This document shows positions 1 through 59,843 of a DNA stretch of 59,843 bases, piece after piece. Positions within the stretch are counted from its first letter, which is position 1, and every line of letters starts with the position of its first letter. The position numbers were made by a program, and so were the translations under genes. Location: the NCBI GenBank assembly GCA_030647415.1, contig JAUSKB010000016.1:1-59843 (forward strand), given 5' to 3'. The notes below the pieces were generated by a model, which did not search any database, was not told where the DNA came from, and saw nothing but the letters and a program-made list of their open reading frames with translations. Origin of the DNA: a bacterium. GTDB lineage: Bacteria; Patescibacteriota; Minisyncoccia; UBA6257; GWB1-50-10.

Positions 1-2
1 CC

Positions 3-134
3 AAAGGTACTGATTTCACTACCATACCAGAGAGGGAGCTCGCGTTTGTCGAGCGCGAGCTGAACACGCGACCCCGGAAACGACTGGGATACAAAACGCC
101 GCTTGAAGCTATGAGTGTTGCACTTCAGGGTTGA
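3..134 (+). mobile_element. IS30-family transposase, C-terminal fragment (5' part outside window)
   Basis: The frame is open from the window edge and reads ...TIPERELAFVERELNTRPRKRLGYKTPLEAMSVALQG*. The LNxRPRKxLGYKTP tail is the conserved C-terminus of IS30 transposases. Confidence 0.7.
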
Positions 135-225
135 ATCTACCTTGACAATACTTGACATTTTTATAGCTATATATTATGATGAAACAAGAATTTACCCGAA
201 TTTTCATTCACAACAGAGGTGGAAA

Positions 226-603
226 ATGGACTATCACAAGTTTTTCTGGGGAATGCTCGTACTCCTCGTTTTCTTCATGGGAAAATATTTCTTCACCCTC
301 AAAGAAAGGGAGAATCTGAGGAATGAGCGGGATTCCGCGAGAGCGCGTTTCACCGTACTCGCCGAAGGGCTGCGTCTAGCAAGTAATTCTACTCCAGAAA
401 CTGGAGTTGAATTGCCGCCAGCAAACGACAGCACGTTCCGGGTACTCCTTCTAAGGGATTGCCCCGGATCCATGACGGACCGGACATACCTTGAAGTAAC
501 AACGGTCCGACTGAAAAATGGATCGTTTGAGGGGCAATTTTGGACCGGTTCTGGATACAGACAAATTGTCGTCCGAAAGGACGACGTGGAAAGATATTTC
601 TGA
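226..603 (+). CDS. hypothetical membrane-anchored protein
   Basis: The ATG at 226 is preceded by agaggtgg. The N-terminus has a hydrophobic helix (FFWGMLVLLVFFMG). A terminator follows at 614-647. The tracked start at 115 lies in AT-rich, non-coding-looking DNA. Confidence 0.5.
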   Translation: MDYHKFFWGMLVLLVFFMGKYFFTLKERENLRNERDSARARFTVLAEGLRLASNSTPETGVELPPANDSTFRVLLLRDCPGSMTDRTYLEVTTVRLKNGSFEGQFWTGSGYRQIVVRKDDVERYF

Positions 604-613
604 AGAAATGCCG

Positions 614-647
614 AGCGAGGGCGCACAACGCCCTCGCTTTTCGTTTT
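614..647 (+). terminator. rho-independent terminator candidate
   Basis: Stem-loop agcgagggcg-cacaa-cgccctcgct, followed by tttcgtttt. Confidence 0.7.
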
Positions 648-666
648 CAGACATAACATTAAAGCG

Positions 667-692
667 AAGCCCCGATATTATTCGGGGCTTTT
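667..692. terminator. bidirectional stem-loop between convergent ORFs
   Basis: Stem-loop aagccccg-atattatt-cggggctt, flanked by A/T runs. It lies between 226..603(+) and 698..889(-). Confidence 0.55.
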
Positions 693-697
693 GATAC

Positions 698-889
698 TCA
701 TCGAAATCCGAGCATCCGCAGACTTTCGCCCGACCGGGCGAGGAAAAGGCAGATAACGAGGAAGACTATGCCTGTGCAGAGCGTGGCAACAACCTTCCAC
801 CTGGGCCAGTATGCAGACTTCGGAATGTCTCTCCGTGCCCACCCGATGCCAAAACAAAGAACTACAAATCCTAAAACTGTCGTAAACAT
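698..889 (-). CDS. small two-helix membrane protein (hypothetical)
   Basis: 63-aa ORF with two hydrophobic segments (FTTVLGFVVLCFGIGW, VATLCTGIVFLVICLFL). A stem-loop lies just downstream. Confidence 0.35.
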   Translation of the reverse strand: MFTTVLGFVVLCFGIGWARRDIPKSAYWPRWKVVATLCTGIVFLVICLFLARSGESLRMLGFR

Positions 890-1030
890 ATTACCTCCTA
901 TGTTGTACTACTTCAGTTCAAGCATATCTGTCGCGCGGCGTCAAGCACACAGGCACCATATGTCGGACATTCGATGTCCGGCTTTTGCCCTCGGGTAGGC
1001 CACACGATTGAGGTCTATGTATGTAATCCG

Positions 1031-1531
1031 CTACAGTCCGCTGCCATTCTTCAGCATCAGCTGAAGCACAAGCCCGATGAGGAGACTCGCCGCATTCGCC
1101 GCGATGACAACACCCGCGACCCAACGCCACCCGACCAGCCGCCGGTTCAGGAAGTAGAGGGTCGAACTTTCAAAAAGAATTGCAAACAGTTCAATGGCTA
1201 CCAGGCTTGCCCAAAAACCGGAGACTGAGAACGCCTCCCAAACCACAAACCAGGCAATGGGAAGCGAAAACACGTTCGCGAGCACATCATGCCATACGAG
1301 ACGGCGCGGAATGTTCCCCCGCTTGCAGAATGCCCTAACGACCATAGCCTCCACGAGCACCGAAATCAGAAAGAGCGGTATCACGATCATAAGAACCCCG
1401 GCCCTGCCATGAATGAGGTAGTTCCATCCGTCGCACTCCTGGTACGGACAGGGAGGATTCGCGCTCGCAAGGAACGGCGTCACGAAGACCAGTAACCCGA
1501 CCACAAACAGCCACAAGGTTGACCGTTTCAC
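1031..1531 (-). CDS. hypothetical polytopic membrane protein
   Basis: 166-aa ORF with a signal-like N-terminus (MKRSTLWLFVVGLLVFVTPFLASA) and three or more further hydrophobic helices. Confidence 0.5.
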   Translation of the reverse strand: MKRSTLWLFVVGLLVFVTPFLASANPPCPYQECDGWNYLIHGRAGVLMIVIPLFLISVLVEAMVVRAFCKRGNIPRRLVWHDVLANVFSLPIAWFVVWEAFSVSGFWASLVAIELFAILFESSTLYFLNRRLVGWRWVAGVVIAANAASLLIGLVLQLMLKNGSGL

Positions 1532-1582
1532 CTCATCAGTATACCACTTGGCGGCGCGCCCTGTATCCGAAATCCAGAAAAC

Positions 1583-2689
1583 CTACATCTCCCCTTCTAG
1601 TTCCTCGAGGAGCCGCTTCGCCTTCGTCGAGAGGTGCTTCGGGGTCCTCACAGAAAGCGAGATGAGGAGGTCCCCGCGATGCTTCGGCGAGCCGAACCGC
1701 GACATCCCCTTCCCCGAGACCCTCACCGGATTCTCCAGCCGATGACCGCCCGGCACCGCGACCTCGAGCATCTCGCCGTCCACGCCCACGATGCGCACCG
1801 GCCGCTCGCGAAGAATGTCTCCCAGTTTCACCTCGACGTTCGTATGCAAATCCTCACCGTGGCGCGCAAAACGACCGTGCGGCGCCACGCGGACCGCAAC
1901 GTAGAGGTCGCCGGACGCCTCGCCGCGCTCGCCCGCCTCGCCCTGACCCACGAGCTTCACCACCTGTCCGTCCTCGATGCCCACAGGAATCGAAACGGTG
2001 ACCTCCCGCATACCGGAAATCCTTCCCGTACCCTTGCAGTGCGTGCAGGGCGCGTTCGGTTTCTCGCCGCTTCCCTCACAATCGGTGCAGGCGACGCGAT
2101 GCGGAATGGAGCCGAATATCGTCCGCACCTCGCGCGCTACCGACCCGGTGCCGTGGCAGACTCCGCACGTGGCAACTCCCCTCGCCTTGTCGTACCCCGC
2201 ACCGCCGCAAGCCATGCAGGAAACGTGCGTCCGGACGCTCGCCTGCCGCCCAACGCCGTGGAACGCCTCCTCGAGCGAGAGCTTCGCCTCGAGCTCGATG
2301 TCCGAACCGCGCGAACGTTTCCGGCGGACCGTGGCGCCACCCGTGAACTGGTCGAAAATGGTCTCGAAGATGTCCCCCATGTCGCCGCCCATGTTCACAT
2401 TCCACCGCGCGCCGCCGGGAAATCCTCCCACGCCGGCAACATCCTCCCAGCGGAATCCTCCAGCTGGCGGACTGCCGCCATCGAACGTTTGTCCAAATTG
2501 GTTATACTGCGCCCGCTTCTCCTTGTTCCCAAGCACCTGGTAGGCCTCGTTCAGCTCTTTGAACTTCGCCTCGTTCCCGCCTGATTTGTCGGGGTGGTGC
2601 TGGTGCGCGAGCTTCCGGAACGCTTTTTTAACCTCCTCGTCGGAGGCGTTTTTATCAATGCCGAGTATCTTGTAGTAGTCTTTGGCCAT
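1583..2689 (-). CDS. dnaJ: molecular chaperone DnaJ
   Basis: J-domain MAKDYYKILGI...HHPDK, a G-rich linker, and four CxxCxGxG repeats (CMACGGAG, CGVCHGTG, CTDCEGSG, CTHCKGTG). Confidence 0.96.
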   Translation of the reverse strand: MAKDYYKILGIDKNASDEEVKKAFRKLAHQHHPDKSGGNEAKFKELNEAYQVLGNKEKRAQYNQFGQTFDGGSPPAGGFRWEDVAGVGGFPGGARWNVNMGGDMGDIFETIFDQFTGGATVRRKRSRGSDIELEAKLSLEEAFHGVGRQASVRTHVSCMACGGAGYDKARGVATCGVCHGTGSVAREVRTIFGSIPHRVACTDCEGSGEKPNAPCTHCKGTGRISGMREVTVSIPVGIEDGQVVKLVGQGEAGERGEASGDLYVAVRVAPHGRFARHGEDLHTNVEVKLGDILRERPVRIVGVDGEMLEVAVPGGHRLENPVRVSGKGMSRFGSPKHRGDLLISLSVRTPKHLSTKAKRLLEELEGEM

Positions 2690-2797
2690 GGGTAGGGATT
2701 AGCCACTAGGGTCGAGCCATTAGGGTAGATGGGGAGGGCTTGATATACCAGGTGCCGAGTGGCTATACCCTAGACCCTAAATCCCAATGGTCATCCC

Positions 2798-3844
2798 CTA
2801 CGGGACGCTCACAAACTCGTGTGAGCGCATCTCGACATTCATCTTCGCAAAACCGGTGAGGAGGAGAAATTTAAATATAAGAAACGCGATGCCCTCCACG
2901 ACCCAGTACGTGAGTGACGCGAAGCTCTTCAGTGTCCCAAAAATAAGGAGCGCACATATAACACCTAAGAGCCACATAGCACTCGTGGGTAGGGTCGCCA
3001 CATACCGCTCAAGCGCCGTTGCGAGCGCATCGCGCATCGGCAGACGCTCGTCGAGCGGACCCGCAAACCGCTCGAACGACTTCTGAATCTGGACCGCGGC
3101 TTCCGCTATAAGCTGCTCCTGCGCCGGGGGCGGCAATGCGAGAAATCCATCCGTGAGCTGCCCAGAGACTTCCCCGGTAATCGTTTTCGGGTACAGATGC
3201 TTAAGCTCTGCCGCCGCCGTGGCGCGGAAAAACTCCGTACCAGTCATCTCGAATGAAACGCCGGGGAACCAGAGCTGGAGCACCGGGTCGGCCGTACTGG
3301 CGGTGGCGCGTACCAGCGTCCCACGGAGCTCCGGCGTAAAGCCGCCCCACACCGTATAGTTCAGATAGACGAGGAGGGAGGCAAAAAGTAGCGCCGCAGT
3401 GGCGAGCCGAGGCAGGACCGTCCGGGCAATCGCGAAGAAGCGGACCCGAACGCTGTTTTTCACCGCTCCCGCCGCGCGAACGAAGGCGCGGAGAACGAGT
3501 GTGGCATACACGATGAACCCAATGACGAGCACCGTGGGAAATTCAGCTCCCGTGAAGCGACTCGCAAACCCGACGACCGGCAAAAGGCACGCCACGAGTG
3601 CCGCCATAGCGAGGACACTCCGGTTCTTTACGAGGAACGGAACGAGGGTACCAATCACCCCAAAACAGACGAGCGCGGCGAGCGCAAGCCACGCGCGGCC
3701 CGCGCTCGGCGCACTCATGAGCGCTTGTGCACGCGTAACGACGAGGAGTCCGCTCGCGGCGAAGAGAATTGCAACCGCGCCTATCTTCCACACGTTCGTG
3801 TCTTCATTCGGGACTCGGGACTCACTGATTATTTGTGGTTCCAT
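2798..3844 (-). CDS. hypothetical polytopic membrane protein embedded in the heat-shock operon
   Basis: 348-aa ORF with many hydrophobic helices. Its ATG overlaps the dnaK stop (TAATG at 3842-3846). Confidence 0.6.
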   Translation of the reverse strand: MEPQIISESRVPNEDTNVWKIGAVAILFAASGLLVVTRAQALMSAPSAGRAWLALAALVCFGVIGTLVPFLVKNRSVLAMAALVACLLPVVGFASRFTGAEFPTVLVIGFIVYATLVLRAFVRAAGAVKNSVRVRFFAIARTVLPRLATAALLFASLLVYLNYTVWGGFTPELRGTLVRATASTADPVLQLWFPGVSFEMTGTEFFRATAAAELKHLYPKTITGEVSGQLTDGFLALPPPAQEQLIAEAAVQIQKSFERFAGPLDERLPMRDALATALERYVATLPTSAMWLLGVICALLIFGTLKSFASLTYWVVEGIAFLIFKFLLLTGFAKMNVEMRSHEFVSVP

Positions 3845-5778
3845 TATGGTTTGGGGTCTGGCGCTCCACCAGCTGGCGGACCCGACGGACTCTGCGTATC
3901 CGTCGGCGGTGTTTCGCCGGCTGGCGGAGCACCGGTCGTCTTCGGTTCTTGATACATCGCGGCGCCAACCTTCTGAAGTTCTCGGGAAAGCTCTTCTGTG
4001 GCAGTCGTGAGCGCTATTCGGTCGGCTCCTTCTTGTGCCTTTTTGACCTTCTCGATAGCGGCCGTCACCGTCGCCTTCGCGTCCACCGGCGCCTTCTCGC
4101 CGGCGTCCCGGAGCGTCTTTTCCGCGAGGTAGACGAGCGATTCAGCCTGGTTCTTCGCCTCGATGGTCGCCCGCTTCTCCGCATCCTCGGCGGCATGCAC
4201 GGTCGCCTCCTGTTTCAGGCGCTCGATCTCCTCCTTCGAGAGCGCGGTCGAAGCTTCGATACGGACCGACTGCGACTTGCCACTCGCCTTATCCTTCGCC
4301 GACACGTTCAAAATGCCGTTTGCGTCGATGTCAAAGGTCACCTCAATTTGCGGGACGCCGCGCGGCGCGGGCGGAATGCCATCCAAAATAAACCGCGCAA
4401 GCGTCTTCACGTCCGCCATGAGCGCCCGCTCCCCCTGGCCGATATGGACCTCCACGGACGTTTGGCTGTCCGCTGCCGTGGAGAAGGTTTGCGTCTTCGA
4501 GGTCGGCACCGTCGTGTTCTTCGAAATCATCGGCGTCGCAACGCCACCGAGGGTCTCGATGGAAAGTGAGAGCGGCGTAACATCCAAGAGGAGAATGTCC
4601 TTCACGTCTCCCTGGAGGATGCCGGCCTGAACGGCCGCCCCGGCGGCCACCACCTCATCCGGGTTGATGCCCTGATGCGGCTCCCTGCCGAAAAGCTGCT
4701 TCACCGCCTCCTGGATCATCGGCATGCGCGTCTGGCCGCCCACCAGCAACACCTCACGGATGTCCGAGAGCGCGAGGCCAGCGCCTTTCGGCGACGCGCC
4801 GGTCACCGCCTCCCGGGTGAGGTCGATGGAGCGCTCAACGAGGTCCCGCACAAGGTCCTCGAGTTTGGCGCGCGTGAGCTTCATTAGGAAGTGTCTGGGT
4901 CCCGAGGCGTCTGAACTGATGTACGGGAGATTCACCTCGGTCTCCATTGCCGTCGAGAGCTCATGCTTTGCGCGCTCCCCCGCCTCCTTGAGGCGCTGGA
5001 GGGCGAGCGGGTCCTTCGAGACGTCGATGCCATCCTGCTTCTTGTACTCGAGGACCAGATACTCGATGATTCGCTTATCGATGTCGTCGCCGCCAAGGTG
5101 CGTGTCGCCGCCCGTCGCTTTGACCTCCACGGTCTGCTCCTTCGTATCCGCATCGTAGCCGATTTCGAGGACCGAGATATCAAAGGTTCCTCCACCGAAG
5201 TCGTAGACGGCCACCTTTTCATTCTTCATCTGGTTCGCGCCGTACGCGAACGCGGCTGCAGTCGGCTCGTTGATGATGCGCCGGACCTTGAATCCTGCGA
5301 TCTCCCCGGCATTCTTCGTCGCCTGCCGCTGACCATCATCGAAGTAAGCGGGAACGGTGATGACCACCTCCTCGATCTTCTCCCCAAGCTTCGCCTCCGC
5401 ATCCGCCTTGAGCTTCTGGAGCACCATGGCCGAGATCTCCTCGGGCGTGTGCCACCGGTCCCCCATCTTTATTTCCACGCCGCCCTGCGAGGACGCGCGG
5501 AGCTCAAATGGCAGCCACGCGCGGTCGTGAGCAACCGCCGCATCGCTGAACTTACGGCCGATGAGCCGCTTCACGGAGAAAATCGTGTTCTTGGGGTTCA
5601 CGACCGCCTGCCGTTTCGCGAGGAGACCGACGAGCCGTTCGCCCGCCTTGCTCTGCGCGACGATTGACGGGGTGGTCCGGTTCCCCTCGCTTGATTCGAG
5701 TATCTTGGGTTCTCCGCCCTCGATGATTGCCATCGCCGAGTTCGTGGTCCCGAGGTCGATTCCGAGTATCTTTGGCAT
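3844..5778 (-). CDS. dnaK: molecular chaperone DnaK (Hsp70)
   Basis: [17 protein letters not shown]..., [10 protein letters not shown], and the full Hsp70 architecture (644 aa). Confidence 0.98.
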
Positions 5779-5808
5779 AAATGTTTGTTGTTTGTTTGTT
5801 GGTTTGAG

Positions 5809-6435
5809 TTAGTTGTCTGCAGTTCGTTGTGGGTCGTCGGTTGTTTGCTCGCCTCGCCCGCCTCGCCGAGACGTCGAGTCGAGGCTGGGCTGAAGCTCTG
5901 GCGAAGCGGGTTGTCGGTCACCCACCAACATCACCCGCGCGGGCCGGAGCACGTTGCCATGGAAGAGGAACCCAGCGCTCACCTCCTCCGCGACCGTCCC
6001 CGGCGGATCTCCGCCGGTTGGCGGACCCGCGGCCTCGCCGACCGCCTCATGCCGCGCGGGATCGAATGGAGTGCCGGGCGGCACCGTGAGGCGTTCGAGC
6101 CCCCGACGGGCGAGTACCGATTCGAGCTGGGACCGCACGAGCACCATCCCCTGCAATGCCCCCGCGTCATCCTTCACCGCCTGGACCCCGAGGTCAAAGC
6201 TGTCGACGACCGAGAGAAGGTCGCGCACCAGGTCCTCCGTCGAAAACTTCGCGAAGCGCTCGAGTCGCTCCGCCTCCTCCCGCTTGTGGTTTACGAGGTC
6301 GGCTTTTGCGCGCTTCCATCCGTCGAGGTACTCATCGCGCTCGGCGCGACACCGGGTGAGGTCGTCTGGCGTGACAGGCTCGCTACCGCCATTCGTAGCC
6401 GGTTCAGGATTCATATTTTGATCATCAGTAGGCAT
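5809..6435 (-). CDS. grpE: nucleotide exchange factor GrpE with an about 35-aa repeat-derived C-terminal tail
   Basis: GrpE core (...DLVRDLLSVVDSFDL...GNVLRPARVMLVG). It sits between hrcA and dnaK. The tail QPASPELQPSLDSTSRRGGRGEQTTDD... is encoded by repeat A1 plus spacer-like DNA. Confidence 0.9.
   Translation of the reverse strand: MPTDDQNMNPEPATNGGSEPVTPDDLTRCRAERDEYLDGWKRAKADLVNHKREEAERLERFAKFSTEDLVRDLLSVVDSFDLGVQAVKDDAGALQGMVLVRSQLESVLARRGLERLTVPPGTPFDPARHEAVGEAAGPPTGGDPPGTVAEEVSAGFLFHGNVLRPARVMLVGDRQPASPELQPSLDSTSRRGGRGEQTTDDPQRTADN
5848..5910. repeat. GC-rich palindromic element family A, truncated copy A1
   Basis: The core cctcgcccgcctcgccgagacgtcgagtcgaggctgggctg.agc...gcgaagcggg is shared with 16461-16519 and 40232-40290. 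Confidence 0.85.
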
Positions 6436-6521
6436 ATGTAATAGGTAATAAGTAACTGGTAAGAGGCAATTGAAAATTCAGTTTACGATATCGTTTCCTA
6501 TTACTGGTTACCAATTACTAA

Positions 6522-7223
6522 CTACCCTTCCTCTATCGACCGCTCGAGCGCACGGAAGAGCGAGAGGGATTTCCGGTAATCCATGCGTTTCGGCCCCACA
6601 GCGATAAGGAGGAATTCACCGGCGGGACCGGCGAGCCGGTCGGCGACCACCGCGAGGTGCCCGCTCGTCGTGAAGGGACTCTCACCGATGAACACCTGCG
6701 GCCACTCGTCTGTCGTTTCCCACCGGTCCCGGCACGCGGCAATTCGGTCCGGCAGTTCCTCAAAATCCCGGACGACCTCAAGGAGGTCGCGCTTCTCCGG
6801 AAGCTCGAGGTGCGTGAGAAGGCTCCCTAAGCCGCTCTCGTACATCGCGCCATGGTCCGTCTCGTAGCCAATGCCCAGGAGGTCGAGGTAGCCCGCGACC
6901 TCGTCCACAAACGACTGCGGGTTACCGCTCGAGAACTCGCCAAGAAACGCCGCGGCACGGCGCGGCACGGTGTCCGCGTCGCCCCGCGAAACGAGCTCGC
7001 GAACAAAGAACCGGTATGCTTTGTCGGTGGGCAATCGGCCGCCCGACGGGTGCATCTGGCGGAGGTAGCCACTGTCAGCAAGTTCCTGCAGCTCCCAGCG
7101 GATCATGGCCGGCTTGATGCCAAAATCGAACGACTCGTAGAGACGCTCGGATGTCACCGGAAGCCCTTCAGCGATGAATCGCGCAACCGATGAAAAAAGG
7201 ATGTTCCGTGTCCGGTCTGTCAT
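6522..7223 (-). CDS. hrcA: heat-inducible transcription repressor HrcA (short form)
   Basis: Winged-helix N-terminus (ILFSSVARFIAEGLPVTSERL...) and the motif GYLRQMHPSGGRLPTDKAYRFF. First gene of hrcA-grpE-dnaK-dnaJ, with a CIRCE-like site upstream. Confidence 0.8.
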   Translation of the reverse strand: MTDRTRNILFSSVARFIAEGLPVTSERLYESFDFGIKPAMIRWELQELADSGYLRQMHPSGGRLPTDKAYRFFVRELVSRGDADTVPRRAAAFLGEFSSGNPQSFVDEVAGYLDLLGIGYETDHGAMYESGLGSLLTHLELPEKRDLLEVVRDFEELPDRIAACRDRWETTDEWPQVFIGESPFTTSGHLAVVADRLAGPAGEFLLIAVGPKRMDYRKSLSLFRALERSIEEG

Positions 7224-7235
7224 AGCTATTCCTTA

Positions 7236-7269
7236 GGCGAAACCTCTGTGGGTTACCGGAGGTTTCGCC
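7236..7269. repeat. hairpin family B, copy B1 (ggcgaaacctc/gaggtttcgcc)
   Basis: Perfect 11-bp stem ggcgaaacctc...gaggtttcgcc. The same arms recur at 27153, 27400, 50584 and 52892. Confidence 0.85.
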
Positions 7270-7280
7270 TCATGATAAGA

Positions 7281-7307
7281 TTAGCACTCAAGGAAGTCAA
7301 GCGCTAA
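7281..7307. promoter_or_regulatory. CIRCE-like HrcA operator (right arm degenerate)
   Basis: ttagcactc-N9-aagcgctaa compared with the consensus TTAGCACTC-N9-GAGTGCTAA. It lies 58 nt upstream of the hrcA ATG. Confidence 0.7.
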
Positions 7308-7428
7308 TCCCTCACCCTTGGACGATTTCTTTCGGAAAATCTCGTTAAATCTGGGTGCACATTTGGTGGCAATCCTGGCGAAACTGCTGAATTTGTCCTG
7401 TTAGAACCAATCGTCCAAGGGTGAGGGA
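7308..7428. repeat. 121-bp element with perfect 20-bp terminal inverted repeats
   Basis: tccctcacccttggacgatt (7308-7327) and aatcgtccaagggtgaggga (7409-7428). It fills the gap between the pilin-like stop and CIRCE. Confidence 0.85.
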
Positions 7429-7434
7429 CTACGA

Positions 7435-8280
7435 CTACCACGAGGCGGGACAGGTGGCCGTCGAGGTGGTAATCGTTCCGGCATTTGAAACGCCGATGCG
7501 GTAACACGTGCCGTTCGGCGATGTGAGCACGATGCCGGCGGCCGAGGTCGTGACGCCGATATCCCCCGCCGAACGGAGTTTCGCGGTACCCGCGGGGGCC
7601 ACGGTGCCGATACCGACACCGCCGTCCGTGGAAATGGTGCCCGAGAGGAAGAGGTCCTGCCATTTGCGGAGTGCGGTGCCGATGCCGCGGTTCGGCCCGA
7701 TGTCGCTCACCGGAAGCAGATTGGAATCAAACGTCGCCGCAGACACTTTCGCGATGGCGCTTTGCCATGACCGCGCGACCTGGGCACCTTGTTTCCCTGA
7801 AGAGCTGACGAGTGTCATATTAACCTCCACGACCGCGGTGCCACCGGGGTTTTGAAATGGCGTCACGAGGAACTGACCAACGGTCACCCTATCATCCGTG
7901 AGCGCCACCGGCGTCCCGGCCGCCTGACCATCCGGAATCTCCTCCACATATATCGCCGTACCCTCGCTGTTTACATATATCTTCACGCGGTCATTCACGG
8001 TGGCGGTGGACATTCGGAGCACTAAGGTGCTTGTGGGAACGCCCAATATGCTTTCCACGGCGCTCGCCGCGCGGACATAGCGCTGAATCGTGTCCGCGAC
8101 GAAGGTAATCTCCCGGGTGACATCGTTCGCTGATGCCTGCCGGACCTGCGTGCGAGTGACCGTCGTCAAGATGGAAATTAGAAATACCGCAGCCATCGAG
8201 AAGATGGCGATGTAGACCAGGAGCTCGACTAGTGTGAACCCTGTTCGAGTTTTGCAAACATTCTGGTTCTCGTGAAACAT
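7435..8280 (-). CDS. type IV pilin-like protein (prepilin N-terminal cleavage/methylation motif)
   Basis: From the ATG at 8280 the protein reads MFHENQNVCKTRTGFTLVELLVYIAIFSMAAVFLI, the classic G/FTLxE plus hydrophobic helix. The tracked ORF extends to 8367, but that part looks like a repeat arm. Confidence 0.75.
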   Translation of the reverse strand: MFHENQNVCKTRTGFTLVELLVYIAIFSMAAVFLISILTTVTRTQVRQASANDVTREITFVADTIQRYVRAASAVESILGVPTSTLVLRMSTATVNDRVKIYVNSEGTAIYVEEIPDGQAAGTPVALTDDRVTVGQFLVTPFQNPGGTAVVEVNMTLVSSSGKQGAQVARSWQSAIAKVSAATFDSNLLPVSDIGPNRGIGTALRKWQDLFLSGTISTDGGVGIGTVAPAGTAKLRSAGDIGVTTSAAGIVLTSPNGTCYRIGVSNAGTITTSTATCPASW

Positions 8281-8402
8281 CGTTGTATCCGGGACCGCCT
8301 GTGTTCGAGGTTCGGATTGCACGAAAAACTCAAACAGGGTAAACCCAGTGCGCGGATTGAGACTCATGAATACGCTATAATCATACCATACTATTTCGCC
8401 CG

Positions 8403-10325
8403 ATGACCCGACACTGGCCGACCATAGTTGCGGTACTGCTTACCGGAGGGGCTACGGTATTCATGGGCTACGCCGCATGGACTGATACGGCGGTCATGGA
8501 TGAGCTGCCACATATCCCCGCAGGATACAGCTACGTGCGGTTCCTCGATTATCGCCTGAACCCGGAACATCCGCCGCTCCTCAAGGCCGCGGCGGCGCTC
8601 CCGCTCCTCGCAGTCCAACCGAAATTTCCGACCGAGAGTAAAAACTGGACGACCGAGGTGAACGGGCAGTGGGAAATCGGCCGCGAGTTCTTCTACCGTG
8701 TGGGGAACAACGGCGCGATACTCGTACAGCTCGCCCGCATCGTGCCCATTCTCCTGACGCTCGTGCTCATCATGCTCATCTTCCGCTGGGGCACGGAGCT
8801 CCTCGGGGCGCGGTGGGCGCTCATCCCCACGGCGCTCGCGGCGCTCTCGCCCACCCTCCTCGCGCACGGCCACTACGTGACCACTGACCTCGGCGCCGCC
8901 TTCGGGGTCTTCCTTGCCACCATGACCTTCGTGCGCTATCTCATGAACCCAACTGGCGGCCGTCTTCTCGCCGCCGGCATCTCGTTCGGCGTCGCCCAAC
9001 TGTTGAAATTTTCGCTTTTTCTCCTCGTCCCCTACTTCGGATTACTCGGCATCATCTGGTGGCTCGGAACAACCATTCGGAACCAGCCGAGCGACCACCG
9101 GATGTGCGCAGCCATCCGAGGCCTTTGGCTCACCGTCCGCCGATACCTCGCAGTGCTCGGTATCGGCTACCTCCTCGTCTATGCAATCTACGCCATTTTC
9201 ACGCTCGGGTACCCGGCGGCGAAACAGCTCGCAGATACGGAGAGTATATTGCGGTCATTTGAATCGTCGCAGTGGGTCGCGCCGTACCTCACCCCGCTCA
9301 TCGGAAACCCCATCACGCGGCCCTTCGCGCAGTACCTCCTCGGGCTCTCCATGGTCTTTGTGCGGGCGGCGGGCGGAAACACCGGGTACCTCTTCGGCAC
9401 CGTGACAAACGCCGGCTGGTGGTTCTACTTCCCGCTCATGTTTCTCATGAAGGAGACACTCGCATCGCTCCTCATACTCGGGGGCGGCGCTGTCGTGGCC
9501 ATCACCGCCTTCCTAAAGGCGCTCCGCGGACGCCGGCCGGTCCGCCGCTTCGCGGAATGGCTCGGGACGCACTTCCCCGAGTTCGCGATGGGCGGATTCG
9601 TCGCGCTCTATTGGACGGCGAGCATCTCGAGCCCCTTGAACATCGGCGTACGCCACCTCCTGCCCGCCATCCCCTTCATGTACCTCCTCGCCGCGGCGGC
9701 ATGGAAGTGGTGGGTGAACCGCCCGCCAACTCCGACCATGGACCTCACGGCGCCCGCATCGCCCGTACCGCCGCTTCTTATGCGGCTTCGCGCCGACCGG
9801 AGCGCACGGTGGACGGCTGTGCTCGTTGCCCTCCTCGTCTGGCTCGGCGCAGAGACCGCGTTCGCCTCGCCATACTTCCTCTCATACTTCAATGAACTTT
9901 CGGGCGGGACGAGGAGCGGCTACCGATACGTCGTGGACTCGAACTACGACTGGGGGCAGGACCTCGGCAGATTGCGTGAATGGCTTGCCACGTACAATCG
10001 GGAACATCCAAACGAGCCCGTGAAGCAAATCGCAATGGACTACTTCGGGGGCGGCGACCCGGGAACCGCGCTCGCCCCACTCGGCGTCACGGTAGTAAAT
10101 TGGTGGCCCGCAAAGGGAGATCCGAGAGGAGAGAACATCGAATGGCTCGCAGTCTCCGTGAACTCCCTCCAGGGGGGCTTGGGCGAACCGGTCCGCGGAT
10201 GGCAACGGCCATCACAAGACAGCTATGCGTGGCTCAAGGATTTGAAGCCCGTGCCATCCGGCGTGGGCCAGGTCCCGACCCCCACTGCCCGCGCTGGTAC
10301 CTCAATATTTATCTACCACCTCTAG
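8403..10325 (+). CDS. GT-C fold glycosyltransferase (PMT/ArnT-like, family 39/83-type)
   Basis: 640 aa with more than 10 TM helices. The first loop carries a DE motif (AVMDELPHIPAGYSY) and then NPEHPPLLK. The C-terminal domain is soluble. Confidence 0.65.
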   Translation: MTRHWPTIVAVLLTGGATVFMGYAAWTDTAVMDELPHIPAGYSYVRFLDYRLNPEHPPLLKAAAALPLLAVQPKFPTESKNWTTEVNGQWEIGREFFYRVGNNGAILVQLARIVPILLTLVLIMLIFRWGTELLGARWALIPTALAALSPTLLAHGHYVTTDLGAAFGVFLATMTFVRYLMNPTGGRLLAAGISFGVAQLLKFSLFLLVPYFGLLGIIWWLGTTIRNQPSDHRMCAAIRGLWLTVRRYLAVLGIGYLLVYAIYAIFTLGYPAAKQLADTESILRSFESSQWVAPYLTPLIGNPITRPFAQYLLGLSMVFVRAAGGNTGYLFGTVTNAGWWFYFPLMFLMKETLASLLILGGGAVVAITAFLKALRGRRPVRRFAEWLGTHFPEFAMGGFVALYWTASISSPLNIGVRHLLPAIPFMYLLAAAAWKWWVNRPPTPTMDLTAPASPVPPLLMRLRADRSARWTAVLVALLVWLGAETAFASPYFLSYFNELSGGTRSGYRYVVDSNYDWGQDLGRLREWLATYNREHPNEPVKQIAMDYFGGGDPGTALAPLGVTVVNWWPAKGDPRGENIEWLAVSVNSLQGGLGEPVRGWQRPSQDSYAWLKDLKPVPSGVGQVPTPTARAGTSIFIYHL

Positions 10326-10375
10326 CGGCTTCGTTCTGCGATAAATATTAGGAGACGAAAATTCATATCTGCATA

Positions 10376-10399
10376 GGTGGTATGACATGTCATACCACC
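10376..10399. repeat. 24-bp perfect palindrome, family P copy 1
   Basis: ggtggtatgacatgtcataccacc. Related copies lie at 31812-31833 and 33895-33915. Confidence 0.85.
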
Positions 10400-10471
10400 A
10401 CCGTACAGCGTGGTGCCGAAGAAAGGCCAAGCCTCCAAGATGAGGTTCTTGCTCCGTAGTTTTTTGGCGAT

Positions 10472-10500
10472 CAAAAAGCCGGCCACGCATGTGGTCGGCT
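10472..10500 (-). terminator. rho-independent terminator of 10507..10950
   Basis: On the minus strand: agccgaccac-atgc-gtggccggct followed by TTTTT, 6 nt after the stop. Confidence 0.7.
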
Positions 10501-10506
10501 CTTGCT

Positions 10507-10950
10507 TTAGAACCAGAAGAGAAGTATCGGCGTGTCGGGCGGCATGCTCTGGACGAACAGGAGCACCGCCCAATCCATGCGGGAGAAACCGCGGGGCGGG
10601 ATAAACGAACTGAAGGCGCCCGAGTACAAGAACCGAATGTGGTTCCCGCAGAGGTCCAGTGGAGCAGCATTGCACTCTCGAAGTAGCGTCTCGGTGCGCT
10701 TCGGAAGCGGCTTCGATTCCAACAATTCAAAAGTGATGTTCGCCGACGAGAAATCGCGCTTTCGAAGCAGTACTTTCACACCCTCTGGTAGCGGCTTCGA
10801 TTCCAACCGCTCGATGCTCCCCGCGAGGTCATCCGAATCAACCTCGGCGGAGAAGCTGACCCGATCGCGACAGAAAAGCACCTCACTTTGCTCGAAGAAA
10901 TCCCTTCCCTCAACGACTGGAATCAGCGCCAAACGACGTCTATTACTCAT
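10507..10950 (-). CDS. hypothetical protein with an internal 28-aa repeat
   Basis: 147-aa ORF with LESKPLPEGVKVLL / LESKPLPKRTETLL repeats (agcggcttcgattccaac at 10706 and 10790). It has its own terminator. Confidence 0.4.
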   Translation of the reverse strand: MSNRRRLALIPVVEGRDFFEQSEVLFCRDRVSFSAEVDSDDLAGSIERLESKPLPEGVKVLLRKRDFSSANITFELLESKPLPKRTETLLRECNAAPLDLCGNHIRFLYSGAFSSFIPPRGFSRMDWAVLLFVQSMPPDTPILLFWF

Positions 10951-11030
10951 ACCATCCTCCTTCTTATTTACTGCCTCAACCCTACGCCCGAGCGATTCGC
11001 GCTGTCAATCGCAAATTATCGAAGCGCAAA

Positions 11031-11053
11031 TTATCGAAGTCCGACTTCGATAA
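11031..11053. repeat. hairpin family H copy 1 (ttatcgaagtc.gacttcgataa)
   Basis: Palindrome just downstream of the stop of 11076..11972. It is preceded by the tandem gcaaattatcgaag x2. Confidence 0.8.
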
Positions 11054-11075
11054 ATTTAGGACTATTCCGCAACAC

Positions 11076-11972
11076 TCACCGGTAATAGAGCCGGCCGGGG
11101 ATACGAAAATCAATGGTAGTGAGCTTCTCGAATAAGACCTCGGTCTTGAGCTTCCGGAGGGTCGCGGCGAGGTCCTGCGGCACGAAATCAAAGCTGAAGA
11201 GCAATGTCGGACCCGAGGTGCCAGTGCTGAGCTTTGTCGAAGCAAGCGTCGCCTCCCATTCGTGGAGCCCCTGCTCACGGATCATGACCCGAAGAACCTG
11301 TTCACCGCTCTCCGTGATTGCCTGGAGCGTTTCGTCCATGCGACCGACCCATGCGGGATTCGGCATAATGCGCTGGCCCAGGACGCGCTGCGTACCGCTC
11401 TCGTCCGTGATGACCAAAATGAGTGACCCTTCGGTGCGCGGCACCTGGGCGAGCAGAATACCCTCTTCATCAAACCCAAAGCAATTGTTGGCCGTACCTG
11501 CACTCGGCGAAGTCGAAGTGCTTGCCGCACACCAAACCCCCGCGATAGTACGGACCGTCGCCGTAATGGTGACCCGCCGGTCCCAGAATAAAAGTTTCGA
11601 TGTCGCCGCAATGAGCATGGTGTCCACGCGGACGCGAACCTCGGCGTTGTCCGCACCCATCCATACGAAGAGGTGGTCGGGACCGAGCACCGCGAGCACC
11701 GGCGACTTCGCCACCGCGAGCGCGGAAAGCGCCGAGATTAACCGCTCGTGCGCCGCGGGCGGCGCGCCAACGACCTCGAATGAGACCCGGAGGAGCGGTG
11801 AGGTCATAACAAACCACGCAACACCGATTACAGCGAGCGTAACCGCGACCCCGAGTATCGCCCACAAGACCCCCGAGCGTTTTTGCGAAGGCCTGACGGT
11901 GCGGCGTCTGCCCAAACCATCGGGCACCGTCGCTTCCGTCTCGGGCGGTCCGTTTGATCTCTTCCGCTTCAT
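11076..11972 (-). CDS. single-pass membrane protein, possibly FtsQ/DivIB-like
   Basis: Basic N-terminus, one TM helix (VLWAILGVAVTLAVIGVAWFV), then a POTRA-like beta-rich region. The assignment is by architecture only. Confidence 0.35.
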   Translation of the reverse strand: MKRKRSNGPPETEATVPDGLGRRRTVRPSQKRSGVLWAILGVAVTLAVIGVAWFVMTSPLLRVSFEVVGAPPAAHERLISALSALAVAKSPVLAVLGPDHLFVWMGADNAEVRVRVDTMLIAATSKLLFWDRRVTITATVRTIAGVWCAASTSTSPSAGTANNCFGFDEEGILLAQVPRTEGSLILVITDESGTQRVLGQRIMPNPAWVGRMDETLQAITESGEQVLRVMIREQGLHEWEATLASTKLSTGTSGPTLLFSFDFVPQDLAATLRKLKTEVLFEKLTTIDFRIPGRLYYR

Positions 11973-11978
11973 TGGTAC

Positions 11979-12608
11979 CTAGTCCGAAAATACTCGAACC
12001 GGGAACGAAATAGATGACGCCGGGGCGTCCGGAATCGTAACGGTGACGTTCACGGTATAGTCGCCCGGTTTTTTCCACGCGTGCCTGACCAGCCGGACCG
12101 CCCCCTGACCGACAGTCCCGCGATCGGCAGCAGCGTCACCCCACTGCACCTCATAGGTGCCGCCGGGCGCGATCGAAAGCACGAGCTCGTTGCCTACGGT
12201 AACCGACAGCGCGGAGAGTGGCGCGGGCACGGTGAACCCGGCGCCGGTCGGGAGCAGCACCGAGGATTGTTCAAGCACCGTGCCCTTTGAAATGGTGCCG
12301 GCGGTGGTCACAATCTTTTCACCAAGCCCAGCGAGCGTCTCGCCCGCCTTCTGCTTCGCGTACCGGACGACGCCGCCCTCTGCCTCTTCCACCACCCGGT
12401 CGGCATACGCCGATACCTCCTGCTTCGCGGTCTCCACGGTCATGCTGGTTACCTTCCGCTTCGCCGCCTCGTACGTTTCCACCGCTTGGTTTTTTGCGTT
12501 CTCCCAGGTGAACGGCCCCTCCCACCAGCTCGTAGCGGCCCAGTACACGCCGTACCCGATTGCGACGACGAACAGGACCCAGAGGAGCTTCCGAAGTATC
12601 ATGCCCAT
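11979..12608 (-). CDS. membrane-anchored protein with a PKD-like C-terminal domain
   Basis: N-terminal TM helix (LLWVLFVVAIGYGVYWA). The C-terminus YEVQWGD...HAWKKPGDYTVNVTVT resembles a PKD fold signature. Confidence 0.45.
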   Translation of the reverse strand: MGMILRKLLWVLFVVAIGYGVYWAATSWWEGPFTWENAKNQAVETYEAAKRKVTSMTVETAKQEVSAYADRVVEEAEGGVVRYAKQKAGETLAGLGEKIVTTAGTISKGTVLEQSSVLLPTGAGFTVPAPLSALSVTVGNELVLSIAPGGTYEVQWGDAAADRGTVGQGAVRLVRHAWKKPGDYTVNVTVTIPDAPASSISFPVRVFSD

Positions 12609-12697
12609 GTATCTATTCTACACCAACAGCAATATCAAATCTAAAAAATCAAATATCAAATATAGGACTCGCGCGGTGAACTCTTGAGATGCACGAT

Positions 12698-13981
12698 TCA
12701 GCTTTGATTTTTGAGGTCTGATTTTTGATTTTCTCCGACGATTTCCTTCTTCCCCACGTATTTTTGGAGCGCCTTCGGCACCCGCACCGTCCCCCTTTTG
12801 GTCTGATAGTTCTCGAGGATGGCGAGGATTGGCCGCTGGGAAAAGGCGGTTGCGTTCAAGAGGTGGAGGTACCCCTTCTCGCCCCCTGCCGTGAATTTCG
12901 CATTGATGCCGCGCGATTGGAAGTCCGTCGTGTTGGAGCACGAGTGTGTCTCGCGGTAGCATCCCTCCGCCGGGAACCAAATATCCACATCGAACTGCCG
13001 AAAGTCGGTCCACCCCATGTCACCCGTGCACATCTCGACGACGCGGTACGGGAGCTCGAGCGCCGCAACGAGCTCCTCCTGCAGTGAGAGGAGAAACCGG
13101 TGTTCTTCTTCAGACTTCTCGGGATGACAGAAGGAGAAAAGCTCCACCTTGTCAAACTGATGGACCCGCAGGATGCCTTTCGTGTCCTTGCCGTACGAAC
13201 CTGCCTCGCGCCGGAATGAGGTCGAGAAACCTACGTAGCGTTTCGGGAGTCTGTTTTCATCGAGCGTTTCCCCAGCGTGGAATGGACCCATGGAATGTTC
13301 GGCGCTCCCCACAAGATAGAGGCCGTCCTTTTCGAGAAAGTAGCGCTCCTCTTTTTGGTCCGCCGCGAGCCGCCCCATCCCCTCGAGCATCTCGGGGCGC
13401 ACCATGACGGGCGGGATGACCGGCACGAACCCGTGCGGCAAAAGCGTGTCGAGCGCGAGACGCTCAAGCGCAAACTCGAGGAGGGCGCCCTCGCGGAGCA
13501 GGTACCCGAACCGGGACCCCGAGACCTTCGCGGCGCGTTTCACATCAATGAGGCCGAGGCGTTCGCCGATTGAGAGGTAGTCCTTGACCGGGAAGTCGAA
13601 CACCGGGCGCTCCCCTACCTCGCGGAGGACACGGTTCGCCGATTCATCGGGACCGACCGGCACGTCGGGTGCCGGCACATTCGGCAGACGGTTCAGAAAA
13701 CCGGTCCGCTTCGCGGCAAGGTCCGCCACCTCCTTTTCGAGCTGTCCGATGCGCGTTTTCAAGAGCGTCGCCTTGCTCACTAAATCGTCTTTCTGACCTC
13801 CCGCGAGCTCCTTCGAGATGACGTTCTGCTCGCGGCGCAGCTCATCGATCGCCGCGACCTTCGCCTTCCACATTTCGTCTGCACGAAGGAACTTGTCGAC
13901 CAACTTCGGGTCGACCTTCTTCTTCTCCACGCCCGCCTTCACGAGGTCGGCGTGCTCACGGATGTATTGGATGTCAAGCAT
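12698..13981 (-). CDS. serS: seryl-tRNA synthetase
   Basis: MLDIQYIREHADLVKAGVEKK coiled-coil arm plus class II motifs (FRREAGSYGKDTKGILRVHQFDKVE; GGEKGYLHLLNATAFS). Confidence 0.96.
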   Translation of the reverse strand: MLDIQYIREHADLVKAGVEKKKVDPKLVDKFLRADEMWKAKVAAIDELRREQNVISKELAGGQKDDLVSKATLLKTRIGQLEKEVADLAAKRTGFLNRLPNVPAPDVPVGPDESANRVLREVGERPVFDFPVKDYLSIGERLGLIDVKRAAKVSGSRFGYLLREGALLEFALERLALDTLLPHGFVPVIPPVMVRPEMLEGMGRLAADQKEERYFLEKDGLYLVGSAEHSMGPFHAGETLDENRLPKRYVGFSTSFRREAGSYGKDTKGILRVHQFDKVELFSFCHPEKSEEEHRFLLSLQEELVAALELPYRVVEMCTGDMGWTDFRQFDVDIWFPAEGCYRETHSCSNTTDFQSRGINAKFTAGGEKGYLHLLNATAFSQRPILAILENYQTKRGTVRVPKALQKYVGKKEIVGENQKSDLKNQS

Positions 13982-13986
13982 GGAAT

Positions 13987-14085
13987 GATACCAATATGCT
14001 AATGGTACGAATGATGCGAATCATACGAATGGAAACGGATTAGTATTATTCGTATCATTCGCATGAATTCGTATATTAGCATCAC
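13987..14085. repeat. spacer-filling palindrome family C (cgaat words), copy C1
   Basis: Arms gataccaatatgctaatggtacgaatgatgcgaatcatacgaatgg / ttagtattattcgtatcattcgcatgaattcgtatattagcatc. It fills the gap between the serS start and the lysS stop. Confidence 0.85.
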
Positions 14086-14086
14086 A

Positions 14087-15529
14087 CTACGCATTCCGCA
14101 TCGGCGGGAAGAAGACCGTCTCGCGGATGGGTTTGTCGGCCATAACGGCGAAGAGCCGCTCGGAAAGCCCGAACCCGGCGGTCGGCGGCATACCGTACTC
14201 CAGGGCCTCGATGAAATCCTCGTCAATGCGTTGTGCCTCCTCGTCCCCCGCCTCGCGGAGCGCCATCTGCTCCTCGAACCGCTTCCGCTGTTCGTCCGGG
14301 TCGTTCAGCTCCGCCCAGCCGTTCCCTACCTCCGTACCTGCCGCGAGCACCTGGAACCGGAGTGCCCGGCCCGGCCGGTCGGGGTCCGCTTTTGCGAGCG
14401 GCGAGATGATGAGCGGGTGGCCGACGAGAAAGCATGGTTCTATAAGCGTCGGTCGGACGGTCTTTTTGTATATCAAATCGATGAGCCGCCCCGTTCCGAG
14501 CGTCGGGTCCACGGGGAGCGCAAGCTTCGCGGCGACCGCGGTAAGCGCCTCGCGGTCCGCAGTCAGGGGGTTGACGCCTGTCGCCGCGGCGAATGCGTCC
14601 ACATAGTCTACCTCACGCCACGTCCCGCCCCACTCGAGGATGACATCGCCGAACGTGGTGACGGTCGAACCCCAGGTCGCCTCGGCCACATGACAATAGA
14701 GGCCGGCGACGAACGCCATCATCTGCTGGTGGTCCCAGTAGGCGGCGTAGCACTCCATCTGCGTGTAGTCCTGTAGATGGTCGCGGTCGATCCCTTCATT
14801 CCGGAAGATGCGCCCGATCTCGAAGACCTTCTCGAACCCTCCCACGAGGAGTTTCTTAAGCGGCAGCTCGAGCGAGATGCGGAGAAAGAAGTCCTGGTCG
14901 AGGGCATTGTGGTGCGTCACGAATGGCGTCGCGTCCGCACCGCCGGGCACTTGCTCGAGCACCGAGGTCTCCACCTCAAGGAACCCCGCATGAACAAGCT
15001 CCTCGCGCATGGCGCGCCAGAACGAACTCTTCTTCCGGAACAGCTCCCGAACACCCGGGTCGGCGATAAGGTCGAGGTACCGCTTCCGGAGCCGGAGTTC
15101 CGTGTCGGAAAGTCCGTACCAGGTCGTCGGCACCGGCCGGAGGCTTTTTGCCGCAATCGTGGCCGCCACCGCCGCGATACTCGGCTCGCCTCGTTTCGTC
15201 GTGAGCGGGTTCCCGGTCACCGAGAGGAAGTCACCAACATCCACCGTCTCCACGAGGTGGGAAAACATTTCCGAGCCCAGCTCATTCGCGTCGAGAATCA
15301 CCTGAAGTTTTCCCGTACCGTCATCAAGGTCCGCGAAGATTATCTTGCCTTGGTCGCGCCAGGAAACGACGCGGCCGGCAACCGACCGCGCGTCATGCTG
15401 CCCGGCGAGGACCGCCGCGCGCGCCGCCGCGAGCGTCTCGGTGCGGGCGACGGTGGCAGGGTACGGATCGGCGCCCGCACGCACTCGTGCGAGCTTTCGA
15501 CGTCGTTCTTCTATGAGCTCGTCAAGCAT
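14087..15529 (-). CDS. lysS: lysyl-tRNA synthetase (class II)
   Basis: OB-fold N-domain (GRVVSWRDQGKIIFADLDDGTGKLQV) and class II core (FRNEGIDRDHLQDYTQMECY; GMPPTAGFGLSERL). Confidence 0.96.
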   Translation of the reverse strand: MLDELIEERRRKLARVRAGADPYPATVARTETLAAARAAVLAGQHDARSVAGRVVSWRDQGKIIFADLDDGTGKLQVILDANELGSEMFSHLVETVDVGDFLSVTGNPLTTKRGEPSIAAVAATIAAKSLRPVPTTWYGLSDTELRLRKRYLDLIADPGVRELFRKKSSFWRAMREELVHAGFLEVETSVLEQVPGGADATPFVTHHNALDQDFFLRISLELPLKKLLVGGFEKVFEIGRIFRNEGIDRDHLQDYTQMECYAAYWDHQQMMAFVAGLYCHVAEATWGSTVTTFGDVILEWGGTWREVDYVDAFAAATGVNPLTADREALTAVAAKLALPVDPTLGTGRLIDLIYKKTVRPTLIEPCFLVGHPLIISPLAKADPDRPGRALRFQVLAAGTEVGNGWAELNDPDEQRKRFEEQMALREAGDEEAQRIDEDFIEALEYGMPPTAGFGLSERLFAVMADKPIRETVFFPPMRNA

Positions 15530-15534
15530 TCTGA

Positions 15535-15608
15535 GATACTAATATACGAATTCATTCGAATGATACGAATAGTACTAATGCACCCCTATTCGTATCATAT
15601 ATTTTATC
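15535..15608. repeat. palindrome family C, copy C2 (right arm truncated)
   Basis: gatactaatatacgaattcattcgaatgatacgaatagtactaatg ... ctattcgtatcatat. It fills the gap between the lysS start and the greA stop. Confidence 0.8.
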
Positions 15609-16068
15609 AGGTGATGGACAGGATCCGGAGCGAGGCGGCGCCGCGCGGCGTCGTCACGTGCACCTCGTCCCCCACCCGCTTGCCGAGCAGGCTCCGCCCA
15701 ATCGGGGACTCGTTCGAAATCAATCCGCGGCCCGGCTGGGCCTCACTCGAGCCGGTGATCGTATAGGTCACCGTATCCCGGTCTCGTTCCGCCGTCACCG
15801 TGGAACCGATCTTCACCATGCCCGCAGCGCTCCCCGCCGACGTTATGATCGAGGAGGTGCGAAGAATGTCATCCAGCTGGCTGATACGCTGTTCCAAATT
15901 CGCCTGTTCGTCCCGCGCGGTCTGGTAATCGAAGTTTTCCGAAAGGTCCCCGAGGTCCTTCGCCTGCTTCAAGCGTTCAGCGATACGTCGCCGACCATCG
16001 GTTTTTAGCTCCCGGACCTCCTTTTCGATCTCCTCGAACCGTTCTTTGGTGAGATATGCGTGTTTCAT
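15607..16068 (-). CDS. greA: transcription elongation factor GreA
   Basis: 153 aa; LTKERFEEIEKEVRELK...DLSENFDYQTARDEQ coiled coil plus a C-terminal globular domain. Confidence 0.93.
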   Translation of the reverse strand: MKHAYLTKERFEEIEKEVRELKTDGRRRIAERLKQAKDLGDLSENFDYQTARDEQANLEQRISQLDDILRTSSIITSAGSAAGMVKIGSTVTAERDRDTVTYTITGSSEAQPGRGLISNESPIGRSLLGKRVGDEVHVTTPRGAASLRILSIT

Positions 16069-16080
16069 CGTGTGTAAAAA

Positions 16081-18036
16081 TCAGGTGCGCGGCTCGGTCG
16101 CCTGAGGCGACCGATCACGCATCCGGTGCTCATAGTACCACAGAAATACGTCGCGTGCTACCGGCGTGGTATTCATACTCCCTTCCCGTGAGTTTTCAAT
16201 GAGAATGAGCAGCGCGAGCTCCGGACGGTCCGACGGCGCGAATCCCACGAAGAACGCGTTGGTTCGCTGATTGTTCTCAATTTGTGCCGTCCCCGTCTTC
16301 CCGGCGACCGGGATCGGCAGGTCGTGGAGCGCGTACGAGGTGCCGTACGGCTGCCGAACGCCGTCCCGCATACCTTGCCGAACGACCTCGAGTGCCGGTC
16401 CCAATGTCGAACTGGAATCCTGTAGGATGATCGGCCCGCCTCGACTCGCTCGCTCGCTCGCCTCGCCCGCCTCGCCGAGACGTCGAGTCGAGGCTGGGCT
16501 GGAGCTCCGGCGAAGCGGGTCGGGCGAGGCGGGCCCGCCGACCGACTGGACGATCCGCGGCTGGTACCATATGCCGCCGTTCGCAACCGCGGCAATGTAG
16601 TTCAAGAGCGCGATGGGCGTGACCCCAAGGTCTCCCTGCCCGATTGAGACGTGATACGTGTCGCCGATGCGCCACGGGCGGTCGAAGGTGCGCTCGAACC
16701 ACTCCGGGTCCGGCAAAAAACCTTTCTCCTCCTCGTCAAGGTCGATGCCGGTCGGCTGGTCGAGACGGAACACCTGCCACCACCGCTTCAATGCCACGAT
16801 GCCCAACCCCCGCTGGGATTCGAATCCCCCGCCGACCTCGTAGAAGTAGACATTCGACGACCGCGCGAGCGCGCTCCGTACATCGACCCAACCGTGCGGT
16901 TTCCAGTCCGGGAATATGCTCGGCTGGTCCGGCACATACGGATTGGGAAGCTCAAGCTTTCCAGAAGAAAATATACTCGTGTCAGGGGTTACGATGCCAT
17001 CGGTCAGGGCTGCAGTCGCCATGAGCGGTTTGATGGTCGAGCCGGGACTGTACACACCGCTAACCGCGCGATTGAACAGGGGTTTCGTCGGGTCCGAGAG
17101 GTAGGAGGCGATCTTCCCGGGGTCGTACCCCGGCACGCTCGCGAGCGCGAGCACCTCGCCGTTCTGGGGATTGAGCGCAATCGCCGCGCCGCTCGTTCGG
17201 CCGAGCTCGGCGAGTCCCTGGCTCAACCGGTCAGAGAGGTACGTCTGAAAATCGGCATCGATGAATGTCCGAAGGTCCCCGCCGGCCGCCGAGTCCTGCG
17301 CCGCGCGTTCGCCGCGGACCTCGCCCCGAGCATCCCGGAGCGTCACCCGTTCGCCGTTCACCCCGCGGAGCACCGAGTCGTAGGAACCCTCGAGCCCTAC
17401 GCGACCGACCACATCGTTCACGATGAGCCGGTCATCAGCGTGGAGGTCGGCGTCGTTCGCAAGCCCCACATACCCGATGAGGTGCGAGAATGCGAGCGGG
17501 TTCGCGACTACACGGTTGAACGACGGGACCACGGAGACGCCGGGGAGCTTCGCGGATGCGACGGCGACCAACACATCCTGCGATGGATTCGTGGTAAGCA
17601 CCAGTTCGTCGGCCACGTTCCAGTTCTTTTTGGCGACGGTGTCGAACAGCGTCTGCTGGTCGCTTCCGAGGGCCTCACCAAGGCGCGTGAGTGTGGCCCG
17701 CCGCTCCTCCGGACTGGTCGGCAGATACCGAGGCGCAAGGATGATGTTGAACGACGGGACATTCTTCACGAGCGGCACGCCATACCGGTCATAGATGACG
17801 CCGCGCGGCGCAAGCTCCACGCGCGAATCGCTCATATTCGCGAGCGCACGCGCCGCAAACGCCTCATGTTCGACGAGTGAAAAATATCCGACTCGAATAC
17901 CGACGCCGACAACGACGAATATGCCGACAAGAAGCAGTCGCCGAAACAGGCGGTCCGTCACCGGAACCTCAAGGAGGTCGTCCTCGACAACTCGGTCGGT
18001 CAGAATATCTTCGAGGTTCAGCGGTTCTCGGGACAT
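16081..18036 (-). CDS. mrdA: penicillin-binding protein 2 (elongasome transpeptidase) carrying an in-frame repeat insert
   Basis: N-terminal TM helix, a PBP dimerisation region, and transpeptidase motifs (SPGSTIKP, SSN, KTGTA). Downstream of mreBCD. The insert ...GGPASPDPLRRSSSPASTRRLGEAGEASERASRGG... is element A2. Confidence 0.9.
   Translation of the reverse strand: MSREPLNLEDILTDRVVEDDLLEVPVTDRLFRRLLLVGIFVVVGVGIRVGYFSLVEHEAFAARALANMSDSRVELAPRGVIYDRYGVPLVKNVPSFNIILAPRYLPTSPEERRATLTRLGEALGSDQQTLFDTVAKKNWNVADELVLTTNPSQDVLVAVASAKLPGVSVVPSFNRVVANPLAFSHLIGYVGLANDADLHADDRLIVNDVVGRVGLEGSYDSVLRGVNGERVTLRDARGEVRGERAAQDSAAGGDLRTFIDADFQTYLSDRLSQGLAELGRTSGAAIALNPQNGEVLALASVPGYDPGKIASYLSDPTKPLFNRAVSGVYSPGSTIKPLMATAALTDGIVTPDTSIFSSGKLELPNPYVPDQPSIFPDWKPHGWVDVRSALARSSNVYFYEVGGGFESQRGLGIVALKRWWQVFRLDQPTGIDLDEEEKGFLPDPEWFERTFDRPWRIGDTYHVSIGQGDLGVTPIALLNYIAAVANGGIWYQPRIVQSVGGPASPDPLRRSSSPASTRRLGEAGEASERASRGGPIILQDSSSTLGPALEVVRQGMRDGVRQPYGTSYALHDLPIPVAGKTGTAQIENNQRTNAFFVGFAPSDRPELALLILIENSREGSMNTTPVARDVFLWYYEHRMRDRSPQATEPRT
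16433..16535. repeat. GC-rich palindromic element family A, full-length copy A2 (inside mrdA)
   Basis: 11-bp perfect termini ggcccgcctcg / cgaggcgggcc. The core is identical to A1/A3 (cctcgcccgcctcgccgagacgtcgagtcgaggctgggctg). Confidence 0.88.
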
Positions 18037-18058
18037 GGTTTCGGAGGCATCGGGGGCA

Positions 18059-18169
18059 GTTTACCCTGTTAGAGATTTACATGCACGCCTTTCAAAATAT
18101 ACCTGTTTGTACTAATACCAGCAGGTATACATCCAAAATGATTCTCTGTAAATCTCTAACAGGGTGAAC
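18059..18169. repeat. 107-bp-class TIR element family F4, copy 1
   Basis: Arms gtttaccctgttagagatttaca / tgtaaatctctaacagggtgaac (1 mismatch). It lies 23 nt upstream of the mrdA ATG. Confidence 0.88.
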
Positions 18170-18237
18170 CCAAACAATTTCCCCCACAAAAGTGGTGCGG
18201 GGTGCACCTCGAGCGCTCGAGCACCGCAATCCGCTCC

Positions 18238-18726
18238 CTACCCTTCGCCGCGAACACGGTGGAGCGCGTACCAGACCGCGAGCACAAGCACAGCGTCGAG
18301 AACAAACCCGATGCCGACGGTGCGAAGCTGTATGAAAAACGGGTCACTAACCCGCCAGGTCGCGAGCCCCCAGAAGACCTCGGTGCTAGCGAGCGTGAGG
18401 TACGTATCGGCGAACGACCGGCCGGTGAAAAATGGTGCGAACACGGCGACGAGGAGCGTGATGCCGACCACGAGTGCCACCGACCCGACATCGAACGGGG
18501 TCCAGAGGAACGAGGCCGCAAGTATGAGGCCGCCGACCACGACGGGCACCCAAAATCGTGGGGCGAGAGCGGCGATGCACACCAACAGCACGAGGATAAG
18601 ATTCGGGTTCACCGAGCCGATTGCAAGCACACGGCTCACCTGGACAAGGTAGAGTGCGACTCCGGCCACGCCGAGCGCGAGCGCGAGCGGCACTGAAACT
18701 GTCCACCGGGGAGGACGCACGCGCAT
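18238..18726 (-). CDS. mreD: rod shape-determining protein MreD (by position and topology)
   Basis: Polytopic small membrane protein. Its ATG at 18724-18726 is 1 nt after the mreC stop. Gene order is mreB-mreC-X-mrdA. Confidence 0.6.
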   Translation of the reverse strand: MRVRPPRWTVSVPLALALGVAGVALYLVQVSRVLAIGSVNPNLILVLLVCIAALAPRFWVPVVVGGLILAASFLWTPFDVGSVALVVGITLLVAVFAPFFTGRSFADTYLTLASTEVFWGLATWRVSDPFFIQLRTVGIGFVLDAVLVLAVWYALHRVRGEG

Positions 18727-18727
18727 A

Positions 18728-19426
18728 TCAGGGAAACTCGGTCGGCAGTAGGACCTGCTCCAATGAATCAATGTGATACCCGACGGCCACGAGCGCCGTT
18801 TGCCAGGCGTTCTGCATCGCCGGCTCCACCGTTGCGATGGTCCCGATGACCGCCCCCAGAGGAAAGCCGGGGTCGATGCTCATCACGATGTCGCCCACCT
18901 CGAGCACGTCTGTTTGTGGAATGAGCTCGAGCCGTGGCGGGTTTCCACCCACGAGGACGGCCTTCACGCGGTGCGTGCCTACGCTCACGCTCGACCGCCA
19001 CCCGGGGTCAAAGATGGTTTGAGCGACCGCTTGGGTGCGGCGAACCTCCCGCACTGCCCCGAGAAGCACGTCCGCGGCGGCAAATATCGGCGTTCCGATC
19101 GCGAGGCCACCAACGCTCCCCCGAGCAATCGTGAGTCGATCGCGGTCATTAAATGGGTACCGAGAATACAGCGCCACCGGCACATAGCCGGCGCGCCAGG
19201 ACGTGTTGCCTGACGGCGTTTCAGAAACCGCACGCGCGAGCGCCGCACGGAGCGTTTCGTTCTCCAGTGTAAGGGTCGTAATCGTCCGATCAGTGGCGTC
19301 TGTCAGGAGTAATCGAAGCGTAGTGAGGATCGGGGCACGAAACACAATGAGGAGCGCAAGTGCAGTGAGCGCCGTGACGCCAAACGCGAATGCGCGGATG
19401 GATCTCATAATAGTCGAATTCCGCAC
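18728..19426 (-). CDS. mreC: rod shape-determining protein MreC
   Basis: N-terminal TM helix, a coiled coil (LENETLRAALARA), and a beta-barrel C-domain. Immediately downstream of mreB. Confidence 0.8.
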   Translation of the reverse strand: MRNSTIMRSIRAFAFGVTALTALALLIVFRAPILTTLRLLLTDATDRTITTLTLENETLRAALARAVSETPSGNTSWRAGYVPVALYSRYPFNDRDRLTIARGSVGGLAIGTPIFAAADVLLGAVREVRRTQAVAQTIFDPGWRSSVSVGTHRVKAVLVGGNPPRLELIPQTDVLEVGDIVMSIDPGFPLGAVIGTIATVEPAMQNAWQTALVAVGYHIDSLEQVLLPTEFP

Positions 19427-19462
19427 GCCGGCCCGTTCTCACCGTGGTCCGTTCGTAGTGAA

Positions 19463-20503
19463 TCACCGGAGATGCAGCCCCGGCATGACGGAAAAGTTGT
19501 TGAGTAGCGACTCGAACTGGTCGAACTGCTCGCACACCATGCCGGTGCCGCGAACCACGCAGGTGAGCGGTTCCTCAACGATGCTCACCGCGACACCAAT
19601 CTCCTTCTCAATGATTGCGTCGATACCGCGCAAGAGGCTCCCCCCGCCGCAGCAGTGCACCCCGTTCTTGTACACGTCGCCGACCAACTCCGGCGGGGTG
19701 CTCTCGATGAGGTCCTTCAGGGCCTCGGTGATGACTTTAAGCGGTCGGACGAGCCAGGTCCGCACCTGCACGTCTCGGACCGGGACCTCGCGGGGAAGCC
19801 CGCTCGTGAGGTCGCGGCCACGAATCACGATCTCGAGGCGCTCGCCCGCGACCGGCGCGGCCGTTCCCACCGCGAGCTTGATCTCCTCTGCGGTCGGCTC
19901 GCCGATGTGGAGCTTCAGCTCGTCCCGCGTCGCCCGGATGATTTCCTGGTTCAGGTAATCCCCGGCGATCTTCAGCCGCCGGGAGATGACGATGCCGTTC
20001 ATGGAAATGACCGCCATGTCGGTGGCACCAGCGCCCAGATCGACAAGGAGGTAGGCGGTCGCCTGCTGGATGTCGAGGTGGCTCCCGAGGGCCCCCGCGA
20101 GCGGCTGTTCGATGAGAAACACCTCGCTTGCCCCCACCTCGCGGAGCAGGTCCTCGACCGATTTCCGCTCCACCTCCGTCAGGTTGGTCGGGACCGACAC
20201 GATGGCGCGCGTGAGCCAGGACCACGGCAGATGCTCGCGCCGAAGGAACCGCTCGAGGAGCTCCCGCGCCATGTCGAAATCGGCGATTACCCCGTGACTT
20301 ATCGGCCGGAGCGCGGTGATGTGGGTCGGCGTCCGCGCGAGCATGCGCTTCGCATCAAGACCGACGGCGATGGTTCGGTTCGTCCGGTTGTTGAAGGCGA
20401 TGATGGACGGCTCGTTCACCACGATGCCGGTGCCCTTCAGGTAGATACGGGTGGTGTCCGTCCCGAGGTCGATGCCGATGGTTTTGCGGAAATTGAAGGC
20501 CAT
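19463..20503 (-). CDS. mreB: rod shape-determining protein MreB
   Basis: Actin-fold motifs IGIDLGTDTTRIY, VDLGAGATDMAVIS, GGGSLLRGID (346 aa). Confidence 0.95.
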   Translation of the reverse strand: MAFNFRKTIGIDLGTDTTRIYLKGTGIVVNEPSIIAFNNRTNRTIAVGLDAKRMLARTPTHITALRPISHGVIADFDMARELLERFLRREHLPWSWLTRAIVSVPTNLTEVERKSVEDLLREVGASEVFLIEQPLAGALGSHLDIQQATAYLLVDLGAGATDMAVISMNGIVISRRLKIAGDYLNQEIIRATRDELKLHIGEPTAEEIKLAVGTAAPVAGERLEIVIRGRDLTSGLPREVPVRDVQVRTWLVRPLKVITEALKDLIESTPPELVGDVYKNGVHCCGGGSLLRGIDAIIEKEIGVAVSIVEEPLTCVVRGTGMVCEQFDQFESLLNNFSVMPGLHLR

Positions 20504-20504
20504 A

Positions 20505-20653
20505 AGAGTAATCGCGAATAATGCTAATTATTGCAAATAATGCGAATGAATGCGCACTCCATTCGCATCAGTATACCTGCTATTCGCATTATTCGCGATT
20601 ACTCTTTTCATTCGAATTATTACCTTTGCTATTCGAATTATTCGCGATTACTC
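20505..20653. repeat. 149-bp complex palindrome family C-prime, copy 1
   Basis: Left arm gagtaatcgcgaataatgc. Two alternative right arms: attcgcattattcgcgattactc and attcgaattattcgcgattactc. It overlaps the last codons of proS. Confidence 0.85.
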
Positions 20654-21897
20654 CCGAGGAGCGCGGGCAGGTCCTTCAGCGCGACGAGCTCAGGCTTCCC
20701 GTTCTTGCGCTCTTTTACCTCCACCTTGTTGTGCGCGAGGGTCTTTTCGGAAACGACGAGGCGTGCGGGGATACCGATGAGGTCGGCGTCCGTGAACTTT
20801 TCCCCTGCCGACATTTCGTGCCGGTCGTCGAAGAGGACCTCCATGCCTTTTTTCGTCAGCGCCTCATACACCTTCTCGGCGTAGGCACGAACCTTTTCAT
20901 CCTCACCGAGCACAACGAGGTGCGCGGCGGCGGGCGCGACACTCCGGGGCCAGACGATGCCCCTATCGTCGTGGTGCACCTCTACGATGGTCCCCACGAG
21001 CCGGTCTACCCCGATACCGTAGGATGCCATGATAACGGGGTGGAGCGCACCCGCCGCATCGCGGTAGCGGAGATTCAGTGGCTCCGAGAACCGCGTGCCG
21101 AGCTTGAAAATATTCCCCACCTCGCTCGTCGCGACGTGCTCCACGACGCCGCCGGGGCATTTGGGGCAGGTGGCGCCGGACTTGAGCTTCGATATCTCCT
21201 TGTTCTCCGCATAGCCGCAGAGCCGGCAAAGCACCGTCTCGTCCTCGCCGGCAGACGTTTCCACCATGAACTCATGCGAGTGCTCCTTAGAGAAGTCGCC
21301 GCCCGATGCCTCCGTGACGAACGCGGTGAGCTCCATGCGCTTGAAAACCTTGAGGTAGGCGTGCTTCACCACTTCGTAAAACTCCGCAAGCGATTGCTCA
21401 TCCGCGTGGAAGCTGTAGAGGTCCTTCATGGAAAACTCCCGCCCGCGCATGAGGCCGGACTTCGCGCGCGCCTCGCTCCGGAACTTCGTCTGTATCTGAT
21501 AGGTCGAAATCGGCAGGTCGGCGTAGGAGAAAATGATATGCGTGCCGATCGCGGCGACAATCTCCTCGTGCGTGGGACCCAGGCCGTACTCCTTCCCTTG
21601 CAGGTCCCTAAACTGGTACATCACGCTCTTCATGCTCTCCCATCGGCCGGTCGCGTCCCATGCGGCGCGGGGATGGAGGGCAGGCATGAGGAGCTCCGAG
21701 GCGCCAAGCGCGTTCATCTCCTCGCGGATGATGCCGATGACCTTCTCGCGGACGCGAAATCCCAAGGGCAGGAAGGTGTGGACGCCCGCCATAAGCTTCG
21801 AGATGAACCCACCCCGCGCAAGGAGCTGCGCGTTCACCGAGACCTCATCCTTCGGGGCCTCTTTGAGCGTGCGGGAGAATAATTTTGACTGCCTCAT
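20638..21897 (-). CDS. proS: prolyl-tRNA synthetase, short form without INS editing domain
   Basis: MRQSKLFSRTLKEAPKDEVSVNAQLLARGGF..., motif 2 FRSEARAKSGLMRGREFSMKDLYSF, motif 3 SYGIGVDRL. Only 419 aa. Confidence 0.92.
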   Translation of the reverse strand: MRQSKLFSRTLKEAPKDEVSVNAQLLARGGFISKLMAGVHTFLPLGFRVREKVIGIIREEMNALGASELLMPALHPRAAWDATGRWESMKSVMYQFRDLQGKEYGLGPTHEEIVAAIGTHIIFSYADLPISTYQIQTKFRSEARAKSGLMRGREFSMKDLYSFHADEQSLAEFYEVVKHAYLKVFKRMELTAFVTEASGGDFSKEHSHEFMVETSAGEDETVLCRLCGYAENKEISKLKSGATCPKCPGGVVEHVATSEVGNIFKLGTRFSEPLNLRYRDAAGALHPVIMASYGIGVDRLVGTIVEVHHDDRGIVWPRSVAPAAAHLVVLGEDEKVRAYAEKVYEALTKKGMEVLFDDRHEMSAGEKFTDADLIGIPARLVVSEKTLAHNKVEVKERKNGKPELVALKDLPALLGSNRE

Positions 21898-22046
21898 GGA
21901 GTAATCGCGAATAATGCTAATTTAACTCAAATAATGCGAATAAATGCGCTCTATTCGCATTATTACCTCTACAATTCGCATTATTAGCGATTACTCTCTT
22001 CATTCGCATTATTATATCTGCAATTCGCATTATTAGCGATTACTCC
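21898..22046. repeat. 149-bp complex palindrome family C-prime, copy 2
   Basis: Same organisation and orientation as 20505-20653, and roughly 80 percent identical by eye. It abuts the proS ATG. Confidence 0.85.
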
Positions 22047-22047
22047 T

Positions 22048-22079
22048 TATAGTACCCAAATTTCCGCATTCGGCAACTT
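22048..22079. repeat. 32-bp direct repeat, left flank of the hicAB cassette
   Basis: tatagtacccaaatttccgcattcggcaactt; matches 22814-22845 at 30/32 positions. Confidence 0.85.
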
Positions 22080-22092
22080 ACCACAAATGGAC

Positions 22093-22338
22093 CTAAAGTT
22101 GCCGCCGGATGTCATCCCATGTCACCCCGCTGTACCGCTCGATTTCCTTGAGCACGTATGAGAGAACCTCCTTCGGGAGCTTCTGCGGTATAGTGACCGA
22201 TTTTTGGGTCGGCGGCCAGGTAGTTTTGTAGTGGCTGCCGTCCCCGCCCCGCTCGTCGATCAAAAACCCAAGACGCCGGAGCGCCTTGATGAGTTTCCTC
22301 CGCTTCAATTCCCCGGGTAATTCGCTATGCGGCGGCAT
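22093..22338 (-). CDS. hicA: HicA/YcfA-like toxin (type II TA)
   Basis: 81 aa from the ATG at 22338: ...KRRKLIKALRRLGFLIDERGGDGSHYKTTW...VTIPQKLPKEVLSYVLKEI. It overlaps the upstream antitoxin ORF by 14 nt. Confidence 0.6.
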   Translation of the reverse strand: MPPHSELPGELKRRKLIKALRRLGFLIDERGGDGSHYKTTWPPTQKSVTIPQKLPKEVLSYVLKEIERYSGVTWDDIRRQL

Positions 22339-22684
22339 ACGCTTCCCCCCGGTCGGTCTCACGGCGAATCGCCGCTTCGGGAGCGTATGCGGACGGCACG
22401 CTGAACGCCGTAAGGATGCCGTCTTTAACACTCCGGTCAAGTTCCTCTGGCGTGCGGCCGTGAGCGACGATGCTGCCGTACGTAAAGTTCGCGCTCACCG
22501 AGACGAGTGTGTCGCCCTCGCGGTGATGTTCGAACCGAATCGGGCCGAAGTTCTTGAAGTACCGGTGCAGGTCGAGCAGACCGCTCGGGACGGTCGAGGT
22601 ACCCAAGATGAACTTCCCAACCCGGTCCTTTGCAACTTTGAAGATGTTCATGGGACTTTTAGATTTATTCTCCTGCCACAGCAT
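22325..22684 (-). CDS. hicB: HicB-like antitoxin (UPF0150-type fold)
   Basis: ...VSANFTYGSIVAHGRTPEELDRSVKDGILTAF resembles the HicB N-domain. It is paired with and overlaps hicA. The start could be 22684 or 22651. Confidence 0.5.
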   Translation of the reverse strand: MLWQENKSKSPMNIFKVAKDRVGKFILGTSTVPSGLLDLHRYFKNFGPIRFEHHREGDTLVSVSANFTYGSIVAHGRTPEELDRSVKDGILTAFSVPSAYAPEAAIRRETDRGEAYAAA

Positions 22685-22698
22685 CCGTCAACACGTTG

Positions 22699-22707
22699 AT
22701 TATACCA
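22699..22707 (-). promoter_or_regulatory. extended -10 box candidate for hicBA
   Basis: The minus strand reads TGGTATAAT about 15 nt upstream of the 22684 ATG. Confidence 0.35.
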
Positions 22708-22758
22708 CATGGTCAGCCGATTTCCTTTCACGCCCATCCACCGCCTACTCACTCGTTA

Positions 22759-22780
22759 TTATCGAAGTCGGACTTCGATA
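22759..22780. repeat. hairpin family H copy 2
   Basis: ttatcgaagtcggacttcgata. With its flanks (ctcgttatt...gattc) it matches 25371-25408. Confidence 0.85.
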
Positions 22781-22813
22781 GATTCAAGAGTTTTGACTGG
22801 CGCATTGCCTCTC

Positions 22814-22845
22814 TATACTACCCAAATTTCCGCGTTCGGCAACTT
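22814..22845. repeat. 32-bp direct repeat, right flank of the hicAB cassette
   Basis: tatactacccaaatttccgcgttcggcaactt. Confidence 0.85.
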
Positions 22846-22953
22846 TCAGGAATCTCCCCGAGTGGGACGAAGTTGGTGATGTGTGCCGGGAAATAGAGAA
22901 GGTTGCCTGAGAATGAAAACACAAAGTCGCCTCATACCGAGGCGACTCCTTAC

Positions 22954-23712
22954 TCACTCTACCCATTCCACATGCTCACCGACAGAGACCCACTTTCTAT
23001 CGGCGCCTTTCTCATAGGAAACAATCCTACCTCCGTAGCCGACTCTGAAGTGAACCTCAACCCTGTCGAACTTCGGGTTGAACACGAAGGTCATCGTCGG
23101 CATCGTCATCAAATGCCAATATCCGCCCCAATGCCCATGGAGAATCGGGAGAAACTTTTTCACGAGCGCCTCGCGCTCGGCGCTCGTGCCTGTGGCCCGT
23201 GAAGGGCGCATGATACCGGGGGAACCGAACTTCGTCGATTTGCTACCGAGAAACCGCTTGAGCAGGGTGTCGTACTTCAAGGTCAGATAGAGGACCCTGA
23301 CCGTGTCTCCAAAGTCGAGCTTCGGCCTGAAGCTTTTGATGACGAACTTCGTGGCTCCATTGCGGTCGTCCCACTTCCCGTTCTCGCTGATGTAGTACAT
23401 GAACGATCCCGGGACCACGACGTTCCGATACCCGTCATTGATCGCACCATCGGAGTTGAACGACACTTTGTCCTTGAGATCGAACGGAGTGAATAATTGC
23501 CGATACAGGCCATAGACCACCCCCGCCGTATCGCTCTCTTTCTTGGTGTCTCTAGGTGCGTATTCTTTTCCCCACCGATCCAGAAATCCCGAGAAATTCC
23601 ACTCGTGATCGCTGGTCGCATAAACTATCTGTTCCAATGATTTCTGGGCCTGCAAGGTTACTGGAAACAGAAGCACAAGCAACACTATAGATATATGAGA
23701 CTTTAACCTCAT
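22954..23712 (-). CDS. secreted hypothetical protein
   Basis: Signal peptide MRLKSHISIVLLVLLFPVTLQAQ, a good SD (aaggaaggag N6 ATG), and lower GC than the surroundings. Confidence 0.6.
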   Translation of the reverse strand: MRLKSHISIVLLVLLFPVTLQAQKSLEQIVYATSDHEWNFSGFLDRWGKEYAPRDTKKESDTAGVVYGLYRQLFTPFDLKDKVSFNSDGAINDGYRNVVVPGSFMYYISENGKWDDRNGATKFVIKSFRPKLDFGDTVRVLYLTLKYDTLLKRFLGSKSTKFGSPGIMRPSRATGTSAEREALVKKFLPILHGHWGGYWHLMTMPTMTFVFNPKFDRVEVHFRVGYGGRIVSYEKGADRKWVSVGEHVEWVE

Positions 23713-23904
23713 AACCGACTCCTTCCTTATTGATTGTGAATACTCTCGAAACTCTGGTTTAGAGATAACACTGATGGCGTTCTCCTGTCAAACCTCGTCG
23801 CTCCCCTTGCTGGACGCGTTGAGCCTCGCCCGTAGGCTACGGCCGAGGGAACGGTGGATTGGCCCCTAGTTAAACAAGAAATGGAGCTTATGCCTATATT
23901 TGTA

Positions 23905-23939
23905 TAAAAAGTTTGAAGCCCTGGGTTCGCCAGGGCTTC
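23905..23939 (-). terminator. rho-independent terminator of 23960..24478
   Basis: Minus strand: gaagccctgg-cgaac-ccagggcttc, then aaacTTTTTat. Confidence 0.6.
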
Positions 23940-23959
23940 GGTTTGCCTCCACCTCCTGT

Positions 23960-24478
23960 CTAAAACTGTTTTTGCAGCTCGATCCACGCTAACTCCCACG
24001 AAGATGATTTGTCCTTCGTCACGTACTCCTCAAGCCGATGACGTTTAGCTTCGTTATTCACAGAAGCTAAAATCCTAAGCCGATGCTCGGCGTCATAATC
24101 ATCTTCCTTTAAACGGAGGGCTTCTTCGCAGATCTCCTTGTTTTCGAGGGTGATGAAGAAGTTGGAGGTGCCGTGATTCGTGAACATCAACCGTGGTATC
24201 CCCATGACGACCGCCTGTGCCAAAAGATCGTATCCATTCCTTTCCAACAGCACCTTGTAGTCATTATCACGCTTAAGGTTCGAATAGCTACCAATGCTGT
24301 CGGTGGAAAGAAACGGCATTGACCGATCAGTCAGGAGGGCGTCCGCCACAGGCAACAGCTCCTGCGCCTCCTTTCTGCTGGTCGCGTACATGAACTCAAA
24401 GCCCTTAACCGTCGAGAAGAAGCTTTTGGCCGCCTGCAGGTTTTCTTTGGTGTCTTCAACTATAAGAATTTTTTTCAT
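23960..24478 (-). CDS. orphan receiver (REC)-like domain protein
   Basis: MKKILIVEDTKENL...ALLTDRSMP resembles a CheY-like acidic pocket and phospho-acceptor Asp. SD gggag N7 ATG. No output domain was recognised. Confidence 0.45.
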   Translation of the reverse strand: MKKILIVEDTKENLQAAKSFFSTVKGFEFMYATSRKEAQELLPVADALLTDRSMPFLSTDSIGSYSNLKRDNDYKVLLERNGYDLLAQAVVMGIPRLMFTNHGTSNFFITLENKEICEEALRLKEDDYDAEHRLRILASVNNEAKRHRLEEYVTKDKSSSWELAWIELQKQF

Positions 24479-24590
24479 TAATTTCTCCCAATATTGGTTT
24501 ATGAATGATTCCTTACTTTTCTATTGAAATTATAGCACTATTGTATGCTTTTTGTCAAATTTATCTGCTCCCCCCAGTTGGACTCAAACC

Positions 24591-24627
24591 CACAGCAATT
24601 TCCCCACATCCTGCACCGTGACGATGG
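24591..24627 (-). pseudogene. relic copy of the rseP 3' end
   Basis: cacagcaatttccccacatcctgcaccgtgacgatgg matches 25421-25457 at 33/37 positions. It would encode ...TIVTVQDVGKLL, compared with rseP ...AIVTVQDVGKLL*. Confidence 0.8.
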
Positions 24628-24643
24628 TACGGCGGCCCCGTGT

Positions 24644-24952
24644 TTACCCTACGAGGCCGACCTGCTTATCAAATACATTCGCAATCTTGTGCAGTGTTGC
24701 GATCGAGAAACTGTGTGTTCCTGACTCAATCCGGGCAATGACCGACTGGGGCATGTCGGCTTTGGCCGCAACCTCCTTTTGGGTCATCTTCCGTTCCTGG
24801 CGCAATGTTTTGATTTCGTGCGCCAATTGTAATCTGCTCATTTCTTCGGAAAATGTTTTGCGAAATCGCTCACTCTTGAGCTTTTCTTTAATAACCGCAT
24901 CGAGAGAAATTGAATTGTATTTTTTGGCGATTTTTTTCATCTTTTTATGCAC
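24644..24952 (-). CDS. higA: XRE-family HTH antitoxin (HigA-like)
   Basis: ...RQERKMTQKEVAAKADMPQSVIARIESGTHSFSIATLHKIANVF, a Cro/C1-type HTH. Located downstream of the toxin gene. Confidence 0.75.
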   Translation of the reverse strand: MHKKMKKIAKKYNSISLDAVIKEKLKSERFRKTFSEEMSRLQLAHEIKTLRQERKMTQKEVAAKADMPQSVIARIESGTHSFSIATLHKIANVFDKQVGLVG

Positions 24953-24963
24953 GCGATAGATAG

Positions 24964-25257
24964 TCAGCGAGTTATGTCTTTATAGATTTTCTCTGCTCGT
25001 TCGATAATTCGCTTGGGTGTTTTCTGGCTCTTTTTCCTGAAGGCATCTACAACATACCCCGTTGATCCCACGAAGAAAAATACGATTCGATACTGTTTCA
25101 CCACCATTTCCCTAATTTTCCCTTTCAGTGGTTTAATAAGCAATCCTTCTGTGCGATTTTCCTGAAGCGACTTAAGGTGAGCAATAATCTTTGCGGTATC
25201 ATCTTCGGGAATCCTTTCGAGAAAATCGGAGGTGTCATCAAGGATCCGTATATTCAT
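24964..25257 (-). CDS. higB: RelE/ParE-superfamily toxin, Gp49/HigB-like
   Basis: ...GKIREMVVKQYRIVFFFVGSTGYVVDAFRKKSQKTPKRIIERAEK, the typical Gp49-like signature. The toxin-first gene order is as in higBA. Confidence 0.75.
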   Translation of the reverse strand: MNIRILDDTSDFLERIPEDDTAKIIAHLKSLQENRTEGLLIKPLKGKIREMVVKQYRIVFFFVGSTGYVVDAFRKKSQKTPKRIIERAEKIYKDITR

Positions 25258-25381
25258 AGCTTGCGCGCGCTATTTTGTCGACCTTTATACACTAACACCA
25301 ACAGTATAGCAATATTGCTATACTTGTAAAGAGGTGTTGTTCCGTCAGTTTTTGTCTCGTGTTTCGTGTCTCGTTATTATA

Positions 25382-25403
25382 TTATCGAAGTCGGACTTCG
25401 ATA
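25382..25403. repeat. hairpin family H copy 3
   Basis: ttatcgaagtcggacttcgata, 17 nt downstream of the rseP stop. Confidence 0.85.
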
Positions 25404-25419
25404 GATTCGATTTCTACTA

Positions 25420-26481
25420 CTACAGCAGTTTCCCCACGTCCTGCACGGTGACGATGGCCATGAGGAGAAGGAGGGCGGCGAACCCGACGCCGTTTATGGC
25501 TATCTGTACTCGGCGCGGGATGGGGCGCCGAATGAGCTTTTCAACAAGCAACACGAGGACCCGGCCGCCGTCCAAGGCCGGAAACGGAATCAGGTTCAGG
25601 ATGACCAGGTTCAGCGAGATGAGGGCGAGGAGCTGGAAAAAGTAGACCGCGCCGAGCTCGCCCGTGCGGACGGCAAAGCTCACAATACCGACCGGCCCGC
25701 TCACCTTCTGGAGCACGCCGGGCTCCGTAAAAACATTTGTGAGGAGGTACCAGAAGCTCGATGCCACCTCCCCGAGCGTCCGGAAGGTCTGGAAGAAGGC
25801 CTCGGCAATCGCCTGGTGAATCGGGAGGGCCGGAAACCCGATGGAGGTGAGCGCAATACCGAGTGAGCCCTCGCCCGGCGGCGGGGTCGCCCGCCCGACG
25901 AGCGTGACGGTGCGCGTCCCGCCCGCACCGGTGAGTTCAAGCGAGAGCGTCTTCCCCGCCGCGGACCTGGCGAGCGCGACGAATGCGTCGGCGTCTATTG
26001 GGTCCGCGAGCGCCGTCTCTCCCCATGTGGCGCGGGCGATGACATCACCCTGCACGATGCGTGCTTCAGCCGCGGGCGAACCGGACGAGACGCCACCCAC
26101 GATGAGATGCTCCGGCGCGCCGGCGGCGAAGACACCCGTCAAAATTACAAATCCGAAGAGGACGTTCATCGCTACACCCGCAAGGAGAATACCGATCCGC
26201 TTCCAGAGTGGTTTCGCTCCAAAGCGCCGTTCCGGCTCATCGCCCACCTCCTCTTCCGACTTCCCAGCCGGCTGTTCCCCGTGGATGCGCACGAACCCGC
26301 CAAACGGCAGGGCGTTCACGCTGTATGTCGTCTCGCCCACCGTCCGGCTCCAGAGCCGCGGCGGGAACCCGATACCAAACTCGTCCACGCGCACTCCGGC
26401 CGCCTTTGCCGCCAAAAAATGGCCCAGCTCATGGACCAGGATGACGAGCGACAAACCGATGATGGATAAAAAAATAATCAT
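25420..26481 (-). CDS. rseP: RIP metalloprotease RseP (site-2 protease, M50)
   Basis: HELGHF zinc motif in the first TM helix, a PDZ-like middle region, and the C-terminal motif LNLIPFPALDGG. Confidence 0.92.
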   Translation of the reverse strand: MIIFLSIIGLSLVILVHELGHFLAAKAAGVRVDEFGIGFPPRLWSRTVGETTYSVNALPFGGFVRIHGEQPAGKSEEEVGDEPERRFGAKPLWKRIGILLAGVAMNVLFGFVILTGVFAAGAPEHLIVGGVSSGSPAAEARIVQGDVIARATWGETALADPIDADAFVALARSAAGKTLSLELTGAGGTRTVTLVGRATPPPGEGSLGIALTSIGFPALPIHQAIAEAFFQTFRTLGEVASSFWYLLTNVFTEPGVLQKVSGPVGIVSFAVRTGELGAVYFFQLLALISLNLVILNLIPFPALDGGRVLVLLVEKLIRRPIPRRVQIAINGVGFAALLLLMAIVTVQDVGKLL

Positions 26482-26482
26482 A

Positions 26483-26572
26483 ATTCCTAATTTCTAATTA
26501 CCAATTTCTAATTACCAATCACAAACCAGAAATCCCCATTGGATATTAGAAATTGGAAATTAGTAATTTTAT
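26483..26572. repeat. spacer-filling imperfect palindrome (ctaat/attag words)
   Basis: ctaatttctaattaccaatttctaattaccaat ... attggatattagaaattggaaattag. The arms are colinear. It fills the gap between the rseP start and the frr stop. Confidence 0.75.
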
Positions 26573-26574
26573 CT

Positions 26575-27123
26575 TTACTCTCTAATCTCCCCTTCCTTCT
26601 TCTCGACCAGCGAGTCAATGAGCTTGTTCGCCGTATCCACCGCCTCCTGGATCTGGTCCTTGAACATGAACTTCCGATCCTCAGGCACCTCGCCATCGGA
26701 GAATCCCTGCTGGACCGACTTATTCGCCTCATCGCGCGCGTGCCGGATCTGGATGCGGTGGTCCTCCGCGAGCCGTTTCGTGTGCTTCACAAGCTCCTCG
26801 CGCCGCTCCTCGGAAAGTTCCGGGAGCCGCACCCGGACGGTAAGCCCATCCGCGGTCGCGCTCACATGGAGTGAGGAGGTTTCGATCGCCTTTATGATGC
26901 CCGGTATCGCTTCTTTATCCCACGCTTGGATGACGATGTCCCGCGGCGGCATGACGCCAACGGAGGCAACCTGCTTCAGGGGCAGGAGCTCCCCGTAGTA
27001 CATGACCCTCAGGTCCTCCACCAGCCCCGGCGAGGGCCGCCCCGTGCGGATTCCGGCAAACTCCTTCGTGAGACTGTCAGTGATGGGCTTCAGTGCGGCT
27101 CGAAAATTTTCGATGCTAAACAT
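26575..27123 (-). CDS. frr: ribosome recycling factor
   Basis: 182 aa; ...EFAGIRTGRPSPGLVEDLRVMYYGELLPLKQVASV... Confidence 0.93.
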   Translation of the reverse strand: MFSIENFRAALKPITDSLTKEFAGIRTGRPSPGLVEDLRVMYYGELLPLKQVASVGVMPPRDIVIQAWDKEAIPGIIKAIETSSLHVSATADGLTVRVRLPELSEERREELVKHTKRLAEDHRIQIRHARDEANKSVQQGFSDGEVPEDRKFMFKDQIQEAVDTANKLIDSLVEKKEGEIRE

Positions 27124-27152
27124 GTGTGTTTATATTACTTCATCCGAGCCCT

Positions 27153-27190
27153 CAAGGCGAAACCTCAGAATTCCCCGAGGTTTCGCCTTG
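27153..27190. repeat. hairpin family B, copy B2 (contains the holB stop codon in its loop)
   Basis: caaggcgaaacctc-agaattcccc-gaggtttcgccttg, a 14-bp perfect stem. Confidence 0.88.
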
Positions 27191-28019
27191 GGAGCCGCCC
27201 CAAACGCTCCCGGATTGCCCGCTCCTGAAGCACCGGATTCACATTGAACCGGCGGACCAGCTCGAGCCGTTCCGCAAGCCACGCAAGTCTGCCCGGCTGG
27301 CCCGCCCGACCGGACGACTGCGGTCGTTCGGGCAGGTACCCCCGAAATCCGTTCGCGTGCGCCTCGACGAGCATCCGCTCGATCTCGGCGCCAGGATCTC
27401 GAGGCGAAACCTCGGAATCTCCTAGAGGTTTCGCCTCCGGCTTCGACAGCTCGAGCGCACAACCGATGCTTCCGAACGACCGCGCGGCGATGCGGGAAGC
27501 TGCCGCGGGTGAACAGCTACGATGCTGAAGTAAAAATCGCTCCACATGAGCCGCAGGTAGCCGCGGCACGTACACGACGGAAAGCCGTGAACGGAGCGGC
27601 GGAGTGAGTAGGTCTGCCTGGCTCGTCACGACAAGGAGCAGCGCATGTGGCGGTGGTTCCTCGACAATCTTCAAGAGCGCGCCCTGCGCCTCGGGGGTGA
27701 GCGCCTCGGCACCGTCGATGACCACAGTCCGGCGCGGAGACCGAAACGGCGTCTGCCAGAGGAACCTACGGATGTCACGGATAGCATCGATACCAATCGT
27801 CCTATTTTCTCCTGGTGCGGTCGTTGTGATATCCATGAGCGCTGCCGCACCGAACTCGAAGCTACCACACTCAAGGTACGCGGCAAACGATGCCGCGAAT
27901 GTTGCCTTCCCGATACCGCGGTCGCCGACAAAACAGTAGGCGTGCGTTAGCGTGCCCTCCCGCGAGAGGCGGGCGAATATCGCAGTAAGTTTATCGTACC
28001 CTACTAGAGTGGATGACAT
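27165..28019 (-). CDS. holB: DNA polymerase III delta-prime subunit (clamp-loader AAA+)
   Basis: HAYCFVGDRGIGKATFA P-loop, VVIDGAEALTPEAQGALLKIVEEPP. The C-terminus runs through two B hairpins. Confidence 0.8.
   Translation of the reverse strand: MSSTLVGYDKLTAIFARLSREGTLTHAYCFVGDRGIGKATFAASFAAYLECGSFEFGAAALMDITTTAPGENRTIGIDAIRDIRRFLWQTPFRSPRRTVVIDGAEALTPEAQGALLKIVEEPPPHALLLVVTSQADLLTPPLRSRLSVVYVPRLPAAHVERFLLQHRSCSPAAASRIAARSFGSIGCALELSKPEAKPLGDSEVSPRDPGAEIERMLVEAHANGFRGYLPERPQSSGRAGQPGRLAWLAERLELVRRFNVNPVLQERAIRERLGRLPRRNLGEF
27400..27436. repeat. hairpin family B, copy B3 (in-frame inside holB)
   Basis: gaggcgaaacctc...gaggtttcgcctc; translated as EAKPLGDSEVSPR. Confidence 0.85.
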
Positions 28020-28020
28020 A

Positions 28021-28150
28021 AAATCCTAAATCCTAATTTCTAAACTCTAAACAAATTCGAAACTCTAAATCTCAAACAATGCGAAGGGCTCTGAATCCGT
28101 TTCGAATTTCGTGCTTGGGATTTGTTTAGAATTTAGGATTTAGTGCTTAG
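28021..28150. repeat. spacer-filling imperfect palindrome (ctaaa/tttag words)
   Basis: aaatcctaaatcctaatttctaaactctaaacaaattcgaaac ... gtttcgaatttcg..gatttgtttagaatttaggattt. It fills the gap between the holB start and the mreB2 stop. Confidence 0.75.
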
Positions 28151-28153
28151 AGT

Positions 28154-29161
28154 TTACCTTTTAGAGAGCAGTGTCCGCTTGTAGACATCGAGGTGGTTTA
28201 AAATGGTGGCCGTCCCCTTCGCCACGCATAAAATCGCGTCTTCCGCCACATAGGCGGCGACGCCGAGCGAGCGCTTGAAGAACTCCTGAAGGTCACGGAG
28301 CTGGGCGCTACCGCCGGACAGGATAATCCCCTTCTCCATGATGTCGGCGGCGAGCTCCGGCGGCGTCACATTGAAGACGGACTGGACCGCGTTCATGATC
28401 TCCACGAGGTGGGGATTGATGGCCTCCGAAACCTCGTTCGACGTGATGGTAAGGTCTTTCGGGAGCCCCGAGGGGAGGTCTCGGCCGCGCACCTTCATCT
28501 CGATCTTCGAGCGGTTCGAAAGCGCCGTCCCCACCCCAATCTTCACGTTCTCCGCCGTCGTGTCCCCGATGGCAAGCCCATATTTCTTCCGGATATAGTC
28601 GCTGATGGACTGGTCGAACCGGTTTCCGGCGACCCGAAGCGAGGACCAGGTCACGATGCCGCCCAGGGAGATGACGGCAACCTCCGTCGTGCCGCCACCC
28701 ATGTTCACAATCATATTCCCCTCCGCCGAGTGGATGGGGATGCCCGCGCCGAGTGCCGCGAGGAGCGGCTCCTTCACGAGGTAAACCTCGCGCGCACCCG
28801 CCTCCTTCGCCGCGTTCATCACGGCGCGGTACTCGGTCGAGGTAATGCCCGCCGGCACCGAGATGACCACCTCGGGCCGGAACAGGTTCAGGGAGCCGAT
28901 GCTCTTCGCAATGAAGTACTTCAGCATCGCCCGCGTGATGTAGTACTCGGCGATGACACCATCTTTCAGGGGCCGGTAGGTCACGATGTTGTCCGGCGTG
29001 CGGCCGACCATCTCCTTCGCCTCGGTGCCCACGGCGAGCACGGTGTTGTCGGGCAGTCGGAGTGCGACGGCCGTCGGCTCGTTGATGACGATACCCTTGT
29101 CCGGCAGGAAGACAATCGTGTTCGTCGTGCCGAGGTCGATGCCAATCTTGCGGATGAACAT
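28154..29161 (-). CDS. MreB/Mbl paralogue (second actin-like rod-shape protein)
   Basis: [18 protein letters not shown]..., NMGGGTTEVAVISLGG, SGGSAQLRDL. Confidence 0.93.
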   Translation of the reverse strand: MFIRKIGIDLGTTNTIVFLPDKGIVINEPTAVALRLPDNTVLAVGTEAKEMVGRTPDNIVTYRPLKDGVIAEYYITRAMLKYFIAKSIGSLNLFRPEVVISVPAGITSTEYRAVMNAAKEAGAREVYLVKEPLLAALGAGIPIHSAEGNMIVNMGGGTTEVAVISLGGIVTWSSLRVAGNRFDQSISDYIRKKYGLAIGDTTAENVKIGVGTALSNRSKIEMKVRGRDLPSGLPKDLTITSNEVSEAINPHLVEIMNAVQSVFNVTPPELAADIMEKGIILSGGSAQLRDLQEFFKRSLGVAAYVAEDAILCVAKGTATILNHLDVYKRTLLSKR

Positions 29162-29318
29162 GAGTGGAGGAGAGTAATCAGTAATTGGTAAAAGGTAATT
29201 GGAGGCTCAAAACCAACATACGCGAGTTCCTATTACCTATTACTTGCTACTTATTACCTGTTACCAAGTACCTATTTCTATCCACCCCACTTTACCGCCA
29301 TAGCGCCGTTTTCGCAAG

Positions 29319-29349
29319 CAAAAAGCCGCCATATACTGAAATGGCGGCT
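29319..29349 (-). terminator. rho-independent terminator of 29372..29584
   Basis: Minus strand: agccgccat-ttcagtat-atggcggct followed by TTTTT. Confidence 0.6.
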
Positions 29350-29371
29350 CCCTCCTTAAAACCCCCCCCAC

Positions 29372-29584
29372 CTATCCAGATACGAAGGTTATATACAGGA
29401 ATGCCTCAACAATGCGCCGGGGAATTCCACAAGAATGCATATTTCGGGCGATGTCCGACGGCTTCTGACCAACGAACGAATGGCAGAACTTTCGAGCGGC
29501 AGTATCAATCTCCGATTGACGAGAAGATCCCGTTGGTCGATACATTCCATTCCAAAGTAATTTCACATCACTCTGATCGATCAT
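29372..29584 (-). CDS. small hypothetical protein (possible HTH)
   Basis: The ATG at 29582-29584 has a perfect AGGAGG 5 nt upstream, and the gene has its own terminator. Sequence MIDQSDVKLL...GQKPSDIARNMHSCGIPRRIVEAF. Low GC. Confidence 0.5.
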   Translation of the reverse strand: MIDQSDVKLLWNGMYRPTGSSRQSEIDTAARKFCHSFVGQKPSDIARNMHSCGIPRRIVEAFLYITFVSG

Positions 29585-29697
29585 ACTTCCTCCTAAGATG
29601 TTTGAAATTCTTAACACTGAGAAACATAATACTTTGTAATCTAATTTTTGTCAATAATGCGCGGCGCGCGGCGAAGTCGTAAACTGAACCCTGACAC

Positions 29698-31125
29698 ATG
29701 CCCCTCCGGCTCCGGAAAACCTTCTTCTACCTCTGCCTCGTCGCCTTCCTCGCCGTCGGCGGCTACCTCGTACTCTTCACGCGGGGGCTCGTCTTCGACC
29801 TGCGGCACTTTGAGCTCGTCCCCACGGGCGCGCTCTACCTGAAATTCACCCCGTCCGACGCGACACTCCTCGTGAACGGCAAGGAGCGGCCGGCCGGCGC
29901 CAACATCCTCTCCCCCGGCACATTCGTGGACAACCTCGCGCCCGGCACATACACAGTCACCGTGACCCGTCCGAATTTTTCGACGTGGACAAAGGCGCTC
30001 ACGGTATCTTCGACAATGGTGACCGCCGCAAGCCACATCCGACTCTGGCCCACTCACGCCCCCGCCACACCCGTCGCCATCGATATCGCGAATTTTTGGC
30101 TCACCGGGGAAGGTGCGGTGCTCCAAGATGCCTCGGGGACGTTGCGGCTCGCGCGTCGAACCATTCGCGGCTCCACAGTCGTTGAAAGCGACCAGGGTTC
30201 ATCACGACTCCTGACTGAGGGGCAGGGCCAGTTCTACCTCATGGATCTCTCGGCGCCGGACACCACAACAAATATTTCGGCACTCTTCGTCTCCCTCCGT
30301 AGCAGGACTATTTCACCAGTTGGTCCTGTTGCAACCGGCACACTGGTACGGTCGGGTTCGACTACCTCAACAAACTTATTGCAAGCAAGCTCGCCGCAAG
30401 CCGAACACGTCCGCGCCGTCCTCCTGCATCCCTTCAGCGGACAGAAGCTTATTGTCGGCACCGATGCTGGCCTCTACGAGCTCGACACAAAAAAGGTTTC
30501 ACTCGAACGGCTCGCGAGCGTGGACCGATTCACCGCGCTCGCAAAGAGCGGCGGTGATGCGTTTATTATGAACGGTTCGAGCACGATGACAGTGGTGAAT
30601 CTTATCCTCCATACCAGCGTCACCTACGCGTTCCCGCTTTCTTCCGGGCTTCGGTCGCTCATCGCTTCGCCAAACGGGAGCTACCTCGCGGCGATTTCCG
30701 ATACCGGCGTCCTGTCGGTGCTGGACCGGACCGCCGGGACATTCACGCCCGTCGCGCACAACGTCGTAACTGCTACCATCGCCCCGGATAACACAGCGCT
30801 CATCTTTCTCTCAACCGACGGGCGCTTGAACCTGTACTACCTCTCGGACGTCGCCGGGGACGAGCTTTTCACTGCGGGGCAGCTCACGGCGAGCGCCGGC
30901 CCGCTGCCGGTGCCGCCGGCGGGAACGCTCACCGCGCTTCCAAGTTTCTCCGGAACGGTGCTGGTACAAGCCAGCGGCACGTTGCTTGCCGCGGAGACCG
31001 ACCTCCGCGGACAGGTCAACAGCACCGCCCTCGCCGCGCACGTCCGTTCGTTTGCGATTCGCGACACCACCCTCTACCTGCTCTCGACCGACGGTACCTT
31101 GAGCTCCATGAACCTCGCGCCGTGA
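29698..31125 (+). CDS. membrane-anchored PEGA-domain / beta-propeller-like protein
   Basis: N-terminal TM helix (FFYLCLVAFLAVGGYLVLF), a PEGA-like segment (ATLLVNGKERPAG...LAPGTYTVTVTRPNFSTW), and repetitive beta-rich sequence downstream. Confidence 0.6.
   Translation: MPLRLRKTFFYLCLVAFLAVGGYLVLFTRGLVFDLRHFELVPTGALYLKFTPSDATLLVNGKERPAGANILSPGTFVDNLAPGTYTVTVTRPNFSTWTKALTVSSTMVTAASHIRLWPTHAPATPVAIDIANFWLTGEGAVLQDASGTLRLARRTIRGSTVVESDQGSSRLLTEGQGQFYLMDLSAPDTTTNISALFVSLRSRTISPVGPVATGTLVRSGSTTSTNLLQASSPQAEHVRAVLLHPFSGQKLIVGTDAGLYELDTKKVSLERLASVDRFTALAKSGGDAFIMNGSSTMTVVNLILHTSVTYAFPLSSGLRSLIASPNGSYLAAISDTGVLSVLDRTAGTFTPVAHNVVTATIAPDNTALIFLSTDGRLNLYYLSDVAGDELFTAGQLTASAGPLPVPPAGTLTALPSFSGTVLVQASGTLLAAETDLRGQVNSTALAAHVRSFAIRDTTLYLLSTDGTLSSMNLAP
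31023..31125. repeat. 103-bp direct repeat, copy 1 (functional 3' end of 29698..31125)
   Basis: caccgccctcgccgcgcacgtccgttcgtttgcgattcgcgacaccaccctctacctgctctcgaccgacggtaccttgag... recurs at 31838-31940. Confidence 0.9.
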
Positions 31126-31151
31126 GCTACGGCCGGGGTACCCATGCATCT

Positions 31152-31745
31152 ATGAAAAACTATCAGAATATAAAAGCGATTGCATTTGATTTCTGGGACG
31201 TCTTTGCAACTATGAATCCCCCCATGAACCATTACCTGGAAGAACGTGGCGTCTCAATTAAAAAATACTTAGACAAAATTCACAATCTTATCGTATCCCA
31301 CGACCTTGGAAAGATAGACGAAAAGCAGTTCCTTCAGGCATGCTCTCGAATAGTGGGGGTGGAAATCCCGTACGACCAGTGCCGGTACATATACCGAGAT
31401 GGGACCTTGAACGCGCCGCTAATTGAGATTATAAAAAAACTGAAGGCGAGATATAAAATCGCGCTTCTCTCGAATAATAATAGAGAATATGTCCAAGAGC
31501 ACATTTACAAGCCCGGCTTGGATAAACTTTTCGACGTAATGGTCGTTTCCTACGAAGCGGGCTACCAAAAACCTGCCCCTGAAATATACAAAAGCCTCAT
31601 TCAGAAGCTGCAAGTAGAACCAAGCGAGATACTGTTTCTTGATGACGACACAGGAAAGTTAGGAGCGGCAGAGGTGCAAGGAATCCAAACGCTTGCTTAC
31701 AAAGGAGAGGAAACAGATAAAATCCTGGAACACTTTTCTAGTTAG
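31152..31745 (+). CDS. HAD-superfamily hydrolase
   Basis: Motif I AFDFWDVF, motif II LLSNNN, motif IV FLDDDTGKLGAAE. Low GC relative to neighbours. Confidence 0.7.
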   Translation: MKNYQNIKAIAFDFWDVFATMNPPMNHYLEERGVSIKKYLDKIHNLIVSHDLGKIDEKQFLQACSRIVGVEIPYDQCRYIYRDGTLNAPLIEIIKKLKARYKIALLSNNNREYVQEHIYKPGLDKLFDVMVVSYEAGYQKPAPEIYKSLIQKLQVEPSEILFLDDDTGKLGAAEVQGIQTLAYKGEETDKILEHFSS

Positions 31746-31811
31746 AAAGTCCTGCCTACCAGTAGGCAGGCTCGGTTCGTTCCACCAACAGGCGGACCTG
31801 TCTTGGGGAGT

Positions 31812-31833
31812 GTGGTATGACATGTACCACCCC
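31812..31833. repeat. family P palindrome, degenerate copy 2
   Basis: gtggtatgacatgtaccacc. Confidence 0.6.
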
Positions 31834-31837
31834 TTTC

Positions 31838-31940
31838 CACCGCCCTCGCCGCGCACGTCCGTTCGTTTGCGGTTCGCGACACCACCCTCTACCTGCTCTC
31901 GACCGACGGTACCTTGAGTTCCCTGGATCTCTCGCCGTAG
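31838..31940 (+). pseudogene. 103-bp direct repeat, copy 2 (orphaned 3' end of 29698..31125)
   Basis: Near-identical over the first approximately 80 bp, diverging in the last approximately 20 bp. It ends in its own in-frame stop (tag at 31938-31940). Confidence 0.85.
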
Positions 31941-32229
31941 ATACGAGCTTGAGCGTCAAAGGGGGGTTATAAAGGAAGCGAGTTGAAAAAACTTGCGTTT
32001 TCTTTATATTTATGTTTCCATGAAAACAGTTAAAATCCCATTCACAAAATAGGAGAGGAAGTTGGAAGAAACCATTGGGCGTGTCTCTGGACTCATCGTA
32101 GTCCTGAGCGTCGTGCCCTATGCCATTCGGACATGGCAAGGGAAGGTACACCCGAACCCCACAAGCTGGTTCCTCTGGACTCTCATAGGGTTCGTGCTTC
32201 TTGTTACCTACCGTGACTCCGGCGCAACG

Positions 32230-33311
32230 GGGTTAAGGAAACTTTCGTGTGGGTAAGGACAGGCAAAAGCGCTTGATGTCGTCGAGCTCTTTTGCCTGTT
32301 TTGACAGCAAGATAGACATACGCAAGTCTATCTTGCATGAAACACCCATACTGCCCAGGCTGTTCGCGTCGCATGGAGCGCCACGGAAAAACAGCGGCGG
32401 GTACCGAACGGTACCGCTGTCCAAAGTGTCGGAAGACCACTGTCATCCACCGAACGGACACCCGGAAGCGGCATCTCCGCGACCACTTTGTCGACTGGCT
32501 CACCGGCACGGACTCAAAGCAAAAGATCGCCGAGAAGCTCGGCGTTTCCCGTCAGGCATTATCTAAGGAGTTCCAGCAGTTCTTCGGCGTTGGCCTCGAG
32601 CCGCCGATTCCCACCGAACTCACGGCGAGGATCCTCATCGTGGACGGCACGTACATTGAGGGGCGGGCACTCTGCGCTCTGGTCGCCGTGACGGAGCGGG
32701 ACCGGATCTTTTGGCGGTTCGCCACAGAAGAGCGCTACGGCACCTGGCTCGCCTTCCTCGAGTCGTTCCCGCCACCGAAGGTTGTTGTGGCCGACGGTCA
32801 GAAAGGCATGCAGCGCTTCGTGAAACATCACTGGCCTCAAACCGCCTTCCAGCGCTGTCACTTCCATCTGGTCATGCTCGTCACCCACTATCTCACCCGG
32901 AATCCCTCGGAAGAGGTGGGGCGAGACATTCTCGACCTCGTGCATCGTCTTAAGTATGTGAAAGCGCCTGCAGAGCGCGACCGGTGGCTCCTACTCCACC
33001 GAATCTGGGAAAAACGGTACGAAAAGGTTTTCGCCGAACGAACCGCAGGAGGAGTATACGCACATCGGAAGCTACGAAGCGTACGGTCGGTGCTCCGCCG
33101 CGCCACACCCCAGCTCTTCACGTATTTGGACTACCCAGGGTGCCCAAACACGACCAACCTCGTTGAGGGATGGGTGAATACCGCGATTGCGGAAGGCATC
33201 GGCAGGCACCGGGGACTCACCCTGGAAAAGAAGAAAACGCTCGTGTCGGTTATCCTCTCGAATTTGAAGCGGCCGACGAGAGAAAAACCCACACGAAAGT
33301 TTCCTTAACCC
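32230..33311 (+). mobile_element. IS1-family insertion sequence (single-ORF type), 1082 bp
   Basis: Perfect 25-bp TIRs gggttaaggaaactttcgtgtgggt (32230-32254 / 33287-33311). 8-bp TSD gcgcaacg (32222-32229 / 33312-33319). Confidence 0.9.
32337..33308 (+). CDS. IS1-family transposase
   Basis: The N-terminal zinc ribbon CPGCSRRMERHGKTAAGTERYRCPKCRKT mirrors IS1 InsA (CPSC..NGKSTAGHQRYLCSHCRKT). DDE-like region ILIVDGTY...VVADGQKG...TNLVEGW. Confidence 0.75.
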   Translation: MKHPYCPGCSRRMERHGKTAAGTERYRCPKCRKTTVIHRTDTRKRHLRDHFVDWLTGTDSKQKIAEKLGVSRQALSKEFQQFFGVGLEPPIPTELTARILIVDGTYIEGRALCALVAVTERDRIFWRFATEERYGTWLAFLESFPPPKVVVADGQKGMQRFVKHHWPQTAFQRCHFHLVMLVTHYLTRNPSEEVGRDILDLVHRLKYVKAPAERDRWLLLHRIWEKRYEKVFAERTAGGVYAHRKLRSVRSVLRRATPQLFTYLDYPGCPNTTNLVEGWVNTAIAEGIGRHRGLTLEKKKTLVSVILSNLKRPTREKPTRKFP

Positions 33312-33763
33312 GCGCAACGTCAAACATATGGCCTGCGGTATTCGGGTTCACAAATCCACTCCTCATCATCATTCTCCTCATAAAGAACGGGGAACGGTGG
33401 AAGAGACTGGAGCGGTTCGAGGTGGTCTGTTTTATCCTCGGTCTTGTATCGCTCGCGGGGTGGCTACAATTCCAAGGTGAGCAACGGCTGATACAGTATG
33501 CGCTCTACACGGCGATCGTCGCGGATTCATGTGCAGCAATTCCCACGATCATGTTTGTCTGGCGCTTTCCCTTGGAGGACAGGCCGTTCGCATGGCTGCT
33601 TTTCTCGGTCGGTTACGGACTAGCGATCTTCTCCATCACAGAGCACCATGTTAGCAACTATATCCTTCCAATCTACATGGCACTTGGCTCATTTTTCGTT
33701 TCACTTCCACTCGTGCTCGAGCGTGTGAAACAGCGAGTTGTTTGGAGAGAGTGGTTGTAAGAG

Positions 33764-33791
33764 AGCCGCGAGAAAAATCTCGCGGCTTTTG
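33764..33791 (+). terminator. rho-independent terminator of the interrupted membrane gene
   Basis: agccgcgag-aaaaat-ctcgcggct followed by TTTT, 4 nt after the stop. Confidence 0.75.
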
Positions 33792-33894
33792 CATTTCCTC
33801 AAACGGTGCAACTTGTCATTCCAGACGGCCGTCTGAAATGACAAGTTATTGCAGGGACGCAATTTAGAAAGTTTTTGGTGTTTCCGCCGTGGGA

Positions 33895-33915
33895 TGGTAT
33901 GACAATGTCATACCA
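33895..33915. repeat. family P palindrome, copy 3
   Basis: tggtatgacaatgtcatacca. Confidence 0.8.
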
Positions 33916-33955
33916 CCACTCCCCATCGCCCCTCCCCCGCAACAGTGGCGCTGCG

Positions 33956-34603
33956 CTACCGCTTGCGCCACTGTTGCGGCCTTCTCGCTTTGCGGGAACC
34001 GAACTTCTTCTGTTCCACCTTCCGAGAGTCACGGGTGAGAAGACCGAGTGCCTTGAGGCGAGGACGCCAAGTTTTCTCTTTTTTGACGAGCGCCCGAGCG
34101 ATCCCCAACGAGAGCGCTTCCGCCTGCGCCTGCACGCCGCCGCCCGCCGCATGCGCCGTCACGCGAACCTCTGCGAGCGAGAGCGACGCGCCCATGAGCG
34201 GTGCGGATGCGATATGCTGGTGACGTTCAATCGGGAAGTATGCGGCAAAGGGGCGGTCGTTCACCGTGATGCCGGTTTTCACGCTCTCCGACCCCTCGTG
34301 CAATCGCACGCGCACCACCGCCGTCTTCCGTCGGCCGACCGCCTCAAAGTACCGGCCAGTGCTTTTTTGAGAAACCGCTTTCACAGCATGTCCGGCGATG
34401 CGCGGACGCCCATCCGTATCGCTGCGCACGGCGTGGTGGGCGGGCGGCGCGGCGGGACGAGCCACGTGCCGCACGGTCGGCTTCGCCGGAACTGCGATCT
34501 TCCCACCTGCCGCGTCCGCCACGCTTCGCAAGTCATGCGGGCGAACCGCGCTGTGCGTAGCACTGCGGGCAGGGTTTTTTGGCGCGGCGGGAGTTGGTGT
34601 CAT
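33956..34603 (-). CDS. rpsI: 30S ribosomal protein S9 with an about 85-aa N-terminal extension
   Basis: C-terminal 130 aa are canonical (YFEAVGRRKTAVVRVRL...SRKARRPQQWRKR). The N-terminus is Ala/Pro/Arg-rich. The ATG is 9 nt after the rplM stop. Confidence 0.9.
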   Translation of the reverse strand: MTPTPAAPKNPARSATHSAVRPHDLRSVADAAGGKIAVPAKPTVRHVARPAAPPAHHAVRSDTDGRPRIAGHAVKAVSQKSTGRYFEAVGRRKTAVVRVRLHEGSESVKTGITVNDRPFAAYFPIERHQHIASAPLMGASLSLAEVRVTAHAAGGGVQAQAEALSLGIARALVKKEKTWRPRLKALGLLTRDSRKVEQKKFGSRKARRPQQWRKR

Positions 34604-34612
34604 AGGGTTTGG

Positions 34613-35002
34613 TTATGCACGGATGAAAAGCTGGCGAAGTCGTTTGGCACGAAGACGATTCTTCGGTAGCATGTTCTGAATCGCGTGGCGGATCACCCAT
34701 CCTGGTTGCTTCCTGAACACGTCTTCAAATTTACGAACCTTGAGGTGACCGAGCTGCCCGGCGTGCTTGTAGTAGCGCTTCTGGGTCGCCTTTCGCCCCG
34801 TCACCACGACCTTCCGGGCATTCTCGATGTGCACTTCAATGGGCGCGAGGAGCCGCGGGTCGTACGTTGCCCGCCGCTTCCCCTGAAGGAGCGTTGCCAC
34901 CTCGGAGGCAATCCTGCCGAGCGGCCTTCCGGCGGCGTCGATGACATGCACTTCAGGATTTGCCGTCGCTTTCGCATTCGGTTTTCGTGGTCGTGGTGAC
35001 AT
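34613..35002 (-). CDS. rplM: 50S ribosomal protein L13
   Basis: ...HVIDAAGRPLGRIASEVATLLQGKRRATYDP...MLPKNRLRAKRLRQL. Confidence 0.93.
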   Translation of the reverse strand: MSPRPRKPNAKATANPEVHVIDAAGRPLGRIASEVATLLQGKRRATYDPRLLAPIEVHIENARKVVVTGRKATQKRYYKHAGQLGHLKVRKFEDVFRKQPGWVIRHAIQNMLPKNRLRAKRLRQLFIRA

Positions 35003-35010
35003 AAGTAGCG

Positions 35011-35361
35011 TTAGACGAATTCAATGACTGCCATTCGGGACGCATCGTGCTGCCGGGGCTTTCCGAGCTTCGTAATTTTCGTGTAGCCGCCCTTCCGGTC
35101 TTTGTATTTCGGGGCGAGGTCGTGGTAGACCGTGTACGCAACGGACTTCGGGAGCGTCTTCATGAGCAGGCGAAGCCCAGCGACGTTCTGTTTCTTGCCG
35201 TGCGTGATGTACCGCTCCACCACATGGCGGATCTCCTTCGCGCGCGCCTCGGTCGTCCGAACACGCTTGCGCGTAATGAGGTTCGCCGCGAGCCCATGCA
35301 GGAACGCACGGCGCTGACCGCGCTTTCTGCCGAATTTCCGACCGGTGGAGAGATGCCGCAT
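35011..35361 (-). CDS. rplQ: 50S ribosomal protein L17
   Basis: MRHLSTGRKFGRKRGQRRAFLHGLAANLI... Confidence 0.95.
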   Translation of the reverse strand: MRHLSTGRKFGRKRGQRRAFLHGLAANLITRKRVRTTEARAKEIRHVVERYITHGKKQNVAGLRLLMKTLPKSVAYTVYHDLAPKYKDRKGGYTKITKLGKPRQHDASRMAVIEFV

Positions 35362-35467
35362 GTTAGTTGGCTAGTTAAATAGTTGGTTAGTTTATTAGTT
35401 ATGATTCGCTTTCGTTGGACGGTACCTGTTTCAAACTACCCAACGAGTAAACGAGTCAACTGATAAA

Positions 35468-36214
35468 CTAGCGTTTCTTCTTCGTCTTCCCGCTTGGCGC
35501 TTCAAGTGAGACGGTGGGCGTCACTTCGACGCCTGCAACCTTCTCGAAATGGTCCTTTAGGATATTGCCTGCCTTATGGAGCGCTTCGGACGGCGTGATG
35601 GAACCATCCGTCTCGATCTCGAGCTGGAGCCGATTGTAGTCCGTCTGGTCGCCCACCCGCATATTCTCCACTATGAACGAGACACGGACGATTGGCGAAA
35701 AGATTGCGTCGAGCACGATGGTGCCGACCGGAAGCCGCTCAAGCCGACGCGCCTCCGCCGGGACGTAGCCGAGCCCCTTCTCGACTGTGAGCTCCACGTC
35801 GAGATCAGCCGATTTCTTGGTGAGCGTCGCGAGATGTAATGGTGTGTTGATGACCCTCGCAAACGTCGTCGATTCAATGTCTTCGGCGGTCACTGCCCGC
35901 TCGCCCTTCGCGTGGAGCGTGAGTACTTGCGGCTCGTCCGCAAAAAAGTGGAATCGAACCTGCTTCAGGTTCAGTATGAACTCGACCACATCTTCCATCA
36001 TGCCTGGAATTGTCGAGAACTCGTGGTCGACCCCCTTGACTTTGATTTGCGTGATGGCGGCGCCGGGCAACGACGAAAGCAGGGTTCGCCGGAGCGCGTT
36101 CCCCAGCGTGGTGCCGTACCCGGTGTACAGTCCTTCGATGTGGAATACGCCGATATTCTGCTCCTCGGAGACCTTTTTGATGACGACGGTGTCACTGACG
36201 TGTGTGTATTTCAT
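35468..36214 (-). CDS. rpoA: DNA-directed RNA polymerase alpha subunit, N-terminal domain only
   Basis: Canonical alpha-NTD (GYGTTLGNALRRTLLSSLPGAAIT...). The ORF ends at 248 aa (...EAPSGKTKKKR*) with no alpha-CTD. Confidence 0.9.
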   Translation of the reverse strand: MKYTHVSDTVVIKKVSEEQNIGVFHIEGLYTGYGTTLGNALRRTLLSSLPGAAITQIKVKGVDHEFSTIPGMMEDVVEFILNLKQVRFHFFADEPQVLTLHAKGERAVTAEDIESTTFARVINTPLHLATLTKKSADLDVELTVEKGLGYVPAEARRLERLPVGTIVLDAIFSPIVRVSFIVENMRVGDQTDYNRLQLEIETDGSITPSEALHKAGNILKDHFEKVAGVEVTPTVSLEAPSGKTKKKR

Positions 36215-36319
36215 CCCGTTAGAAATTTAAACATATTCGTTGATTTTTTGTATACGACTGTTTTTTGGAAACATGATTTTATTGATTCACCAATCCCGCG
36301 TAAATTTCTAACGGGATGA
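36211..36319. repeat. TIR element family F4, copy 2
   Basis: Perfect 19-bp arms tcatcccgttagaaattta / taaatttctaacgggatga. The rpoA ATG (36212-36214) lies inside the left arm. Confidence 0.9.
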
Positions 36320-36321
36320 AT

Positions 36322-36513
36322 GCGAATTTTTACTGAGCGAAGCGAAGGCTAAAAATTCAGCACCCCGCTTGATACGTTTGAAACGGAGGGCACTCCGGAT
36401 ACTCGACTGTATCCTATTTTGAGAAATATTGTCATTGGTTCGGCGATATCTAGCGGGGTAAGGTTTGATGGCTGTATTTTCTGCGCTTTCAGCTTGAAAA
36501 TCCAGACCAAGCC
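36322..36513. repeat. about 195-bp long-armed palindrome family F5, copy 1
   Basis: Left end gcgaatttttactgagcgaagcgaaggctaaaaattcagcaccccgc. Right end gcggggtaaggtttgatggctgtattttctgcgctttcagcttgaaaatccagaccaagccc. It abuts the rpsD stop. Confidence 0.85.
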
Positions 36514-36514
36514 C

Positions 36515-37114
36515 TTATCGGGCATAAAACTGGCTCACAACTGTTATGTCGAAGGGGAAATTCGTGTCGCTGGTGGTCGATGTTGCGAAAACGTTTCCGC
36601 TCATCGTGTCGGTATTGAGCTTGAGCCATGTGGGCGGCGTGAATTCTTTGAGGCGTTCCGAAAGCTCTTCAAACTGCTTCGAGTCGCGGGATTCGGGACG
36701 GATGGACACGGCGTCGCCGGGACGGAGCAGGTGTGATGCCACGCTCGAGCGGCGACCGTTCACCAGGATGTGCCCATGATTCACCAGCTGCCGCGCGATG
36801 CGCGGCGACTTCGCGAGCCCGAGCTGAAACACGACCTGGTCCAACCGATGCTCTAGCGTCTCGCGAATCGCCTGCGGCGACGGCTCGGCGAAAATCCGGC
36901 GCATCTGCCGGTCGGTGAGGCCGAAGTACCACTGAATCTTCTGCTTCTCCATGAGCTGCTTACCGTAGTCGGTTTTCGTCTGCCGCCGCTCGCCGTGCTG
37001 GCCCGGACGCGACGGCCGGCGTACCATGACGCACTTCGGTGAATTGCAACGGTCCGCCTTCACAAAGAGCTTCACGCCCAATGCCCGTTCTTGTTTTTCG
37101 GTGATTCGTTTCAT
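36515..37114 (-). CDS. rpsD: 30S ribosomal protein S4
   Basis: Zinc-knuckle N-terminus (ADRCNSPKCVMVRRPSRPGQHG) and an S4 RNA-binding domain (RLDQVVFQLGLAKSPRIARQLVNHGHILVNG). Confidence 0.95.
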   Translation of the reverse strand: MKRITEKQERALGVKLFVKADRCNSPKCVMVRRPSRPGQHGERRQTKTDYGKQLMEKQKIQWYFGLTDRQMRRIFAEPSPQAIRETLEHRLDQVVFQLGLAKSPRIARQLVNHGHILVNGRRSSVASHLLRPGDAVSIRPESRDSKQFEELSERLKEFTPPTWLKLNTDTMSGNVFATSTTSDTNFPFDITVVSQFYAR

Positions 37115-37310
37115 GCCGATTTTATTTGAGCGGAGCGAAATTTAAAATCGAGCACCCCGCACCACTTTTGCAGCAAGGTAGTGATTCAATGATGGTGTGT
37201 GTGATAGATGTCATATTTTTCAGTAATGATTCGTGAGGCAAAAGTGGTGCGGGGTAAGGTTTGGTGGCTGTATTTTCTGCGCCTTCGGCTTGAAAATCCA
37301 GACCAAGCCC
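37115..37310. repeat. long-armed palindrome family F5, copy 2
   Basis: Inner perfect 18-bp stem accccgcaccacttttgc / gcaaaagtggtgcggggt. The outer right arm is near-identical to 36453-36513. It exactly fills the gap between the rpsK stop and the rpsD start. Confidence 0.88.
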
Positions 37311-37763
37311 TTATACGCGTCGCCGCTTCTTCGGCCGTGGACCGTTGTGCGGGATGGGCGTGCAATCGCGCACCGCAGTGATATTGAAACCTTTAGCTGC
37401 GAGCGTCCGCATCGCGGAATCTCGGCCTTTGCCAATACCCCGCAACACGATTTCCACGTTCGTTGGCCCCGACCGCTTCACTTTCTCCGCAATCGCCTCC
37501 GCAACCTTCGAGGCCGCAAATGGCGTCGCCTTCTTCGGACCGGAAAACCCGAGCGACCCCGCGGACATCCATGCTACCACGCCACCCTTCAAATCGGTCA
37601 CGGTAATCATGGTGTTATTGAACGAAGTGTGGATGTAAATCTTGCCGGCGTCCAAGCGCTGCCTGGTGCTCTGCGCCGACTTGGCAGCCGCGGTTGCTTC
37701 GACCGCCTCGGATTCCTTGATGAGGTCGTCCTGGTTCTTCGTGATGGTCTTTTTCTTTCCCAT
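37311..37763 (-). CDS. rpsK: 30S ribosomal protein S11
   Basis: ...GKIYIHTSFNNTMITVTDLKGGVVAWMSAGSLGFSGPKKATPFAA... Confidence 0.95.
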   Translation of the reverse strand: MGKKKTITKNQDDLIKESEAVEATAAAKSAQSTRQRLDAGKIYIHTSFNNTMITVTDLKGGVVAWMSAGSLGFSGPKKATPFAASKVAEAIAEKVKRSGPTNVEIVLRGIGKGRDSAMRTLAAKGFNITAVRDCTPIPHNGPRPKKRRRV

Positions 37764-37777
37764 ACGTTCGTTCGGCG

Positions 37778-38161
37778 TTACTTTAGGTCGACCTTCCGCT
37801 TGCCGCTACCGGCAGTCTTTCGGACGTTCCCGCGAATTGTGCGTGAATTCGTCTTGGTGCGCTGTCCGCGAACGGGCAGTCGGCGGGCGTGTCGGGTTCC
37901 CCGGTAACACTTAATATCCTTCAAGCGGGCGACATTCTGACGGACCTGCGACCGCAACTCCCCCTCCACGGTAAGGTGCTTCTCGAGGAACGTCTGAATA
38001 CGGTTCACCTCTTCGGGCGTGAGATCCTTCGTCCGCTTCTCCGGGGCGATACCGGTTCCCACAAGAATCTCCTCGGCGCGCGTGGCGCCGATGCCGTAGA
38101 CGGAGCGGAGACTCACGGCAATCTTCTTGGTATCAGGGATGTTGATGCCGACGATTCTCAT
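37778..38161 (-). CDS. rpsM: 30S ribosomal protein S13
   Basis: MRIVGINIPDTKKIAVSLRSVYGIGATRAEEIL... Confidence 0.95.
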   Translation of the reverse strand: MRIVGINIPDTKKIAVSLRSVYGIGATRAEEILVGTGIAPEKRTKDLTPEEVNRIQTFLEKHLTVEGELRSQVRQNVARLKDIKCYRGTRHARRLPVRGQRTKTNSRTIRGNVRKTAGSGKRKVDLK

Positions 38162-38163
38162 AA

Positions 38164-38274
38164 TGATACAAATATACTAATGGTACGAATGATACTAATC
38201 ATACGAATGGGAATTCGTTGGTGTTATTAGTATTATTCGTATCATTCGCATGAATTCGTATATTGGTATCGCAC
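38164..38274. repeat. palindrome family C, copy C3
   Basis: gatacaaatatactaatggtacgaatgatactaatcatacgaatggg ... ttagtattattcgtatcattcgcatgaattcgtatattggtatc. It fills the gap between the rpsM start and the rpmJ stop. Confidence 0.88.
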
Positions 38275-38387
38275 TAGCCCTGCCTCTGCTTATGCTTCTT
38301 GTTCACACAAATAACGAAGACACGACCACGGCGTCTGACCGTTTTGCATTTCATGCAGATTTTCTTTACTGATGAGCGTACCTTCAT
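38274..38387 (-). CDS. rpmJ: 50S ribosomal protein L36
   Basis: Not in the ORF track (too short). The minus strand encodes [37 protein letters not shown], canonical L36 in its usual place between infA and rpsM. Confidence 0.9.
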
Positions 38388-38490
38388 CCTGTTAGAGTTT
38401 TACACGCAATCCAACTGCGTGTAAAAAGTTTTTCGTTTGGCAAACAAGTTTCCATAGGATTCGTGGGTTTGTAAAACTCTAACAGGATGA
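38384..38490. repeat. TIR element family F4, copy 3
   Basis: Perfect 21-bp arms tcatcctgttagagttttaca / tgtaaaactctaacaggatga. The rpmJ ATG (38385-38387) lies inside the left arm. Confidence 0.9.
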
Positions 38491-38502
38491 ATGGAACCCT
38501 TT

Positions 38503-38727
38503 CTAGAACCTGCGGACGATTCTGCCACGACGGTCGTCGTACGGGGTCATCTCGACCATGACACGGTCGCCAGGTATGACGCGAATGCGGTGCAACTTCA
38601 TCTTCCCGGCAAGGTGTGCGAGGACCTCCTTTCCGGTCTTGTCCTCGGTAATGCGAAAGAGAAGCCCAGGTAATGCTTCCTGGACAGTTCCTTCAATCCG
38701 TACTATCTGTCCTTCGTCTTTTGGCAT
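38503..38727 (-). CDS. infA: translation initiation factor IF-1
   Basis: MPKDEGQIVRIEGTVQEALPGLLFRI...KMKLHRIRVIPGDRVMVEMTPYDDRRGRIVRRF. The tracked 38760 start is probably too long. Confidence 0.92.
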   Translation of the reverse strand: MPKDEGQIVRIEGTVQEALPGLLFRITEDKTGKEVLAHLAGKMKLHRIRVIPGDRVMVEMTPYDDRRGRIVRRF

Positions 38728-38898
38728 CCTGAAGCCTCGCACCGAATACGCAATACACAATACACATAGCTAAGTATACAAATGAGGCGGGAGATGTCAA
38801 GCACAACTGCAAGTAATAGGCAAAAGGTAATTGGTACTAGGGGAACCCAGCGCTTTTCTTATTACCTATTACTCATTACCTATTTCTCTCCATGAGCG

Positions 38899-40611
38899 CT
38901 ACTCCACCACGACCGTGATTTTCCGGGAATCGTTCGGCGCCCGGCGGACCCAGAACGGCCACAGATGCACGGTTGCCTTCGAGATGCCGGGAATGTCTGA
39001 AAGCATTGAGTTGAGCTTCGTTTCATCCTTGCCCAGTATGAGCGTGGTAAGTGCAGTGCTATCGAGCACATACCGGAGCGCTACCGTGCCGGATGCCGCG
39101 ACCGTGAGTGTACCACGATCGAAGTCGACTGTTGGCACCTCGAACGACGCATCGATCGAGTCCACGGTGAGCGACGAGGACTGCTGCGCCGCCGCACGCA
39201 CCGCCCGTGCGCCAACCGCCTCCTTGAACATGCGGTCATCAAAGACAATCTGCTTGAGCGACGCCTCACCGAACAACCGAAACGTACCGGAATCGTCCCC
39301 CGACGAGCGGAGGCGGCGCAGAACGACGAACCGCGTTGCGTCACGGAGCTCCGTAAAATGCTCATTTGCGGTGAGGAGCACCAGCTCGCTCACGAGCGCA
39401 TCACGGAGCGACGCATCGAGCGACTGCACCGCCCTCGCCTCCTCTTCCTTCGTGGGCGCTGCCCGTTCGCCCATGAAACCGCCCCGGAGTGCGTCCGGCG
39501 CCGCCGCGGTGAACGTATCATATTTCGGCGTACCCTGGAATCCCGGAATCCGCCATCCGTCGCTCGCAGGGACATTATGCGCCTCCCCGGCCGCATCAGC
39601 CGTCACCGAAACAGTCGTCGTGGACGATTGGATGGTTCCCCCAGAAACCCGTGCACCGGGAATGACCGATCGCTGGTTTAAGCGGAACACCGTGCCCTCC
39701 GGCGAGACAAACCGGGTCGTTGCGACCAGCACTTGCGGTTCCGAACTGAACGCGTTCGTCACCACGAGTGTTCCCGACGCCTTCGTGGCCACACGTTCCG
39801 TCCCTGCCGTCGGGAAGGTGAGCTCCAACGTGCGCCGTGCGTCGAACGACTGTGCAGGCAGCACGATGCGCGTGCCGGTACTCTCGGGCGCAGTGACACG
39901 GACCGAGGCGTCGATCAATTCCATGAACGGGATGGGAATCCGTGCGGCGCGAATCGTGACGGTCGCGCGCGGCACCACCGCGGTCGCCACCCACCAGCCT
40001 CCCCCGAGTACCGCGGCGGCGCATACGGAAATCACCAGGACGCGGAACCAGTGCGGTGACCGCTTGGGACGCTCCGGCTCCGGCTCTGGAACCGCGGCAG
40101 GTTGTGTGTCCTTCGTCGAACGTTCGCTGTTTTCAATTTCGAGTTTTGACTCTTCGCGCTCAACTTCTTGACGTTCGATATCAGACGTTAGACGATCTGC
40201 GGCAGATTCCACCGCTTGCGCATTCAATCCACCTCGCCCGCCTCGCCGAGACGTCGAGTCGAGGCTGGGCTGGAGCCGCGACGAAGCGGACCCGACGAGT
40301 GGGCGAGTCGAGGCGGGCCGTGCGATGATATCGGAAACAGCCCGCTCCTTCGAGTGGAAGAATGCGTTGCGGGATGGGATCCCGGCGAGCGACGCGAGTT
40401 CGAGGATATGGTCGTCCGCCGACTCGATCATGAGCTCCTTCCCCGCGTGCTCGGCTTCCCGGCGCAAGAGGTGGAAATTCTGCACCGAAACGCCAATGTC
40501 GGCTCCGGACGGGATGGTAAGCATAATCCTCGTGGAATCCTCGGTAAGGATCTTTTCCACGATTGCCGGGAGGCTATCCCCGCGCGCAATGAGTATTTTT
40601 TTCTCGGTCAT
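38899..40611 (-). CDS. hypothetical bitopic envelope protein carrying an in-frame family A element
   Basis: 570 aa: a cytoplasmic N-domain, one TM helix (VLVISVCAAAVLGGGWWV), and a large beta-rich C-domain. The insert ...SASSRLQPSLDSTSRRGGRGG... is element A3. Confidence 0.65.
   Translation of the reverse strand: MTEKKILIARGDSLPAIVEKILTEDSTRIMLTIPSGADIGVSVQNFHLLRREAEHAGKELMIESADDHILELASLAGIPSRNAFFHSKERAVSDIIARPASTRPLVGSASSRLQPSLDSTSRRGGRGGLNAQAVESAADRLTSDIERQEVEREESKLEIENSERSTKDTQPAAVPEPEPERPKRSPHWFRVLVISVCAAAVLGGGWWVATAVVPRATVTIRAARIPIPFMELIDASVRVTAPESTGTRIVLPAQSFDARRTLELTFPTAGTERVATKASGTLVVTNAFSSEPQVLVATTRFVSPEGTVFRLNQRSVIPGARVSGGTIQSSTTTVSVTADAAGEAHNVPASDGWRIPGFQGTPKYDTFTAAAPDALRGGFMGERAAPTKEEEARAVQSLDASLRDALVSELVLLTANEHFTELRDATRFVVLRRLRSSGDDSGTFRLFGEASLKQIVFDDRMFKEAVGARAVRAAAQQSSSLTVDSIDASFEVPTVDFDRGTLTVAASGTVALRYVLDSTALTTLILGKDETKLNSMLSDIPGISKATVHLWPFWVRRAPNDSRKITVVVE
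40232..40319. repeat. GC-rich palindromic element family A, copy A3
   Basis: Core identical to A1/A2. The right end gggcgagtcgaggcgggcc is the reverse complement of the A2 left end. Confidence 0.88.
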
Positions 40612-40612
40612 T

Positions 40613-40717
40613 TACCCTGTTAGAGTTTTACAGACACACAAATATCTCACAAAGTTTTGTTCGCGCAATAACAAATTTTTATATGCAATGGATTATGTGT
40701 AAAACTCTAACAGGGTA
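40613..40717. repeat. TIR element family F4, copy 4
   Basis: Perfect 20-bp arms taccctgttagagttttaca / tgtaaaactctaacagggta. The left arm starts 2 nt from the ATG of 38899..40611. Confidence 0.9.
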
Positions 40718-40734
40718 GACCCTTCTGTTTTGTA

Positions 40735-40756
40735 TGTAAACTTCTAACAGGGTGAA
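40735..40756. repeat. solo F4 arm
   Basis: tgtaaacttctaacagggtgaa, an extra right-type arm 18 nt after copy 4. Confidence 0.75.
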
Positions 40757-40773
40757 TGTTCTTTATAATACAA

Positions 40774-42063
40774 CTATGGTTGCGCGATAAGCCACCGGGC
40801 GCGGCGGCGCAGAAGCTGGTTTAAGATACCATACTCGCGGCGGGCATACGGGTACATCACCGCGGCAAACGTCTCCGCAGAAAACGTAGTGCTCGCCTCG
40901 CTCCGCCATGGAGGGGCGGGGCGGGGCGGGCCTTCGCCCCGCCAAAGCGGGCTCCGGCACCGCGAAGGCGGGGCGTTCCCGACGACGGTAAACCCCCGTG
41001 CGGAACAGACCTGATCCGCCGAGATGCAGGAGATGGGCGCATGAGACAGGAGCGTCTGAAACCGCGGCACCGAGGCTCGAAAATGGACCAAGCGGTCACC
41101 CGCGGACCTATCCACCGCTGCATCATGGGCAGGTTTGCTGCCAGAAACTTTTATTGAGGTGAGCTTCCGCTTCCCGGAAAGTCCGTCAATGTACTCCAGT
41201 AGTTGCGTAGCTTTCAGCCGAAGCACCCGGTCGACCGCACGCGCAAATCGCTCTGATGTCCTGCCATGGGCGACCGCGGTGAGTAGTTCCCGTGCCACCA
41301 GCGGGGAGCTCATGAAATGTTCCGCAACCGCAGTAATGACCGAGGCGGCACCCCAGTCAAATTCGCGCAGAAACGCCAGATCTTCATCGCGCCGGATAAA
41401 CACGGTCGTTCGCTGTTCGCCGACATCGAGCAGGTACCCTCCCGAACCCTTGAGGAGGGTGCTCGCGAGGAGGCTCCCCCGCTCGGCGACGGTAAGTTCG
41501 CCGACCCAGCCGTGGAATCGATTGAACGCTTCCGCGAGCGTTCGGGGCACGAACGTACCGCGGAACCCCACCGCGAGCACACCGCCCCGGAACCCGATCG
41601 GATTCAAGAGCCGATGCCCATCAAGGGAGACGTTAATCACCTCGATTGCGGCGAGCGTGAGATCGAGGTCGGCGATGTCCATTTTTTTCGCCGCCCAGGA
41701 CCGGTACCGATTCAGGAACTCCCACAGCGCCTTAAAGACGAGCGTGTCGAGCTCCCCCTCGTCGATGGGACGCTCGATGACCTCACGCCGCACGCGCGCG
41801 ATACTCTCGACGGTCGTTGCGCGACGGCCGTCGAGCACCACGACACCTCGGTCGAATGGAAATAGTCGCCGGCGAACGCTCCGAAAGTCATTCGCGTGGT
41901 ACGGCGTCCCAAGCGCAACCCGTTGCTCCACATGGTCAACGGTCGCCGGCGTGACCGTGAATCCGCGCCCCGCCTCGTCGGAGTCCGCCTCCTCAATGAC
42001 GATAAAATGCTCCCGAGCGCGTTTCAGGATGGTCCCAATCCGTTCTCCAAGTGTCGCCATCAC
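40774..42063 (-). CDS. actin-fold FtsA/PilM-like protein
   Basis: ...GGYLLDVGEQRTTVFIRRDEDLAFLREFDWGAASVITAVAEHF... is the typical phosphate-2/adenosine region of FtsA/PilM. The C-terminus has a basic amphipathic tail. Confidence 0.55.
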   Translation of the reverse strand: MMATLGERIGTILKRAREHFIVIEEADSDEAGRGFTVTPATVDHVEQRVALGTPYHANDFRSVRRRLFPFDRGVVVLDGRRATTVESIARVRREVIERPIDEGELDTLVFKALWEFLNRYRSWAAKKMDIADLDLTLAAIEVINVSLDGHRLLNPIGFRGGVLAVGFRGTFVPRTLAEAFNRFHGWVGELTVAERGSLLASTLLKGSGGYLLDVGEQRTTVFIRRDEDLAFLREFDWGAASVITAVAEHFMSSPLVARELLTAVAHGRTSERFARAVDRVLRLKATQLLEYIDGLSGKRKLTSIKVSGSKPAHDAAVDRSAGDRLVHFRASVPRFQTLLSHAPISCISADQVCSARGFTVVGNAPPSRCRSPLWRGEGPPRPAPPWRSEASTTFSAETFAAVMYPYARREYGILNQLLRRRARWLIAQP

Positions 42064-42073
42064 CGTGCTTCTA

Positions 42074-42182
42074 GTTTACCCTGTTAGGGTTTTACACACA
42101 AATTTTTCCGGATAAAAACCTATGTTCTGACACAAAAAAAACACCAGGACGCGGATTGCTCGTAAAACCCTAACGGGGTATA
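42074..42182. repeat. TIR element family F4, copy 5
   Basis: Arms gtttaccctgttagggttttaca / cgtaaaaccctaacggggtatac. It lies 11 nt upstream of the ATG at 42063. Confidence 0.85.
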
Positions 42183-42250
42183 CCGTAGACAGTAACGCGT
42201 ATACAGTCACCATCTTCCTGTGTCTCTCGTTTCTTCTCTCTTGTCGCTGT

Positions 42251-43609
42251 CTACGCTTCCTCCGCCGCGATGAGCCGCTTTGCGGCGTCCGCGGGGATCG
42301 AGTACCGCTCCCGCGACGCATTGATGATCTCTTGCCTGAACGAGCGGTGCGGCGGCGGCAGGACTCGTAGTGTCTCCGCCGAAAACGGGTCGTAGGTGTC
42401 GCCGTCGATGGTCATCTTCACATAGAACTGCTGCATGCCGAGATTGATCATGTCCTTTGCCTTAAAGACCGGCGTCATTTCCGCCTCGAGCTCTGCGGCA
42501 TCCTGCCCGCCGACACGAAAAATGATCATAGAACCGACGTTCCCCAGAACCGCGCTCCGGACCCCCGCGATGAGTTGACCCATGTACTGGTGCGCCATCG
42601 TGAGGCACAGCCCATACTTCCGTGCCTCGGAAAGAAGGTTCTCGAACGTCTCCGTGACCAAGTTGTGGAACTCGTCCATATAGAGGTAGAAGTCGCGCCG
42701 GTCGCGCTCCGCGAGCGCGGCGCGCGCCATACCTGCCTGCTTGATCTTCGTGATGAACATAGAACCGAAGAAGCTCGCGTTTTCCTCGCCGAGCTTCCCC
42801 TTCGAAAGGTTGATGAGGATGATCTTCCTCTCGTTCATAAGTTGCTCCAGGTTCACCTTGTTCTCCTTCTGGCCAAAGATGTTCCGAAGAAGCGGGTTCG
42901 AGAGAAACTGGCCGAGTTTGTTCACCAGCGGGATGATGGCATCAGTGTCAAACTTCTCGGACCAATCAGCGAACTCGATGGCCCAGAAGCGCTTCACCAT
43001 GTCATCCTCGATGTACTCTACCACCTTCTGCCGGTAGTTCCGGTCCTTCAGGAGCATGATCATCCCCCGCATCGTCGCGTGCGGGTAGTCGAGGAGCGCG
43101 AGGCAGGCGAACCGGAAGACGTGCTCGAGCCGCGGCGTCCAGTTCGCGCCGAACTGCTTCTCCATGACCTCGATGAGCCCTTGCGTCAGCTGGTGTTTGA
43201 ATGAGGGGTCGACGTTTGCGAGCGGATTGAATGAGGCGGGGAACTCAGTGTCCGCGGGGTTAATGATGCAAACATCCCGCATGCGCTCCTCGGGAATGAA
43301 GTCGAGCATCGCGTCGATGACGTCGCCGTGCGGGTCCATAAGACAGAACCCGTGACTGTACGCAACGTCCTGCCGCATCATGAGTTCCAGGAGCTTTGAC
43401 TTCCCCACGCCGCTCTTCCCGATGACGTAGAGGTGCCGCTGCCGATCCGTGCGCTTGATACCGAAGATGAATTTCTTCTCCTCGAGCGCGGCGACGTAGT
43501 TCGTGCGCCCGATGAACGAGACCTCGGCCGGCGGCACGCGGCCGTAGACCGGCAATTCCGGTGGCGGCGGCGCGTACTTGATGAGTTGGATCTTGGAGCT
43601 ATTGGCCAT
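42251..43609 (-). CDS. VirD4/TraG/TraD-like P-loop ATPase (T4SS coupling-protein-like)
   Basis: Walker A YVIGKSGVGKSKLL, Walker B FYLYMDEFHN, and the C-terminal motif GNVGSMIIFRVGGQDA. No TM segment. Confidence 0.65.
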   Translation of the reverse strand: MANSSKIQLIKYAPPPPELPVYGRVPPAEVSFIGRTNYVAALEEKKFIFGIKRTDRQRHLYVIGKSGVGKSKLLELMMRQDVAYSHGFCLMDPHGDVIDAMLDFIPEERMRDVCIINPADTEFPASFNPLANVDPSFKHQLTQGLIEVMEKQFGANWTPRLEHVFRFACLALLDYPHATMRGMIMLLKDRNYRQKVVEYIEDDMVKRFWAIEFADWSEKFDTDAIIPLVNKLGQFLSNPLLRNIFGQKENKVNLEQLMNERKIILINLSKGKLGEENASFFGSMFITKIKQAGMARAALAERDRRDFYLYMDEFHNLVTETFENLLSEARKYGLCLTMAHQYMGQLIAGVRSAVLGNVGSMIIFRVGGQDAAELEAEMTPVFKAKDMINLGMQQFYVKMTIDGDTYDPFSAETLRVLPPPHRSFRQEIINASRERYSIPADAAKRLIAAEEA

Positions 43610-43617
43610 GCAACTAT

Positions 43618-43720
43618 GATACTAATATACGAATGGTACGAATGATACTAATGGATACGAATGGGAATCTATTGGTAGTATTCGTATCATTCGAATGCAT
43701 TCGTATATTGGTATCACGCT
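43618..43720. repeat. palindrome family C, copy C4
   Basis: gatactaatatacgaatggtacgaatgatactaatggatacgaatggg ... gtagtattcgtatcattcgaatgcattcgtatattggtatc. It fills the gap between the ATPase start and the upstream stop. Confidence 0.88.
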
Positions 43721-44224
43721 TCATTCGAGAACCCCGAGCTCCGTGAGGAACTTTTGGTACGAACGAAGCGCGTGCTTCGTGTCATGCTCAGATACATCGA
43801 AGTCCGGCGTGTGCACCAGCTCGTTCCGGAGCCGGTGCGCGCGCCACAAATTATCGAGTGTGGCGAGCTCCGCGCCGTTCAATGACTCCAGCCGATCGGC
43901 CATATGCTCGCCCGGGTACCCGATGCGCTGGAGAATGCTGTCGGTGAACTTATCTGCCTCAATGATCGCGAGCGCGTATGACTGTGGCGGATTCCGGTCC
44001 GCTTGCTCGAGTATATGAAGCCACTGCTCGCGAACCTTTGGATCACCGAGTACCGGCCGCTTCCTCGCCGCCTGCAAATTTCGGACAAACGTCGGCCGAT
44101 ACTCGAGCTCCTTCAAAAATGAGTATACGAACACCGCAAAGAGCACGAGGTCCAAAAAAATGATTACGCCCCGAATGGTGAAAATGGCGCGTCCCCAGTT
44201 GATGCTGCCGATAAATTCAAACAT
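43721..44224 (-). CDS. hypothetical single-pass membrane protein
   Basis: The ATG at 44222-44224 overlaps the upstream stop by 8 nt. MFEFIGSINWGRAIFTIRGVIIFLDLVLFAVFVYSF... Confidence 0.55.
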   Translation of the reverse strand: MFEFIGSINWGRAIFTIRGVIIFLDLVLFAVFVYSFLKELEYRPTFVRNLQAARKRPVLGDPKVREQWLHILEQADRNPPQSYALAIIEADKFTDSILQRIGYPGEHMADRLESLNGAELATLDNLWRAHRLRNELVHTPDFDVSEHDTKHALRSYQKFLTELGVLE

Positions 44225-45626
44225 AGTGTTCGATTTCCCCCTCCTCGCCGAAGATTGCGAGTCCCGACGGCGGACCAGCTTTCTTGCTCTCCACACGCTT
44301 GATGTGTGGTGCGGTGAGCACGCCCGCGGTCGGCGGATGGAAGAGTGTCGCAACACACTTCGTCGTCAAGAGAAACCGCTTCGACGCAAAGTTAAGGTTG
44401 AGGGGGGAAGACGTAACGAGTTTCCCCCACCACGTCGCTGGCGGAACCTCGCGCTGCAGGAAATTCCAAAAAAACCGCTGCCGCCGGTAACTGGTTCGCC
44501 GTCGCGCGCGCACGTGCGGCCACTTCCACGGGTTTGCCTTCACCCCCGCATTCGAGTTCGATTTGAATCCATTTAAATCGGACGCGGTGTACTGATTGAA
44601 CGCGCCAACGATGCCGCTCTTCACCACCGCGTCGTTGAATAGGCTGACGGGGGCGGCATAGAAGCAACGAATCAGGGTATCGAACGCCGGTTTCGAGAGA
44701 TTCCCCTCAACCGCCTCAAGCACTTCGAGCTGGCGCGGCGATCGAGCAACTGGCGCCTGACGCTTACTTTCGTCATCGCTGGCAACCTCGATGGTTGCCG
44801 GTTTCCGAAGGTTCGCGAGGAATGGTTCCCACCGCGTACCCCATTCTGGATCCGCCGGCGCAACGAGCAACTGCACCGCCGCAACCTCCTCACCCTTGAG
44901 TGACCCGAACACCTCGAGGAGCACCGAGATGGGGTCGAACTGCTCCTCCTCTGCCTCGCGCGCGAATGCATCATACGTCTTAATGGGGTACGCCTCCTCC
45001 CGAAGTAGGATGAGTTCGGTCCCCCAGAAGTCCCACCCCCGCGCTACCATGTCGGCATCTGATGTGGGGAGTCGGCCGAGATAGTCCTCTGTTTCGCGGA
45101 CCTCAACGTCGGTGTAGTATGAAAACAGTGCGATTTTCACCATGTGCTGCTGTTTTTTCTGGCACCGGATATAGAAATGGACCTCTCCTCCAAAACTCAC
45201 CACCTCAAGAGAGATGGGAATGACAAATTTCCCATCCCAGAATTCCTCCACGATATTGTCAGGGTCGCCACGAACTGACTGAAAGGTCTGGAGCACCTGC
45301 TCCATCGCCTGCGGACTCTTCGTAACCTCGCGCGGCATGTGAAGCTCGAGGAGCACGAATTCAAGCGAGTGCTTGAATAGCTCCTGCCGCCAATGCTTCC
45401 AGGCTCCGGCGGTAAGCGGCACGAGTAGAAAAAACGCCCATAACCACCACGTACGCAAAAGGAACCGAAACACTTCGAGGAGTACCGGCATGAGAAAAAC
45501 GTCGGGAAGCACGAACGCGCTCCCCGCCCCGGTGAGGGCAAGGAGGGCGACGAGCCACCATGCCTCCGGCTTCTGGAAAAACTCGGCAATCAGACCGAAT
45601 ATGTCGTGGAAAACACCCTTGATCAT
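44217..45626 (-). CDS. hypothetical membrane protein co-operonic with the VirD4-like ATPase
   Basis: 469 aa: three N-terminal TM helices, then a large soluble domain. No family was recognised. Confidence 0.6.
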   Translation of the reverse strand: MIKGVFHDIFGLIAEFFQKPEAWWLVALLALTGAGSAFVLPDVFLMPVLLEVFRFLLRTWWLWAFFLLVPLTAGAWKHWRQELFKHSLEFVLLELHMPREVTKSPQAMEQVLQTFQSVRGDPDNIVEEFWDGKFVIPISLEVVSFGGEVHFYIRCQKKQQHMVKIALFSYYTDVEVRETEDYLGRLPTSDADMVARGWDFWGTELILLREEAYPIKTYDAFAREAEEEQFDPISVLLEVFGSLKGEEVAAVQLLVAPADPEWGTRWEPFLANLRKPATIEVASDDESKRQAPVARSPRQLEVLEAVEGNLSKPAFDTLIRCFYAAPVSLFNDAVVKSGIVGAFNQYTASDLNGFKSNSNAGVKANPWKWPHVRARRRTSYRRQRFFWNFLQREVPPATWWGKLVTSSPLNLNFASKRFLLTTKCVATLFHPPTAGVLTAPHIKRVESKKAGPPSGLAIFGEEGEIEHYV

Positions 45627-45733
45627 GCGTGTAACGGCTGTGTACCCATTATAGACTCATTGCCCATGAAACGGAAAACTCCCTGTGGGGAGTCTTCTCG
45701 TGTTTTCCTATTACTTTTTACCTCTTACTATCC

Positions 45734-46759
45734 TTACGCCTCCTTCGTGTGGTAGCGGCCGTCCTCGAGGCGCTTGAAAAACTTCCGGTTCTGGAGCGCC
45801 AGAAGAATGGTATTTTCCTTCAGGAACCGTTCCTGGTTCACCCGCGTCACTACCTCGTGCGCCTGAAGCGGCCCGTTCTTCTTCAAGAGCCGGGCAACCA
45901 CCTCGCGGACCGTACCGGGCTGGTACCCCTGCTCGCGAAGTCCGTAGATGCCGCGACCCACCAGCACGAACCGGTCGTCCTTAATGAGCTCGTTGTGCAC
46001 CGTCTGCACGTGCGCAGTCTTCTTATCGATGCCGAGCTTCGAAATGTTTTTCGAAATGTCCTCGAAGTGAAGCGGCGAGGAACTCTTTCGGAGCACCAGG
46101 TACGCCTTGTCGCGGACCGTCTTCGGAGCGATTTCGGGCCACTCGACAAGCCCGACATCGCCGAACACGTTCACACCGAAGTGCTTGGGGATGGAGAGGA
46201 GGTGCGCCGACGCGGGGTCCTTCGCCACCGCGAGGTACACCTTCCGGTCGAAGAACTCCTGCCGGTCGGTGGTCTTGAAAACGCTCGTCGCGTGCTTCAC
46301 AAACTCCGTGAACTTCTTGTGCGCCGCATCGTCCGCATACCAGTACGCGTTCGTTGTGTCGTCCTCTTTTCGGTACGACGGCGCACCGGCCGCGAACAGT
46401 ACGAACCGAATCTTTTGGTCGAGGTGCTTCGTATTCGAGCCGGCGAAAAACTTCTGCCGGATGTCCTTGATGAATTCCACATCGCTCCGGACCCCGCCGA
46501 CCGCGGCGAGGTGCGCCACGACCAACTGCACGAACGGTCCCTCCGACACCTTCAGTGCGCCACCGAGCTTTTTCATCGCCTGCTCCTGGATCTGGCGGAC
46601 GCGCTCGCGCGTGATGCCGAGTTCGTCCCCGACGGCCTGCAGCGTCGCCGCCTTCCCGGTCTTCAGACCGAAGCGCGACAAAAGAACCTTCCGCTGGTTC
46701 TGCGTGAAGTCCGTGAAGACCGTTTCGAGAAATTGATCGACGTTCTTAATCATAGGCAT
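45734..46759 (-). CDS. sigma-70 region-4-like HTH plus HARE-HTH domain protein
   Basis: N-terminus RKVLLSRFGLKTGKAATLQAVGDELGITRERVRQIQEQAMKKL (sigma r4). C-terminus ...IKDDRFVLVGRGIYGLRE (HARE-HTH-type motif). Confidence 0.6.
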   Translation of the reverse strand: MPMIKNVDQFLETVFTDFTQNQRKVLLSRFGLKTGKAATLQAVGDELGITRERVRQIQEQAMKKLGGALKVSEGPFVQLVVAHLAAVGGVRSDVEFIKDIRQKFFAGSNTKHLDQKIRFVLFAAGAPSYRKEDDTTNAYWYADDAAHKKFTEFVKHATSVFKTTDRQEFFDRKVYLAVAKDPASAHLLSIPKHFGVNVFGDVGLVEWPEIAPKTVRDKAYLVLRKSSSPLHFEDISKNISKLGIDKKTAHVQTVHNELIKDDRFVLVGRGIYGLREQGYQPGTVREVVARLLKKNGPLQAHEVVTRVNQERFLKENTILLALQNRKFFKRLEDGRYHTKEA

Positions 46760-46977
46760 ACTGGTACGGTACTACAGATACCATATCTCCGTCAAGTAAA
46801 ACCACCGCTGTGGAAAACTATGGCCGGTTCTCGGTCCATCGTTTGCGAGAATATTACCATACATAGCACAAATGTGTCAAGTACTTGCCTCAAACAACGC
46901 CTCGGCGGCCCCCCCCGATTGTCGAATATACCGCTCATGACGCTACTTTTTGCCTTTTCAGTGCAGGTTGTAGCACG

Positions 46978-47006
46978 AAAAACAGCCGCCTCAGGCGCCT
47001 GTTTTT
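46978..47006. terminator. bidirectional terminator-like stem-loop
   Basis: aaaaacagccgcc-tca-ggcgcctgttttt (one mismatch in the stem). Confidence 0.5.
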
Positions 47007-47383
47007 CGATCCCGCTTTCCGATAATCCCGGTTAGAAACCAGGTGGGTCCCCGCAGTCCGGCACGTATGAAAACAATTGGAAAGAGTTCTCAATGATGTC
47101 GGGCAATTGGTAAGGGTCCCTATGGAAATTGCTTGATCCGGAATCAGAGAAGCGGGACATCCATACTATACACCAGGAATTTTGCCGCCAGCTCATTCGG
47201 AGGTGCATAACTCCATTGACGGAACATCCTCGATGTTGTCCTATCGATACCTGAAAACCTTTGTCTCCACCGCCGCGTTTTCCGGATCCCGTTGACAGAA
47301 ATCGGCGGAATGGATGGGAATCCGCCGTGGTGTCAACTGCATGCCGCATCCCGGCACTTGACCGATTTCGGGGAGCTCCGAAA

Positions 47384-47881
47384 TTATTTTCCGTTCACGA
47401 TGCAATCCACAGCGCGAATCTCATCCAGGATGCCGGGGATGAGTTCGTAGTTCTTCCCCTCGTCGGGCGTGATCCATGCGGAATCCGTCATGTCCTTCCC
47501 TAGCTTCACCTCGCCGCCTGCATACCGGCACCAGTAGGAGAGCACAAGCACCGGAACGTCATCCGGCCGGATGAATGTCATGTCCGTAAGGTATGAAAAA
47601 TCTTTCACGGTGAGCCCGCACTCCTCCGCAATCTCCTTCGCGAGCGTCGCGGGAACAATGTCGTACCAATGGTGCGTGCCCTCGGTCTTCGGCAGGTGCT
47701 CATACTCGTGCCGCACGAGTTTCCCGCCGGGCACCGTCCACGCGCCGGGGTACGCCACCTCGCGCTCCGAGCGCTTCAGGATGAGATATTTCCCCTCCCG
47801 TTCGATGATACCCGTCACCGTGACGATATGAAGCCGTGGGTCAGGTTTACCCTGAGCAACGTCGAAGGGTTTGTTTTCCAT
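47384..47881 (-). CDS. NUDIX hydrolase
   Basis: Nudix-box-like GGKLV...LAKEIAEECGL with an unusually long insert inside the box. Confidence 0.65.
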   Translation of the reverse strand: MENKPFDVAQGKPDPRLHIVTVTGIIEREGKYLILKRSEREVAYPGAWTVPGGKLVRHEYEHLPKTEGTHHWYDIVPATLAKEIAEECGLTVKDFSYLTDMTFIRPDDVPVLVLSYWCRYAGGEVKLGKDMTDSAWITPDEGKNYELIPGILDEIRAVDCIVNGK

Positions 47882-47884
47882 GAG

Positions 47885-48475
47885 TTATTCGTCAACTCCG
47901 AACCGCTTGTACTCGAACTTCACGAGCTTCCCGAACCAGTGCTCAATCTCGTGTCTCGCCTCCTCCGGCGTCTCCGACGCGTGCATTAGGTTCATCACCG
48001 CCCGTTTTTCCTTGTTCGCCAGCGCCGGCGAATCAATGGAATAATCGCCGCGAATCGTCCCCATGTCTGCGTTCACCGGCAATGTCACGCCGGCAATCTT
48101 CCGCACCATATCTACCGCGTGGACACCCTGCACAACCATGCGGACCAGAGGCGCCGAGTCCATGTAGTCGAGGAGCCACCCGCGCACTTTTTTCCCGATT
48201 GCGAGCGCGTCCGTCGTGCCAACCTCCGTCATGGGGTCGTACCCATACTTTTCGTACGTCGCGAGCGTCTTCCCGCCGAGACGCGCAATCCATGCCTCGT
48301 CCTTCGGGTAGTGGTCGTCGAGCTGCGAGCGGGTCGGCTTGAACATCTCGATTGCCACAACTTTCAGGTCCCGCTGCTCGATGCGGCGGATAATCTCGCC
48401 CACGAGCCCCTTCCGGACCCCGTCGGGCTTCACCATCACGAATGTGAGTTCTTCTTTCGGATGTCTTGTGTGCAT
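47885..48475 (-). CDS. ndk: nucleoside-diphosphate kinase (with an about 45-aa insertion)
   Basis: ELTFVMVKPDGVRKGLVGEIIRRIE..., NLMHASETPEEARHEIEHWF. 196 aa, longer than the usual approximately 140-150. Confidence 0.85.
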   Translation of the reverse strand: MHTRHPKEELTFVMVKPDGVRKGLVGEIIRRIEQRDLKVVAIEMFKPTRSQLDDHYPKDEAWIARLGGKTLATYEKYGYDPMTEVGTTDALAIGKKVRGWLLDYMDSAPLVRMVVQGVHAVDMVRKIAGVTLPVNADMGTIRGDYSIDSPALANKEKRAVMNLMHASETPEEARHEIEHWFGKLVKFEYKRFGVDE

Positions 48476-48506
48476 CTGTTGTTGGTCGTCGGTTGTTTGT
48501 TGTCGG

Positions 48507-49928
48507 TTATTCTTCTCCCGTCTCCACCTTGATGGAGAGTTCGTGAAGCTGAGTAAGCGTTGCCTCCGAAGGTGCGTCCATCACCGCAATCTGGCCGCTC
48601 GAGGTCGCCGGAAAGGCCATCACCTCGCGGATACTCGATTCTCCCAGGAGCACCATCATGAGCCGGTCGATGCCTGGCGCGATGCCGCCGTGGGGCGGGA
48701 CGCCGTGGCGGAACGCCGTAAGCATGTGGTCGAACTGCGCTTTTTGTGTCGCGTTGAAGCCGATGAGGTCAAATACTTTCTCCTGCACCTCCGGGCGGTG
48801 GATACGGATGCTTCCCCCGCCGACCTCGTAGCCGTTCAGGACCATGTCGTGCTGGAGGCCGCGGACCTTCGTGGGATCGGTATCGAGAAGTGGTACGTCG
48901 TCGGGGTGCGGCGCCGTGAACATGTGGTGCGACGGGGCGAACTTCGCCGCCCCCGAGCCATGAAAGAAATCCTCCTTCGACTGCTCGGTGAAGAGCGGAA
49001 AATCAATGGTCCAGGAAAATGCGAGCTCGTTCGGGTCTTTTTTGTCCTTCCGAAGGTCCGGTTTGTCCGTACCGTACGTCGCTACCGCCTCCGTATGGGA
49101 GAGCCGCGGCCACGGCTTCTTCGTGATGTGCTTCTCGGGGAAGATGGATTCGGCGAGCTTCGTGAACAGGTCTTCGGCGAGCCGGAGAATATCCTCCTGC
49201 GTCACGAACGACATCTCGAGGTCGAGCTGGGTGAACTCCCCGTACGCCCGGTCCGCGCGTGGGTCCTCGTCGCGGAAACAGCGCGCAATCTGGAAGTACC
49301 GCTCGAATCCCGCAACCATGAGGAGCTGTTTGTACTGCTGGGGCGACTGTGGGAGGGCATAAAACTTGCCGGGCTGGAGGCGGGAGGGCACGAGGAAATC
49401 GCGCGCGCCCTCGGGTGTGGTCTTCGTAAGAATGGGCGTCTCTATCTCGGTGAATCCCTCGTTCGAGAGATACTCCCGGATGAACCGGACCGCCGCATGC
49501 CGAAGCTTCAGGTTTTTCTGCATCCGCGGCCGGCGGAGGTCAAGGTAGCGGTACTTGAGGCGAAGCTGCTCGTCCACATCGTGGCCGTCGGTGTCGAGCG
49601 GGAAGGGCGGGGTTTTCGCCTCATTCAAAACCTCGATCGCGGTGACCGAAACCTCGTACGCGCCGTTCGGGAGATTCGGATTCTCCATGCCCGCCGGGCG
49701 TTTCTTCACCATACCGGTGAGCCGCACCACCCACTCGCTCCGGAGCGTCTGGCCCACCTCATGCGCCGCGACCTCCTTGGGCGTGAAGACAACCTGCGCG
49801 ATGCCGCTTCGGTCCCGGAGGTCTATAAAAACAAGCTTCCCGTGGTCGCGCCGGACATCCACCCATCCCTCGAGCGTGACCTGCTCGCTCTCATGGGCGC
49901 CGATGTCCTTTGTGAGGGTTCGTTTCAT
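48507..49928 (-). CDS. aspS: aspartyl-tRNA synthetase (short, no GAD insertion)
   Basis: OB domain (VTLEGWVDVRRDHGKLVFIDLRDRSG) and class II motifs (FRDEDPRADRAYGEFTQLDLEMSF; GGIAPGIDRL). The likely start is MKRTLTKD at 49928. Confidence 0.93.
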   Translation of the reverse strand: MKRTLTKDIGAHESEQVTLEGWVDVRRDHGKLVFIDLRDRSGIAQVVFTPKEVAAHEVGQTLRSEWVVRLTGMVKKRPAGMENPNLPNGAYEVSVTAIEVLNEAKTPPFPLDTDGHDVDEQLRLKYRYLDLRRPRMQKNLKLRHAAVRFIREYLSNEGFTEIETPILTKTTPEGARDFLVPSRLQPGKFYALPQSPQQYKQLLMVAGFERYFQIARCFRDEDPRADRAYGEFTQLDLEMSFVTQEDILRLAEDLFTKLAESIFPEKHITKKPWPRLSHTEAVATYGTDKPDLRKDKKDPNELAFSWTIDFPLFTEQSKEDFFHGSGAAKFAPSHHMFTAPHPDDVPLLDTDPTKVRGLQHDMVLNGYEVGGGSIRIHRPEVQEKVFDLIGFNATQKAQFDHMLTAFRHGVPPHGGIAPGIDRLMMVLLGESSIREVMAFPATSSGQIAVMDAPSEATLTQLHELSIKVETGEE

Positions 49929-50046
49929 TCCTTCATAGTAATATCGGAGACGTCCGACGTCCAATGGACATCGGGCGTCCGAATATTAGGTTCCATGAGT
50001 TTCTGACCACAACAAAAAAGGAGCGGTTTCCCGCTCCTTGCAACCA

Positions 50047-50283
50047 TCATCTTTGTAAAATCTCGACTTCCGGATACCTTGCGGGATCGAATCCGCGGAG
50101 CTTGATCTCCTTGAGGATTAAATCATTCACAAAAGAAGTGAAACTGTTATTTTTCGTCTTAAGGTTCTGCTGGCTAACAAAAATTTTCACATATTGCGAC
50201 AGGTTCTTAGGGAGAAAAATGGTGGTCCTTTTCTTCTCTCCATACAACATGAACACTTCCGCTTCCGGTCTGCCCCTTTTCAT
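50047..50283 (-). CDS. small ribbon-helix-helix-like protein (cassette gene)
   Basis: The ATG at 50281-50283 is preceded by GGAGG. MKRGRPEAEVFMLYGEKKRTTIFLPKNLSQYVKIF... has a beta-strand then helices, typical of CopG/RHH. Low GC. Confidence 0.45.
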   Translation of the reverse strand: MKRGRPEAEVFMLYGEKKRTTIFLPKNLSQYVKIFVSQQNLKTKNNSFTSFVNDLILKEIKLRGFDPARYPEVEILQR

Positions 50284-50420
50284 ATTTTCCTCCATTGTTA
50301 ATGTCCCATTGAAAAATGTATTTTATTGTTATCACTCTTTTATTCTCGTGTCAACCATGTTTTATTACAACATATTCGAATTTACAGAGGCGAAGCCTCT
50401 GTGTGCAAGCCTCTGTGTGC

Positions 50421-50519
50421 AACGAGTTTGCCGTGGTCGCGGCGGACATCCACCCAGCCCTCGAGCGTTATGGTCTGACCTTCGTGCGCGGTGATGTCTT
50501 TCGCGAGGGTGCGTTCCAT
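50421..50519 (-). pseudogene. orphan copy of the aspS 5' end
   Basis: Encodes MERTLAKDITAHEGQTITLEGWVDVRRDHGKLV, compared with aspS MKRTLTKDIGAHESEQVTLEGWVDVRRDHGKLV. The 89-bp DNA match is 50431-50519 against 49840-49928. Confidence 0.85.
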
Positions 50520-50583
50520 ATACAAACACATACTACCACGGCGTCGCCGAATGTAAAAAAGGGTCAGGAGCCTCGGATTCACA

Positions 50584-50618
50584 AGGCGAGACCTTAAAAG
50601 AATCCCAAGGTCTCGCCT
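50584..50618. repeat. hairpin family B, copy B4
   Basis: aggcgagacctt-aaaagaatccc-aaggtctcgcct, downstream of the 50644 stop. Confidence 0.85.
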
Positions 50619-50643
50619 CGGGGAACCGGGTTCCTAATCTTTC

Positions 50644-51522
50644 TTAACGCGCGGTGAAAACCTGCAACCCCAACCCGCCCAACCGCACCTCAATTGTCCC
50701 CCGCTCGTCCGTGCGAAAAATGGCGGCGCCCGCGGCGCGGAGCCGCGCGAGCGTTTCGGACGTCGGGTGGCCGTAGCTATTCTTCCCGACTTCAATGACG
50801 GCGACCGCGGGGCGGAGCGCGCGGAGAAACTCTTCTGATGAGGAAAACTTCGACCCGTGGTGGCCGACTTTCAGAATATCCACGGGACTTACGCCCGCGC
50901 GGACGAGTGTCCGCTCGACCGGCGCCCCAGCGTCGCCGGTGAAGAGGGCGGAAACGCCGCCGCTCTCGACGCGCGCGACGAGCGTCGTATCGTTCAGGTC
51001 ATCCGAGCGAAGCAGGTCTGGCGTCGGCGAAAGTATGCGAACCGTACCGCCGCTCGTCCGAATACGGTCGCCCGCTCCGAGCTCGACCATACGGATGCCA
51101 CGCTCCTCGATGACCCGGATGAGCTCGCGGTACGCATCGGTATCCCGCGACCGCCCCGAAGAGAGGAAGGCGCCGACATCATACTGCCGGAGTACCTCGA
51201 TAAGCCCGCCAAAGTGGTCCTCTTGCGGATGGGTCATGAGCACCAGGTCGATATAGCGGTCGGTCGGGGCGAGCGCGCGTCCCAGTTCCCGGAGCACCGC
51301 GCCGGTCGGCGGCCCGCCGTCAATGAGGAGCTGTACGCCGCCGGCCTGCCCGCCTCCGGCGGGGAATTCCACGAGTTCGCTATCCCCCTGCCCCACGTCG
51401 AGAAAGAGAAATCTCGTTTCGGCGGATGACGCAAGCACTCCCCGCCACACAACGATATCGAGCGCGAGGAGGGCGAGCGCGAGTATGAGGATTTTTTCTT
51501 TATGTTTCTCAAGTATGCGCAT
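50644..51522 (-). CDS. ComEC-type metallo-beta-lactamase domain protein (separate ORF)
   Basis: FLDVGQGDSELVEF, LVLMTHPQEDHFGGL, KVGHHGS. It overlaps the upstream comEC channel ORF by 14 nt. Confidence 0.85.
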   Translation of the reverse strand: MRILEKHKEKILILALALLALDIVVWRGVLASSAETRFLFLDVGQGDSELVEFPAGGGQAGGVQLLIDGGPPTGAVLRELGRALAPTDRYIDLVLMTHPQEDHFGGLIEVLRQYDVGAFLSSGRSRDTDAYRELIRVIEERGIRMVELGAGDRIRTSGGTVRILSPTPDLLRSDDLNDTTLVARVESGGVSALFTGDAGAPVERTLVRAGVSPVDILKVGHHGSKFSSSEEFLRALRPAVAVIEVGKNSYGHPTSETLARLRAAGAAIFRTDERGTIEVRLGGLGLQVFTAR

Positions 51523-53098
51523 TTTTGAGATGGGTTCTCGTCATCCAGACCACGAATCCGATAAGCACGGCATAGTACGCGAACGCGCCAGCCCACGAAA
51601 TGGCGGGGGCGACGGGCACGGAAATCAAGCTGAATAGCCGGATAACGCCCAACTCATACTGCGTGAGCGCCCATGCGACGAGACCGACGACTTGCGCAAG
51701 GAGAATCGACGCGGCACCGACTGCGGCGGTTAAGAACCCCACACCCATTGTAATCGGCACCGCGGCAAGGATGAGCAGGTTCGCCGCGAGCGAGGTCACA
51801 GACACCATCCCAAACTGCGCAATCAAGATGGGTGCAACCGCGAGCTGGGCTGCGGCAGTCGTGGATAGTGTGGTACGCCAGTCGAGGAAACCTTTGTTCC
51901 CCCGGGACGCCGTAAATCGCCGGAGCACGGGCTCAAGGTAGACGATGCCGAGAAGGGCGACGAAGGAGAGCTGGAACCCCACGTCGAACGCGAGCACCTT
52001 CGGGTTCACGAGAACCATCGCGAGGCCGGCGAGGACGACGGCCTGCCGAACGTCGAAGAGTCGTCCAGTCTCCTTCGCGGCGAGGGCGAGTGACCCCATG
52101 ATTGCGGCTCGAACCACCGATGCCTCCGCCCCTGCCATACACACAAACCCGAGTATCACCGCAAGCGTGACGAGGAACGCTGCTCGACGCCGTCGAGATA
52201 TGAGCCAGAGCGCCGCACCCATGACCGCCTCGCCAAGAATGGTGATGTTATACCCGGAGAGCGCGACAAGGTGCGTCGTGCCGGAGCGCTGCATGGAGTT
52301 CTTTAGCTCATCCGAAAACGCACCGCGCTCCCCCACCGTGAGGCCGGAGAGAAACGAGGCGTCCTCCGCCGGCAGGACGCGCGCGAAGACGCCGGTCACC
52401 GCATGCTTCAGGGAGAAGAGCGCGGACTGAATCGGCGAGCCCTGCCCACGCGCGACGACGGTAACCGTCGGCCGGTTCATCACGCCCGACACACGCTCCT
52501 TCGCAAGGTACCGGGCGTACCCCTCGGGCTCCGGTTGCTTCACGACGCCGGCGAGTGAAACCTCGTCCCCGTACCGGACCGCCGGGTACGGCGGGAGGTT
52601 CGCGATGACCCGCCCGACCGGACGCCAGCCCGACAAAGCCGTTCTGGCGGGGTCGTTCGGGCGGGCCCGCCCTGCTGCGGCTCCGTGAGCTGGCGGATCG
52701 AGCCGGATGAATGCTGAACGGTACCCATCCCGAAGCACCGGATCATTCACCACAACGCCGCGCAACGTCTGGGTTCCCAGTGACACCGCAGAGGCACGGA
52801 ATCGCATGTCGTCGAAGTGGTAGTACACCGACCCCGCGATGATGAGCGGCGCGAGCGCCGCAAGCACAAAGCACCGGCGTCGCATCGCGCCCCAAGGCGA
52901 GACCTCAAGAATCCCCGAGGTCTCGCCTTGGGGCGCGAGTACTGAAATGAAACGTGGCGCAAAGAATCCAACAATAAGCAACACCGCGGCGAGCGCGGCG
53001 ACTATAAGAAGCACCTGATAGGTCAACCCAAGACTCGCGAGGAGGACCCCGAGGAGGAATGTGAGCGCTCCGTAGAACAGCACGCTCGGTGCAGGCAC
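51509..53098 (-). CDS. comEC: DNA internalisation competence protein ComEC/Rec2, channel part
   Basis: N-terminal OB/DUF4131-like region and a polytopic competence domain (...SGTTHLVALSGYNITIL...). It contains in-frame hairpin B5. Confidence 0.85.
   Translation of the reverse strand: MPAPSVLFYGALTFLLGVLLASLGLTYQVLLIVAALAAVLLIVGFFAPRFISVLAPQGETSGILEVSPWGAMRRRCFVLAALAPLIIAGSVYYHFDDMRFRASAVSLGTQTLRGVVVNDPVLRDGYRSAFIRLDPPAHGAAAGRARPNDPARTALSGWRPVGRVIANLPPYPAVRYGDEVSLAGVVKQPEPEGYARYLAKERVSGVMNRPTVTVVARGQGSPIQSALFSLKHAVTGVFARVLPAEDASFLSGLTVGERGAFSDELKNSMQRSGTTHLVALSGYNITILGEAVMGAALWLISRRRRAAFLVTLAVILGFVCMAGAEASVVRAAIMGSLALAAKETGRLFDVRQAVVLAGLAMVLVNPKVLAFDVGFQLSFVALLGIVYLEPVLRRFTASRGNKGFLDWRTTLSTTAAAQLAVAPILIAQFGMVSVTSLAANLLILAAVPITMGVGFLTAAVGAASILLAQVVGLVAWALTQYELGVIRLFSLISVPVAPAISWAGAFAYYAVLIGFVVWMTRTHLKNAHT
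52892..52931. repeat. hairpin family B, copy B5 (in-frame inside comEC)
   Basis: ccaaggcgagacctc-aagaatcccc-gaggtctcgccttgg, a 15-bp perfect stem translated as QGETSGILEVSPW. Confidence 0.88.
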
Positions 53099-53160
53099 TA
53101 TTTAGTTATAGCACAACTATATCTCCGAACGGATCCAGATTAATCGCGCAACAACTTTAC

Positions 53161-53475
53161 TTATTTGTTTGCTACAAGTCTGTGGAGCTTGCGAGATAAT
53201 ATACATGCCGCCAACTCGGGAATAACACTCATCATAAGTTGCTTTGTTTCATCGTCAAAATTGTCCCAATAATCAACAATCTTATCCAACTCTGCGGGTT
53301 TCTGCCATATTTCTCCACTCTCATTGCTGTATTTTTTTTCAATCAAACAGAAAATTCGGTGGGCAACAACCACCACGTCTTCATGAATCCCATCGACGGA
53401 AATGAATTCTCTTACCACCCCCTCCGCCCTATTGGATCCCTCCGGCCCGGGCTGGTAGCCAGGTTCGCTTTTCAT
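53161..53475 (-). CDS. hypothetical protein
   Basis: 104-aa ORF, AT-richer than its neighbours. No family was recognised. Confidence 0.4.
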   Translation of the reverse strand: MKSEPGYQPGPEGSNRAEGVVREFISVDGIHEDVVVVAHRIFCLIEKKYSNESGEIWQKPAELDKIVDYWDNFDDETKQLMMSVIPELAACILSRKLHRLVANK

Positions 53476-53547
53476 ATCCCCATCCTACCCCCCCCGCAGG
53501 GGCGTCAAGCCCGCACGGCGGGTTGTCCACAACTATGCAGCACATGA

Positions 53548-53886
53548 TTATTGCGACGAAAAGGCGCGTGCCGCGAGGGCGAACTGGTCAAAGTACTTCT
53601 GGATTCCCGCGAGCGAGCTCCCGTACAAGCGTCCCCCGTACACGGCATCGCAGAACACCTCGCGCGCACGGGCAATCTCCCACCGCCTTCCCGCCCACCG
53701 AGGGTCCGCGAGCGTCAAGTCAAAGAGATCGAGCGCGCGGTCGACGGCGCCACGGAAACGCGCCTCGTCCCGCTCCTGCCACCGGGCGGCGCGGGAAACC
53801 TCGCTGCCGATATTCCCCAGTTGGGATTTGAGCGAGAGCGCATACCACGCGCCGCCCGCGAGTTCAGCGTGTAACGGGCGCATCAT
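53548..53886 (-). CDS. hypothetical helical protein, downstream partner of a 2-gene module
   Basis: 112 aa. The start overlaps the upstream stop (ATGA at 53883-53886). No family was recognised. Confidence 0.5.
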   Translation of the reverse strand: MMRPLHAELAGGAWYALSLKSQLGNIGSEVSRAARWQERDEARFRGAVDRALDLFDLTLADPRWAGRRWEIARAREVFCDAVYGGRLYGSSLAGIQKYFDQFALAARAFSSQ

Positions 53887-54230
53887 GAAAGAATGAGTCG
53901 CTCGATGACCGCGAGAATCTTCCCGCGAATTTCAGCGTTCTCAACACCTCGGGACCGGTTACCGAGCGAGGGCTTCAAGTTAATCATGGAATCGAACTCA
54001 ACCCAATCCTCCTCCTGCTGGGGATACAGGTTTATTCCCCAGGTGTCTTCCCGCACCGACCCCGCCTCCTCGGTCAGCAACACCTCTTCGTCCGCGTGGA
54101 GCTCGCCGCCGACTGCCATGATGCCCTGCCGCACGTCTACGACCACTTTCACCACATCACCGAACTCTTCGGAGGCAATTTCTGCAAGCTCCGATCGTGT
54201 GATGGGTGTTCGAATGATTCGAATGGCCAT
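53883..54230 (-). CDS. small conserved protein (recalls the DUF5674-type sequence pattern)
   Basis: MAIRIIRTPITRSELAEIA...GGELHADEE...TWGINLYP...FDSMINLKPSLGNRSRGVENAEIR. The family assignment is from memory and needs an HMM check. Confidence 0.5.
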   Translation of the reverse strand: MAIRIIRTPITRSELAEIASEEFGDVVKVVVDVRQGIMAVGGELHADEEVLLTEEAGSVREDTWGINLYPQQEEDWVEFDSMINLKPSLGNRSRGVENAEIRGKILAVIERLILS

Positions 54231-54409
54231 TGCGATACAAGTGTAGCTTGAATCTACTCATATCGCCACCGCGCTGGGTACCGCTACACAATCACCCCCC
54301 TACCGTCGCTCGTATTCACTCGCTCCCACAACACCCCCGGTTTTGTGTCCGCTTCACTCATTCCAACTCGGTCCGACCTAGGTCGAACCGATCCCCTTTA
54401 GCGGCGTGG

Positions 54410-55783
54410 TCATGTGATAATGCCCCCGCCGAGCATTTCCCCGTCCTCGGAATACCAGACCGCGGACTGGCCGGGGGCGATGAATTTGACAGGAGCAGTA
54501 AAAAGTAAGCAGTAATTGTCCCGACTTTGTCGTGGACTCACGACTCTGTCGGAGGTAATAGGTAATGAACTCCCAGTTACCTCTTGCGTATTACTTATTA
54601 CCAGCTCTCCCCTCACCAACGGCTGCCGGTACCGCACCCGGGCGAGGACGGACATGCTAACATTCTGCAGAATGTTAGCATGTTGCAGCGTGTCATTGCC
54701 ATCGCTTGGCAAATCCGTCATTCTAACATTCTTAAGAATGTTAGAATGACTTCCGTTGATAAAATTTACATTTGCAAGCGTCACCTCCGTGCGGAAGAGC
54801 GCGGGATTGTCAGTGCCCTCGGCGACCATGACGACATTCTTCTCCACATCGATTGCCGAGATGTAGTATGGCGGCGTTTCTGCGTTTCCTTTTTCTTTTG
54901 TCTTTTTTCCTAAGTTGAGCCCATGCCGCTGCCCGATGGTGTACAGATGCGTGCCGCGGTGCTCCCCTACTTTAGTACCATTAGTCGCAATGACGTCCCC
55001 CGGACGGTCAGGGATGTGCCTCGCGACGAAGTCGGCGAGCGCGACGTCGCCCAGGAAGCAGATGCCCTGCGAGTCTTTTTTGTCTGCCGTAGGCAGACCA
55101 GCTTTCCGCGCGATGTCCCGTACTTCGGATTTCAGGAGGTCGCCGACAGGGAAGAGCGCGTGCGCGAGCTGTTTCTGCGTGAGCGTCCACAGGAAATAGC
55201 TCTGATCTTTGTTCTTATCCTTCGCCTCAAATAACGAAAAAGAGGGTGCGGCACCGCGCTTTTGTGAGGGGTAAGACTTGGGCGTCGCCCCGGAGACACC
55301 CCGAACGGAAGCGCGGTGCCGCACCCGTGCATAATGCCCCGTCGCCACATACTCCGCCCCGAGCGAGAGCGCCTTTTCCATGAACAGCCCGAACTTTATT
55401 TCGCGATTACAGACCACGTCCGGATTCGGCGTGATGCCGCGCCGGTACCCGTCAATGAGGTACTCCACCACACGCTGCCGGTACTCCTCCTCGAAGTCGA
55501 ACACGTAGAACGGGATGCCGAGGTGGTTCGCGACGCGCCGCGCGTCCTCCGCGTCTTTTTCCGATGGGCACTCGCCAGCCACGCCGAGCTCGTCAAGCCG
55601 CGCCTGGCTCCAGCACTTTAAGTACACCCCCGTCACGTCGTAGCCCCTAAACCCCTCCGGGGTCGGGCGACCAAACAATTTTTCGAAATTGTTTGGTGTA
55701 GCCCGCTTGAGCAACAACGCCGCAACGGAGCTATCTACCCCGCCCGACATACCTACGAACACTTTTTGTCGTTTGATTGACAT
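54410..55783 (-). CDS. mnmA: tRNA 2-thiouridine(34) synthase MnmA, about 95 aa longer than usual
   Basis: PP-loop VFVGMSGGVDSSVAALLL, DKNKDQSYFLW, and the C-terminal FIAPGQSAVWY. The extra length maps to palindromic DNA inserts. Confidence 0.9.
   Translation of the reverse strand: MSIKRQKVFVGMSGGVDSSVAALLLKRATPNNFEKLFGRPTPEGFRGYDVTGVYLKCWSQARLDELGVAGECPSEKDAEDARRVANHLGIPFYVFDFEEEYRQRVVEYLIDGYRRGITPNPDVVCNREIKFGLFMEKALSLGAEYVATGHYARVRHRASVRGVSGATPKSYPSQKRGAAPSFSLFEAKDKNKDQSYFLWTLTQKQLAHALFPVGDLLKSEVRDIARKAGLPTADKKDSQGICFLGDVALADFVARHIPDRPGDVIATNGTKVGEHRGTHLYTIGQRHGLNLGKKTKEKGNAETPPYYISAIDVEKNVVMVAEGTDNPALFRTEVTLANVNFINGSHSNILKNVRMTDLPSDGNDTLQHANILQNVSMSVLARVRYRQPLVRGELVISNTQEVTGSSLPITSDRVVSPRQSRDNYCLLFTAPVKFIAPGQSAVWYSEDGEMLGGGIIT
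54497..54602. repeat. word-type (taat/ggta) palindromic insert inside mnmA
   Basis: agtaaaaagtaagcagtaattg ... ggtaataggtaatgaactcccagttacctcttgcgtattacttattacc. The same vocabulary occurs in intergenic spacers at 6437-6522, 29172-29272 and 38810-38886. Confidence 0.7.
54654..54749. repeat. two perfect AT-rich palindromes inside mnmA (28 bp and 32 bp)
   Basis: atgctaacattctgcagaatgttagcat (54654-54681) and tcattctaacattcttaagaatgttagaatga (54718-54749). The 96-bp block equals 32 codons. Confidence 0.9.
55243..55325. repeat. GC-rich inverted-repeat insert inside mnmA
   Basis: Perfect 18-bp arms gggtgcggcaccgcgctt / aagcgcggtgccgcaccc, separated by 47 nt. Confidence 0.85.
55670..55697. repeat. 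12-bp-stem hairpin insert inside mnmA
   Basis: accaaacaattt-ttcg-aaattgtttggt; translated as TPNNFEKLFG between the PP-loop and the next conserved block. Confidence 0.8.
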
Positions 55784-55832
55784 GATGTATGTTTAGTAGT
55801 AATACGATACTAGGTTCATTTCACAACCACAA

Positions 55833-56222
55833 ATGGAGATTTTTATGAGAAACCATGGCTTTACCCTGGCCGCTGTACTGGGCTTCGTCCTGCTTGTCGT
55901 CACGCTCGTCTGGAGGATCGTAGGAACAGGCCCATCGCCAGTCGAGATCTTTGCGGGCGCCATCGTCAGCCCCACGCTGATCTGCATCGGTCTCGCGGGT
56001 GGCGGCATCGTGCCGACCCCCAGAGTGCGGACATGGATGTTCATTATGCTCATGGTGGCAGGTCTGGGTATCATTGGGCTGGCGACGGCGGTAAGGGTCG
56101 GGTATCCCGCCGGGATGCACGAGCGGGAGATTGCTGACCTTCTGGCACTACTCGGCGCGAGCTTTATAATCACCGCATTGACGACCGTGGCGGTCGCAAA
56201 AACGCCCGCCCAAAAACAGTGA
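55833..56222 (+). CDS. small four-helix membrane protein (hypothetical)
   Basis: 129 aa with four hydrophobic helices. Preferred over the overlapping minus-strand ORF 55793..56413. Confidence 0.45.
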   Translation: MEIFMRNHGFTLAAVLGFVLLVVTLVWRIVGTGPSPVEIFAGAIVSPTLICIGLAGGGIVPTPRVRTWMFIMLMVAGLGIIGLATAVRVGYPAGMHEREIADLLALLGASFIITALTTVAVAKTPAQKQ

Positions 56223-56306
56223 GAAGCAGCGCGCCATCCGTCAATCGACGGAGGCACGCTTCGTTTTTTCGCATGCACCTTTTGTACCGATTCAGAGCGC
56301 CGACGT

Positions 56307-56348
56307 CGAATATACCATAATCGACGGCCGTCGATTATGGTATATTCG
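56307..56348. repeat. 42-bp perfect palindrome between convergent genes
   Basis: cgaatataccataatcgacgg|ccgtcgattatggtatattcg. Confidence 0.9.
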
Positions 56349-56433
56349 GTGAATAGCCAGATTGTACGCTGGAAAAAGAGGGAGCTACTGTGAGGTGCGG
56401 CCTTCCTTCGCACGAGCCTGCCGACAAGCGGAG

Positions 56434-57789
56434 CTACGGGCGGGCGCGGAGCAGGTCGAAGACGCGGTACGCCTCCCCTGCCCCCATCGTGATGACCACA
56501 TCCTTCGGACGGAGCGAACGGCGAAGTTCGCTAGCGATTTTTTTGAAACTTCCAACGTACGAAGCATCGGTCTGTACAGCCATTGCAACGGCAAGGTCAC
56601 GCGCATGCACTGTGCCGTCGTCCCGCTCCCGTGCCGCGTAGATATCTGCGAGGAGCACGTGGTCGGCATCGTTGAAGGCGGTCGCGAACTCACTCATGAG
56701 GAGTTTCGTCCGTGAGTAGAGGTGGGGCTGGAAAACGACCCAGATGCGCCGACGGGAACCAAAGTGTTCCCGCGCGGCCTTGAGCGCCGCGCGAATCTCC
56801 GTCGGGTGATGGGAGTAGTCGTCGTAGAAGCGGACGCTGTTCCAAGTTCCCTTGTACTCGAACCGGCGACCGACACCACGAAATGAACGAAGCGACTTTC
56901 GGATTATGGTGTCCGGGATGCCGAGAAATTTCCCGACCGCATACGCCGCCTGCGCGTTCCGGATATTGTGGTCGCCAATAACATTTAAATCTTTCAATCT
57001 TGGTGACTTTGAATAGTCCACGACCTTCGACCCGCGGATGACTTCGCGAATGTGCGGCGCCTTCGGGTCACAAATTACCGCCCCATTTCTCCCGAGTTTC
57101 GCCACAAACTCACGGAAGGCGCGTTTGATGTTCCCGATGTTCTTGTAGTAATCGAGGTGGTCGTTGTCGATGTTGGTGATGACAATGACGCTCGGGTGGA
57201 TATCGAGGAAGGACTTTTTGTACTCGCACGCCTCAGCGACGAGGTAAGGCCCTGTACCGCCAATAAAATTAGTCGCCATCCCGTTAGAAGCCACCCTGCC
57301 CGCAACACGGCTACGGCTGCCACGGGGCGGCCTGCTTCTAACGGGACTCATCATGCCGCCGACGATGACGGTGGGATCGAGTTTCGCATCTCGCAGGAGC
57401 TTCCCTACCATCGCCGTCGTGGTCGTCTTCCCGTGCGCACCTGCAACCGCGATGGTGAACTTCTCGCGCGAAATGATGCCGAGCATCTCGGCGTAAGAAA
57501 GACATGGGATTCTCTTTTGGCGTGCGGCAACAAGCTCGGGATTCGTGTCCGACACCGCCTTCGTGTACACCACCAAGTCCGGCTTCCCAATATCGGACAT
57601 CCGATGTCCGACATGGACGCGGATTCCCTCGCGGATGAGCGCGTCTGTTATGGACGACCGACCGGAGTCCGACCCGGTCACCCGCTTCCCCATGCGTGCG
57701 AGCATCCGTGCGATGGCGGATACCCCCACGCCACCAATGCCGACGCAGTGCACGCTTCGGACCTCCTCAAGTTTTATCCGCTTTAGCAT
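56434..57789 (-). CDS. murC: UDP-N-acetylmuramate--L-alanine ligase with an in-frame palindromic insert
   Basis: VHCVGIGGVGVSAIARMLARMGKRVTGSD, GAHGKTTTT, EACEYKKSF, DDYSHHPTE. The insert is ...SPVRSRPPRGSRSRVAGRVASNG.... Confidence 0.93.
   Translation of the reverse strand: MLKRIKLEEVRSVHCVGIGGVGVSAIARMLARMGKRVTGSDSGRSSITDALIREGIRVHVGHRMSDIGKPDLVVYTKAVSDTNPELVAARQKRIPCLSYAEMLGIISREKFTIAVAGAHGKTTTTAMVGKLLRDAKLDPTVIVGGMMSPVRSRPPRGSRSRVAGRVASNGMATNFIGGTGPYLVAEACEYKKSFLDIHPSVIVITNIDNDHLDYYKNIGNIKRAFREFVAKLGRNGAVICDPKAPHIREVIRGSKVVDYSKSPRLKDLNVIGDHNIRNAQAAYAVGKFLGIPDTIIRKSLRSFRGVGRRFEYKGTWNSVRFYDDYSHHPTEIRAALKAAREHFGSRRRIWVVFQPHLYSRTKLLMSEFATAFNDADHVLLADIYAARERDDGTVHARDLAVAMAVQTDASYVGSFKKIASELRRSLRPKDVVITMGAGEAYRVFDLLRARP
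57279..57346. repeat. F4-type arms flanking a GC-rich centre, inside murC
   Basis: Perfect 13-bp arms tcccgttagaagc / gcttctaacggga (compare the F4 copy 2 arm tcatcccgttagaaattta). Confidence 0.85.
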
Positions 57790-57924
57790 ATTGTACTATA
57801 GTGTACACGAACCCCGCTGTAGCACTACTGGCGCTTGCTAGAGAGCTCCGCTTTTGATATCCTCCTGAACGCATAGTGTTTTACTTGTTACCTGTTACTT
57901 TTTACCCGTTACCTCTTACCACCC

Positions 57925-58500
57925 ATGCTCGACTACAACGAACTGAAAATCGGCACCATTTTCACGAAGAACGACGACCCGGACCCGTACGTCGTCCTCG
58001 AGTACGCCTTCATCCGCATGCAGCAGCGGAAACCGGTGACGCAACTGAAGATCAAAAACCTCCTCTCCGGCAAGGTGCAGGATTATGCCGCGCACCAGAA
58101 CGAGTCGTTTTACGAGGCGGAGATCGAGAAGCAACCAGTCACCTTTATCTACCACCGAAGCGACGAGTACTGGTTCCATGAGGTCGGGAAGCCCGGCAAC
58201 CGATTCAAGCTGCCCGATAGCATCGTGGGAGACGCCGGAGAGTACCTAAAGAGCGGCACCGAGGTAAAGGCGTTCCGCTTCGATGATAAGGTCATTAACA
58301 TCGAGCTCCCCGTGAAGGTGGACCTGAGAGTCGCAGAGGCGCCGCCGGGCGTGAAAGGCGACACGGCGACCGGCGGCACAAAGGTGGCGGTCACGGAGAC
58401 CGGCGCGAAGGTGAACGTTCCCCTCTTCATTAATGAGGGCGACATCATTAAAGTCAGTACGGCTACCGGCCAGTACGTGGAGCGTGTCGAAAAAGCATAA
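57925..58500 (+). CDS. efp: elongation factor P
   Basis: 191 aa with three-domain EF-P layout: ...KIKNLLSGKVQDY..., ...VAEAPPGVKGDTATGGTKVAVTETGAKVNVPLFINEGD... Confidence 0.9.
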   Translation: MLDYNELKIGTIFTKNDDPDPYVVLEYAFIRMQQRKPVTQLKIKNLLSGKVQDYAAHQNESFYEAEIEKQPVTFIYHRSDEYWFHEVGKPGNRFKLPDSIVGDAGEYLKSGTEVKAFRFDDKVINIELPVKVDLRVAEAPPGVKGDTATGGTKVAVTETGAKVNVPLFINEGDIIKVSTATGQYVERVEKA

Positions 58501-58517
58501 GAATGGCCACTAGACAC

Positions 58518-58552
58518 ACCAATCTCACGACGTTCCACGTCGTGAGATTGGT
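58518..58552. terminator. bidirectional stem-loop between convergent efp and 58560..
   Basis: Perfect 15-bp stem accaatctcacgacg-ttcca-cgtcgtgagattggt. Confidence 0.75.
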
Positions 58553-58559
58553 TCTGTTA

Positions 58560-59843
58560 TTACTCCACAAACCTCTGAAGCGATGCACGGAGCGCGGCTC
58601 GAAGGTCTTCGATGCTCGGTTCCTCCTTCTCCGTCGCGAACTGCTTTTGCCGATGGTGCTCTTCCTTTGCACGGTCCTCGTCAACTTTCGCGGCCAATGC
58701 CGAAAGGCCGAGCTCCTCACCGGGCGGCACATCGGACGCCGCAAAGCCCGCTCCCTCGAGTATCAAACGGCGACGGGGCGCGGCAGAAGATGATTCGCCG
58801 GCTGGCGAAGGCTGTGGGACGGATGATTGTGTGCGTTGCCCCGACACAGGCGCCGGCTCGGAAACGGTTGCGCGCGACGGAATGGGGGCCTGTGCTTTCG
58901 GTTGCTGACCGACCGCCGCGCTGTGCGCCGCCCGGACGAGCTGGGTCACCTTCGCGATGATAGGCTTCAGCGGCCGCGCGATGAATGGCCGGCCCACCAG
59001 CTGGCTTGAAGGTGTCGCCGGGACGGGCGCAGTCATTGGTACGCGCGAAGGGGTAGATTTTACTGGGGCTAGTCCCGCAGCTGGCGGATGCGGCACAGGA
59101 ACTTGTCGGGCCGATGCGCCGGCTGGCGGAGGAGTCGGACTGGATGGACGCGCTGACTCGCTCCCCGACCGAGTAACTGACGCCGGTGCTGGGCGGGGAG
59201 ACCGAGGGGCATACCCGCCACTCTCCTCGAATTCGATGCCGAGACCCGCGAGATCGTCCGTGCTCCCCCGGCGCGGCCCTCCTTCGCCAGAGGCTTCGGA
59301 CAGGCGCGGCAGTTCATCCACCGTCGGGCCTTGCGGCATGCCGCGAACTGGCTGGAGCTCGCCGGACTTAATCTTGTTCAGACAGTCGAGGCAGTACACC
59401 GGGCGGCCGGGCATCGGCTCGAACGGTACCGTCGTATCCTTGCCGCAGGATGAGCAAACCGCCGGGAACTTTCCGGAAGCTGACGCGCGTGAAGAGCTCG
59501 TCCCCATAGAGCTCGCGCCCGCCCAATTTTGGATTTCGTCCTCGACAACAGCACGAGACCGCGCGTACCGTTTCCGGGAAGATTCAATAACCTCCTTCGC
59601 GGTGTGCTTCGACTCCTGCACCTTGAAGGGAGGAAGTGTCGAGGCGGAGAATGGGCGCGAGGTCATGCCGTTCACCATGAGTTTGAGGTAGATGTTGGCG
59701 TTCGGGAGCCCCACCATATCCGCGATGGTGAGCTCCGGTTCAAACTCGTTTTCCAGGAACTCAGCGTCTGCGGCCCCCACCCGAAACACAATCATGGTGC
59801 CGACGTTCCCGAACACGGCGTCGCGGACCTTCGTTGAGGTGTC
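58560..59843 (-). CDS. VirD4/TraG-like ATPase paralogue, C-terminal part (N-terminus outside window), with a CxxC-x17-CxxC tail
   Basis: ...VFGNVGTMIVFRVGAADAEFLE... parallels GNVGSMIIFRVGGQDAAELE of 42251..43609. Then CSSCGKDTTVPFEPMPGRPVYCLDC and a long Pro/Ala/Ser-rich tail. The frame stays open to the window edge. Confidence 0.65.
   Translation of the reverse strand, partial: DTSTKVRDAVFGNVGTMIVFRVGAADAEFLENEFEPELTIADMVGLPNANIYLKLMVNGMTSRPFSASTLPPFKVQESKHTAKEVIESSRKRYARSRAVVEDEIQNWAGASSMGTSSSRASASGKFPAVCSSCGKDTTVPFEPMPGRPVYCLDCLNKIKSGELQPVRGMPQGPTVDELPRLSEASGEGGPRRGSTDDLAGLGIEFEESGGYAPRSPRPAPASVTRSGSESARPSSPTPPPAGASARQVPVPHPPAAGLAPVKSTPSRVPMTAPVPATPSSQLVGRPFIARPLKPIIAKVTQLVRAAHSAAVGQQPKAQAPIPSRATVSEPAPVSGQRTQSSVPQPSPAGESSSAAPRRRLILEGAGFAASDVPPGEELGLSALAAKVDEDRAKEEHHRQKQFATEKEEPSIEDLRAALRASLQRFVE

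What the first reader, a model, noticed from the sequence alone, without database searches (positions are those of the whole stretch)
13987..14085. cgaat-word palindrome family C: four copies, each exactly filling a stop-to-start gap
**Copies:** 13987-14085 (lysS stop / serS start), 15535-15608 (greA stop / lysS start), 38164-38274 (rpmJ stop / rpsM start) and 43618-43720 (167-aa gene stop / ATPase start).

**Arms:** the approximately 45-nt arms are built from tacgaat/attcgta words. The right-arm consensus is ttagtattattcgtatcattcgcatgaattcgtatattggtatc.

The copies are clearly homologous and not merely low-complexity, because runs of more than 30 nt are shared. They serve unrelated operons.
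Basis: seen in the sequence. Interest (0 to 1): 0.7.

Follow-up and report, generated by a model that had tools for sequence, protein, structure and literature searches.

The report
Gene-less remnants of a nuclease cassette
The four AT-rich palindromes are real, and they match the two end-pieces of a tiny cassette, found across the candidate-phyla-radiation (CPR) bacteria, that normally carries an uncharacterised nuclease gene; this looks like a REP/MITE-like repeat system that has not been described.

Summary
**Observation.** It is confirmed. There are four homologous copies, at 13987-14083, 15535-15608 (truncated and inverted), 38165-38270 and 43618-43715. Each fills a stop-to-start gap on the minus strand, leaving 3-8 nt of flank.

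**Anatomy.** Each arm is an array of five 7-nt words, TAC(G/T)AAT, spaced about 9 nt apart.

**Distribution.** The family is not local to this window. A pattern with no matches in shuffles of the window hit more than 110 contigs of GTDB genomes. All named ones are Patescibacteria/CPR of many classes, with locus GC of 0.29-0.57.

**Link to a gene.**
- Every inverted arm pair 150-3000 nt apart in which I called an ORF (86 of 134 pairs) encloses a ~125-aa GxxExxY protein (Pfam PDDEXK_3, TIGR04256), never another gene. The other 48 pairs had no called ORF.
- Of 80 metagenomic loci picked by that protein alone, 56 have family-C arms on both sides and 1 has none.
- The window copies are therefore the gene-less (MITE/REPIN-like) form.

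**What argues against a selected hairpin.**
- Mirrored variable bases do not covary; they avoid pairing.
- Single arms are common.
- I found no target-site duplication, no Rfam match and no terminator.

**Other findings.**
- Orthologous junctions carry a cassette, a palindrome, a single arm or nothing in different lineages.
- A Bacteroides GxxExxY gene has analogous arms built from a different 9-nt word.

**Open.** Mobilisation by the nuclease is inferred, not shown.

The parts
13987..14083 (.). Copy c1, a full gene-less element. Arm 13987-14030 (GATACC..TACGAAT, five words), loop 14031-14039, inverted arm 14040-14083. It lies between the lysS stop (14087-14089) and the serS ATG (13979-13981), both on the minus strand.
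   Evidence: nhmmer E=3.6e-20; fold -37.9 kcal/mol, z -7.1
15535..15608 (.). Copy c2. It has one complete arm (15535-15579), a short loop, and a truncated second arm (15587-15608) whose end overlaps the greA stop codon (15607-15609). It is inverted relative to c1, c3 and c4. The lysS ATG (15527-15529) lies 5 nt from the GATAC terminus.
   Evidence: nhmmer E=2.9e-11, profile positions 1-65 only; weak fold, z -2.2
38165..38270 (.). Copy c3, a full gene-less element inside the ribosomal-protein operon. It lies between the rpmJ stop (38274-38276) and the rpsM ATG (38159-38161), with 3 nt of flank on each side.
   Evidence: nhmmer E=3.9e-20; arms 97% identical to an element in a Jorgensenbacteria MAG, L005
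43618..43715 (.). Copy c4, a full gene-less element. It lies between the stop of a 167-aa ORF (43721-43723) and the ATG of a VirD4/TrwB-like ATPase (43607-43609).
   Evidence: nhmmer E=1.7e-22; fold -36.8 kcal/mol, z -7.6

Best explanation
**What it is.** Family C is the gene-less form of a very small cassette that occurs throughout the Patescibacteria (CPR).

**The complete cassette (about 470-520 nt).**
- It has two inverted arms. Each arm is an array of five words, TAC(G/T)AAT, at a period of about 9 nt, and ends in GATAC.
- Between the arms lies a ~125-aa PD-(D/E)XK nuclease gene of the GxxExxY family.
- The gene's start codon lies in the left arm and its stop codon in the right arm.

**How the other forms arise.**
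- Losing the gene brings the arms together as a ~100-nt palindrome. That is the state of the window's c1, c3 and c4.
- Losing part of an arm gives single or truncated arms. That is the state of c2.

**Most likely mechanism (inferred).**
- The words are the binding sites of the GxxExxY nuclease.
- The nuclease, supplied in trans from a complete cassette, copies or moves arm-bounded units into the few nucleotides between a stop codon and the next start codon.
- The process leaves no target-site duplication. This resembles REP/REPIN elements with their RAYT enzyme, but uses a different enzyme class.

**Why the copies are tolerated (inferred).**
- This organism does not use Shine-Dalgarno sites.
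- The element termini place -10-like TAnnnT hexamers (TAGTAT, TATATT, TATCAT) 6-9 nt before the downstream ATG, as at many native gene starts here.

**Shown versus inferred.**
- Shown: the anatomy, the phylum-wide distribution, the exclusive arm-gene association, the variable occupancy of orthologous junctions, and the absence of covariation and of duplications.
- Inferred: that the nuclease binds the words, that it mobilises the arms, and any effect on expression.
For: All named ones are CPR of many classes.

**Census in the 110 GTDB loci plus the window.**
- There are 158 sites: 98 full palindromes and 60 single arms.
- Six of the seven word positions are about 95% conserved. The central base is free.
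- Start codons lie mostly 5-9 nt, and stop codons mostly -2 to +8 nt, from the termini.

**Association with the gene.**
- All 7 GxxExxY ORFs in those loci abut an arm.
- Family assignment: Pfam PF13366 at E 8e-18 and 5e-20, and TIGR04256.
- Independent sample: 80 metagenome loci chosen by the protein alone gave 56 with arms on both sides, 10 upstream only, 7 downstream only and 1 with none. The rest lie at contig ends.
- Of 134 arm pairs 150-3000 nt apart, 86 enclose a GxxExxY ORF and none encloses another gene. The remaining 48 pairs had no ORF in my crude gene calls; those listed are mostly loci fetched through the protein, but one 1185-nt pair in L055 is unexplained.
- The start and stop codons of the gene lie inside the arms.
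- The catalytic D..ExK is invariant. The AF2 model has pLDDT 91.5 and a PD-(D/E)XK fold.

**Evolutionary dynamics.**
- Pairs of orthologous junctions differ in state: cassette/palindrome 8, cassette/empty 8, palindrome/empty 10, arm/empty 10.
- In relatives of the window organism, the greA-lysS-serS gaps are occupied in an 81%-identity relative. One gap there holds a different word family. The gaps are empty (6 and 15 nt) in a 73%-identity relative.
- The same genomes or loci hold both cassettes and gene-less copies (L020 with L029 and L059; L085; L080).

**Other support.**
- Logan contigs break inside the arms.
- A Bacteroides finegoldii GxxExxY gene sits between inverted arms of three 9-nt words (CACAGAGGA-like). 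The same arms occur without the gene at many other sites of that assembly.
- In the window, SD-like motifs precede 5 of 41 gene starts, below background. TAnnnT lies 4-10 nt upstream of 14 of 41 starts, against 4.4% at random positions.
Against: - No transposition or homing event was observed. There are no near-identical recent copies: arm identity is 0.86 within genomes and 0.80 between genomes. No strain-level presence/absence polymorphism was found.
- No GxxExxY gene lies in the 59.8-kb window, and the rest of this genome could not be inspected.
- The high, position-specific conservation of every copy across classes fits a host-selected site at least as well as decaying selfish DNA.
- GxxExxY has no demonstrated activity, and no close solved structure exists.
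- Two of four non-CPR GxxExxY genes examined show no flanking inverted repeat.
- The consensus scan finds no -35/-10 promoter on the gene strand in c1 or c2.
- The asymmetry between start-side and stop-side termini is weak.
Confidence: 0.6

Rival explanations
1. The palindrome is a host element with its own function, such as a binding-site array for a conserved CPR protein. The GxxExxY gene would then be a homing-endonuclease-like parasite that inserts into the palindrome's centre, using the arms as recognition and homology sequence.
For: - Every copy keeps the word positions at about 95% across classes, while the central base and the spacers vary freely.
- Between-genome arm identity of 0.80 is close to the within-genome value of 0.86.
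- Gene-less copies far outnumber cassettes: 158 sites against 7.
- The gene always sits exactly between the arms.
- There are no duplications, as expected for homing.
Against: - No candidate host factor other than GxxExxY is linked to the arms.
- Orthologous junctions are often empty, and occupied gaps in near relatives hold different word families. No particular junction therefore needs the element.
- Bacteroides shows the same architecture with an unrelated word. This fits enzyme-specific ends better than a conserved host site.
Confidence: 0.2
2. The primary role is gene expression. The element would be a portable, outward-facing promoter for leaderless or near-leaderless mRNAs, which is why it abuts start codons.
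For: - Start codons sit 5-9 nt from the GTATC terminus across CPR.
- The termini carry TATATT and TAGTAT.
- In the window, 3 of the 4 downstream genes get a TAnnnT hexamer 6-9 nt before the ATG. SD motifs are absent genome-wide here, and TAnnnT is enriched about 8-fold at native starts.
- Start-side termini are T/A-flavoured in 60% of cases, against 41% on stop sides.
Against: - The same termini abut stop codons equally often.
- Single arms occur with the inner end facing the start, as in six gaps of an r-protein operon in L081.
- No -35/-10 consensus promoter lies on the gene strand.
- Insertion into gaps of 5-15 nt would by itself produce tight spacing.
- This reading does not explain five repeated words per arm or the nuclease gene.
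Confidence: 0.15
3. It is a functional RNA hairpin in polycistronic mRNA, acting as a terminator, a 3'-end stabiliser, or an RNase III processing site like the stems of 23S rRNA intervening sequences.
For: - The minus-strand RNA folds strongly for three copies, with z-scores of -5.5 to -7.6.
- The elements sit between co-directional genes.
- An ORF between inverted repeats resembles rRNA intervening sequences (general knowledge).
Against: - Mirrored variable positions form Watson-Crick pairs less often than chance: 14 observed against 30 expected, and 23 against 38.
- RNAalifold gives a covariation term of +0.25 kcal/mol, and 1 of 26 pairs is compensatory.
- Single arms are frequent, 20 sense and 17 antisense.
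- No U-tract terminator is present, and there is no Rfam match.
Confidence: 0.04
4. It is a classical MITE derived from a DDE-type insertion sequence, or a chance, low-complexity or assembly artefact.
For: It has terminal inverted repeats, is small, is multi-copy and lies between genes.
Against: - No target-site duplication of 2-6 nt is seen at any offset in 103 elements.
- The only gene ever enclosed is a 125-aa PD-(D/E)XK protein.
- Shuffles give 0 matches.
- Independent assemblies carry the same arms.
Confidence: 0.01

Closest known systems
REP/REPIN elements with RAYT (TnpA-REP, HUH Y1 transposase) of Proteobacteria
   Same: - Short repeats dispersed in intergenic gaps.
- They occur as inverted doublets that can form long hairpins, and as decayed singlets.
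- The associated small nuclease gene is itself flanked by inverted copies of the repeat.
- There are no target-site duplications.
- Copies are not near-identical.
   Different: - The enzyme is a PD-(D/E)XK (GxxExxY, PF13366) protein, not an HUH tyrosine transposase.
- The arms are arrays of five 7-nt words at a 9-nt period rather than a single imperfect palindrome with a GTAG head.
- The gene overlaps both arms.
- The same sequence family spans a whole superphylum.
- The comparison rests on established knowledge of REPIN/RAYT, not on a test run here.
MITEs and Neisseria Correia elements
   Same: - Non-coding units of about 100 nt with inverted ends, inserted between genes.
- Correia elements carry outward promoters and form RNase III-sensitive hairpins, which gives a model for how such insertions affect neighbouring genes.
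   Different: - No TA or other duplication is present.
- A cognate gene-bearing form exists and encodes a nuclease, not a DDE transposase.
- The ends are word arrays.
Free-standing homing endonuclease genes, and 23S rRNA intervening sequences that carry small ORFs
   Same: - A tiny nuclease-fold gene is wedged between conserved genes.
- The ORF is bracketed by inverted repeats.
- Orthologous sites are patchily occupied.
   Different: - The cassettes occupy at least 20 unrelated junction types, so there is no single homing site.
- Gene-less arm pairs are the majority form.
Cyanobacterial STRR heptamer repeats and small dispersed repeats
   Same: Intergenic arrays of short tandem words, sometimes in inverted arrangement.
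   Different: No shared sequence, and no linked nuclease gene is known to me. This is a resemblance from memory only and was not tested.

Membership tests
Arms of the CPR GxxExxY (PF13366/TIGR04256) cassette | The sequence matches the arm profile built from elements of other CPR genomes | tested here: met
   nhmmer E-values are 1.7e-22 (c4), 3.6e-20 (c1), 3.9e-20 (c3) and 2.9e-11 (c2). The same profile finds arms beside 73 or more of 80 GxxExxY genes chosen by protein alone.
Arms of the CPR GxxExxY (PF13366/TIGR04256) cassette | A GxxExxY ORF lies between the arms | tested here: not met
   The window copies have loops of 7-17 nt and no ORF. There is no GxxExxY ORF anywhere in the window. They are the gene-less form.
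REP/REPIN-RAYT system | Dispersed intergenic repeats occur as inverted doublets and as singlets | tested here: met
   98 doublets and 60 single arms in about 0.87 Mb of CPR DNA, lying between genes.
REP/REPIN-RAYT system | The associated gene is flanked by the repeats and encodes an HUH Y1 (RAYT) transposase | tested here: not met
   The gene is flanked by the repeats. However, Pfam and NCBIfam assign it to PDDEXK_3/GxxExxY, and the AF2 and Foldseek results give a PD-(D/E)XK fold.
Classical MITE (DDE-transposon derivative) | Target-site duplication flanks the element | tested here: not met
   Flanking k-mers of 2-6 nt, at offsets 0-3, match no more often than in shuffles in 103 elements.
Classical MITE (DDE-transposon derivative) | Terminal inverted repeats, small size, multiple copies | tested here: met
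Intrinsic (Rho-independent) terminator | A GC-rich stem followed by a U-tract | tested here: not met
   The stems are AT-rich and have no T-run. The scan reports none at the copies.
Structured RNA family (Rfam) | A match to a curated covariance model, or covariation that supports a stem | tested here: not met
   There are 0 Rfam matches in the window. The covariation term is +0.25 kcal/mol, and 1 of 26 pairs is compensatory. Variable mirrored positions pair less often than chance.
Sigma-70 promoter | -35 and -10 hexamers with 16-18 nt spacing on the gene strand | tested here: inconclusive
   The consensus scan finds none on the minus strand in c1 or c2. However, -10-like TAnnnT hexamers lie 6-9 nt before 3 of the 4 downstream ATGs, as at many native starts. 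Transcription start data are needed.
TIGR-Tas guide-RNA arrays (known in CPR) | Tandem arrays of repeat-spacer units next to a tas (Nop-domain) gene | tested here: not met
   The copies are solitary, have no spacers, and have no adjacent tas-like gene.

The most novel reading that the evidence does not exclude
GxxExxY (PDDEXK_3) proteins would be the cognate enzymes of a previously unrecognised, phylum-crossing class of REP-like elements. GxxExxY is a large family of unknown function found in many phyla.

Each clade of the nuclease would recognise its own 9-nt-period word array:
- TAC(G/T)AAT in CPR.
- CAGAGGA-type words in Bacteroides.

The nuclease would propagate or maintain arm-bounded units in intergenic gaps. 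In CPR genomes, which lack Shine-Dalgarno sites, these units would have been co-opted as start-codon-proximal promoter modules.
Probability: 0.35. Interest if true: 0.85.

Novelty: new variant of a known kind. Interest (0 to 1): 0.8.

Why it matters
- **A handle on an unknown protein family.** GxxExxY/PF13366 is listed as 'unknown' in the PD-(D/E)XK survey (PMC3424549). This result gives it a testable function and a defined DNA partner. The profile search here found 3539 protein clusters (clustered at 90% identity) at E <= 1e-5 among the 8000 candidates scored.
- **A repeat family in very small genomes.** CPR genomes are among the smallest and most streamlined known. Even so, they keep tens of copies per megabase of an element conserved at about 80% identity across classes. 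The copy density is my estimate.
- **A practical consequence for metagenomics.** The arms break short-read assemblies, and their translations extend predicted proteins.
- **A possible role in gene expression.** If the termini act as promoters, the element would be part of how CPR bacteria express operons without Shine-Dalgarno sites.
- **An experimental route.** The Bacteroides analogue offers a genetically tractable system for testing.

Tried and rejected
- **Rfam scan of the window:** no match.
- **TIGR-Tas arrays:** considered after a literature hit and rejected on architecture.
- **Target-site duplications:** none at any offset.
- **Strain-level presence/absence among near-duplicate metagenome loci (L187, L188, L190):** only point differences and 1-nt indels.
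- **Viral contigs for the arm pattern, and phage records for the protein:** nothing. I found no evidence for a phage vector.
- **Orientation bias with respect to transcription:**
  - The profile orientation matches the transcription direction in 51 cases against 31.
  - The outermost word pair splits 30:12.
  - Start-side against stop-side termini differ 60% to 41%.
  - I judged this too weak to call the element directional.
- **Anti-pairing inherited from distinct left and right cassette ends:** the cassette ends show only a mild T-flavour preference at the downstream end.
- **PDB sequence search for the nuclease:** no hit. Foldseek gave only weak PD-(D/E)XK matches: Cas4, splicing endonuclease and Hjc, with E >= 5e-3 and TM about 0.5.
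- **Generality outside CPR:**
  - Bacteroides: clear.
  - Treponema: a weak 16-nt repeat.
  - Fusobacteria and Persicobacter: none.
- **Literature searches:** I searched for GxxExxY, PDDEXK_3, PF13366, TIGR04256, and for CPR together with palindromic, MITE and repetitive. None describes this.

Full report
**1.

The window comes from a CPR/Patescibacteria genome of about 60% GC. Its lysS is 64-66% identical to proteins named Candidatus Jorgensenbacteria, and unnamed relatives reach 81%. Most genes lie on the minus strand.

The four claimed copies are present. Pfam confirms the flanking genes as serS, lysS, greA, rpsM, rpmJ and a VirD4/TrwB-like ATPase. Measured against start and stop codons, each copy leaves only a few nucleotides of flank:

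| Copy | Element | Flank on the stop side | Flank on the ATG side |
|---|---|---|---|
| c1 | 13987-14083 | 3 nt | 5 nt |
| c2 | 15535-15608 | overlaps the greA stop by 2 nt | 5 nt before the lysS ATG |
| c3 | 38165-38270 | 3 nt | 3 nt |
| c4 | 43618-43715 | 5 nt | 8 nt |

TACGAAT and ATTCGTA occur 17 times in the window, and 16 of those lie inside the copies. An arm pattern matches 6 times, against 0 in shuffles.

Three copies fold far better than shuffled sequence. c2 does not (z -2.2), because it is one complete arm in the opposite orientation plus a truncated second arm.

Logan contigs from an independent assembly carry the same genes and end inside the arms. The copies are therefore real, and repeated often enough to break assemblies.

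**2. Anatomy.**

Alignment of elements from many genomes shows that each arm holds five words at a period of about 9 nt:
- GATAC-Y-AAT
- ATAC-K-AAT
- TRC-G-AAT
- GATAC-K-AAT
- ATAC-K-AAT

Six positions of each word are about 95% conserved. The central base varies freely, mostly G or T, and so do the spacers. The loop is 0-45 nt long.

**3. The family is CPR-wide.**

The collection holds one genome per GTDB species. All named organisms are Patescibacteria. They include Harrison-, Jorgensen-, Doudna-, Zambryski-, Yanofsky-, Niyogi-, Azam-, Lipton-, Buchanan-, Uhr-, Wolfe-, Sung- and Nomurabacteria and Saccharibacteria. A few binned MAGs are labelled Gammaproteobacteria. Locus GC ranges from 0.29 to 0.57.

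An nhmmer profile finds 158 sites in these loci plus the window: 98 full palindromes and 60 single arms.
- Start codons cluster 5-9 nt from the GTATC terminus.
- Stop codons cluster -2 to +8 nt from it.
- Contexts are stop/start in 44 cases, start/start in 5 and stop/stop in 4.

**4. The hairpin is not what is conserved.**

- At the variable central base of mirrored words, Watson-Crick pairs are rarer than expected under independence: 14 observed against 30.4 ± 4.0 for the outer word, and 23 against 38.1 ± 4.3 for the second.
- RNAalifold pairs only invariant columns. Its covariation term is +0.25 kcal/mol, and 1 of 26 pairs shows a compensatory change.
- Single arms cannot form the hairpin. 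They are common and lie in either orientation relative to transcription, 20 sense and 17 antisense. One locus (L081) has six of them in consecutive gaps of a ribosomal-protein operon.
- No Rfam family matches.
- There is no intrinsic terminator.

**5. The arms are the ends of a nuclease cassette.**

Several single arms were followed by a similar small ORF.
- **Family assignment.** Pfam assigns it to PDDEXK_3 (PF13366, E 8e-18 and 5e-20). NCBIfam assigns it to TIGR04256, 'GxxExxY protein'.
- **In the 110 loci.** All 7 such ORFs begin at an arm, and 5 have an inverted arm detected at the other end.
- **Independent test.** I fetched 80 metagenomic loci by protein similarity alone and scanned them with the arm profile. 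56 have arms on both sides, 10 upstream only, 7 downstream only and 1 has none. The rest lie at contig ends.
- **Exclusivity.** Of 134 inverted arm pairs 150-3000 nt apart, 86 enclose a GxxExxY ORF and none encloses any other gene. The other 48 pairs had no ORF in my crude gene calls. Those listed are mostly loci that had been fetched through the protein. One 1185-nt pair in L055 is unexplained.
- **Compactness.** The ORF's ATG lies inside the left arm (CGA-ATG-ATA or A-ATG-CAT), and its stop lies inside the right arm. The next host gene starts 5-10 nt beyond the terminus.
- **The protein.** The catalytic D..ExK residues are invariant. The AlphaFold model is confident (pLDDT 91.5) and has a minimal PD-(D/E)XK fold. 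Its structural neighbours are only weak: Cas4, tRNA-splicing endonuclease and Hjc, with E >= 5e-3. PDB holds no sequence relative.
- **Family size.** The CPR clade of this protein is large. The search found 3539 clusters at E <= 1e-5 among the candidates scored, and many sit on contigs of 0.5-1.1 kb.

**6. Dynamics.**

- Cassettes occupy at least 20 different junction types. Examples are wzm-wzt-like ABC transporter genes, upstream of dnaX, after ruvA and after rpsI. The cassette ORF is co-oriented with the upstream gene 60:3.
- Pairs of orthologous junctions, identified by both flanking genes, differ in state: cassette/palindrome 8, cassette/empty 8, palindrome/empty 10, arm/empty 10.
- Around the window's own lysS, an 81%-identity relative has a diverged family-C element between greA and lysS, and a different word palindrome between lysS and serS. 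A 73%-identity relative has gaps of 6 and 15 nt.
- No target-site duplication is detectable.
- Arms are only slightly more alike within a genome (0.86) than between genomes (0.80). The window copies are closest to an element in a Jorgensenbacteria MAG (0.93-0.97).
- Nothing was found in viral contigs or phage records.

**7. Expression context.**

In the window, SD-like motifs precede only 5 of 41 ATG starts, which is below background. A TAnnnT hexamer lies 4-10 nt upstream of 14 of 41 starts, against 4.4% at random positions. This suggests that leaderless or near-leaderless starts are common here.

Three of the four copies put such a hexamer 6-9 nt before the downstream ATG:
- TAGTAT before lysS.
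- TATATT before rpsM.
- TATCAT before the ATPase.

This may explain why insertion right before a start codon is tolerated, or even useful. The evidence is limited:
- The termini that abut stop codons are nearly the same.
- The consensus scan sees no -35/-10 pair.

I therefore treat promoter activity as a secondary, untested idea.

**8. Generality.**

A Bacteroides finegoldii GxxExxY gene lies between the radA stop and the next ATG, and the ATG is 5 nt after the arm. The gene is bracketed by 30-nt inverted arms of three 9-nt words, CACAGAGGA, CGCAGAGGA and CACGGAGGA.

The same arms occur without the gene at many unannotated sites of that assembly. One of these exactly fills a stop-to-stop gap.

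A Treponema gene has a weak 16-nt flanking repeat. Fusobacteria and Persicobacter genes have none.

**9. Interpretation.**

The best-supported reading is that family C is the gene-less form of a GxxExxY cassette. It is organised like REPINs around a RAYT gene, but uses a PD-(D/E)XK enzyme and word-array ends.

That the nuclease binds the words and propagates the units is inference. The main rival is that the palindrome is a host-selected site which the nuclease gene parasitises. The very even conservation of all copies keeps that rival alive.

Full-text searches found no description of this association or of any function for GxxExxY. The 2012 PD-(D/E)XK survey lists PF13366 as 'unknown'.

Noticed in passing
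window 18059-18169, 36210-36320, 38383-38491, 40609-40758, 42066-42151, 8238-8340; also L002 88-215: A second palindrome family has 20-23-nt inverted ends, (T)ACCCTGTTAGAGTTTTACA ... TGTAAAACTCTAACAGGGT, around a variable interior of about 65 nt. In the infA-rpmJ gap, the rpmJ ATG (38385-38387) lies inside the arm (..TAACAGGATGAA). The family is shared with the 81%-identity relative but is absent from the other roughly 190 CPR loci held.
   Followed up: partly
window 20489-20655 and 21876-22070: A third family is built of GCGAATAAT/ATTATTCGC words, with ends GAGTAATCGCGAATAATGC. It flanks a 419-aa gene on both sides. The family-C profile hits it weakly (E 8e-4), so it may be a diverged relative with its own nuclease clade.
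   Followed up: no
window 6401-6529, 29154-29284, 38844-38898, 45690-45742, 57851-57919; 26441-26604; 27984-28172: Further intergenic palindromes are built of other short words: GGTAAT/ATTACC heptamers, AATTTCTAATTACC and CTAAATCCTAA. The last two words also occur in a few other CPR loci. Most larger stop-to-start gaps in this window hold an AT-rich word palindrome of some kind.
   Followed up: partly
window, all gene starts: Shine-Dalgarno-like motifs are essentially absent: 5 of 41 starts, below the random background. A TAnnnT hexamer 4-10 nt before the ATG is about 8-fold enriched. This suggests widespread leaderless or near-leaderless mRNAs in this organism.
   Followed up: partly
L002 4200-4340: In the 81%-identity relative, lysS is 18 aa longer. 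The extra C-terminal residues are encoded by the arm of a CCAAA/TTTGG-word palindrome that fills the lysS-serS gap. In L020, likewise, an upstream ORF reads through a family-C arm (..NANDTNKY). Arms can therefore extend predicted proteins.
   Followed up: no
L196 1125-1596 and L199 401-591 (Bacteroides finegoldii records NZ_OY725952.1 and NZ_OY725904.1): A GxxExxY gene is bracketed by inverted arrays of 9-nt CAGAGGA-type words. A gene-less copy of the same arms exactly fills a convergent stop-to-stop gap. Many more arm hits fall at unannotated sites of the same assembly.
   Followed up: partly
window 22000-25300 and 31100-32100: These stretches have clearly lower GC (0.46-0.54 against about 0.60) and low-GC3 ORFs. 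They may be recently acquired DNA.
   Followed up: no
window 54653-54748: Two adjacent 30-nt near-perfect palindromes, CATGCTAACATTCTGCAGAATGTTAGCATG and CATTCTAACATTCTTAAGAATGTTAGAATG, lie inside or next to a 457-aa ORF. They are unrelated to family C.
   Followed up: no
L055 6096-6144 and 7329-7373: An inverted pair of family-C arms lies 1185 nt apart, with no ORF of 70 aa or more called between them. It is the one long arm pair not explained by a GxxExxY gene.
   Followed up: no

What the first reader, a model, noticed from the sequence alone, without database searches (positions are those of the whole stretch)
16433..16535. Full-length GC-rich palindromic element (family A) inserted in frame in the transpeptidase domain of PBP2
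A 103-bp element carries perfect 11-bp termini ggcccgcctcg / cgaggcgggcc. Its approximately 59-bp core is nearly identical to copies at 5852-5910 and 40232-40290.

It encodes GPASPDPLRRSSSPASTRRLGEAGEASERASRGG between ...NGGIWYQPRIVQSVG and PIILQDSSSTLG... of an otherwise canonical, intact 651-aa PBP2.

In grpE and the 570-aa gene the same DNA is read in a different frame (LQPSLDSTSRRGGRG). It is therefore a nucleotide-level element and not a protein domain, analogous to Rickettsia palindromic elements.
Basis: partly seen in the sequence, partly recalled or inferred. Interest (0 to 1): 0.85.

Follow-up and report, generated by a model that had tools for sequence, protein, structure and literature searches.

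The report
In-frame GC-rich hairpin repeat in PBP2
A short GC-rich hairpin-forming DNA repeat sits in frame in a surface loop of an essential cell-wall enzyme of a tiny groundwater bacterium, and its 38-base heart is also found, letter for letter, inside a gene of an unrelated AT-rich bacterium (a Melainabacteria), so it is a real Rickettsia-like "selfish DNA in genes" case in new hosts.

Summary
Window 16433-16535 is a 103-nt, 79% GC segment with perfect 11-nt inverted termini. It lies in frame in an intact 651-aa PBP2. A 41-nt block is identical at 5852-5892 (GrpE tail) and 40232-40272 (a 570-aa ORF), where it is read in a different frame.

PBP2 orthologues (typically 617-622 aa) lack the insert. 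It falls in a variable loop that is the only internal low-confidence segment of an otherwise confident structure model.

The 103 nt are not one "full-length" unit. They are a nest of about 31-36-nt hairpin modules. The innermost 33-nt module also occurs in a different GC-rich organism, probably another Patescibacterium (NYN protein tail). It also occurs inside an SDR gene of a 36% GC Melainabacteria MAG, nested in an older 36-nt hairpin insert. About 70 SDR orthologues show the empty site, with no target duplication. Three separate SDR clades are occupied at the same codon.

A second family of such inserts is present in the window (holB, comEC) and in the same PBP2 loop of another lineage.

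Best reading: a new REP/RPE-like family of translated intragenic palindromic elements. The mobilising enzyme is unknown. The cross-phylum identity and same-site recurrence are the unusual parts.

The parts
16433..16535 (-). Composite GC-rich palindromic insert in PBP2 (aa 501-535), given in host-mRNA sense. It is 103 nt and 79% GC.
   Evidence: It is absent from 50+ orthologues.
16466..16498 (-). 33-nt core hairpin module. In mRNA sense it reads CCCAGCCTCGACTCGACGTCTCGGCGAGGCGGG (aa 513-524).
   Evidence: Identical at 5857-5889 and 40237-40269 and in L001, L003 and L020. It folds alone at -17.3 kcal/mol, z -2.3. It equals the extra 33 nt of L001 relative to the short inserts L010/L011.
16461..16501 (-). 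41-nt block identical in all three window copies.
16499..16519 (-). 5' arm (mRNA sense CCCGCTTCGCCGGAGCTCCAG) of the second-layer hairpin that encloses the core. Its partner arm is at 16456-16465.
   Evidence: With the core removed, the 31-nt sequence folds as a hairpin at -16.9 kcal/mol, z -2.8. This layer varies among copies. L005 retains it without the core.
16456..16465 (-). 3' arm (mRNA sense CGAGGCGAGC) of the second-layer hairpin. It is followed by a (GAGC)n run at 16450-16455.
16433..16449 (+). Terminal module GGCCCGCCTCGACTCGC.
   Evidence: There are exactly two copies in the window, here and inverted at 40303-40319. L005 has a remnant, GCGAGTCGAGGCGGACC, at the equivalent place.
16525..16535 (-). 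Right 11-nt terminus, cgaggcgggcc. It is the inverted first 11 nt of the terminal module.
16081..18036 (-). Host gene: PBP2/MrdA-type class B transpeptidase, 651 aa, intact.
   Evidence: and the Pfam domains. PDB sequence search gives MrdA at E 6e-68. The AlphaFold model has mean pLDDT 86 and TM-score (normalised to the target) up to 0.86 to PBP2 structures.
5842..5913 (-). Copy in the C-terminal tail of GrpE (core 5857-5889), read as PASPELQPSLDSTSRRGGRGE.
   Evidence: nhmmer E 2e-22 and the ORF. GrpE homology to solved structures ends near residue 172.
5809..6435 (-). Host gene grpE (208 aa).
   Evidence: (PF01025).
40227..40319 (-). Copy in the linker of the 570-aa ORF (core 40237-40269; terminal module 40303-40319), read as SASSRLQPSLDSTSRRGGRGG.
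38899..40611 (-). Host gene: 570-aa ORF of unknown function with no Pfam hit.

Best explanation
**What it is**

The segment is selfish, non-autonomous repeat DNA of the REP/RPE type: small GC-rich hairpin modules of about 31-36 nt. They have landed, one inside another, in a permissive surface loop of PBP2. They are simply transcribed and translated as about 23-34 extra, mostly disordered, residues.

**Shown**
- The same DNA occurs in five unrelated genes in two reading frames.
- It has no stop codon in any frame.
- All insertions sit in loops, linkers or C-terminal tails of intact genes.
- Orthologues provide empty sites.
- The module lengths measured against empty or short-insert sites (33, 36 and 69 nt) are multiples of three.
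- The innermost 33-nt module is sequence-identical in three different organisms of two phyla, while the layers around it have diverged. It is therefore the most recently spread layer, or the most constrained one.
- It sits after ...G and before CGAG inside an older GC-rich hairpin in both phyla.

**Inferred**
- The modules are copied to new sites in trans, by a hairpin- or sequence-recognising enzyme or by recombination of taken-up DNA.
- There is no target duplication. There is either strong site preference or seamless loss.
- Selection then keeps only stop-free insertions of a multiple of three nucleotides at positions the protein tolerates.
- A single-strand HUH/Y1 (IS200/IS605/RAYT-like) "peel and paste" route fits the lack of duplication, the hairpins, the same-site recurrence and the uniform strand in the window. 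No such enzyme was seen.
For: - **Repeat is real:**
- **Different frames and hosts:**
- **No stops in six frames:**
- **Host organism and orthologue lengths:** the host is a Patescibacterium, and orthologues are 617-622 aa against 651 aa here.
- **Position in PBP2:** the insert falls in a variable loop. That loop is the only internal segment with pLDDT below 50 (residues 503-523) in a model with mean pLDDT 86. The model matches solved PBP2 structures.
- **GrpE and NYN copies:** both lie beyond the conserved fold.
- **SDR gene, gain or loss:**
  - About 70 orthologues show the empty site TRLTQVRKP|GEDFG.
  - L001 has +69 nt. L010 and L011 have +33 and +36 nt at the same codon.
  - No duplication longer than 1 nt is seen at the junctions.
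  - Occupied alleles fall in three clades, each with an empty sister.
- **Hairpins:** each module folds alone, with z -2.3 to -2.8. One compensatory pair change (C-G to U-A) separates the outer hairpins of L001 and L011.
- **Older layer:** L005 keeps the older layer without the core.
- **Independent assemblies:**
- **Second family:** another family with the same habit occurs in holB, in comEC and in the same PBP2 loop of L006.
- **Precedent:** translated intragenic REP/RPE elements are described in PMC3733652 and PMC10969869.
Against: - Only five independent copies of this family were found in all accessible collections. Genome-wide copy number, intergenic copies and orientation statistics are therefore unknown.
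- No transposase related to the element is in the window. The only one is an IS256/Mutator-like gene with unrelated 25-nt inverted repeats.
- Whole-element folding energies are only modestly better than shuffles (z -1.7 to -2.7).
- Translation of the insert is inferred from frame and length, not observed.
- Perfect conservation of the core could reflect function rather than youth.
- In L011 three synonymous AT-to-GC changes lie directly 3' of the insert. That looks more like a recombination or conversion tract than cut-and-paste.
Confidence: 0.75

Rival explanations
1. The copies spread by homologous or short-homology recombination of DNA taken up from the environment, not by a transposase. 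An occupied allele or a GC-rich hairpin fragment replaces the resident sequence, using flanking similarity.
For: - The window encodes ComEC.
- The organisms carrying the NYN copy and the Melainabacteria copy come from the same type of aquifer datasets.
- The core always lands inside an older GC-rich hairpin that shares GGCGAG-type motifs.
- L011 shows three synonymous AT-to-GC changes right next to the insert, like a co-conversion tract.
- There is no target duplication.
- The same codon is occupied in three SDR clades whose flanks are highly conserved.
Against: - Random uptake would not repeatedly deliver the same 33-41 nt.
- The host genes of the five copies are unrelated, so there is no flanking homology between loci.
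- The three SDR inserts differ in sequence and length.
Confidence: 0.25
2. The conserved 41-nt block is kept by selection because it does something as DNA or RNA. Possibilities include a protein binding site, an mRNA stabiliser or processing site, or a translation pause. The protein insertion would be a side effect.
For: - There are zero substitutions in the core across five copies and two phyla, while the adjacent layer differs by 2-5 of about 20 nt.
- All five copies have the same orientation relative to the host mRNA.
- The GrpE copy lies just upstream of dnaK.
- REPs are known to act as RNA elements (PMC3733652).
Against: - The host genes have nothing in common.
- Orthologues work without it.
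- There is no Rfam match.
- Five of five in one orientation is only p about 0.06, and it is confounded by gene strand in the window.
- The second family occurs in both orientations relative to its hosts.
Confidence: 0.15
3. The segment is removed after transcription or skipped by the ribosome, like an intron, an intein or a translational bypass (byp or T4 gene 60-type) element. PBP2 would then lack these residues.
For: GC-rich hairpins inside coding sequence of an AT-rich genome (L001) resemble the mitochondrial byp elements recalled from the literature. The hairpins are stable.
Against: - The Melainabacteria SDR inserts measured against empty or short-insert sites (33, 36 and 69 nt) are multiples of three.
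- All copies have no stops in any frame and keep the host frame.
- No matched take-off and landing codons, and no stop after the take-off site, are visible in L001.
- At 34 aa it is far too short for an intein.
- There is no Rfam intron match.
Confidence: 0.04
4. It is a low-complexity loop that evolved in place, or an assembly or sequencing artefact.
For: The loop is variable in length among orthologues. All known copies come from metagenome assemblies.
Against: - The same 41 nt occur in unrelated genes in different frames.
- Independent assemblies reproduce it in the window organism (L012), in the NYN locus (L003, L020-L022) and in the Melainabacteria locus (L001, L002, L004).
- All copies preserve the ORFs.
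Confidence: 0.02

Closest known systems
Rickettsia palindromic elements (RPE-1 to RPE-10; Ogata et al. 2000, 2002, as summarised in PMC10969869)
   Same: - Repeated palindromic DNA is inserted in frame in unrelated housekeeping genes and translated.
- Insertions sit at positions compatible with the protein fold.
- Several families coexist in one genome.
- No transposase is known.
   Different: - The host is a Patescibacterium, plus a Melainabacteria, not Rickettsia.
- The elements are GC-rich, not AT-rich.
- They are built from nested modules of about 31-36 nt, rather than units of about 100-150 bp.
- The core is shared across phyla.
- Sequence relatedness to RPE consensus sequences was not tested.
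Intragenic REPs, GTAG- or CGTC-tagged (Di Nocera et al. 2013, PMC3733652)
   Same: - These are 20-40-bp GC-rich stem-loops.
- Singles, dimers and groups found inside genes encode about 20-30 aa.
- About 10% lie at ORF ends.
- CGTC REPs have no dedicated transposase.
   Different: - There is no GTAG.
- CGTC is present only in the centre (GACGTC) of the core, not as an end tag.
- In the window 3 of 3 copies are intragenic and none is intergenic, whereas REPs are mostly extragenic.
- The modules are nested in one another rather than arrayed side by side.
Bacterial MITEs that fuse with ORFs (Correia, ERIC, Nezha, QMITE; PMC10969869)
   Same: They are short, non-autonomous and hairpin-forming, and are sometimes read through in frame.
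   Different: - MITEs have family-wide terminal inverted repeats and target-site duplications that match a parent IS.
- Here the inverted termini occur in one copy only.
- The SDR empty and occupied sites show no duplication.
- The only IS in the window is unrelated.
Mitochondrial GC clusters and byp elements of yeasts (recalled from memory, not checked here)
   Same: Small GC-rich hairpins invade an AT-rich genome, including coding sequence, as in the Melainabacteria SDR gene.
   Different: - Those are organellar.
- byps break the reading frame and are bypassed by the ribosome.
- The present inserts keep the frame, so nothing requires bypassing.

Membership tests
Rickettsia palindromic elements (RPE) | Repeated nucleotide element present in several unrelated genes | tested here: met
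   There are three copies in the window and two more in other genomes.
Rickettsia palindromic elements (RPE) | Inserted in frame, host ORF intact, element open in the frames used | tested here: met
   There are no stops in six frames.
Rickettsia palindromic elements (RPE) | Insertion at a surface or permissive position of the host protein | tested here: met
   The PBP2 insert is in a variable loop with pLDDT below 50 only there. The GrpE and NYN copies are in tails beyond the fold. The SDR copy is in the lid region.
Rickettsia palindromic elements (RPE) | Units of about 100-150 bp with sequence similarity to an RPE family consensus | not tested
   No RPE consensus sequence was available for comparison. 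The unit size here is 31-36 nt per module.
Rickettsia palindromic elements (RPE) | Occurrence in the genus Rickettsia | tested here: not met
   The PBP2 relatives are Patescibacteria/Paceibacteria. One copy is in a Melainabacteria MAG.
REP / REPIN (RAYT-mobilised) and CGTC-tagged REPs | GC-rich imperfect palindrome of 20-40 bp | tested here: met
   The 33-nt core, the 31-nt second layer and the 33/36-nt Melainabacteria modules each fold as hairpins.
REP / REPIN (RAYT-mobilised) and CGTC-tagged REPs | Conserved GTAG or CGTC tetranucleotide at one end of the stem-loop | tested here: inconclusive
   There is no GTAG. CGTC occurs in the central GACGTC of the core, not at an end. It could be two head-to-head units.
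REP / REPIN (RAYT-mobilised) and CGTC-tagged REPs | Mostly extragenic, high copy number | tested here: not met
   All 3 window copies are intragenic, and a profile scan finds no others in 60 kb. Genome-wide copy number is not testable here.
REP / REPIN (RAYT-mobilised) and CGTC-tagged REPs | Cognate Y1/HUH transposase (RAYT) gene flanked by the repeats | tested here: inconclusive
   None was found among about 50 window ORFs scanned against Pfam. The rest of the genome was not available.
MITE | Family-wide terminal inverted repeats | tested here: not met
   The 11-nt termini are paired only in the PBP2 copy. The ORF570 copy has one terminal module and the GrpE and L003 copies have none.
MITE | Target-site duplication | tested here: not met
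   The empty sites L009 and L013 compared with the occupied sites L001, L010 and L011 show at most 1 nt of ambiguity. The window copies could not be tested because no close empty alleles exist.
MITE | Parent IS with matching ends | tested here: not met
   The only IS in the window (32230-33311, IS256/Mutator-like) has unrelated 25-nt inverted repeats.
Intein / intron / translational bypass element | Splicing domain, ribozyme fold, or matched take-off and landing codons with an in-frame stop | tested here: not met
   The insert is 34 aa, has no Rfam hit, has a length that is a multiple of three where it could be measured against empty sites, and has no stops.

The most novel reading that the evidence does not exclude
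The 33-nt core is an actively moving, codon-length mini-element. It homes with high site specificity into existing GC-rich hairpins inside coding sequence, building protein loops layer by layer. It has recently crossed between Patescibacteria and Melainabacteria living in the same aquifer. This would be a kind of inter-phylum, site-specific, translated mobile DNA not described for REPs or RPEs. The recurrent occupation of one SDR codon in three clades, and of one PBP2 loop by two families, would then reflect targeting and not only tolerance.
Probability: 0.3. Interest if true: 0.8.

Novelty: new member of a known kind. Interest (0 to 1): 0.62.

Why it matters
Translated selfish palindromes have been treated largely as a Rickettsia curiosity, with scattered intragenic REPs reported elsewhere. 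This finding adds four things.

- **New hosts.** The habit exists in the Candidate Phyla Radiation, in at least two families, and inside essential genes such as PBP2, GrpE, HolB and ComEC.
- **Clean insertion sites.** The Melainabacteria SDR gene gives unusually clear empty and occupied sites, because a GC-rich insert stands out in AT-rich DNA. These show no target duplication, lengths that are multiples of three, and nesting.
- **Movement between phyla.** An identical 38-nt core in two phyla from the same kind of habitat points to recent movement of very small DNA between distant bacteria.
- **Practical consequence.** Such inserts inflate and distort loops in metagenome-derived proteins and break assemblies, as with L012. 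Annotators and structure predictors should expect them.

Tried and rejected
**Searches for more copies**
- A concatenated six-frame peptide query against the 5.8-billion-protein index returned only the window's own GrpE. HMMER bias correction suppresses these low-complexity matches.
- A two-sequence profile of the frame-A peptide was searched against 1.84 billion representatives. It returned ORF570 itself and one spurious repeat protein, P0243.
- Viral contigs gave no hit for the 22-mer. The half-core and terminal-module patterns gave only chance hits in GC-rich phages.
- Plasmids gave nothing. Phages gave one weak, irrelevant hit.
- The window has no Rfam match.
- An nhmmer profile of the five copies found no diverged copies in the window or in 20 fetched loci.
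- No stand-alone second-layer hairpin was found in the window.

**Ideas considered and dropped**
- attC site: no R'/R'' GTT/AAC boxes.
- CRISPR repeat: single copies inside ORFs.
- Intein: too short.
- MITE of the resident IS256-like element: the ends are unrelated.

**Could not be done**
- Empty-site comparison for P0185, because no DNA was available for it.
Full report
**1. The observation**

Window 16433-16535 reads ggcccgcctcg...cgaggcgggcc. The termini are perfect reverse complements. The segment is 103 nt and 79% GC, in a 58% GC window.

It lies inside a minus-strand ORF, 16081-18036, of 651 aa. A 40-mer from its centre occurs exactly three times in the window, at 5853, 16462 and 40233, all on the + strand. 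None is expected in shuffled sequence. The block identical in all three copies is 41 nt.

The other two copies lie in minus-strand ORFs. One is GrpE (5809-6435). The other is a 570-aa ORF with no Pfam family (38899-40611). In both the DNA is read as LQPSLDSTSRRGGRG, a different frame from the SSSPASTRRLGEAGE of PBP2. None of the six frames has a stop codon.

An independent Logan assembly, L012, is 100% identical to window 15546-16485. It stops in the exact middle of the core, which is what a repeat does to an assembler.

**2. The host gene**

The ORF has the PBP_dimer and Transpeptidase domains, and its relatives are PBP2 of Patescibacteria (Paceibacteria, Jorgensenbacteria and similar). Typical orthologues are 617-622 aa. 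The catalytic motifs STIK, SSN and KTG are present. Gene order mreB-mreC-x-pbp2-greA-lysS is the same as in relatives.

In an alignment of 40 to 57 orthologues the extra residues fall in one variable loop, between GGxxYxPR[IV] and EVRxGMRDGV. An AlphaFold model built on 57 sequences has mean pLDDT 86 and pTM 0.81. Its only internal stretch below pLDDT 50 is residues 503-523, inside the insert. The model superposes on solved PBP2/MrdA structures with TM-score (normalised to the target) up to 0.86 (sequence match).

The gene therefore looks functional, and the insert is a surface loop. Typical loops have 9-16 residues between PR[IV] and the next conserved P, and this one has 39. The net gain is about 23-25 residues, less than the 34 covered by the 103 nt.

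**3. Copies elsewhere**

One scan of 185,579 species genomes with a 22-mer gave a single hit, L001, in a Candidatus Melainabacteria MAG from the Rifle aquifer. That contig is 36.7% GC, and the hit is its only GC-rich island. It lies in frame in an SDR/FabG-like gene and reads PASTRRLGEAGE. Two other IMG assemblies carry the identical locus, and the protein is in two NCBI MAGs.

The metagenome scan added L003, a 63% GC contig. There the element forms the C-terminal tail of an NYN-domain protein (...RQSSSPASTRRLGEAGETR). The same locus is present at 99.9% identity in three further assemblies of groundwater datasets (L020-L022). That organism shares no other detectable DNA similarity with the window.

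There are therefore five independent insertions in three organisms of two phyla, and 38 nt are identical in all of them. All five have the same orientation relative to the host mRNA. Three use one frame and two use another. Nothing was found in viral contigs, plasmids or phages.

**4. Anatomy: nested hairpin modules, not one 103-nt unit**

*SDR gene (Melainabacteria).* The SDR gene gives clean empty sites.
- About 70 orthologues, up to 95% identical outside the insert, read TRLTQVRKP|GEDFGIPEEQ.
- At the DNA level the empty allele L009 is ...AGAAAACCAG|GTGAAGATTTTGG.
- L001 has 69 extra nt at that point.
- L010 has 33 nt there (CCGCCCTTGGCGAGCCTCGCCCAAATGGGCGGG), and L011 has 36 nt.
- L001 equals an L011-like 36-nt insert plus 33 nt, CCCAGCCTCGACTCGACGTCTCGGCGAGGCGGG. 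This is precisely the core shared with the window.
- No target duplication longer than 1 nt is seen, and all lengths are multiples of three.

*Window copies.* In the copies from the two GC-rich (Patescibacteria-like) organisms — the three window copies and L003 — the core sits inside another palindrome (CCCGCTTCGCCGGAGCTCCAG^CGAGGCGAGC). This layer differs by 2-5 nt among copies, while the core does not vary.

*L005.* The closest PBP2 orthologue (L005, 74% identity) has a loop 15 residues shorter. When the core is deleted in silico, the window sequence aligns to it (GGAGCTCCAG^CGAGGCGAGC...GCGAGTCGAGGCGGGCC versus GGAGCGCCGCCGGCGCGGGCG...GCGAGTCGAGGCGGACC). L005 thus carries an older layer without the core.

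*Folding.* Each module folds on its own:

| Module | Free energy (kcal/mol) | z |
|---|---|---|
| 33-nt core | -17.3 | -2.3 |
| Second layer without core | -16.9 | -2.8 |
| Melainabacteria 33-nt module | -19.3 | -2.8 |
| Melainabacteria 36-nt module | -18.3 | -2.6 |

One stem pair of the Melainabacteria outer hairpin changes from C-G to U-A between L001 and L011.

*Termini.* The 17-nt terminal module GGCCCGCCTCGACTCGC occurs only twice in the window. One is at the left end of the PBP2 insert. The other is inverted, at the right of the ORF570 copy. The GrpE and L003 copies have none.

**5. Same-site recurrence and a second family**

On a distance tree of 78 SDR orthologues the occupied alleles fall in three separate clades. 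Each has an empty close relative: P0122 versus P0123-127, P0151/P0152 versus P0185, and P0160 versus P0186. That means either at least three gains at one codon or many seamless losses. In L011 the three codons after the insert carry synonymous AT-to-GC changes relative to its empty sister L013, which looks like a conversion tract.

In PBP2, the same loop carries unrelated GC-rich inserts in P0038 (L006) and P0086 (L007/L008). The L006 insert belongs to a second family (GCCCGACCGGACG...GGTCGTTCGGGCRGG). That family also sits in frame in two window genes: the holB-like ORF (27289-27336) and comEC (about 52609-52668). Relative to their host genes, these copies are in both orientations.

A third strong double hairpin, 97 nt at -70 kcal/mol, lies in frame in ORF 40774-42063.

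The window thus shows several families with one habit, as Rickettsia does.

**6. Mechanism**

*Shown.* This is repeat DNA, not a protein domain. It is tolerated only where proteins allow it. The lengths measured against empty sites are multiples of three and stop-free. There is no target duplication. The modules are nested. One layer is very recent or very constrained and is shared between phyla.

*Inferred.* The modules are mobilised in trans. A single-strand, hairpin-recognising Y1/HUH transposase (IS200/IS605/RAYT type) would explain four things: the seamless empty sites, the target preference (the core always follows ...G and precedes CGAG), the hairpins, and the uniform strand of all five family A and B copies in a window with monotonic GC skew.

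Against this, no such gene is among about 50 window ORFs. The only transposase is IS256/Mutator-like, with unrelated 25-nt inverted repeats.

Recombination of taken-up DNA is a serious alternative. ComEC is present, L011 has a conversion-like tract, and the core-sharing organisms come from the same aquifer type.

A function for the invariant core cannot be excluded. Removal from the mRNA, or ribosomal bypassing, is unnecessary given the frame-preserving lengths, and no signals for either are seen.

**7. Comparison with what is known**

The closest known systems are the Rickettsia palindromic elements and the intragenic GTAG/CGTC REPs catalogued by Di Nocera et al. (PMC3733652; review PMC10969869). 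Those papers already describe 20-40-bp GC-rich stem-loops, singly or in groups, encoding 20-30 residues inside genes. CGTC REPs and RPEs have no known transposase.

The present family works like these but fails or leaves open several membership features:
- It is not in Rickettsia.
- It has no terminal GTAG or CGTC tag. CGTC is central, within GACGTC.
- It is not predominantly extragenic in the window.
- It has no MITE-type terminal repeats or target duplication.

My literature searches found no report of such elements in Patescibacteria or Melainabacteria. That is an absence within the held library only.

**8. Verdict**

The finding is a real feature, and its main point was correctly interpreted. 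The unit should be re-defined as nested hairpin modules of about 33 nt.

It is a new member of a known kind (translated intragenic palindromic repeats). Three aspects would surprise a specialist: an identical core in two phyla, module-in-module nesting with lengths that are multiples of three, and repeated occupation of the same codon or loop.

Limits: only five copies were accessible, no enzyme was found, and translation is inferred.

Noticed in passing
window 27289-27336 and about 52609-52668; L006 11505-11570: A second family of GC-rich palindromic in-frame inserts (GCCCGACCGGACG ... GGTCGTTCGGGCRGG). It occurs in the holB-like ORF (27165-28019, aa 228-244), in comEC (51509-53098, aa about 135-154), and in the PBP2 loop of a Jorgensenbacteria relative at the same loop as the finding. 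Its orientation relative to the host gene differs between the window and L006.
   Followed up: partly
window 40885-40981: A 97-nt double hairpin (RNAfold -70 kcal/mol, about 79% GC) lies in frame in ORF 40774-42063 (aa 361-393; no Pfam hit). It may be a third family of the same kind.
   Followed up: no
L007 11085-11150 (P0086) and L005 about 1715-1765 (P0002): Other Patescibacteria PBP2 genes carry unrelated or decayed GC-rich inserts in the very same loop. The loop is a hot spot, or an especially tolerant site.
   Followed up: partly
L011 about 790-830 versus L013: Directly 3' of the 36-nt insert in the Melainabacteria SDR gene, GTGAAGAT has become GCGAGGAC. These are three synonymous AT-to-GC changes and resemble a co-conversion tract.
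   Followed up: partly
window 18060-18171, 40611-40759, 8235-8346, 38383-38494, 42075-42185, 36292-36323: An AT-rich intergenic inverted repeat, TTTACCCTGTTAGAGTTTTACA / TGTAAAACTCTAACAGGGTAAA, flanks many gene starts. These include the regions just upstream of PBP2 and of the 570-aa ORF. It may be a promoter, operator or terminator palindrome family.
   Followed up: no
window 13984-14088, 15532-15598, 38162-38275, 43616-43720; also 6437-6531, 26480-26570, 29171-29284, 38812-38892, 45700-45734, 54497-54602, 57881-57925: Two further AT-rich intergenic repeat families in an otherwise GC-rich genome. One is made of ATACGAATGATACGAAT-type units. The other is made of TTACC/ATTAC units with 7/14-nt periodicity.
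   Followed up: no
window 32230-33311: An IS256/Mutator-family transposase ORF (32337-33308, +) is bounded by perfect 25-nt inverted repeats, GGGTTAAGGAAACTTTCGTGTGGGT. It is unrelated to the GC-rich elements.
   Followed up: partly
window 31023-31123 / 31838-31938; 36453-36518 / 37249-37314; 20554-20654 / 21946-22046: Three pairs of local direct repeats, 94%, 95% and 82% identical, separated by 0.8-1.4 kb. The first pair is GC-rich and may be a duplicated coding segment.
   Followed up: no
window 42251-43609 and 51509-53098: A VirD4/TrwB-type coupling protein and ComEC are encoded in the window. This is DNA transfer and uptake machinery that could bear on how small DNA moves between organisms.
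   Followed up: no
whole window: No Rfam family reaches its gathering score anywhere in 59.8 kb. Cumulative GC skew falls monotonically, and most genes are on the minus strand.
   Followed up: partly

What the first reader, a model, noticed from the sequence alone, without database searches (positions are those of the whole stretch)
22048..22845. hicAB mini-cassette flanked by 32-bp direct repeats
tatagtacccaaatttccgcattcggcaactt (22048-22079) and tatactacccaaatttccgcgttcggcaactt (22814-22845) match at 30/32 positions. They bracket a 734-bp, visibly lower-GC segment.

That segment holds only hicB-hicA, a TGGTATAAT box and an H hairpin.

The pattern is what Campbell-type integration of a small circle sharing about 30 bp with the chromosome would produce, or a site-specific att duplication. 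No recombinase gene lies inside.
Basis: partly seen in the sequence, partly recalled or inferred. Interest (0 to 1): 0.66.

Follow-up and report, generated by a model that had tools for sequence, protein, structure and literature searches.

The report
Toxin cassette inserted with duplicated gene start
A small toxin-antitoxin module was inserted at the very start of an essential gene (proS) of an uncultivated ultra-small (CPR) bacterium, and a copied ~60-base piece of that gene's promoter and start kept the gene intact; several other small inserts in the same genome are built the same way, and how they get in is not yet known.

Summary
The 32-bp direct repeats are real (30/32 identical; none expected by chance), but they are only part of a ~60-nt duplication: the native proS promoter-like region, ribosome-binding site and first seven proS codons. 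The proS-side copy is split by a 149-nt inverted-repeat element. Related genomes have the empty site, with rseP and proS 47 bp apart. A second assembly confirms every junction.

The 706-bp insert holds a REP hairpin, an extended -10 box, a rare 108-aa ORF that is not a recognisable HicB, and a bona fide HicA. The hairpin is an extragenic palindrome (REP). It occurs exactly on at least 120 metagenome contigs and flanks IS200-like Y1 transposase (RAYT) genes.

Three more units in the window (higBA, a HAD hydrolase, a small ORF) and one in an unrelated CPR contig share the layout: duplicated gene terminus, cargo, palindrome, duplicated terminus. The closest relative carries the same REP after rseP with a different toxin-antitoxin pair.

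No recombinase was found among about 55 ORFs screened, including every gene next to the four units. The repeat copies look like diverged functional alleles. I favour recombination-based import from related strains (Campbell-like), but the mechanism is unresolved.

The parts
22048..22079 (-). Proximal copy of the 32-mer. On the minus strand it is the proS promoter-like region (-35-like TTGCCG, 16 nt, -10-like TACTAT), still linked to the functional proS.
   Evidence: Orthologous to AGTTGCGG...GGTAGTAT directly upstream of the SD and ATG of proS in L082/L083. The promoter function is inferred from position; the consensus scan did not list it.
21898..22046 (.). 149-nt AT-rich element with 24-nt terminal inverted repeats (GAGTAATCGCGAATAATGCTAATT). 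It splits the proximal repeat copy between the 32-mer and the proS ATG. A second copy lies at 20506-20654, directly upstream of the mreB ATG.
   Evidence: D1, D2, I1-I11; 84% identity between copies. A related element sits between proS and mreB in L084.
21877..21897 (-). First seven codons of the functional proS (ATGAGGCAGTCAAAATTATTC, MRQSKLF). This is the proximal copy of the coding part of the duplication.
22080..22092 (-). 13-nt tail of the insert, between the hicA stop and the proximal repeat copy.
22093..22335 (-). hicA toxin gene (80 aa, GSH motif). It overlaps the stop of the upstream ORF by 11 nt.
   Evidence: PF07927, E=5.3e-9. The same overlapping arrangement occurs in L089 and L090.
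22325..22651 (-). 108-aa putative antitoxin, a conserved HicA partner that is not a recognisable HicB.
   Evidence: Only three homologues were found (50-58% identity), and two are followed by an overlapping HicA gene. There is no Pfam, PADLOC or PDB sequence hit. The AF2 model (pLDDT 82.6) has only weak dsRBD-like fold matches, E>=0.075.
22699..22707 (-). Extended -10 box TGGTATAAT, the cassette's own promoter.
   Evidence: Read directly from the sequence. The function is inferred.
22757..22785 (.). REP module: the perfect 21-nt palindrome TATCGAAGTCSGACTTCGATA (22760-22780) plus flanks. It is identical over 29 nt to the copy at 25380-25408 and forms the upstream end of the insert, abutting the relic proS codon 7.
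   Evidence: (D7). It occurs exactly on at least 120 metagenome contigs and flanks Y1_Tnp genes. The same REP with the same flanks follows rseP in L212.
22786..22845 (-). Distal (relic) copy of the target: 32-mer + GAGAGG SD + ATGCGCCAGTCAAAACTCTT (MRQSKL-). It keeps the ancestral layout and the ancestral codon 2 (CGC).
   Evidence: L082 CGT; L003, L004 and L084 CGC.
24592..24627 (-). Relic copy of the last 12 codons of rseP (TIVTVQDVGKLL, then W-V-stop). This is the left repeat of the neighbouring higBA cassette.
   Evidence: (D6).
24628..25421 (-). Second cassette with the same build: REP module (25380-25408), promoter, Gp49/HigB-like gene (24964-25257), HTH/HigA-like gene (24644-24952) and a 16-nt tail.
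25422..25457 (-). Functional rseP 3' end (AIVTVQDVGKLL*), the right repeat of the higBA cassette.
   Evidence: KLL* is also the RseP end in L212 and L213.
22846..24591 (-). Middle filling of the rseP-proS hotspot: a 252-aa secreted-type hypothetical protein (22954-23712) with a terminator, and a 172-aa receiver-like protein (23960-24478) with a consensus promoter. It is absent from L082, L083, L003 and L004.
31023..31938 (+). Third unit: the 3' end of the 475-aa gene (31023-31125), a HAD hydrolase (about 31153-31745), a truncated REP2 palindrome (31811-31830), then a relic 3' end with an in-frame stop (31838-31940) and the original terminator.
   Evidence: (D2). The site is empty in L082.
49830..50519 (-). 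Fourth unit: a relic 33-codon 5' end of a class IIb aminoacyl-tRNA synthetase (50421-50519), a hairpin with a tandem repeat (about 50383-50420), an 82-aa ORF (50047-50295), then the functional 5' end (49830-49928).
   Evidence: (D4).

Best explanation
What is shown. The rseP-proS junction is 47 bp in close relatives. In this CPR (Patescibacteria) genome it is a 3.4-kb insertion hotspot. The flagged repeats are two copies of a ~60-nt piece of the target: the proS promoter-like 32-mer, the SD and proS codons 1-7. This piece was duplicated when a 706-nt module (REP hairpin, own extended -10 promoter, a 108-aa putative antitoxin, the HicA toxin, a 13-nt tail) entered at proS codon 7. The upstream copy is a dead relic. 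The downstream copy keeps proS complete and expressed. The hairpin is an ordinary REP, an extragenic palindrome of a RAYT / IS200-like Y1 transposase family that is widespread in CPR. In this clade the REP normally sits just after the rseP stop, with varying toxin-antitoxin cargo behind it: higBA and hicA in the window, DUF6922/AbiEii in L212.

What is inferred (mechanism). The cassette did not transpose by itself. DNA from a related strain's version of the same hotspot was taken up; the genome encodes ComEC and pilins. It was integrated by recombination anchored in the neighbouring essential gene. This was either a Campbell-type single crossover of a circularised fragment carrying a short stretch of the target, or a homologous join on one side with an illegitimate join on the other, at or near the REP. 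Under this reading the two repeat copies were never identical, because one is the resident allele and the other the donor allele. That would explain three things:
- the differences are largely synonymous;
- the relics keep their frame and stop codons;
- the functional proS start is more derived than the relic.

The same process stacked higBA at the rseP 3' end and produced the HAD and 82-aa-ORF units elsewhere. Once in place, the toxin-antitoxin pair would stabilise the insert by addiction, as known for HicA-type systems in general.
For: Insertion with target duplication:
- The repeats are real and unique.
- The extended duplication includes the proS start.
- The empty site in L082/L083 reads ...KLWG* - GTTCCCGG - AGTTGCGG..GGTAGTAT - GGAGAAGTC - ATGCGTCAG.
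- The rseP-proS gap is 0-60 bp in most of the roughly 80 relatives, and kilobase-sized fillings occur in a few.
- An independent Logan contig, L211, is 100% identical over window 25003-21913.

Generality:
- Four units in the window have 36-, ~60-, 99- and 101-nt duplications of four different gene termini.
- A fifth occurs in the unrelated AT-rich contig L181: a 35-nt duplicated gene end, an epimerase, the REP, the relic end, then the original terminator.

Hotspot with alternative cargo: L212 (RseP 88% identical) has rseP, then 57 nt, then the same REP (29/29 identical), then DUF6922/AbiEii.

Allele-like repeat copies:
- rseP end: 3 of 3 differences are synonymous, and two of the relic's variants (ACG, TTG) are shared with L212.
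- Class IIb synthetase start: 10 synonymous against 7 non-synonymous codon differences, with no frame disruption.
- HAD unit: 6 of 7 differences lie in the last 25 of 101 nt, and the in-frame stop is kept.
- proS: the relic keeps ancestral CGC, while the functional copy has AGG and TTA, both synonymous two-step changes.
- None of the five repeat pairs is identical.

No cis or nearby recombinase was found. Competence genes are present. Competence and homologous-recombination genes are reported as general in Patescibacteria (PMC12455944).
Against: - The longest perfect matches inside the repeats are short: no more than 16 nt in the 32-mer, 10 nt in the rseP repeat, and 14 nt in the 77%-identical synthetase repeat. 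That is poor substrate for RecA-type crossover as the sequences stand today.
- The synonymous excess is based on small numbers (17 synonymous against 12 non-synonymous codons). It is only mildly above what duplication in place followed by drift predicts; my estimate for that is about 42%.
- No donor genome, circular junction or single-cargo allele (rseP-REP-hicA pair-proS) was found.
- A palindrome sits next to one repeat copy in all five units. Plain homologous recombination does not explain that.
- Classical homology-facilitated illegitimate recombination usually deletes target DNA rather than duplicating it (from my own knowledge of that literature; not checked here).
Confidence: 0.45

Rival explanations
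1. Transposition-like insertion in trans with a long, variable staggered cut. Units made of cargo plus a terminal REP hairpin would be mobilised by an enzyme encoded elsewhere, for example the RAYT/Y1 transposase that recognises this REP. They would be inserted between two nicks 35-100 nt apart, and gap repair would create true target-site duplications that later drifted. Only insertions near gene termini would survive, because the long duplication rebuilds the gene.
For: - A palindrome lies 0-33 nt from one repeat copy in 5 of 5 units, and on the same side (right-hand in + coordinates) in all four window units.
- The two TA cassettes share a 40-nt REP module as their only common sequence.
- The REP flanks Y1_Tnp genes elsewhere.
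- The four targets have no sequence in common.
- With intergenic gaps of 5-50 bp, any 35-100-nt stagger must include a gene end.
- In L181 the insert starts 1 nt before the cargo ATG, so the cargo is promoterless as in integron cassettes.
Against: - IS200/IS605-type Y1 transposases are known to insert without target duplication (established knowledge).
- No RAYT gene lies in the window.
- A stagger that varies from 35 to 101 nt is unlike any single transposase.
- None of the five duplications is identical.
- 122 REP-bearing loci gave only three REP-adjacent duplications, and REP neighbours are mostly housekeeping genes.
- The distance from the REP to the junction varies between 0 and 33 nt.
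Confidence: 0.22
2. Replication template switching or illegitimate recombination provoked by the hairpin. A nascent strand stalls or breaks at a REP hairpin, copies cargo from a sister or foreign template, and returns to the original template 35-100 nt behind the point where it left. This would give an insertion flanked by a duplication, with one junction at the palindrome.
For: - One junction of every unit lies at or near a palindrome.
- The duplication lengths are variable.
- No recombinase is needed.
- REP sequences are documented join points of tandem duplications in enterobacteria (established knowledge; not checked here).
Against: - The copies should be identical at birth, yet they are 77-94% identical with a synonymous bias.
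- It does not explain why the functional proS start is more derived than the relic.
- No microhomology analysis is possible without the donor sequence.
Confidence: 0.15
3. Site-specific integration by a tyrosine or serine integrase acting in trans. The repeats would be attL and attR, and the element would carry a replacement gene terminus, as in phage 21/e14 at icd or the dusA-specific islands.
For: Duplicated gene termini with allele-like differences are the classic signature of such elements (established knowledge). The relic copies keep their frame and stop codons.
Against: - The four units use four unrelated target sequences with no common core.
- No integrase was found in the cassettes or among about 55 window ORFs screened.
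- The units are only 0.5-0.8 kb.
Confidence: 0.06
4. Assembly artefact: co-existing strains with alternative cargo at one hotspot were threaded into a single chimeric path.
For: Relatives do carry alternative cargo at this hotspot. The Logan contigs break at window 24979-25003, which suggests a graph branch there.
Against: - A conservative second assembly (L211, 3,091 nt) spans the relic rseP end, the relic proS start, the REP, the hicA pair and the proximal 32-mer with 100% identity.
- L001 spans rseP, the REP and higB.
- The repeat copies share no more than 16 nt of perfect identity, too little to mis-join k-mer graphs.
- Caveat: both contigs come from the same sample (SRR13727527).
Confidence: 0.03

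Closest known systems
Campbell-type integrants and integrative islands that duplicate a gene terminus (phage 21/e14 in icd, dusA-specific islands; suicide-plasmid single crossovers)
   Same: The insert is bracketed by direct repeats that are a piece of the target gene. One copy keeps the gene functional and the other is a relic. The copies differ like alleles. An empty site exists in relatives.
   Different: No integrase. The units are only 0.5-0.8 kb. Four different targets lie in one 60-kb window. Both 5' and 3' gene ends are used. A REP hairpin sits at one end of each insert.
REP / REPIN elements and their RAYT (IS200-like Y1) transposases
   Same: The hairpin is a perfect palindrome. It is extragenic, lying 2-40 nt after stop codons. 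It occurs in several copies per genome and flanks Y1_Tnp genes on related contigs.
   Different: REPs are not known to carry cargo or to be associated with 35-100-nt target duplications. Here the copies are singlets, not REPIN doublets. The same 21-mer is invariant across contigs of 29-58% GC, while the associated transposases are only about 45-58% identical. I found no literature on REP/RAYT in CPR.
Integron gene cassettes, including toxin-antitoxin cassettes of chromosomal integrons
   Same: Small units of one or two genes, each with one palindromic element at one end. They are stacked at a hotspot, and TA modules are prominent. Some cargo is promoterless and co-oriented with the upstream gene (L181, HAD).
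   Different: There is no attC architecture (R''-L''...L'-R' with GTTRRRY cores), no IntI and no attI/Pc platform. Integron insertion does not duplicate tens of bases of the target.
hicAB toxin-antitoxin loci
   Same: A HicA toxin domain with the GSH motif. A small upstream partner gene overlaps it. The pair has its own promoter and sits in an accessory-gene location.
   Different: The partner is not a HicB: no RNase-H-like or HicB Pfam, PDB or fold match. It belongs to a very rare family with 3 detectable homologues. The gene order is partner first, toxin second.
Homology-facilitated illegitimate recombination during natural transformation (Acinetobacter, Streptococcus pneumoniae)
   Same: Foreign DNA is acquired with one end anchored in a conserved gene and the other end joined illegitimately. 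It needs competence genes, which are present here.
   Different: The described events usually delete recipient DNA. Here 35-101 nt are duplicated instead. No donor is available to check for microhomology.

Membership tests
HicA-HicB type II toxin-antitoxin system | Toxin with a HicA domain (dsRBD-like fold, catalytic His in a G-S-H context) | tested here: met
   PF07927, E=5.3e-9, 36.5 bits against a cut-off of 27. GDGSHYK is present in the translation.
HicA-HicB type II toxin-antitoxin system | Adjacent antitoxin of the HicB family (partial RNase H fold, with or without an RHH/HTH DNA-binding domain) | tested here: not met
   No Pfam, PADLOC or PDB sequence hit. The AF2 model (pLDDT 82.6) has no PDB fold match below E=0.075, and the best hits are dsRBD-like.
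HicA-HicB type II toxin-antitoxin system | Conserved two-gene operon with overlapping or adjacent ORFs | tested here: met
   The 11-nt overlap is seen here, and the same pair with an overlap occurs in L089 and L090.
HicA-HicB type II toxin-antitoxin system | Toxicity that is neutralised by the partner | not testable with these tools
   Needs expression assays.
REP / RAYT system | Short palindromic sequence able to form a stem-loop | tested here: met
   21-nt perfect palindrome; 9-bp stem, 3-nt loop, -9.4 kcal/mol.
REP / RAYT system | Extragenic and repeated in the genome | tested here: met
   Three copies in the 60-kb window. In metagenome loci it is mostly intergenic, 2-40 nt after a stop codon, and only 2 copies sit between divergent genes.
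REP / RAYT system | The cognate Y1 (IS200-like) transposase gene is flanked by the same palindrome | tested here: met
   In L096 and L136 the ORFs flanked by the palindrome hit PF01797 (E=2.5e-7 and 4e-9). Homologues occur on about 18 REP loci. Y1_Tnp is the only recurrent neighbour family.
REP / RAYT system | A RAYT gene is present in the same genome | tested here: inconclusive
   None in the 60-kb window. The rest of the genome is not available.
Integron gene cassette | attC site with R''/L''-L'/R' imperfect symmetry and a GTTRRRY core at the cassette boundary | tested here: not met
   The palindrome is perfect, only 21 nt long, and lacks the core motifs. The boundaries are 36-101-nt duplications of the target (by inspection).
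Integron gene cassette | IntI integrase with attI and Pc next to the array | tested here: not met
   No tyrosine recombinase among about 55 window ORFs screened.
Insertion sequence / MITE-type transposon | Terminal inverted repeats and a short target-site duplication of fixed length | tested here: not met
   The 706-nt insert has no inverted ends. The duplications are 36-101 nt and variable.
Integrase-mediated integrative element (att duplication at a gene terminus) | Direct repeats that are part of a gene terminus, with the gene restored | tested here: met
Integrase-mediated integrative element (att duplication at a gene terminus) | Element-encoded or linked integrase, and a common core shared by its att sites | tested here: not met
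   No integrase was found. The four repeat pairs have unrelated sequences.
Campbell-type (homology-driven) integrant | The empty site in relatives carries one copy of the repeat | tested here: met
   L082 and L083.
Campbell-type (homology-driven) integrant | A circular intermediate, or a donor carrying one repeat copy plus the cargo | not testable with these tools
   Needs raw reads or more genomes of the species. No closer relative than 88-89% protein identity exists in the collections searched.

The most novel reading that the evidence does not exclude
CPR bacteria may possess a cassette-capture system that has not been described. Small cargo units tagged at one end by a REP hairpin would be moved in trans, by the RAYT-type Y1 transposase that recognises that hairpin or by a hairpin-dependent replication or repair route acting on single-stranded DNA taken up by competence. 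They would be inserted at gene termini with 35-100-nt target duplications that rebuild the interrupted gene. This would be functionally analogous to integron cassettes but mechanistically distinct.
Probability: 0.17. Interest if true: 0.85.

Novelty: new variant of a known kind. Interest (0 to 1): 0.6.

Why it matters
CPR/Patescibacteria have tiny, tightly packed genomes with few recognisable mobile elements, and how they gain accessory genes is an open question. This window shows, at base resolution, one repeatable way. Sub-kilobase cargo (three different toxin-antitoxin types, a hydrolase, an epimerase) is wedged into the ends of essential genes. A 35-100-nt duplicated gene terminus keeps the gene alive, and a conserved REP hairpin lies at one border.

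If recombination with sister strains drives this, it documents 'stacking' of alternative hotspot alleles rather than replacement. If the REP/RAYT pair drives it, it would be a new cassette-mobility mechanism.

Two by-products stand on their own:
- An invariant 21-nt REP with an associated RAYT family spread across CPR metagenomes. It is absent from Rfam, and I could not find it in the literature.
- A rare, non-HicB partner family for HicA toxins.

Tried and rejected
- **Promoter scan.** The consensus scan did not call the 32-mer (8 of 12 matches, below its threshold). The promoter assignment rests on orthology of position only.
- **Rfam.** No gathering-score hit in the window. The only low-score hit in 20400-25600 was a spurious miRNA match on the AT-rich element.
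- **Exact-protein look-ups.** The window ProS and HigA were not on record. The exact RseP look-up gave only the same genome (L001).
- **GTDB species representatives.** The nearest ProS is only 65-67% identical, good for synteny but too far for alleles.
- **Contexts of partner-ORF homologues (L085-L090).** These contigs are too short or too diverged to show borders.
- **Repeat-bracketed cargo in other relatives' rseP-proS fillings.** None had terminus duplications, only lineage-specific palindromes in L034 and L074.
- **Duplication around the third REP unit (10507-10950).** None found.
- **REP in viral contigs.** None.
- **Literature search.** The motif sequence and REP/RAYT in CPR gave nothing relevant.
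- **Operator or parS-like protein-binding site.** I considered this because some copies lie between DnaA-box-like 9-mers. I set it aside once the palindrome was found flanking Y1 transposase genes and sitting after stop codons.
- **Polarising the HAD-unit repeat with L082.** This failed because the orthologue's C-terminus is too diverged.
- **Single REP x REP crossover as the origin of the whole island.** It reproduces the gene order, but it still needs a circle with the same two odd junctions, so it is no simpler.
Full report
**1. Observation**

The two 32-mers exist at 22048-22079 and 22814-22845 and match at 30 of 32 positions. They are the only matches in the window at up to 3 mismatches, and 100 dinucleotide-preserving shuffles gave none.

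Between them lie four features:
- an 80-aa HicA toxin gene (22093-22335, minus strand; PF07927, E=5e-9);
- an upstream overlapping ORF of 108 aa (22325-22651);
- a TGGTATAAT box (22699-22707, minus strand);
- a perfect 21-nt palindrome (22760-22780).

GC is only modestly lower inside: 0.564 against 0.582 for the window and 0.61-0.64 for the flanking genes. Only the non-coding part is clearly low.

**2. The repeat is longer and is a gene start**

On the minus strand, the distal copy continues past the 32-mer as GAGAGGCA-ATGCGCCAGTCAAAACTCTT, which encodes MRQSKL. The functional proS starts ATGAGGCAGTCAAAATTATTC, encoding MRQSKLF ([D14], 31).

In the proS-side copy, a 149-nt AT-rich element with 24-nt terminal inverted repeats (21898-22046) separates the 32-mer from the ATG. 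A second copy of this element, 84% identical, lies immediately upstream of the mreB start at 20506-20654.

So the duplicated target is about 60 nt (promoter-like region, SD and seven codons), and the insert proper is 22080-22785, or 706 nt.

**3. Organism and empty site**

The flanking genes are frr, rseP (M50 peptidase), proS, mreB and mreC. ProS relatives place the window in Patescibacteria (CPR, Parcubacteria-like).

Among about 80 relatives, frr-rseP-proS-mreB is the conserved order, usually with 0-60 bp between rseP and proS. A few genomes carry 1.4-4.3 kb of filling at that junction.

The closest long relative is L082 (GCA_964562255.1, ProS 86% identical). It is collinear with window 39786-11078 at 70-80% nucleotide identity. 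In L082 and L083, rseP and proS are 47 bp apart and the sequence reads ...VTVQDVSKLWG* - GTTCCCGG - AGTTGCGGACAATAAAAAAGGCGGTAGTAT - GGAGAAGTC - ATGCGTCAGTCG.

From this I conclude:
- The 32-mer is the orthologous proS promoter-like region, with -35-like TTGCSG and -10-like TAGTAT.
- The distal copy in the window has the ancestral layout.
- The distal copy also has the ancestral second codon. L082 has CGT; L003, L004 and L084 have CGC. The functional proS carries AGG and TTA, both synonymous changes that need two steps.

**4. A second cassette with the same build**

The hairpin, with 29 identical nucleotides, recurs at 25380-25408 upstream of a Gp49/HigB-like gene plus an HTH/HigA-like gene (24644-25257). 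That pair is bracketed by a different 36-nt repeat, 24592-24627 and 25422-25457, at 92% identity.

The right copy is the functional 3' end of rseP (AIVTVQDVGKLL*). The left copy is a relic (TIVTVQDVGKLL-W-V-stop). All three differences between them are synonymous.

The two cassettes share only a ~40-nt module: GAATC, the palindrome, ATAAT(ATAAT) and AACGAG. Between them lie a receiver-like gene and a 252-aa hypothetical gene.

The island therefore reads, on the minus strand:
rseP..X | REP-higBA-16 nt | X'-relic tail - two genes - Y' (promoter + 7 codons) | REP - HicA pair - 13 nt | Y - 149-nt element - proS.

**5. Not an assembly artefact**

Logan contig L211 (SRR13727527) is 100% identical to window 25003-21913. 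It spans X', Y', the REP, the HicA pair and Y. L001 covers 28050-24979. The repeat copies share no more than 16 nt of perfect identity, which is too little for k-mer mis-joins. Both contigs come from one sample.

**6. Two more units in the window and one elsewhere**

- **HAD unit.** A 101-nt duplicate of the 3' end of the 475-aa gene (31023-31123 and 31838-31938, 94% identical) brackets a HAD hydrolase. Six of the seven differences lie in the last 25 nt. The relic keeps an in-frame stop at the same position and is followed by a terminator-like hairpin. L082 has the empty site.
- **82-aa ORF unit.** A 99-nt duplicate of the 5' end of a class IIb aminoacyl-tRNA synthetase (49830-49928 and 50421-50519, 77% identical) brackets an 82-aa ORF. 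The 33 codons stay in frame, with 10 synonymous and 7 non-synonymous codon differences.
- **L181.** A scan of 122 REP-bearing loci found one further case. An upstream gene end (RKSVKEVIIKNL*) is followed by an NAD-dependent epimerase, the REP, a relic end (RKSVKEIIIKN*) and an intrinsic terminator.

In all five units a palindrome lies 0-33 nt from one repeat copy. For the HAD unit it is a truncated member of a second palindrome family, GGTGGTATGACATGTCATACCACC, which also occurs at 10376 and 33895.

**7. What the hairpin is**

It is mostly intergenic and lies 2-40 nt after a stop codon. It rarely sits between divergent genes.

In L096/L108/L147 and in L136/L154 it flanks ORFs with HUH and Y motifs that hit PF01797 (Y1_Tnp, the IS200-like family). 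Homologues occur on about 18 REP loci. Among 137 REP-neighbouring ORFs, Y1_Tnp is the only recurrent family and the rest are housekeeping genes.

This fits a REP with its RAYT transposase. No RAYT gene lies in the window. There was no Rfam hit, none in viral contigs, and no literature hit for the sequence or for RAYT in CPR.

**8. The hotspot in the closest relative**

L212 (the same contig as L122; RseP 88% identical, rseP 84% at nucleotide level) has rseP ending GKLL*. After 57 nt comes the same REP with the same flanks, 29 of 29 identical to the copy in the HicA cassette. A DUF6922 gene and an AbiEii toxin follow.

So 'rseP - REP - variable toxin-antitoxin cargo - proS' is a clade feature. 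At the three variable sites of the rseP repeat the states are:

| Sequence | Site 1 | Site 2 | Site 3 |
|---|---|---|---|
| Functional copy | ACC | GAC | CTG |
| Relic copy | ACG | GAT | TTG |
| L212 | ACG | GAC | TTG |
| L213 | ACG | GAC | CTG |
| L082 | ACC | GAC | CTG |

Both copies therefore carry variants that also segregate among relatives. L176 shows the REP 49 nt upstream of another Gp49/HTH pair.

**9. The HicA partner**

The 108-aa ORF has only three detectable homologues (50-58% identity), and two of them are followed by an overlapping HicA gene. It has no Pfam, PADLOC or PDB sequence match.

A confident AF2 model (pLDDT 82.6, pTM 0.73) has no PDB fold match below E=0.075. The best hits are weak dsRBD-like matches. 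It is best called a putative antitoxin of an unclassified family.

**10. Mechanism**

*Shown:* the unit is an insertion at a hotspot, with duplication of a gene terminus. The architecture recurs, and no recombinase lies in cis. No tyrosine or serine recombinase was found among about 55 window ORFs screened. The only transposase-like gene is a MULE/Mutator-family ORF at 32337-33308. ComEC and a pilin-like gene are present, and competence and homologous recombination are considered general in Patescibacteria (PMC12455944).

*Inferred:* I favour recombination-based import of a sister strain's version of the hotspot, either Campbell-type or homologous on one side and illegitimate on the other. The reasons are:
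- None of the five repeat pairs is identical.
- The differences are enriched for synonymous changes (17 synonymous against 12 non-synonymous codons).
- The relics keep their frame and stop codons.
- The functional proS start is more derived than the relic.

*Against this reading:*
- The perfect-identity stretches are short.
- The statistics are weak. Duplication in place followed by drift predicts about 42% synonymous changes by my estimate.
- The constant presence of a palindrome at one border is unexplained.

That last point keeps two rivals alive: a trans-acting, hairpin-dependent insertion with a long staggered cut, and template switching at REP hairpins. A site-specific integrase is unlikely, because the four targets share no common core. 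An assembly artefact is very unlikely.

**11. Comparison with known systems and novelty**

The toxin is an ordinary HicA, and REP/RAYT is a known kind of element. The recurrent architecture combines a duplicated gene terminus, sub-kilobase cargo, a REP border and the absence of a recombinase. It appears four times in 60 kb and again in an unrelated CPR contig. It matches none of the families I tested:
- Integron cassette: not met.
- IS or MITE: not met.
- Integrase-mediated island: core features not met.
- Campbell-type integrant: partly met, but the intermediate is untestable here.

I rate it a new variant of a known kind and moderately interesting. The interest would rise sharply if the REP/RAYT link turns out to be causal.

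Noticed in passing
Window 11032-11052, 22760-22780, 25383-25403; loci L091-L210: The invariant 21-nt palindrome TATCGAAGTCSGACTTCGATA occurs exactly on at least 120 metagenome contigs of 29-58% GC. It is often extended by 3-7 nt of lineage-specific palindrome, sometimes occurs in tandem pairs 26-31 nt apart, and sometimes has extra half-sites nearby. The associated Y1 transposases are only about 45-58% identical to each other. In L096 and L136 a copy lies in frame inside the transposase ORF. It is not in Rfam and I found no literature on it.
   Followed up: partly
Loci L113, L118, L139, L160, L168, L107, L138, L093, L097, L109, L132, L151: Several REP copies sit between DnaA-box-like 9-mers (TGTGCATAA ... 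TGTGGATAA). In L138 a 62-nt REP-plus-box block is repeated on both sides of a RAYT-like ORF. This may be an oriC-proximal context or a box-carrying REP subtype.
   Followed up: no
Window 10376-10399, 31811-31830, 33895-33915; L034 6971, 7765, 8539: A second palindrome family, GGTGGTATGACATGTCATACCACC, marks other island borders: after rpsI, at the HAD unit, and at the far end of the 147-aa gene unit. A variant (GGTGCTATGACATGTCATAGCACC) punctuates units of about 780 bp in the rseP-proS filling of relative L034.
   Followed up: partly
Window 20506-20654 and 21898-22046; also 13985-14030, 15543-15579, 38163-38275, 43616-43720, 26476-26511, 28022-28043: AT-rich elements built from short repeated units (ATTCGCATTATT, ATGATACGAATGGTACGAAT, AATCATAATTCCTAATTTCTAA) lie immediately upstream of start codons of core genes (proS, mreB, rseP, holB and others). 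The proS/mreB type has 24-nt terminal inverted repeats. L084 has a different type before proS. They could be MITEs that target or supply leaders, or a lineage-specific promoter or leader architecture.
   Followed up: partly
Window 36453-36518 and 37249-37314: A 66-nt direct repeat (95% identical, hairpin-containing) follows the stop codons of both rpsK and rpsD, so it brackets rpsD. L082 has almost no spacer at either place.
   Followed up: partly
Window 31940-33950: A second island lies between the 475-aa gene and rpsI, where L082 has a 76-bp gap. It holds a MULE/Mutator-family transposase with an N-terminal zinc ribbon (32337-33308) and a 196-aa membrane-protein-like ORF. A 46-nt stretch at 32231-32276 is 93% identical to L212 1068-1113, just downstream of that relative's rseP-REP.
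   Followed up: no
Window 10507-10950: A 147-aa ORF with no family match is bounded by REP1 (11032) and REP2 (10376). It has its own TTGACA promoter-like box and an intrinsic terminator, is absent from L082, and has no flanking duplication. It looks like another accessory unit at a REP.
   Followed up: partly
Window 54652-54750, 56307-56348, 58518-58552: Very long perfect palindromes: 32 and 34 nt in tandem 66 nt apart (ACATGCTAACATTCTGCAGAATGTTAGCATGT and its variant), a 42-nt one (CGAATATACCATAATCGACGGCCGTCGATTATGGTATATTCG), and one with a 16-bp stem. Function unknown.
   Followed up: no
Window 42251-43609: A TrwB/TraG-like coupling-protein ATPase (PF10412, PF02534) lies among unannotated ORFs (40774-45626). 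These are flanked by repeated 24-26-nt motifs (TTTACCCTGTTAGAGTTTTACA and its complement at 36210-42179). This may be a secretion or conjugation-related module.
   Followed up: no
L176 1105-1790; L212 1386-1798: Other toxin-antitoxin pairs sit directly behind the same REP in unrelated contigs: a Gp49/HTH pair in L176 and DUF6922/AbiEii in L212. This hints at a recurrent REP-TA neighbourhood, although bulk analysis shows that most REP neighbours are housekeeping genes.
   Followed up: partly
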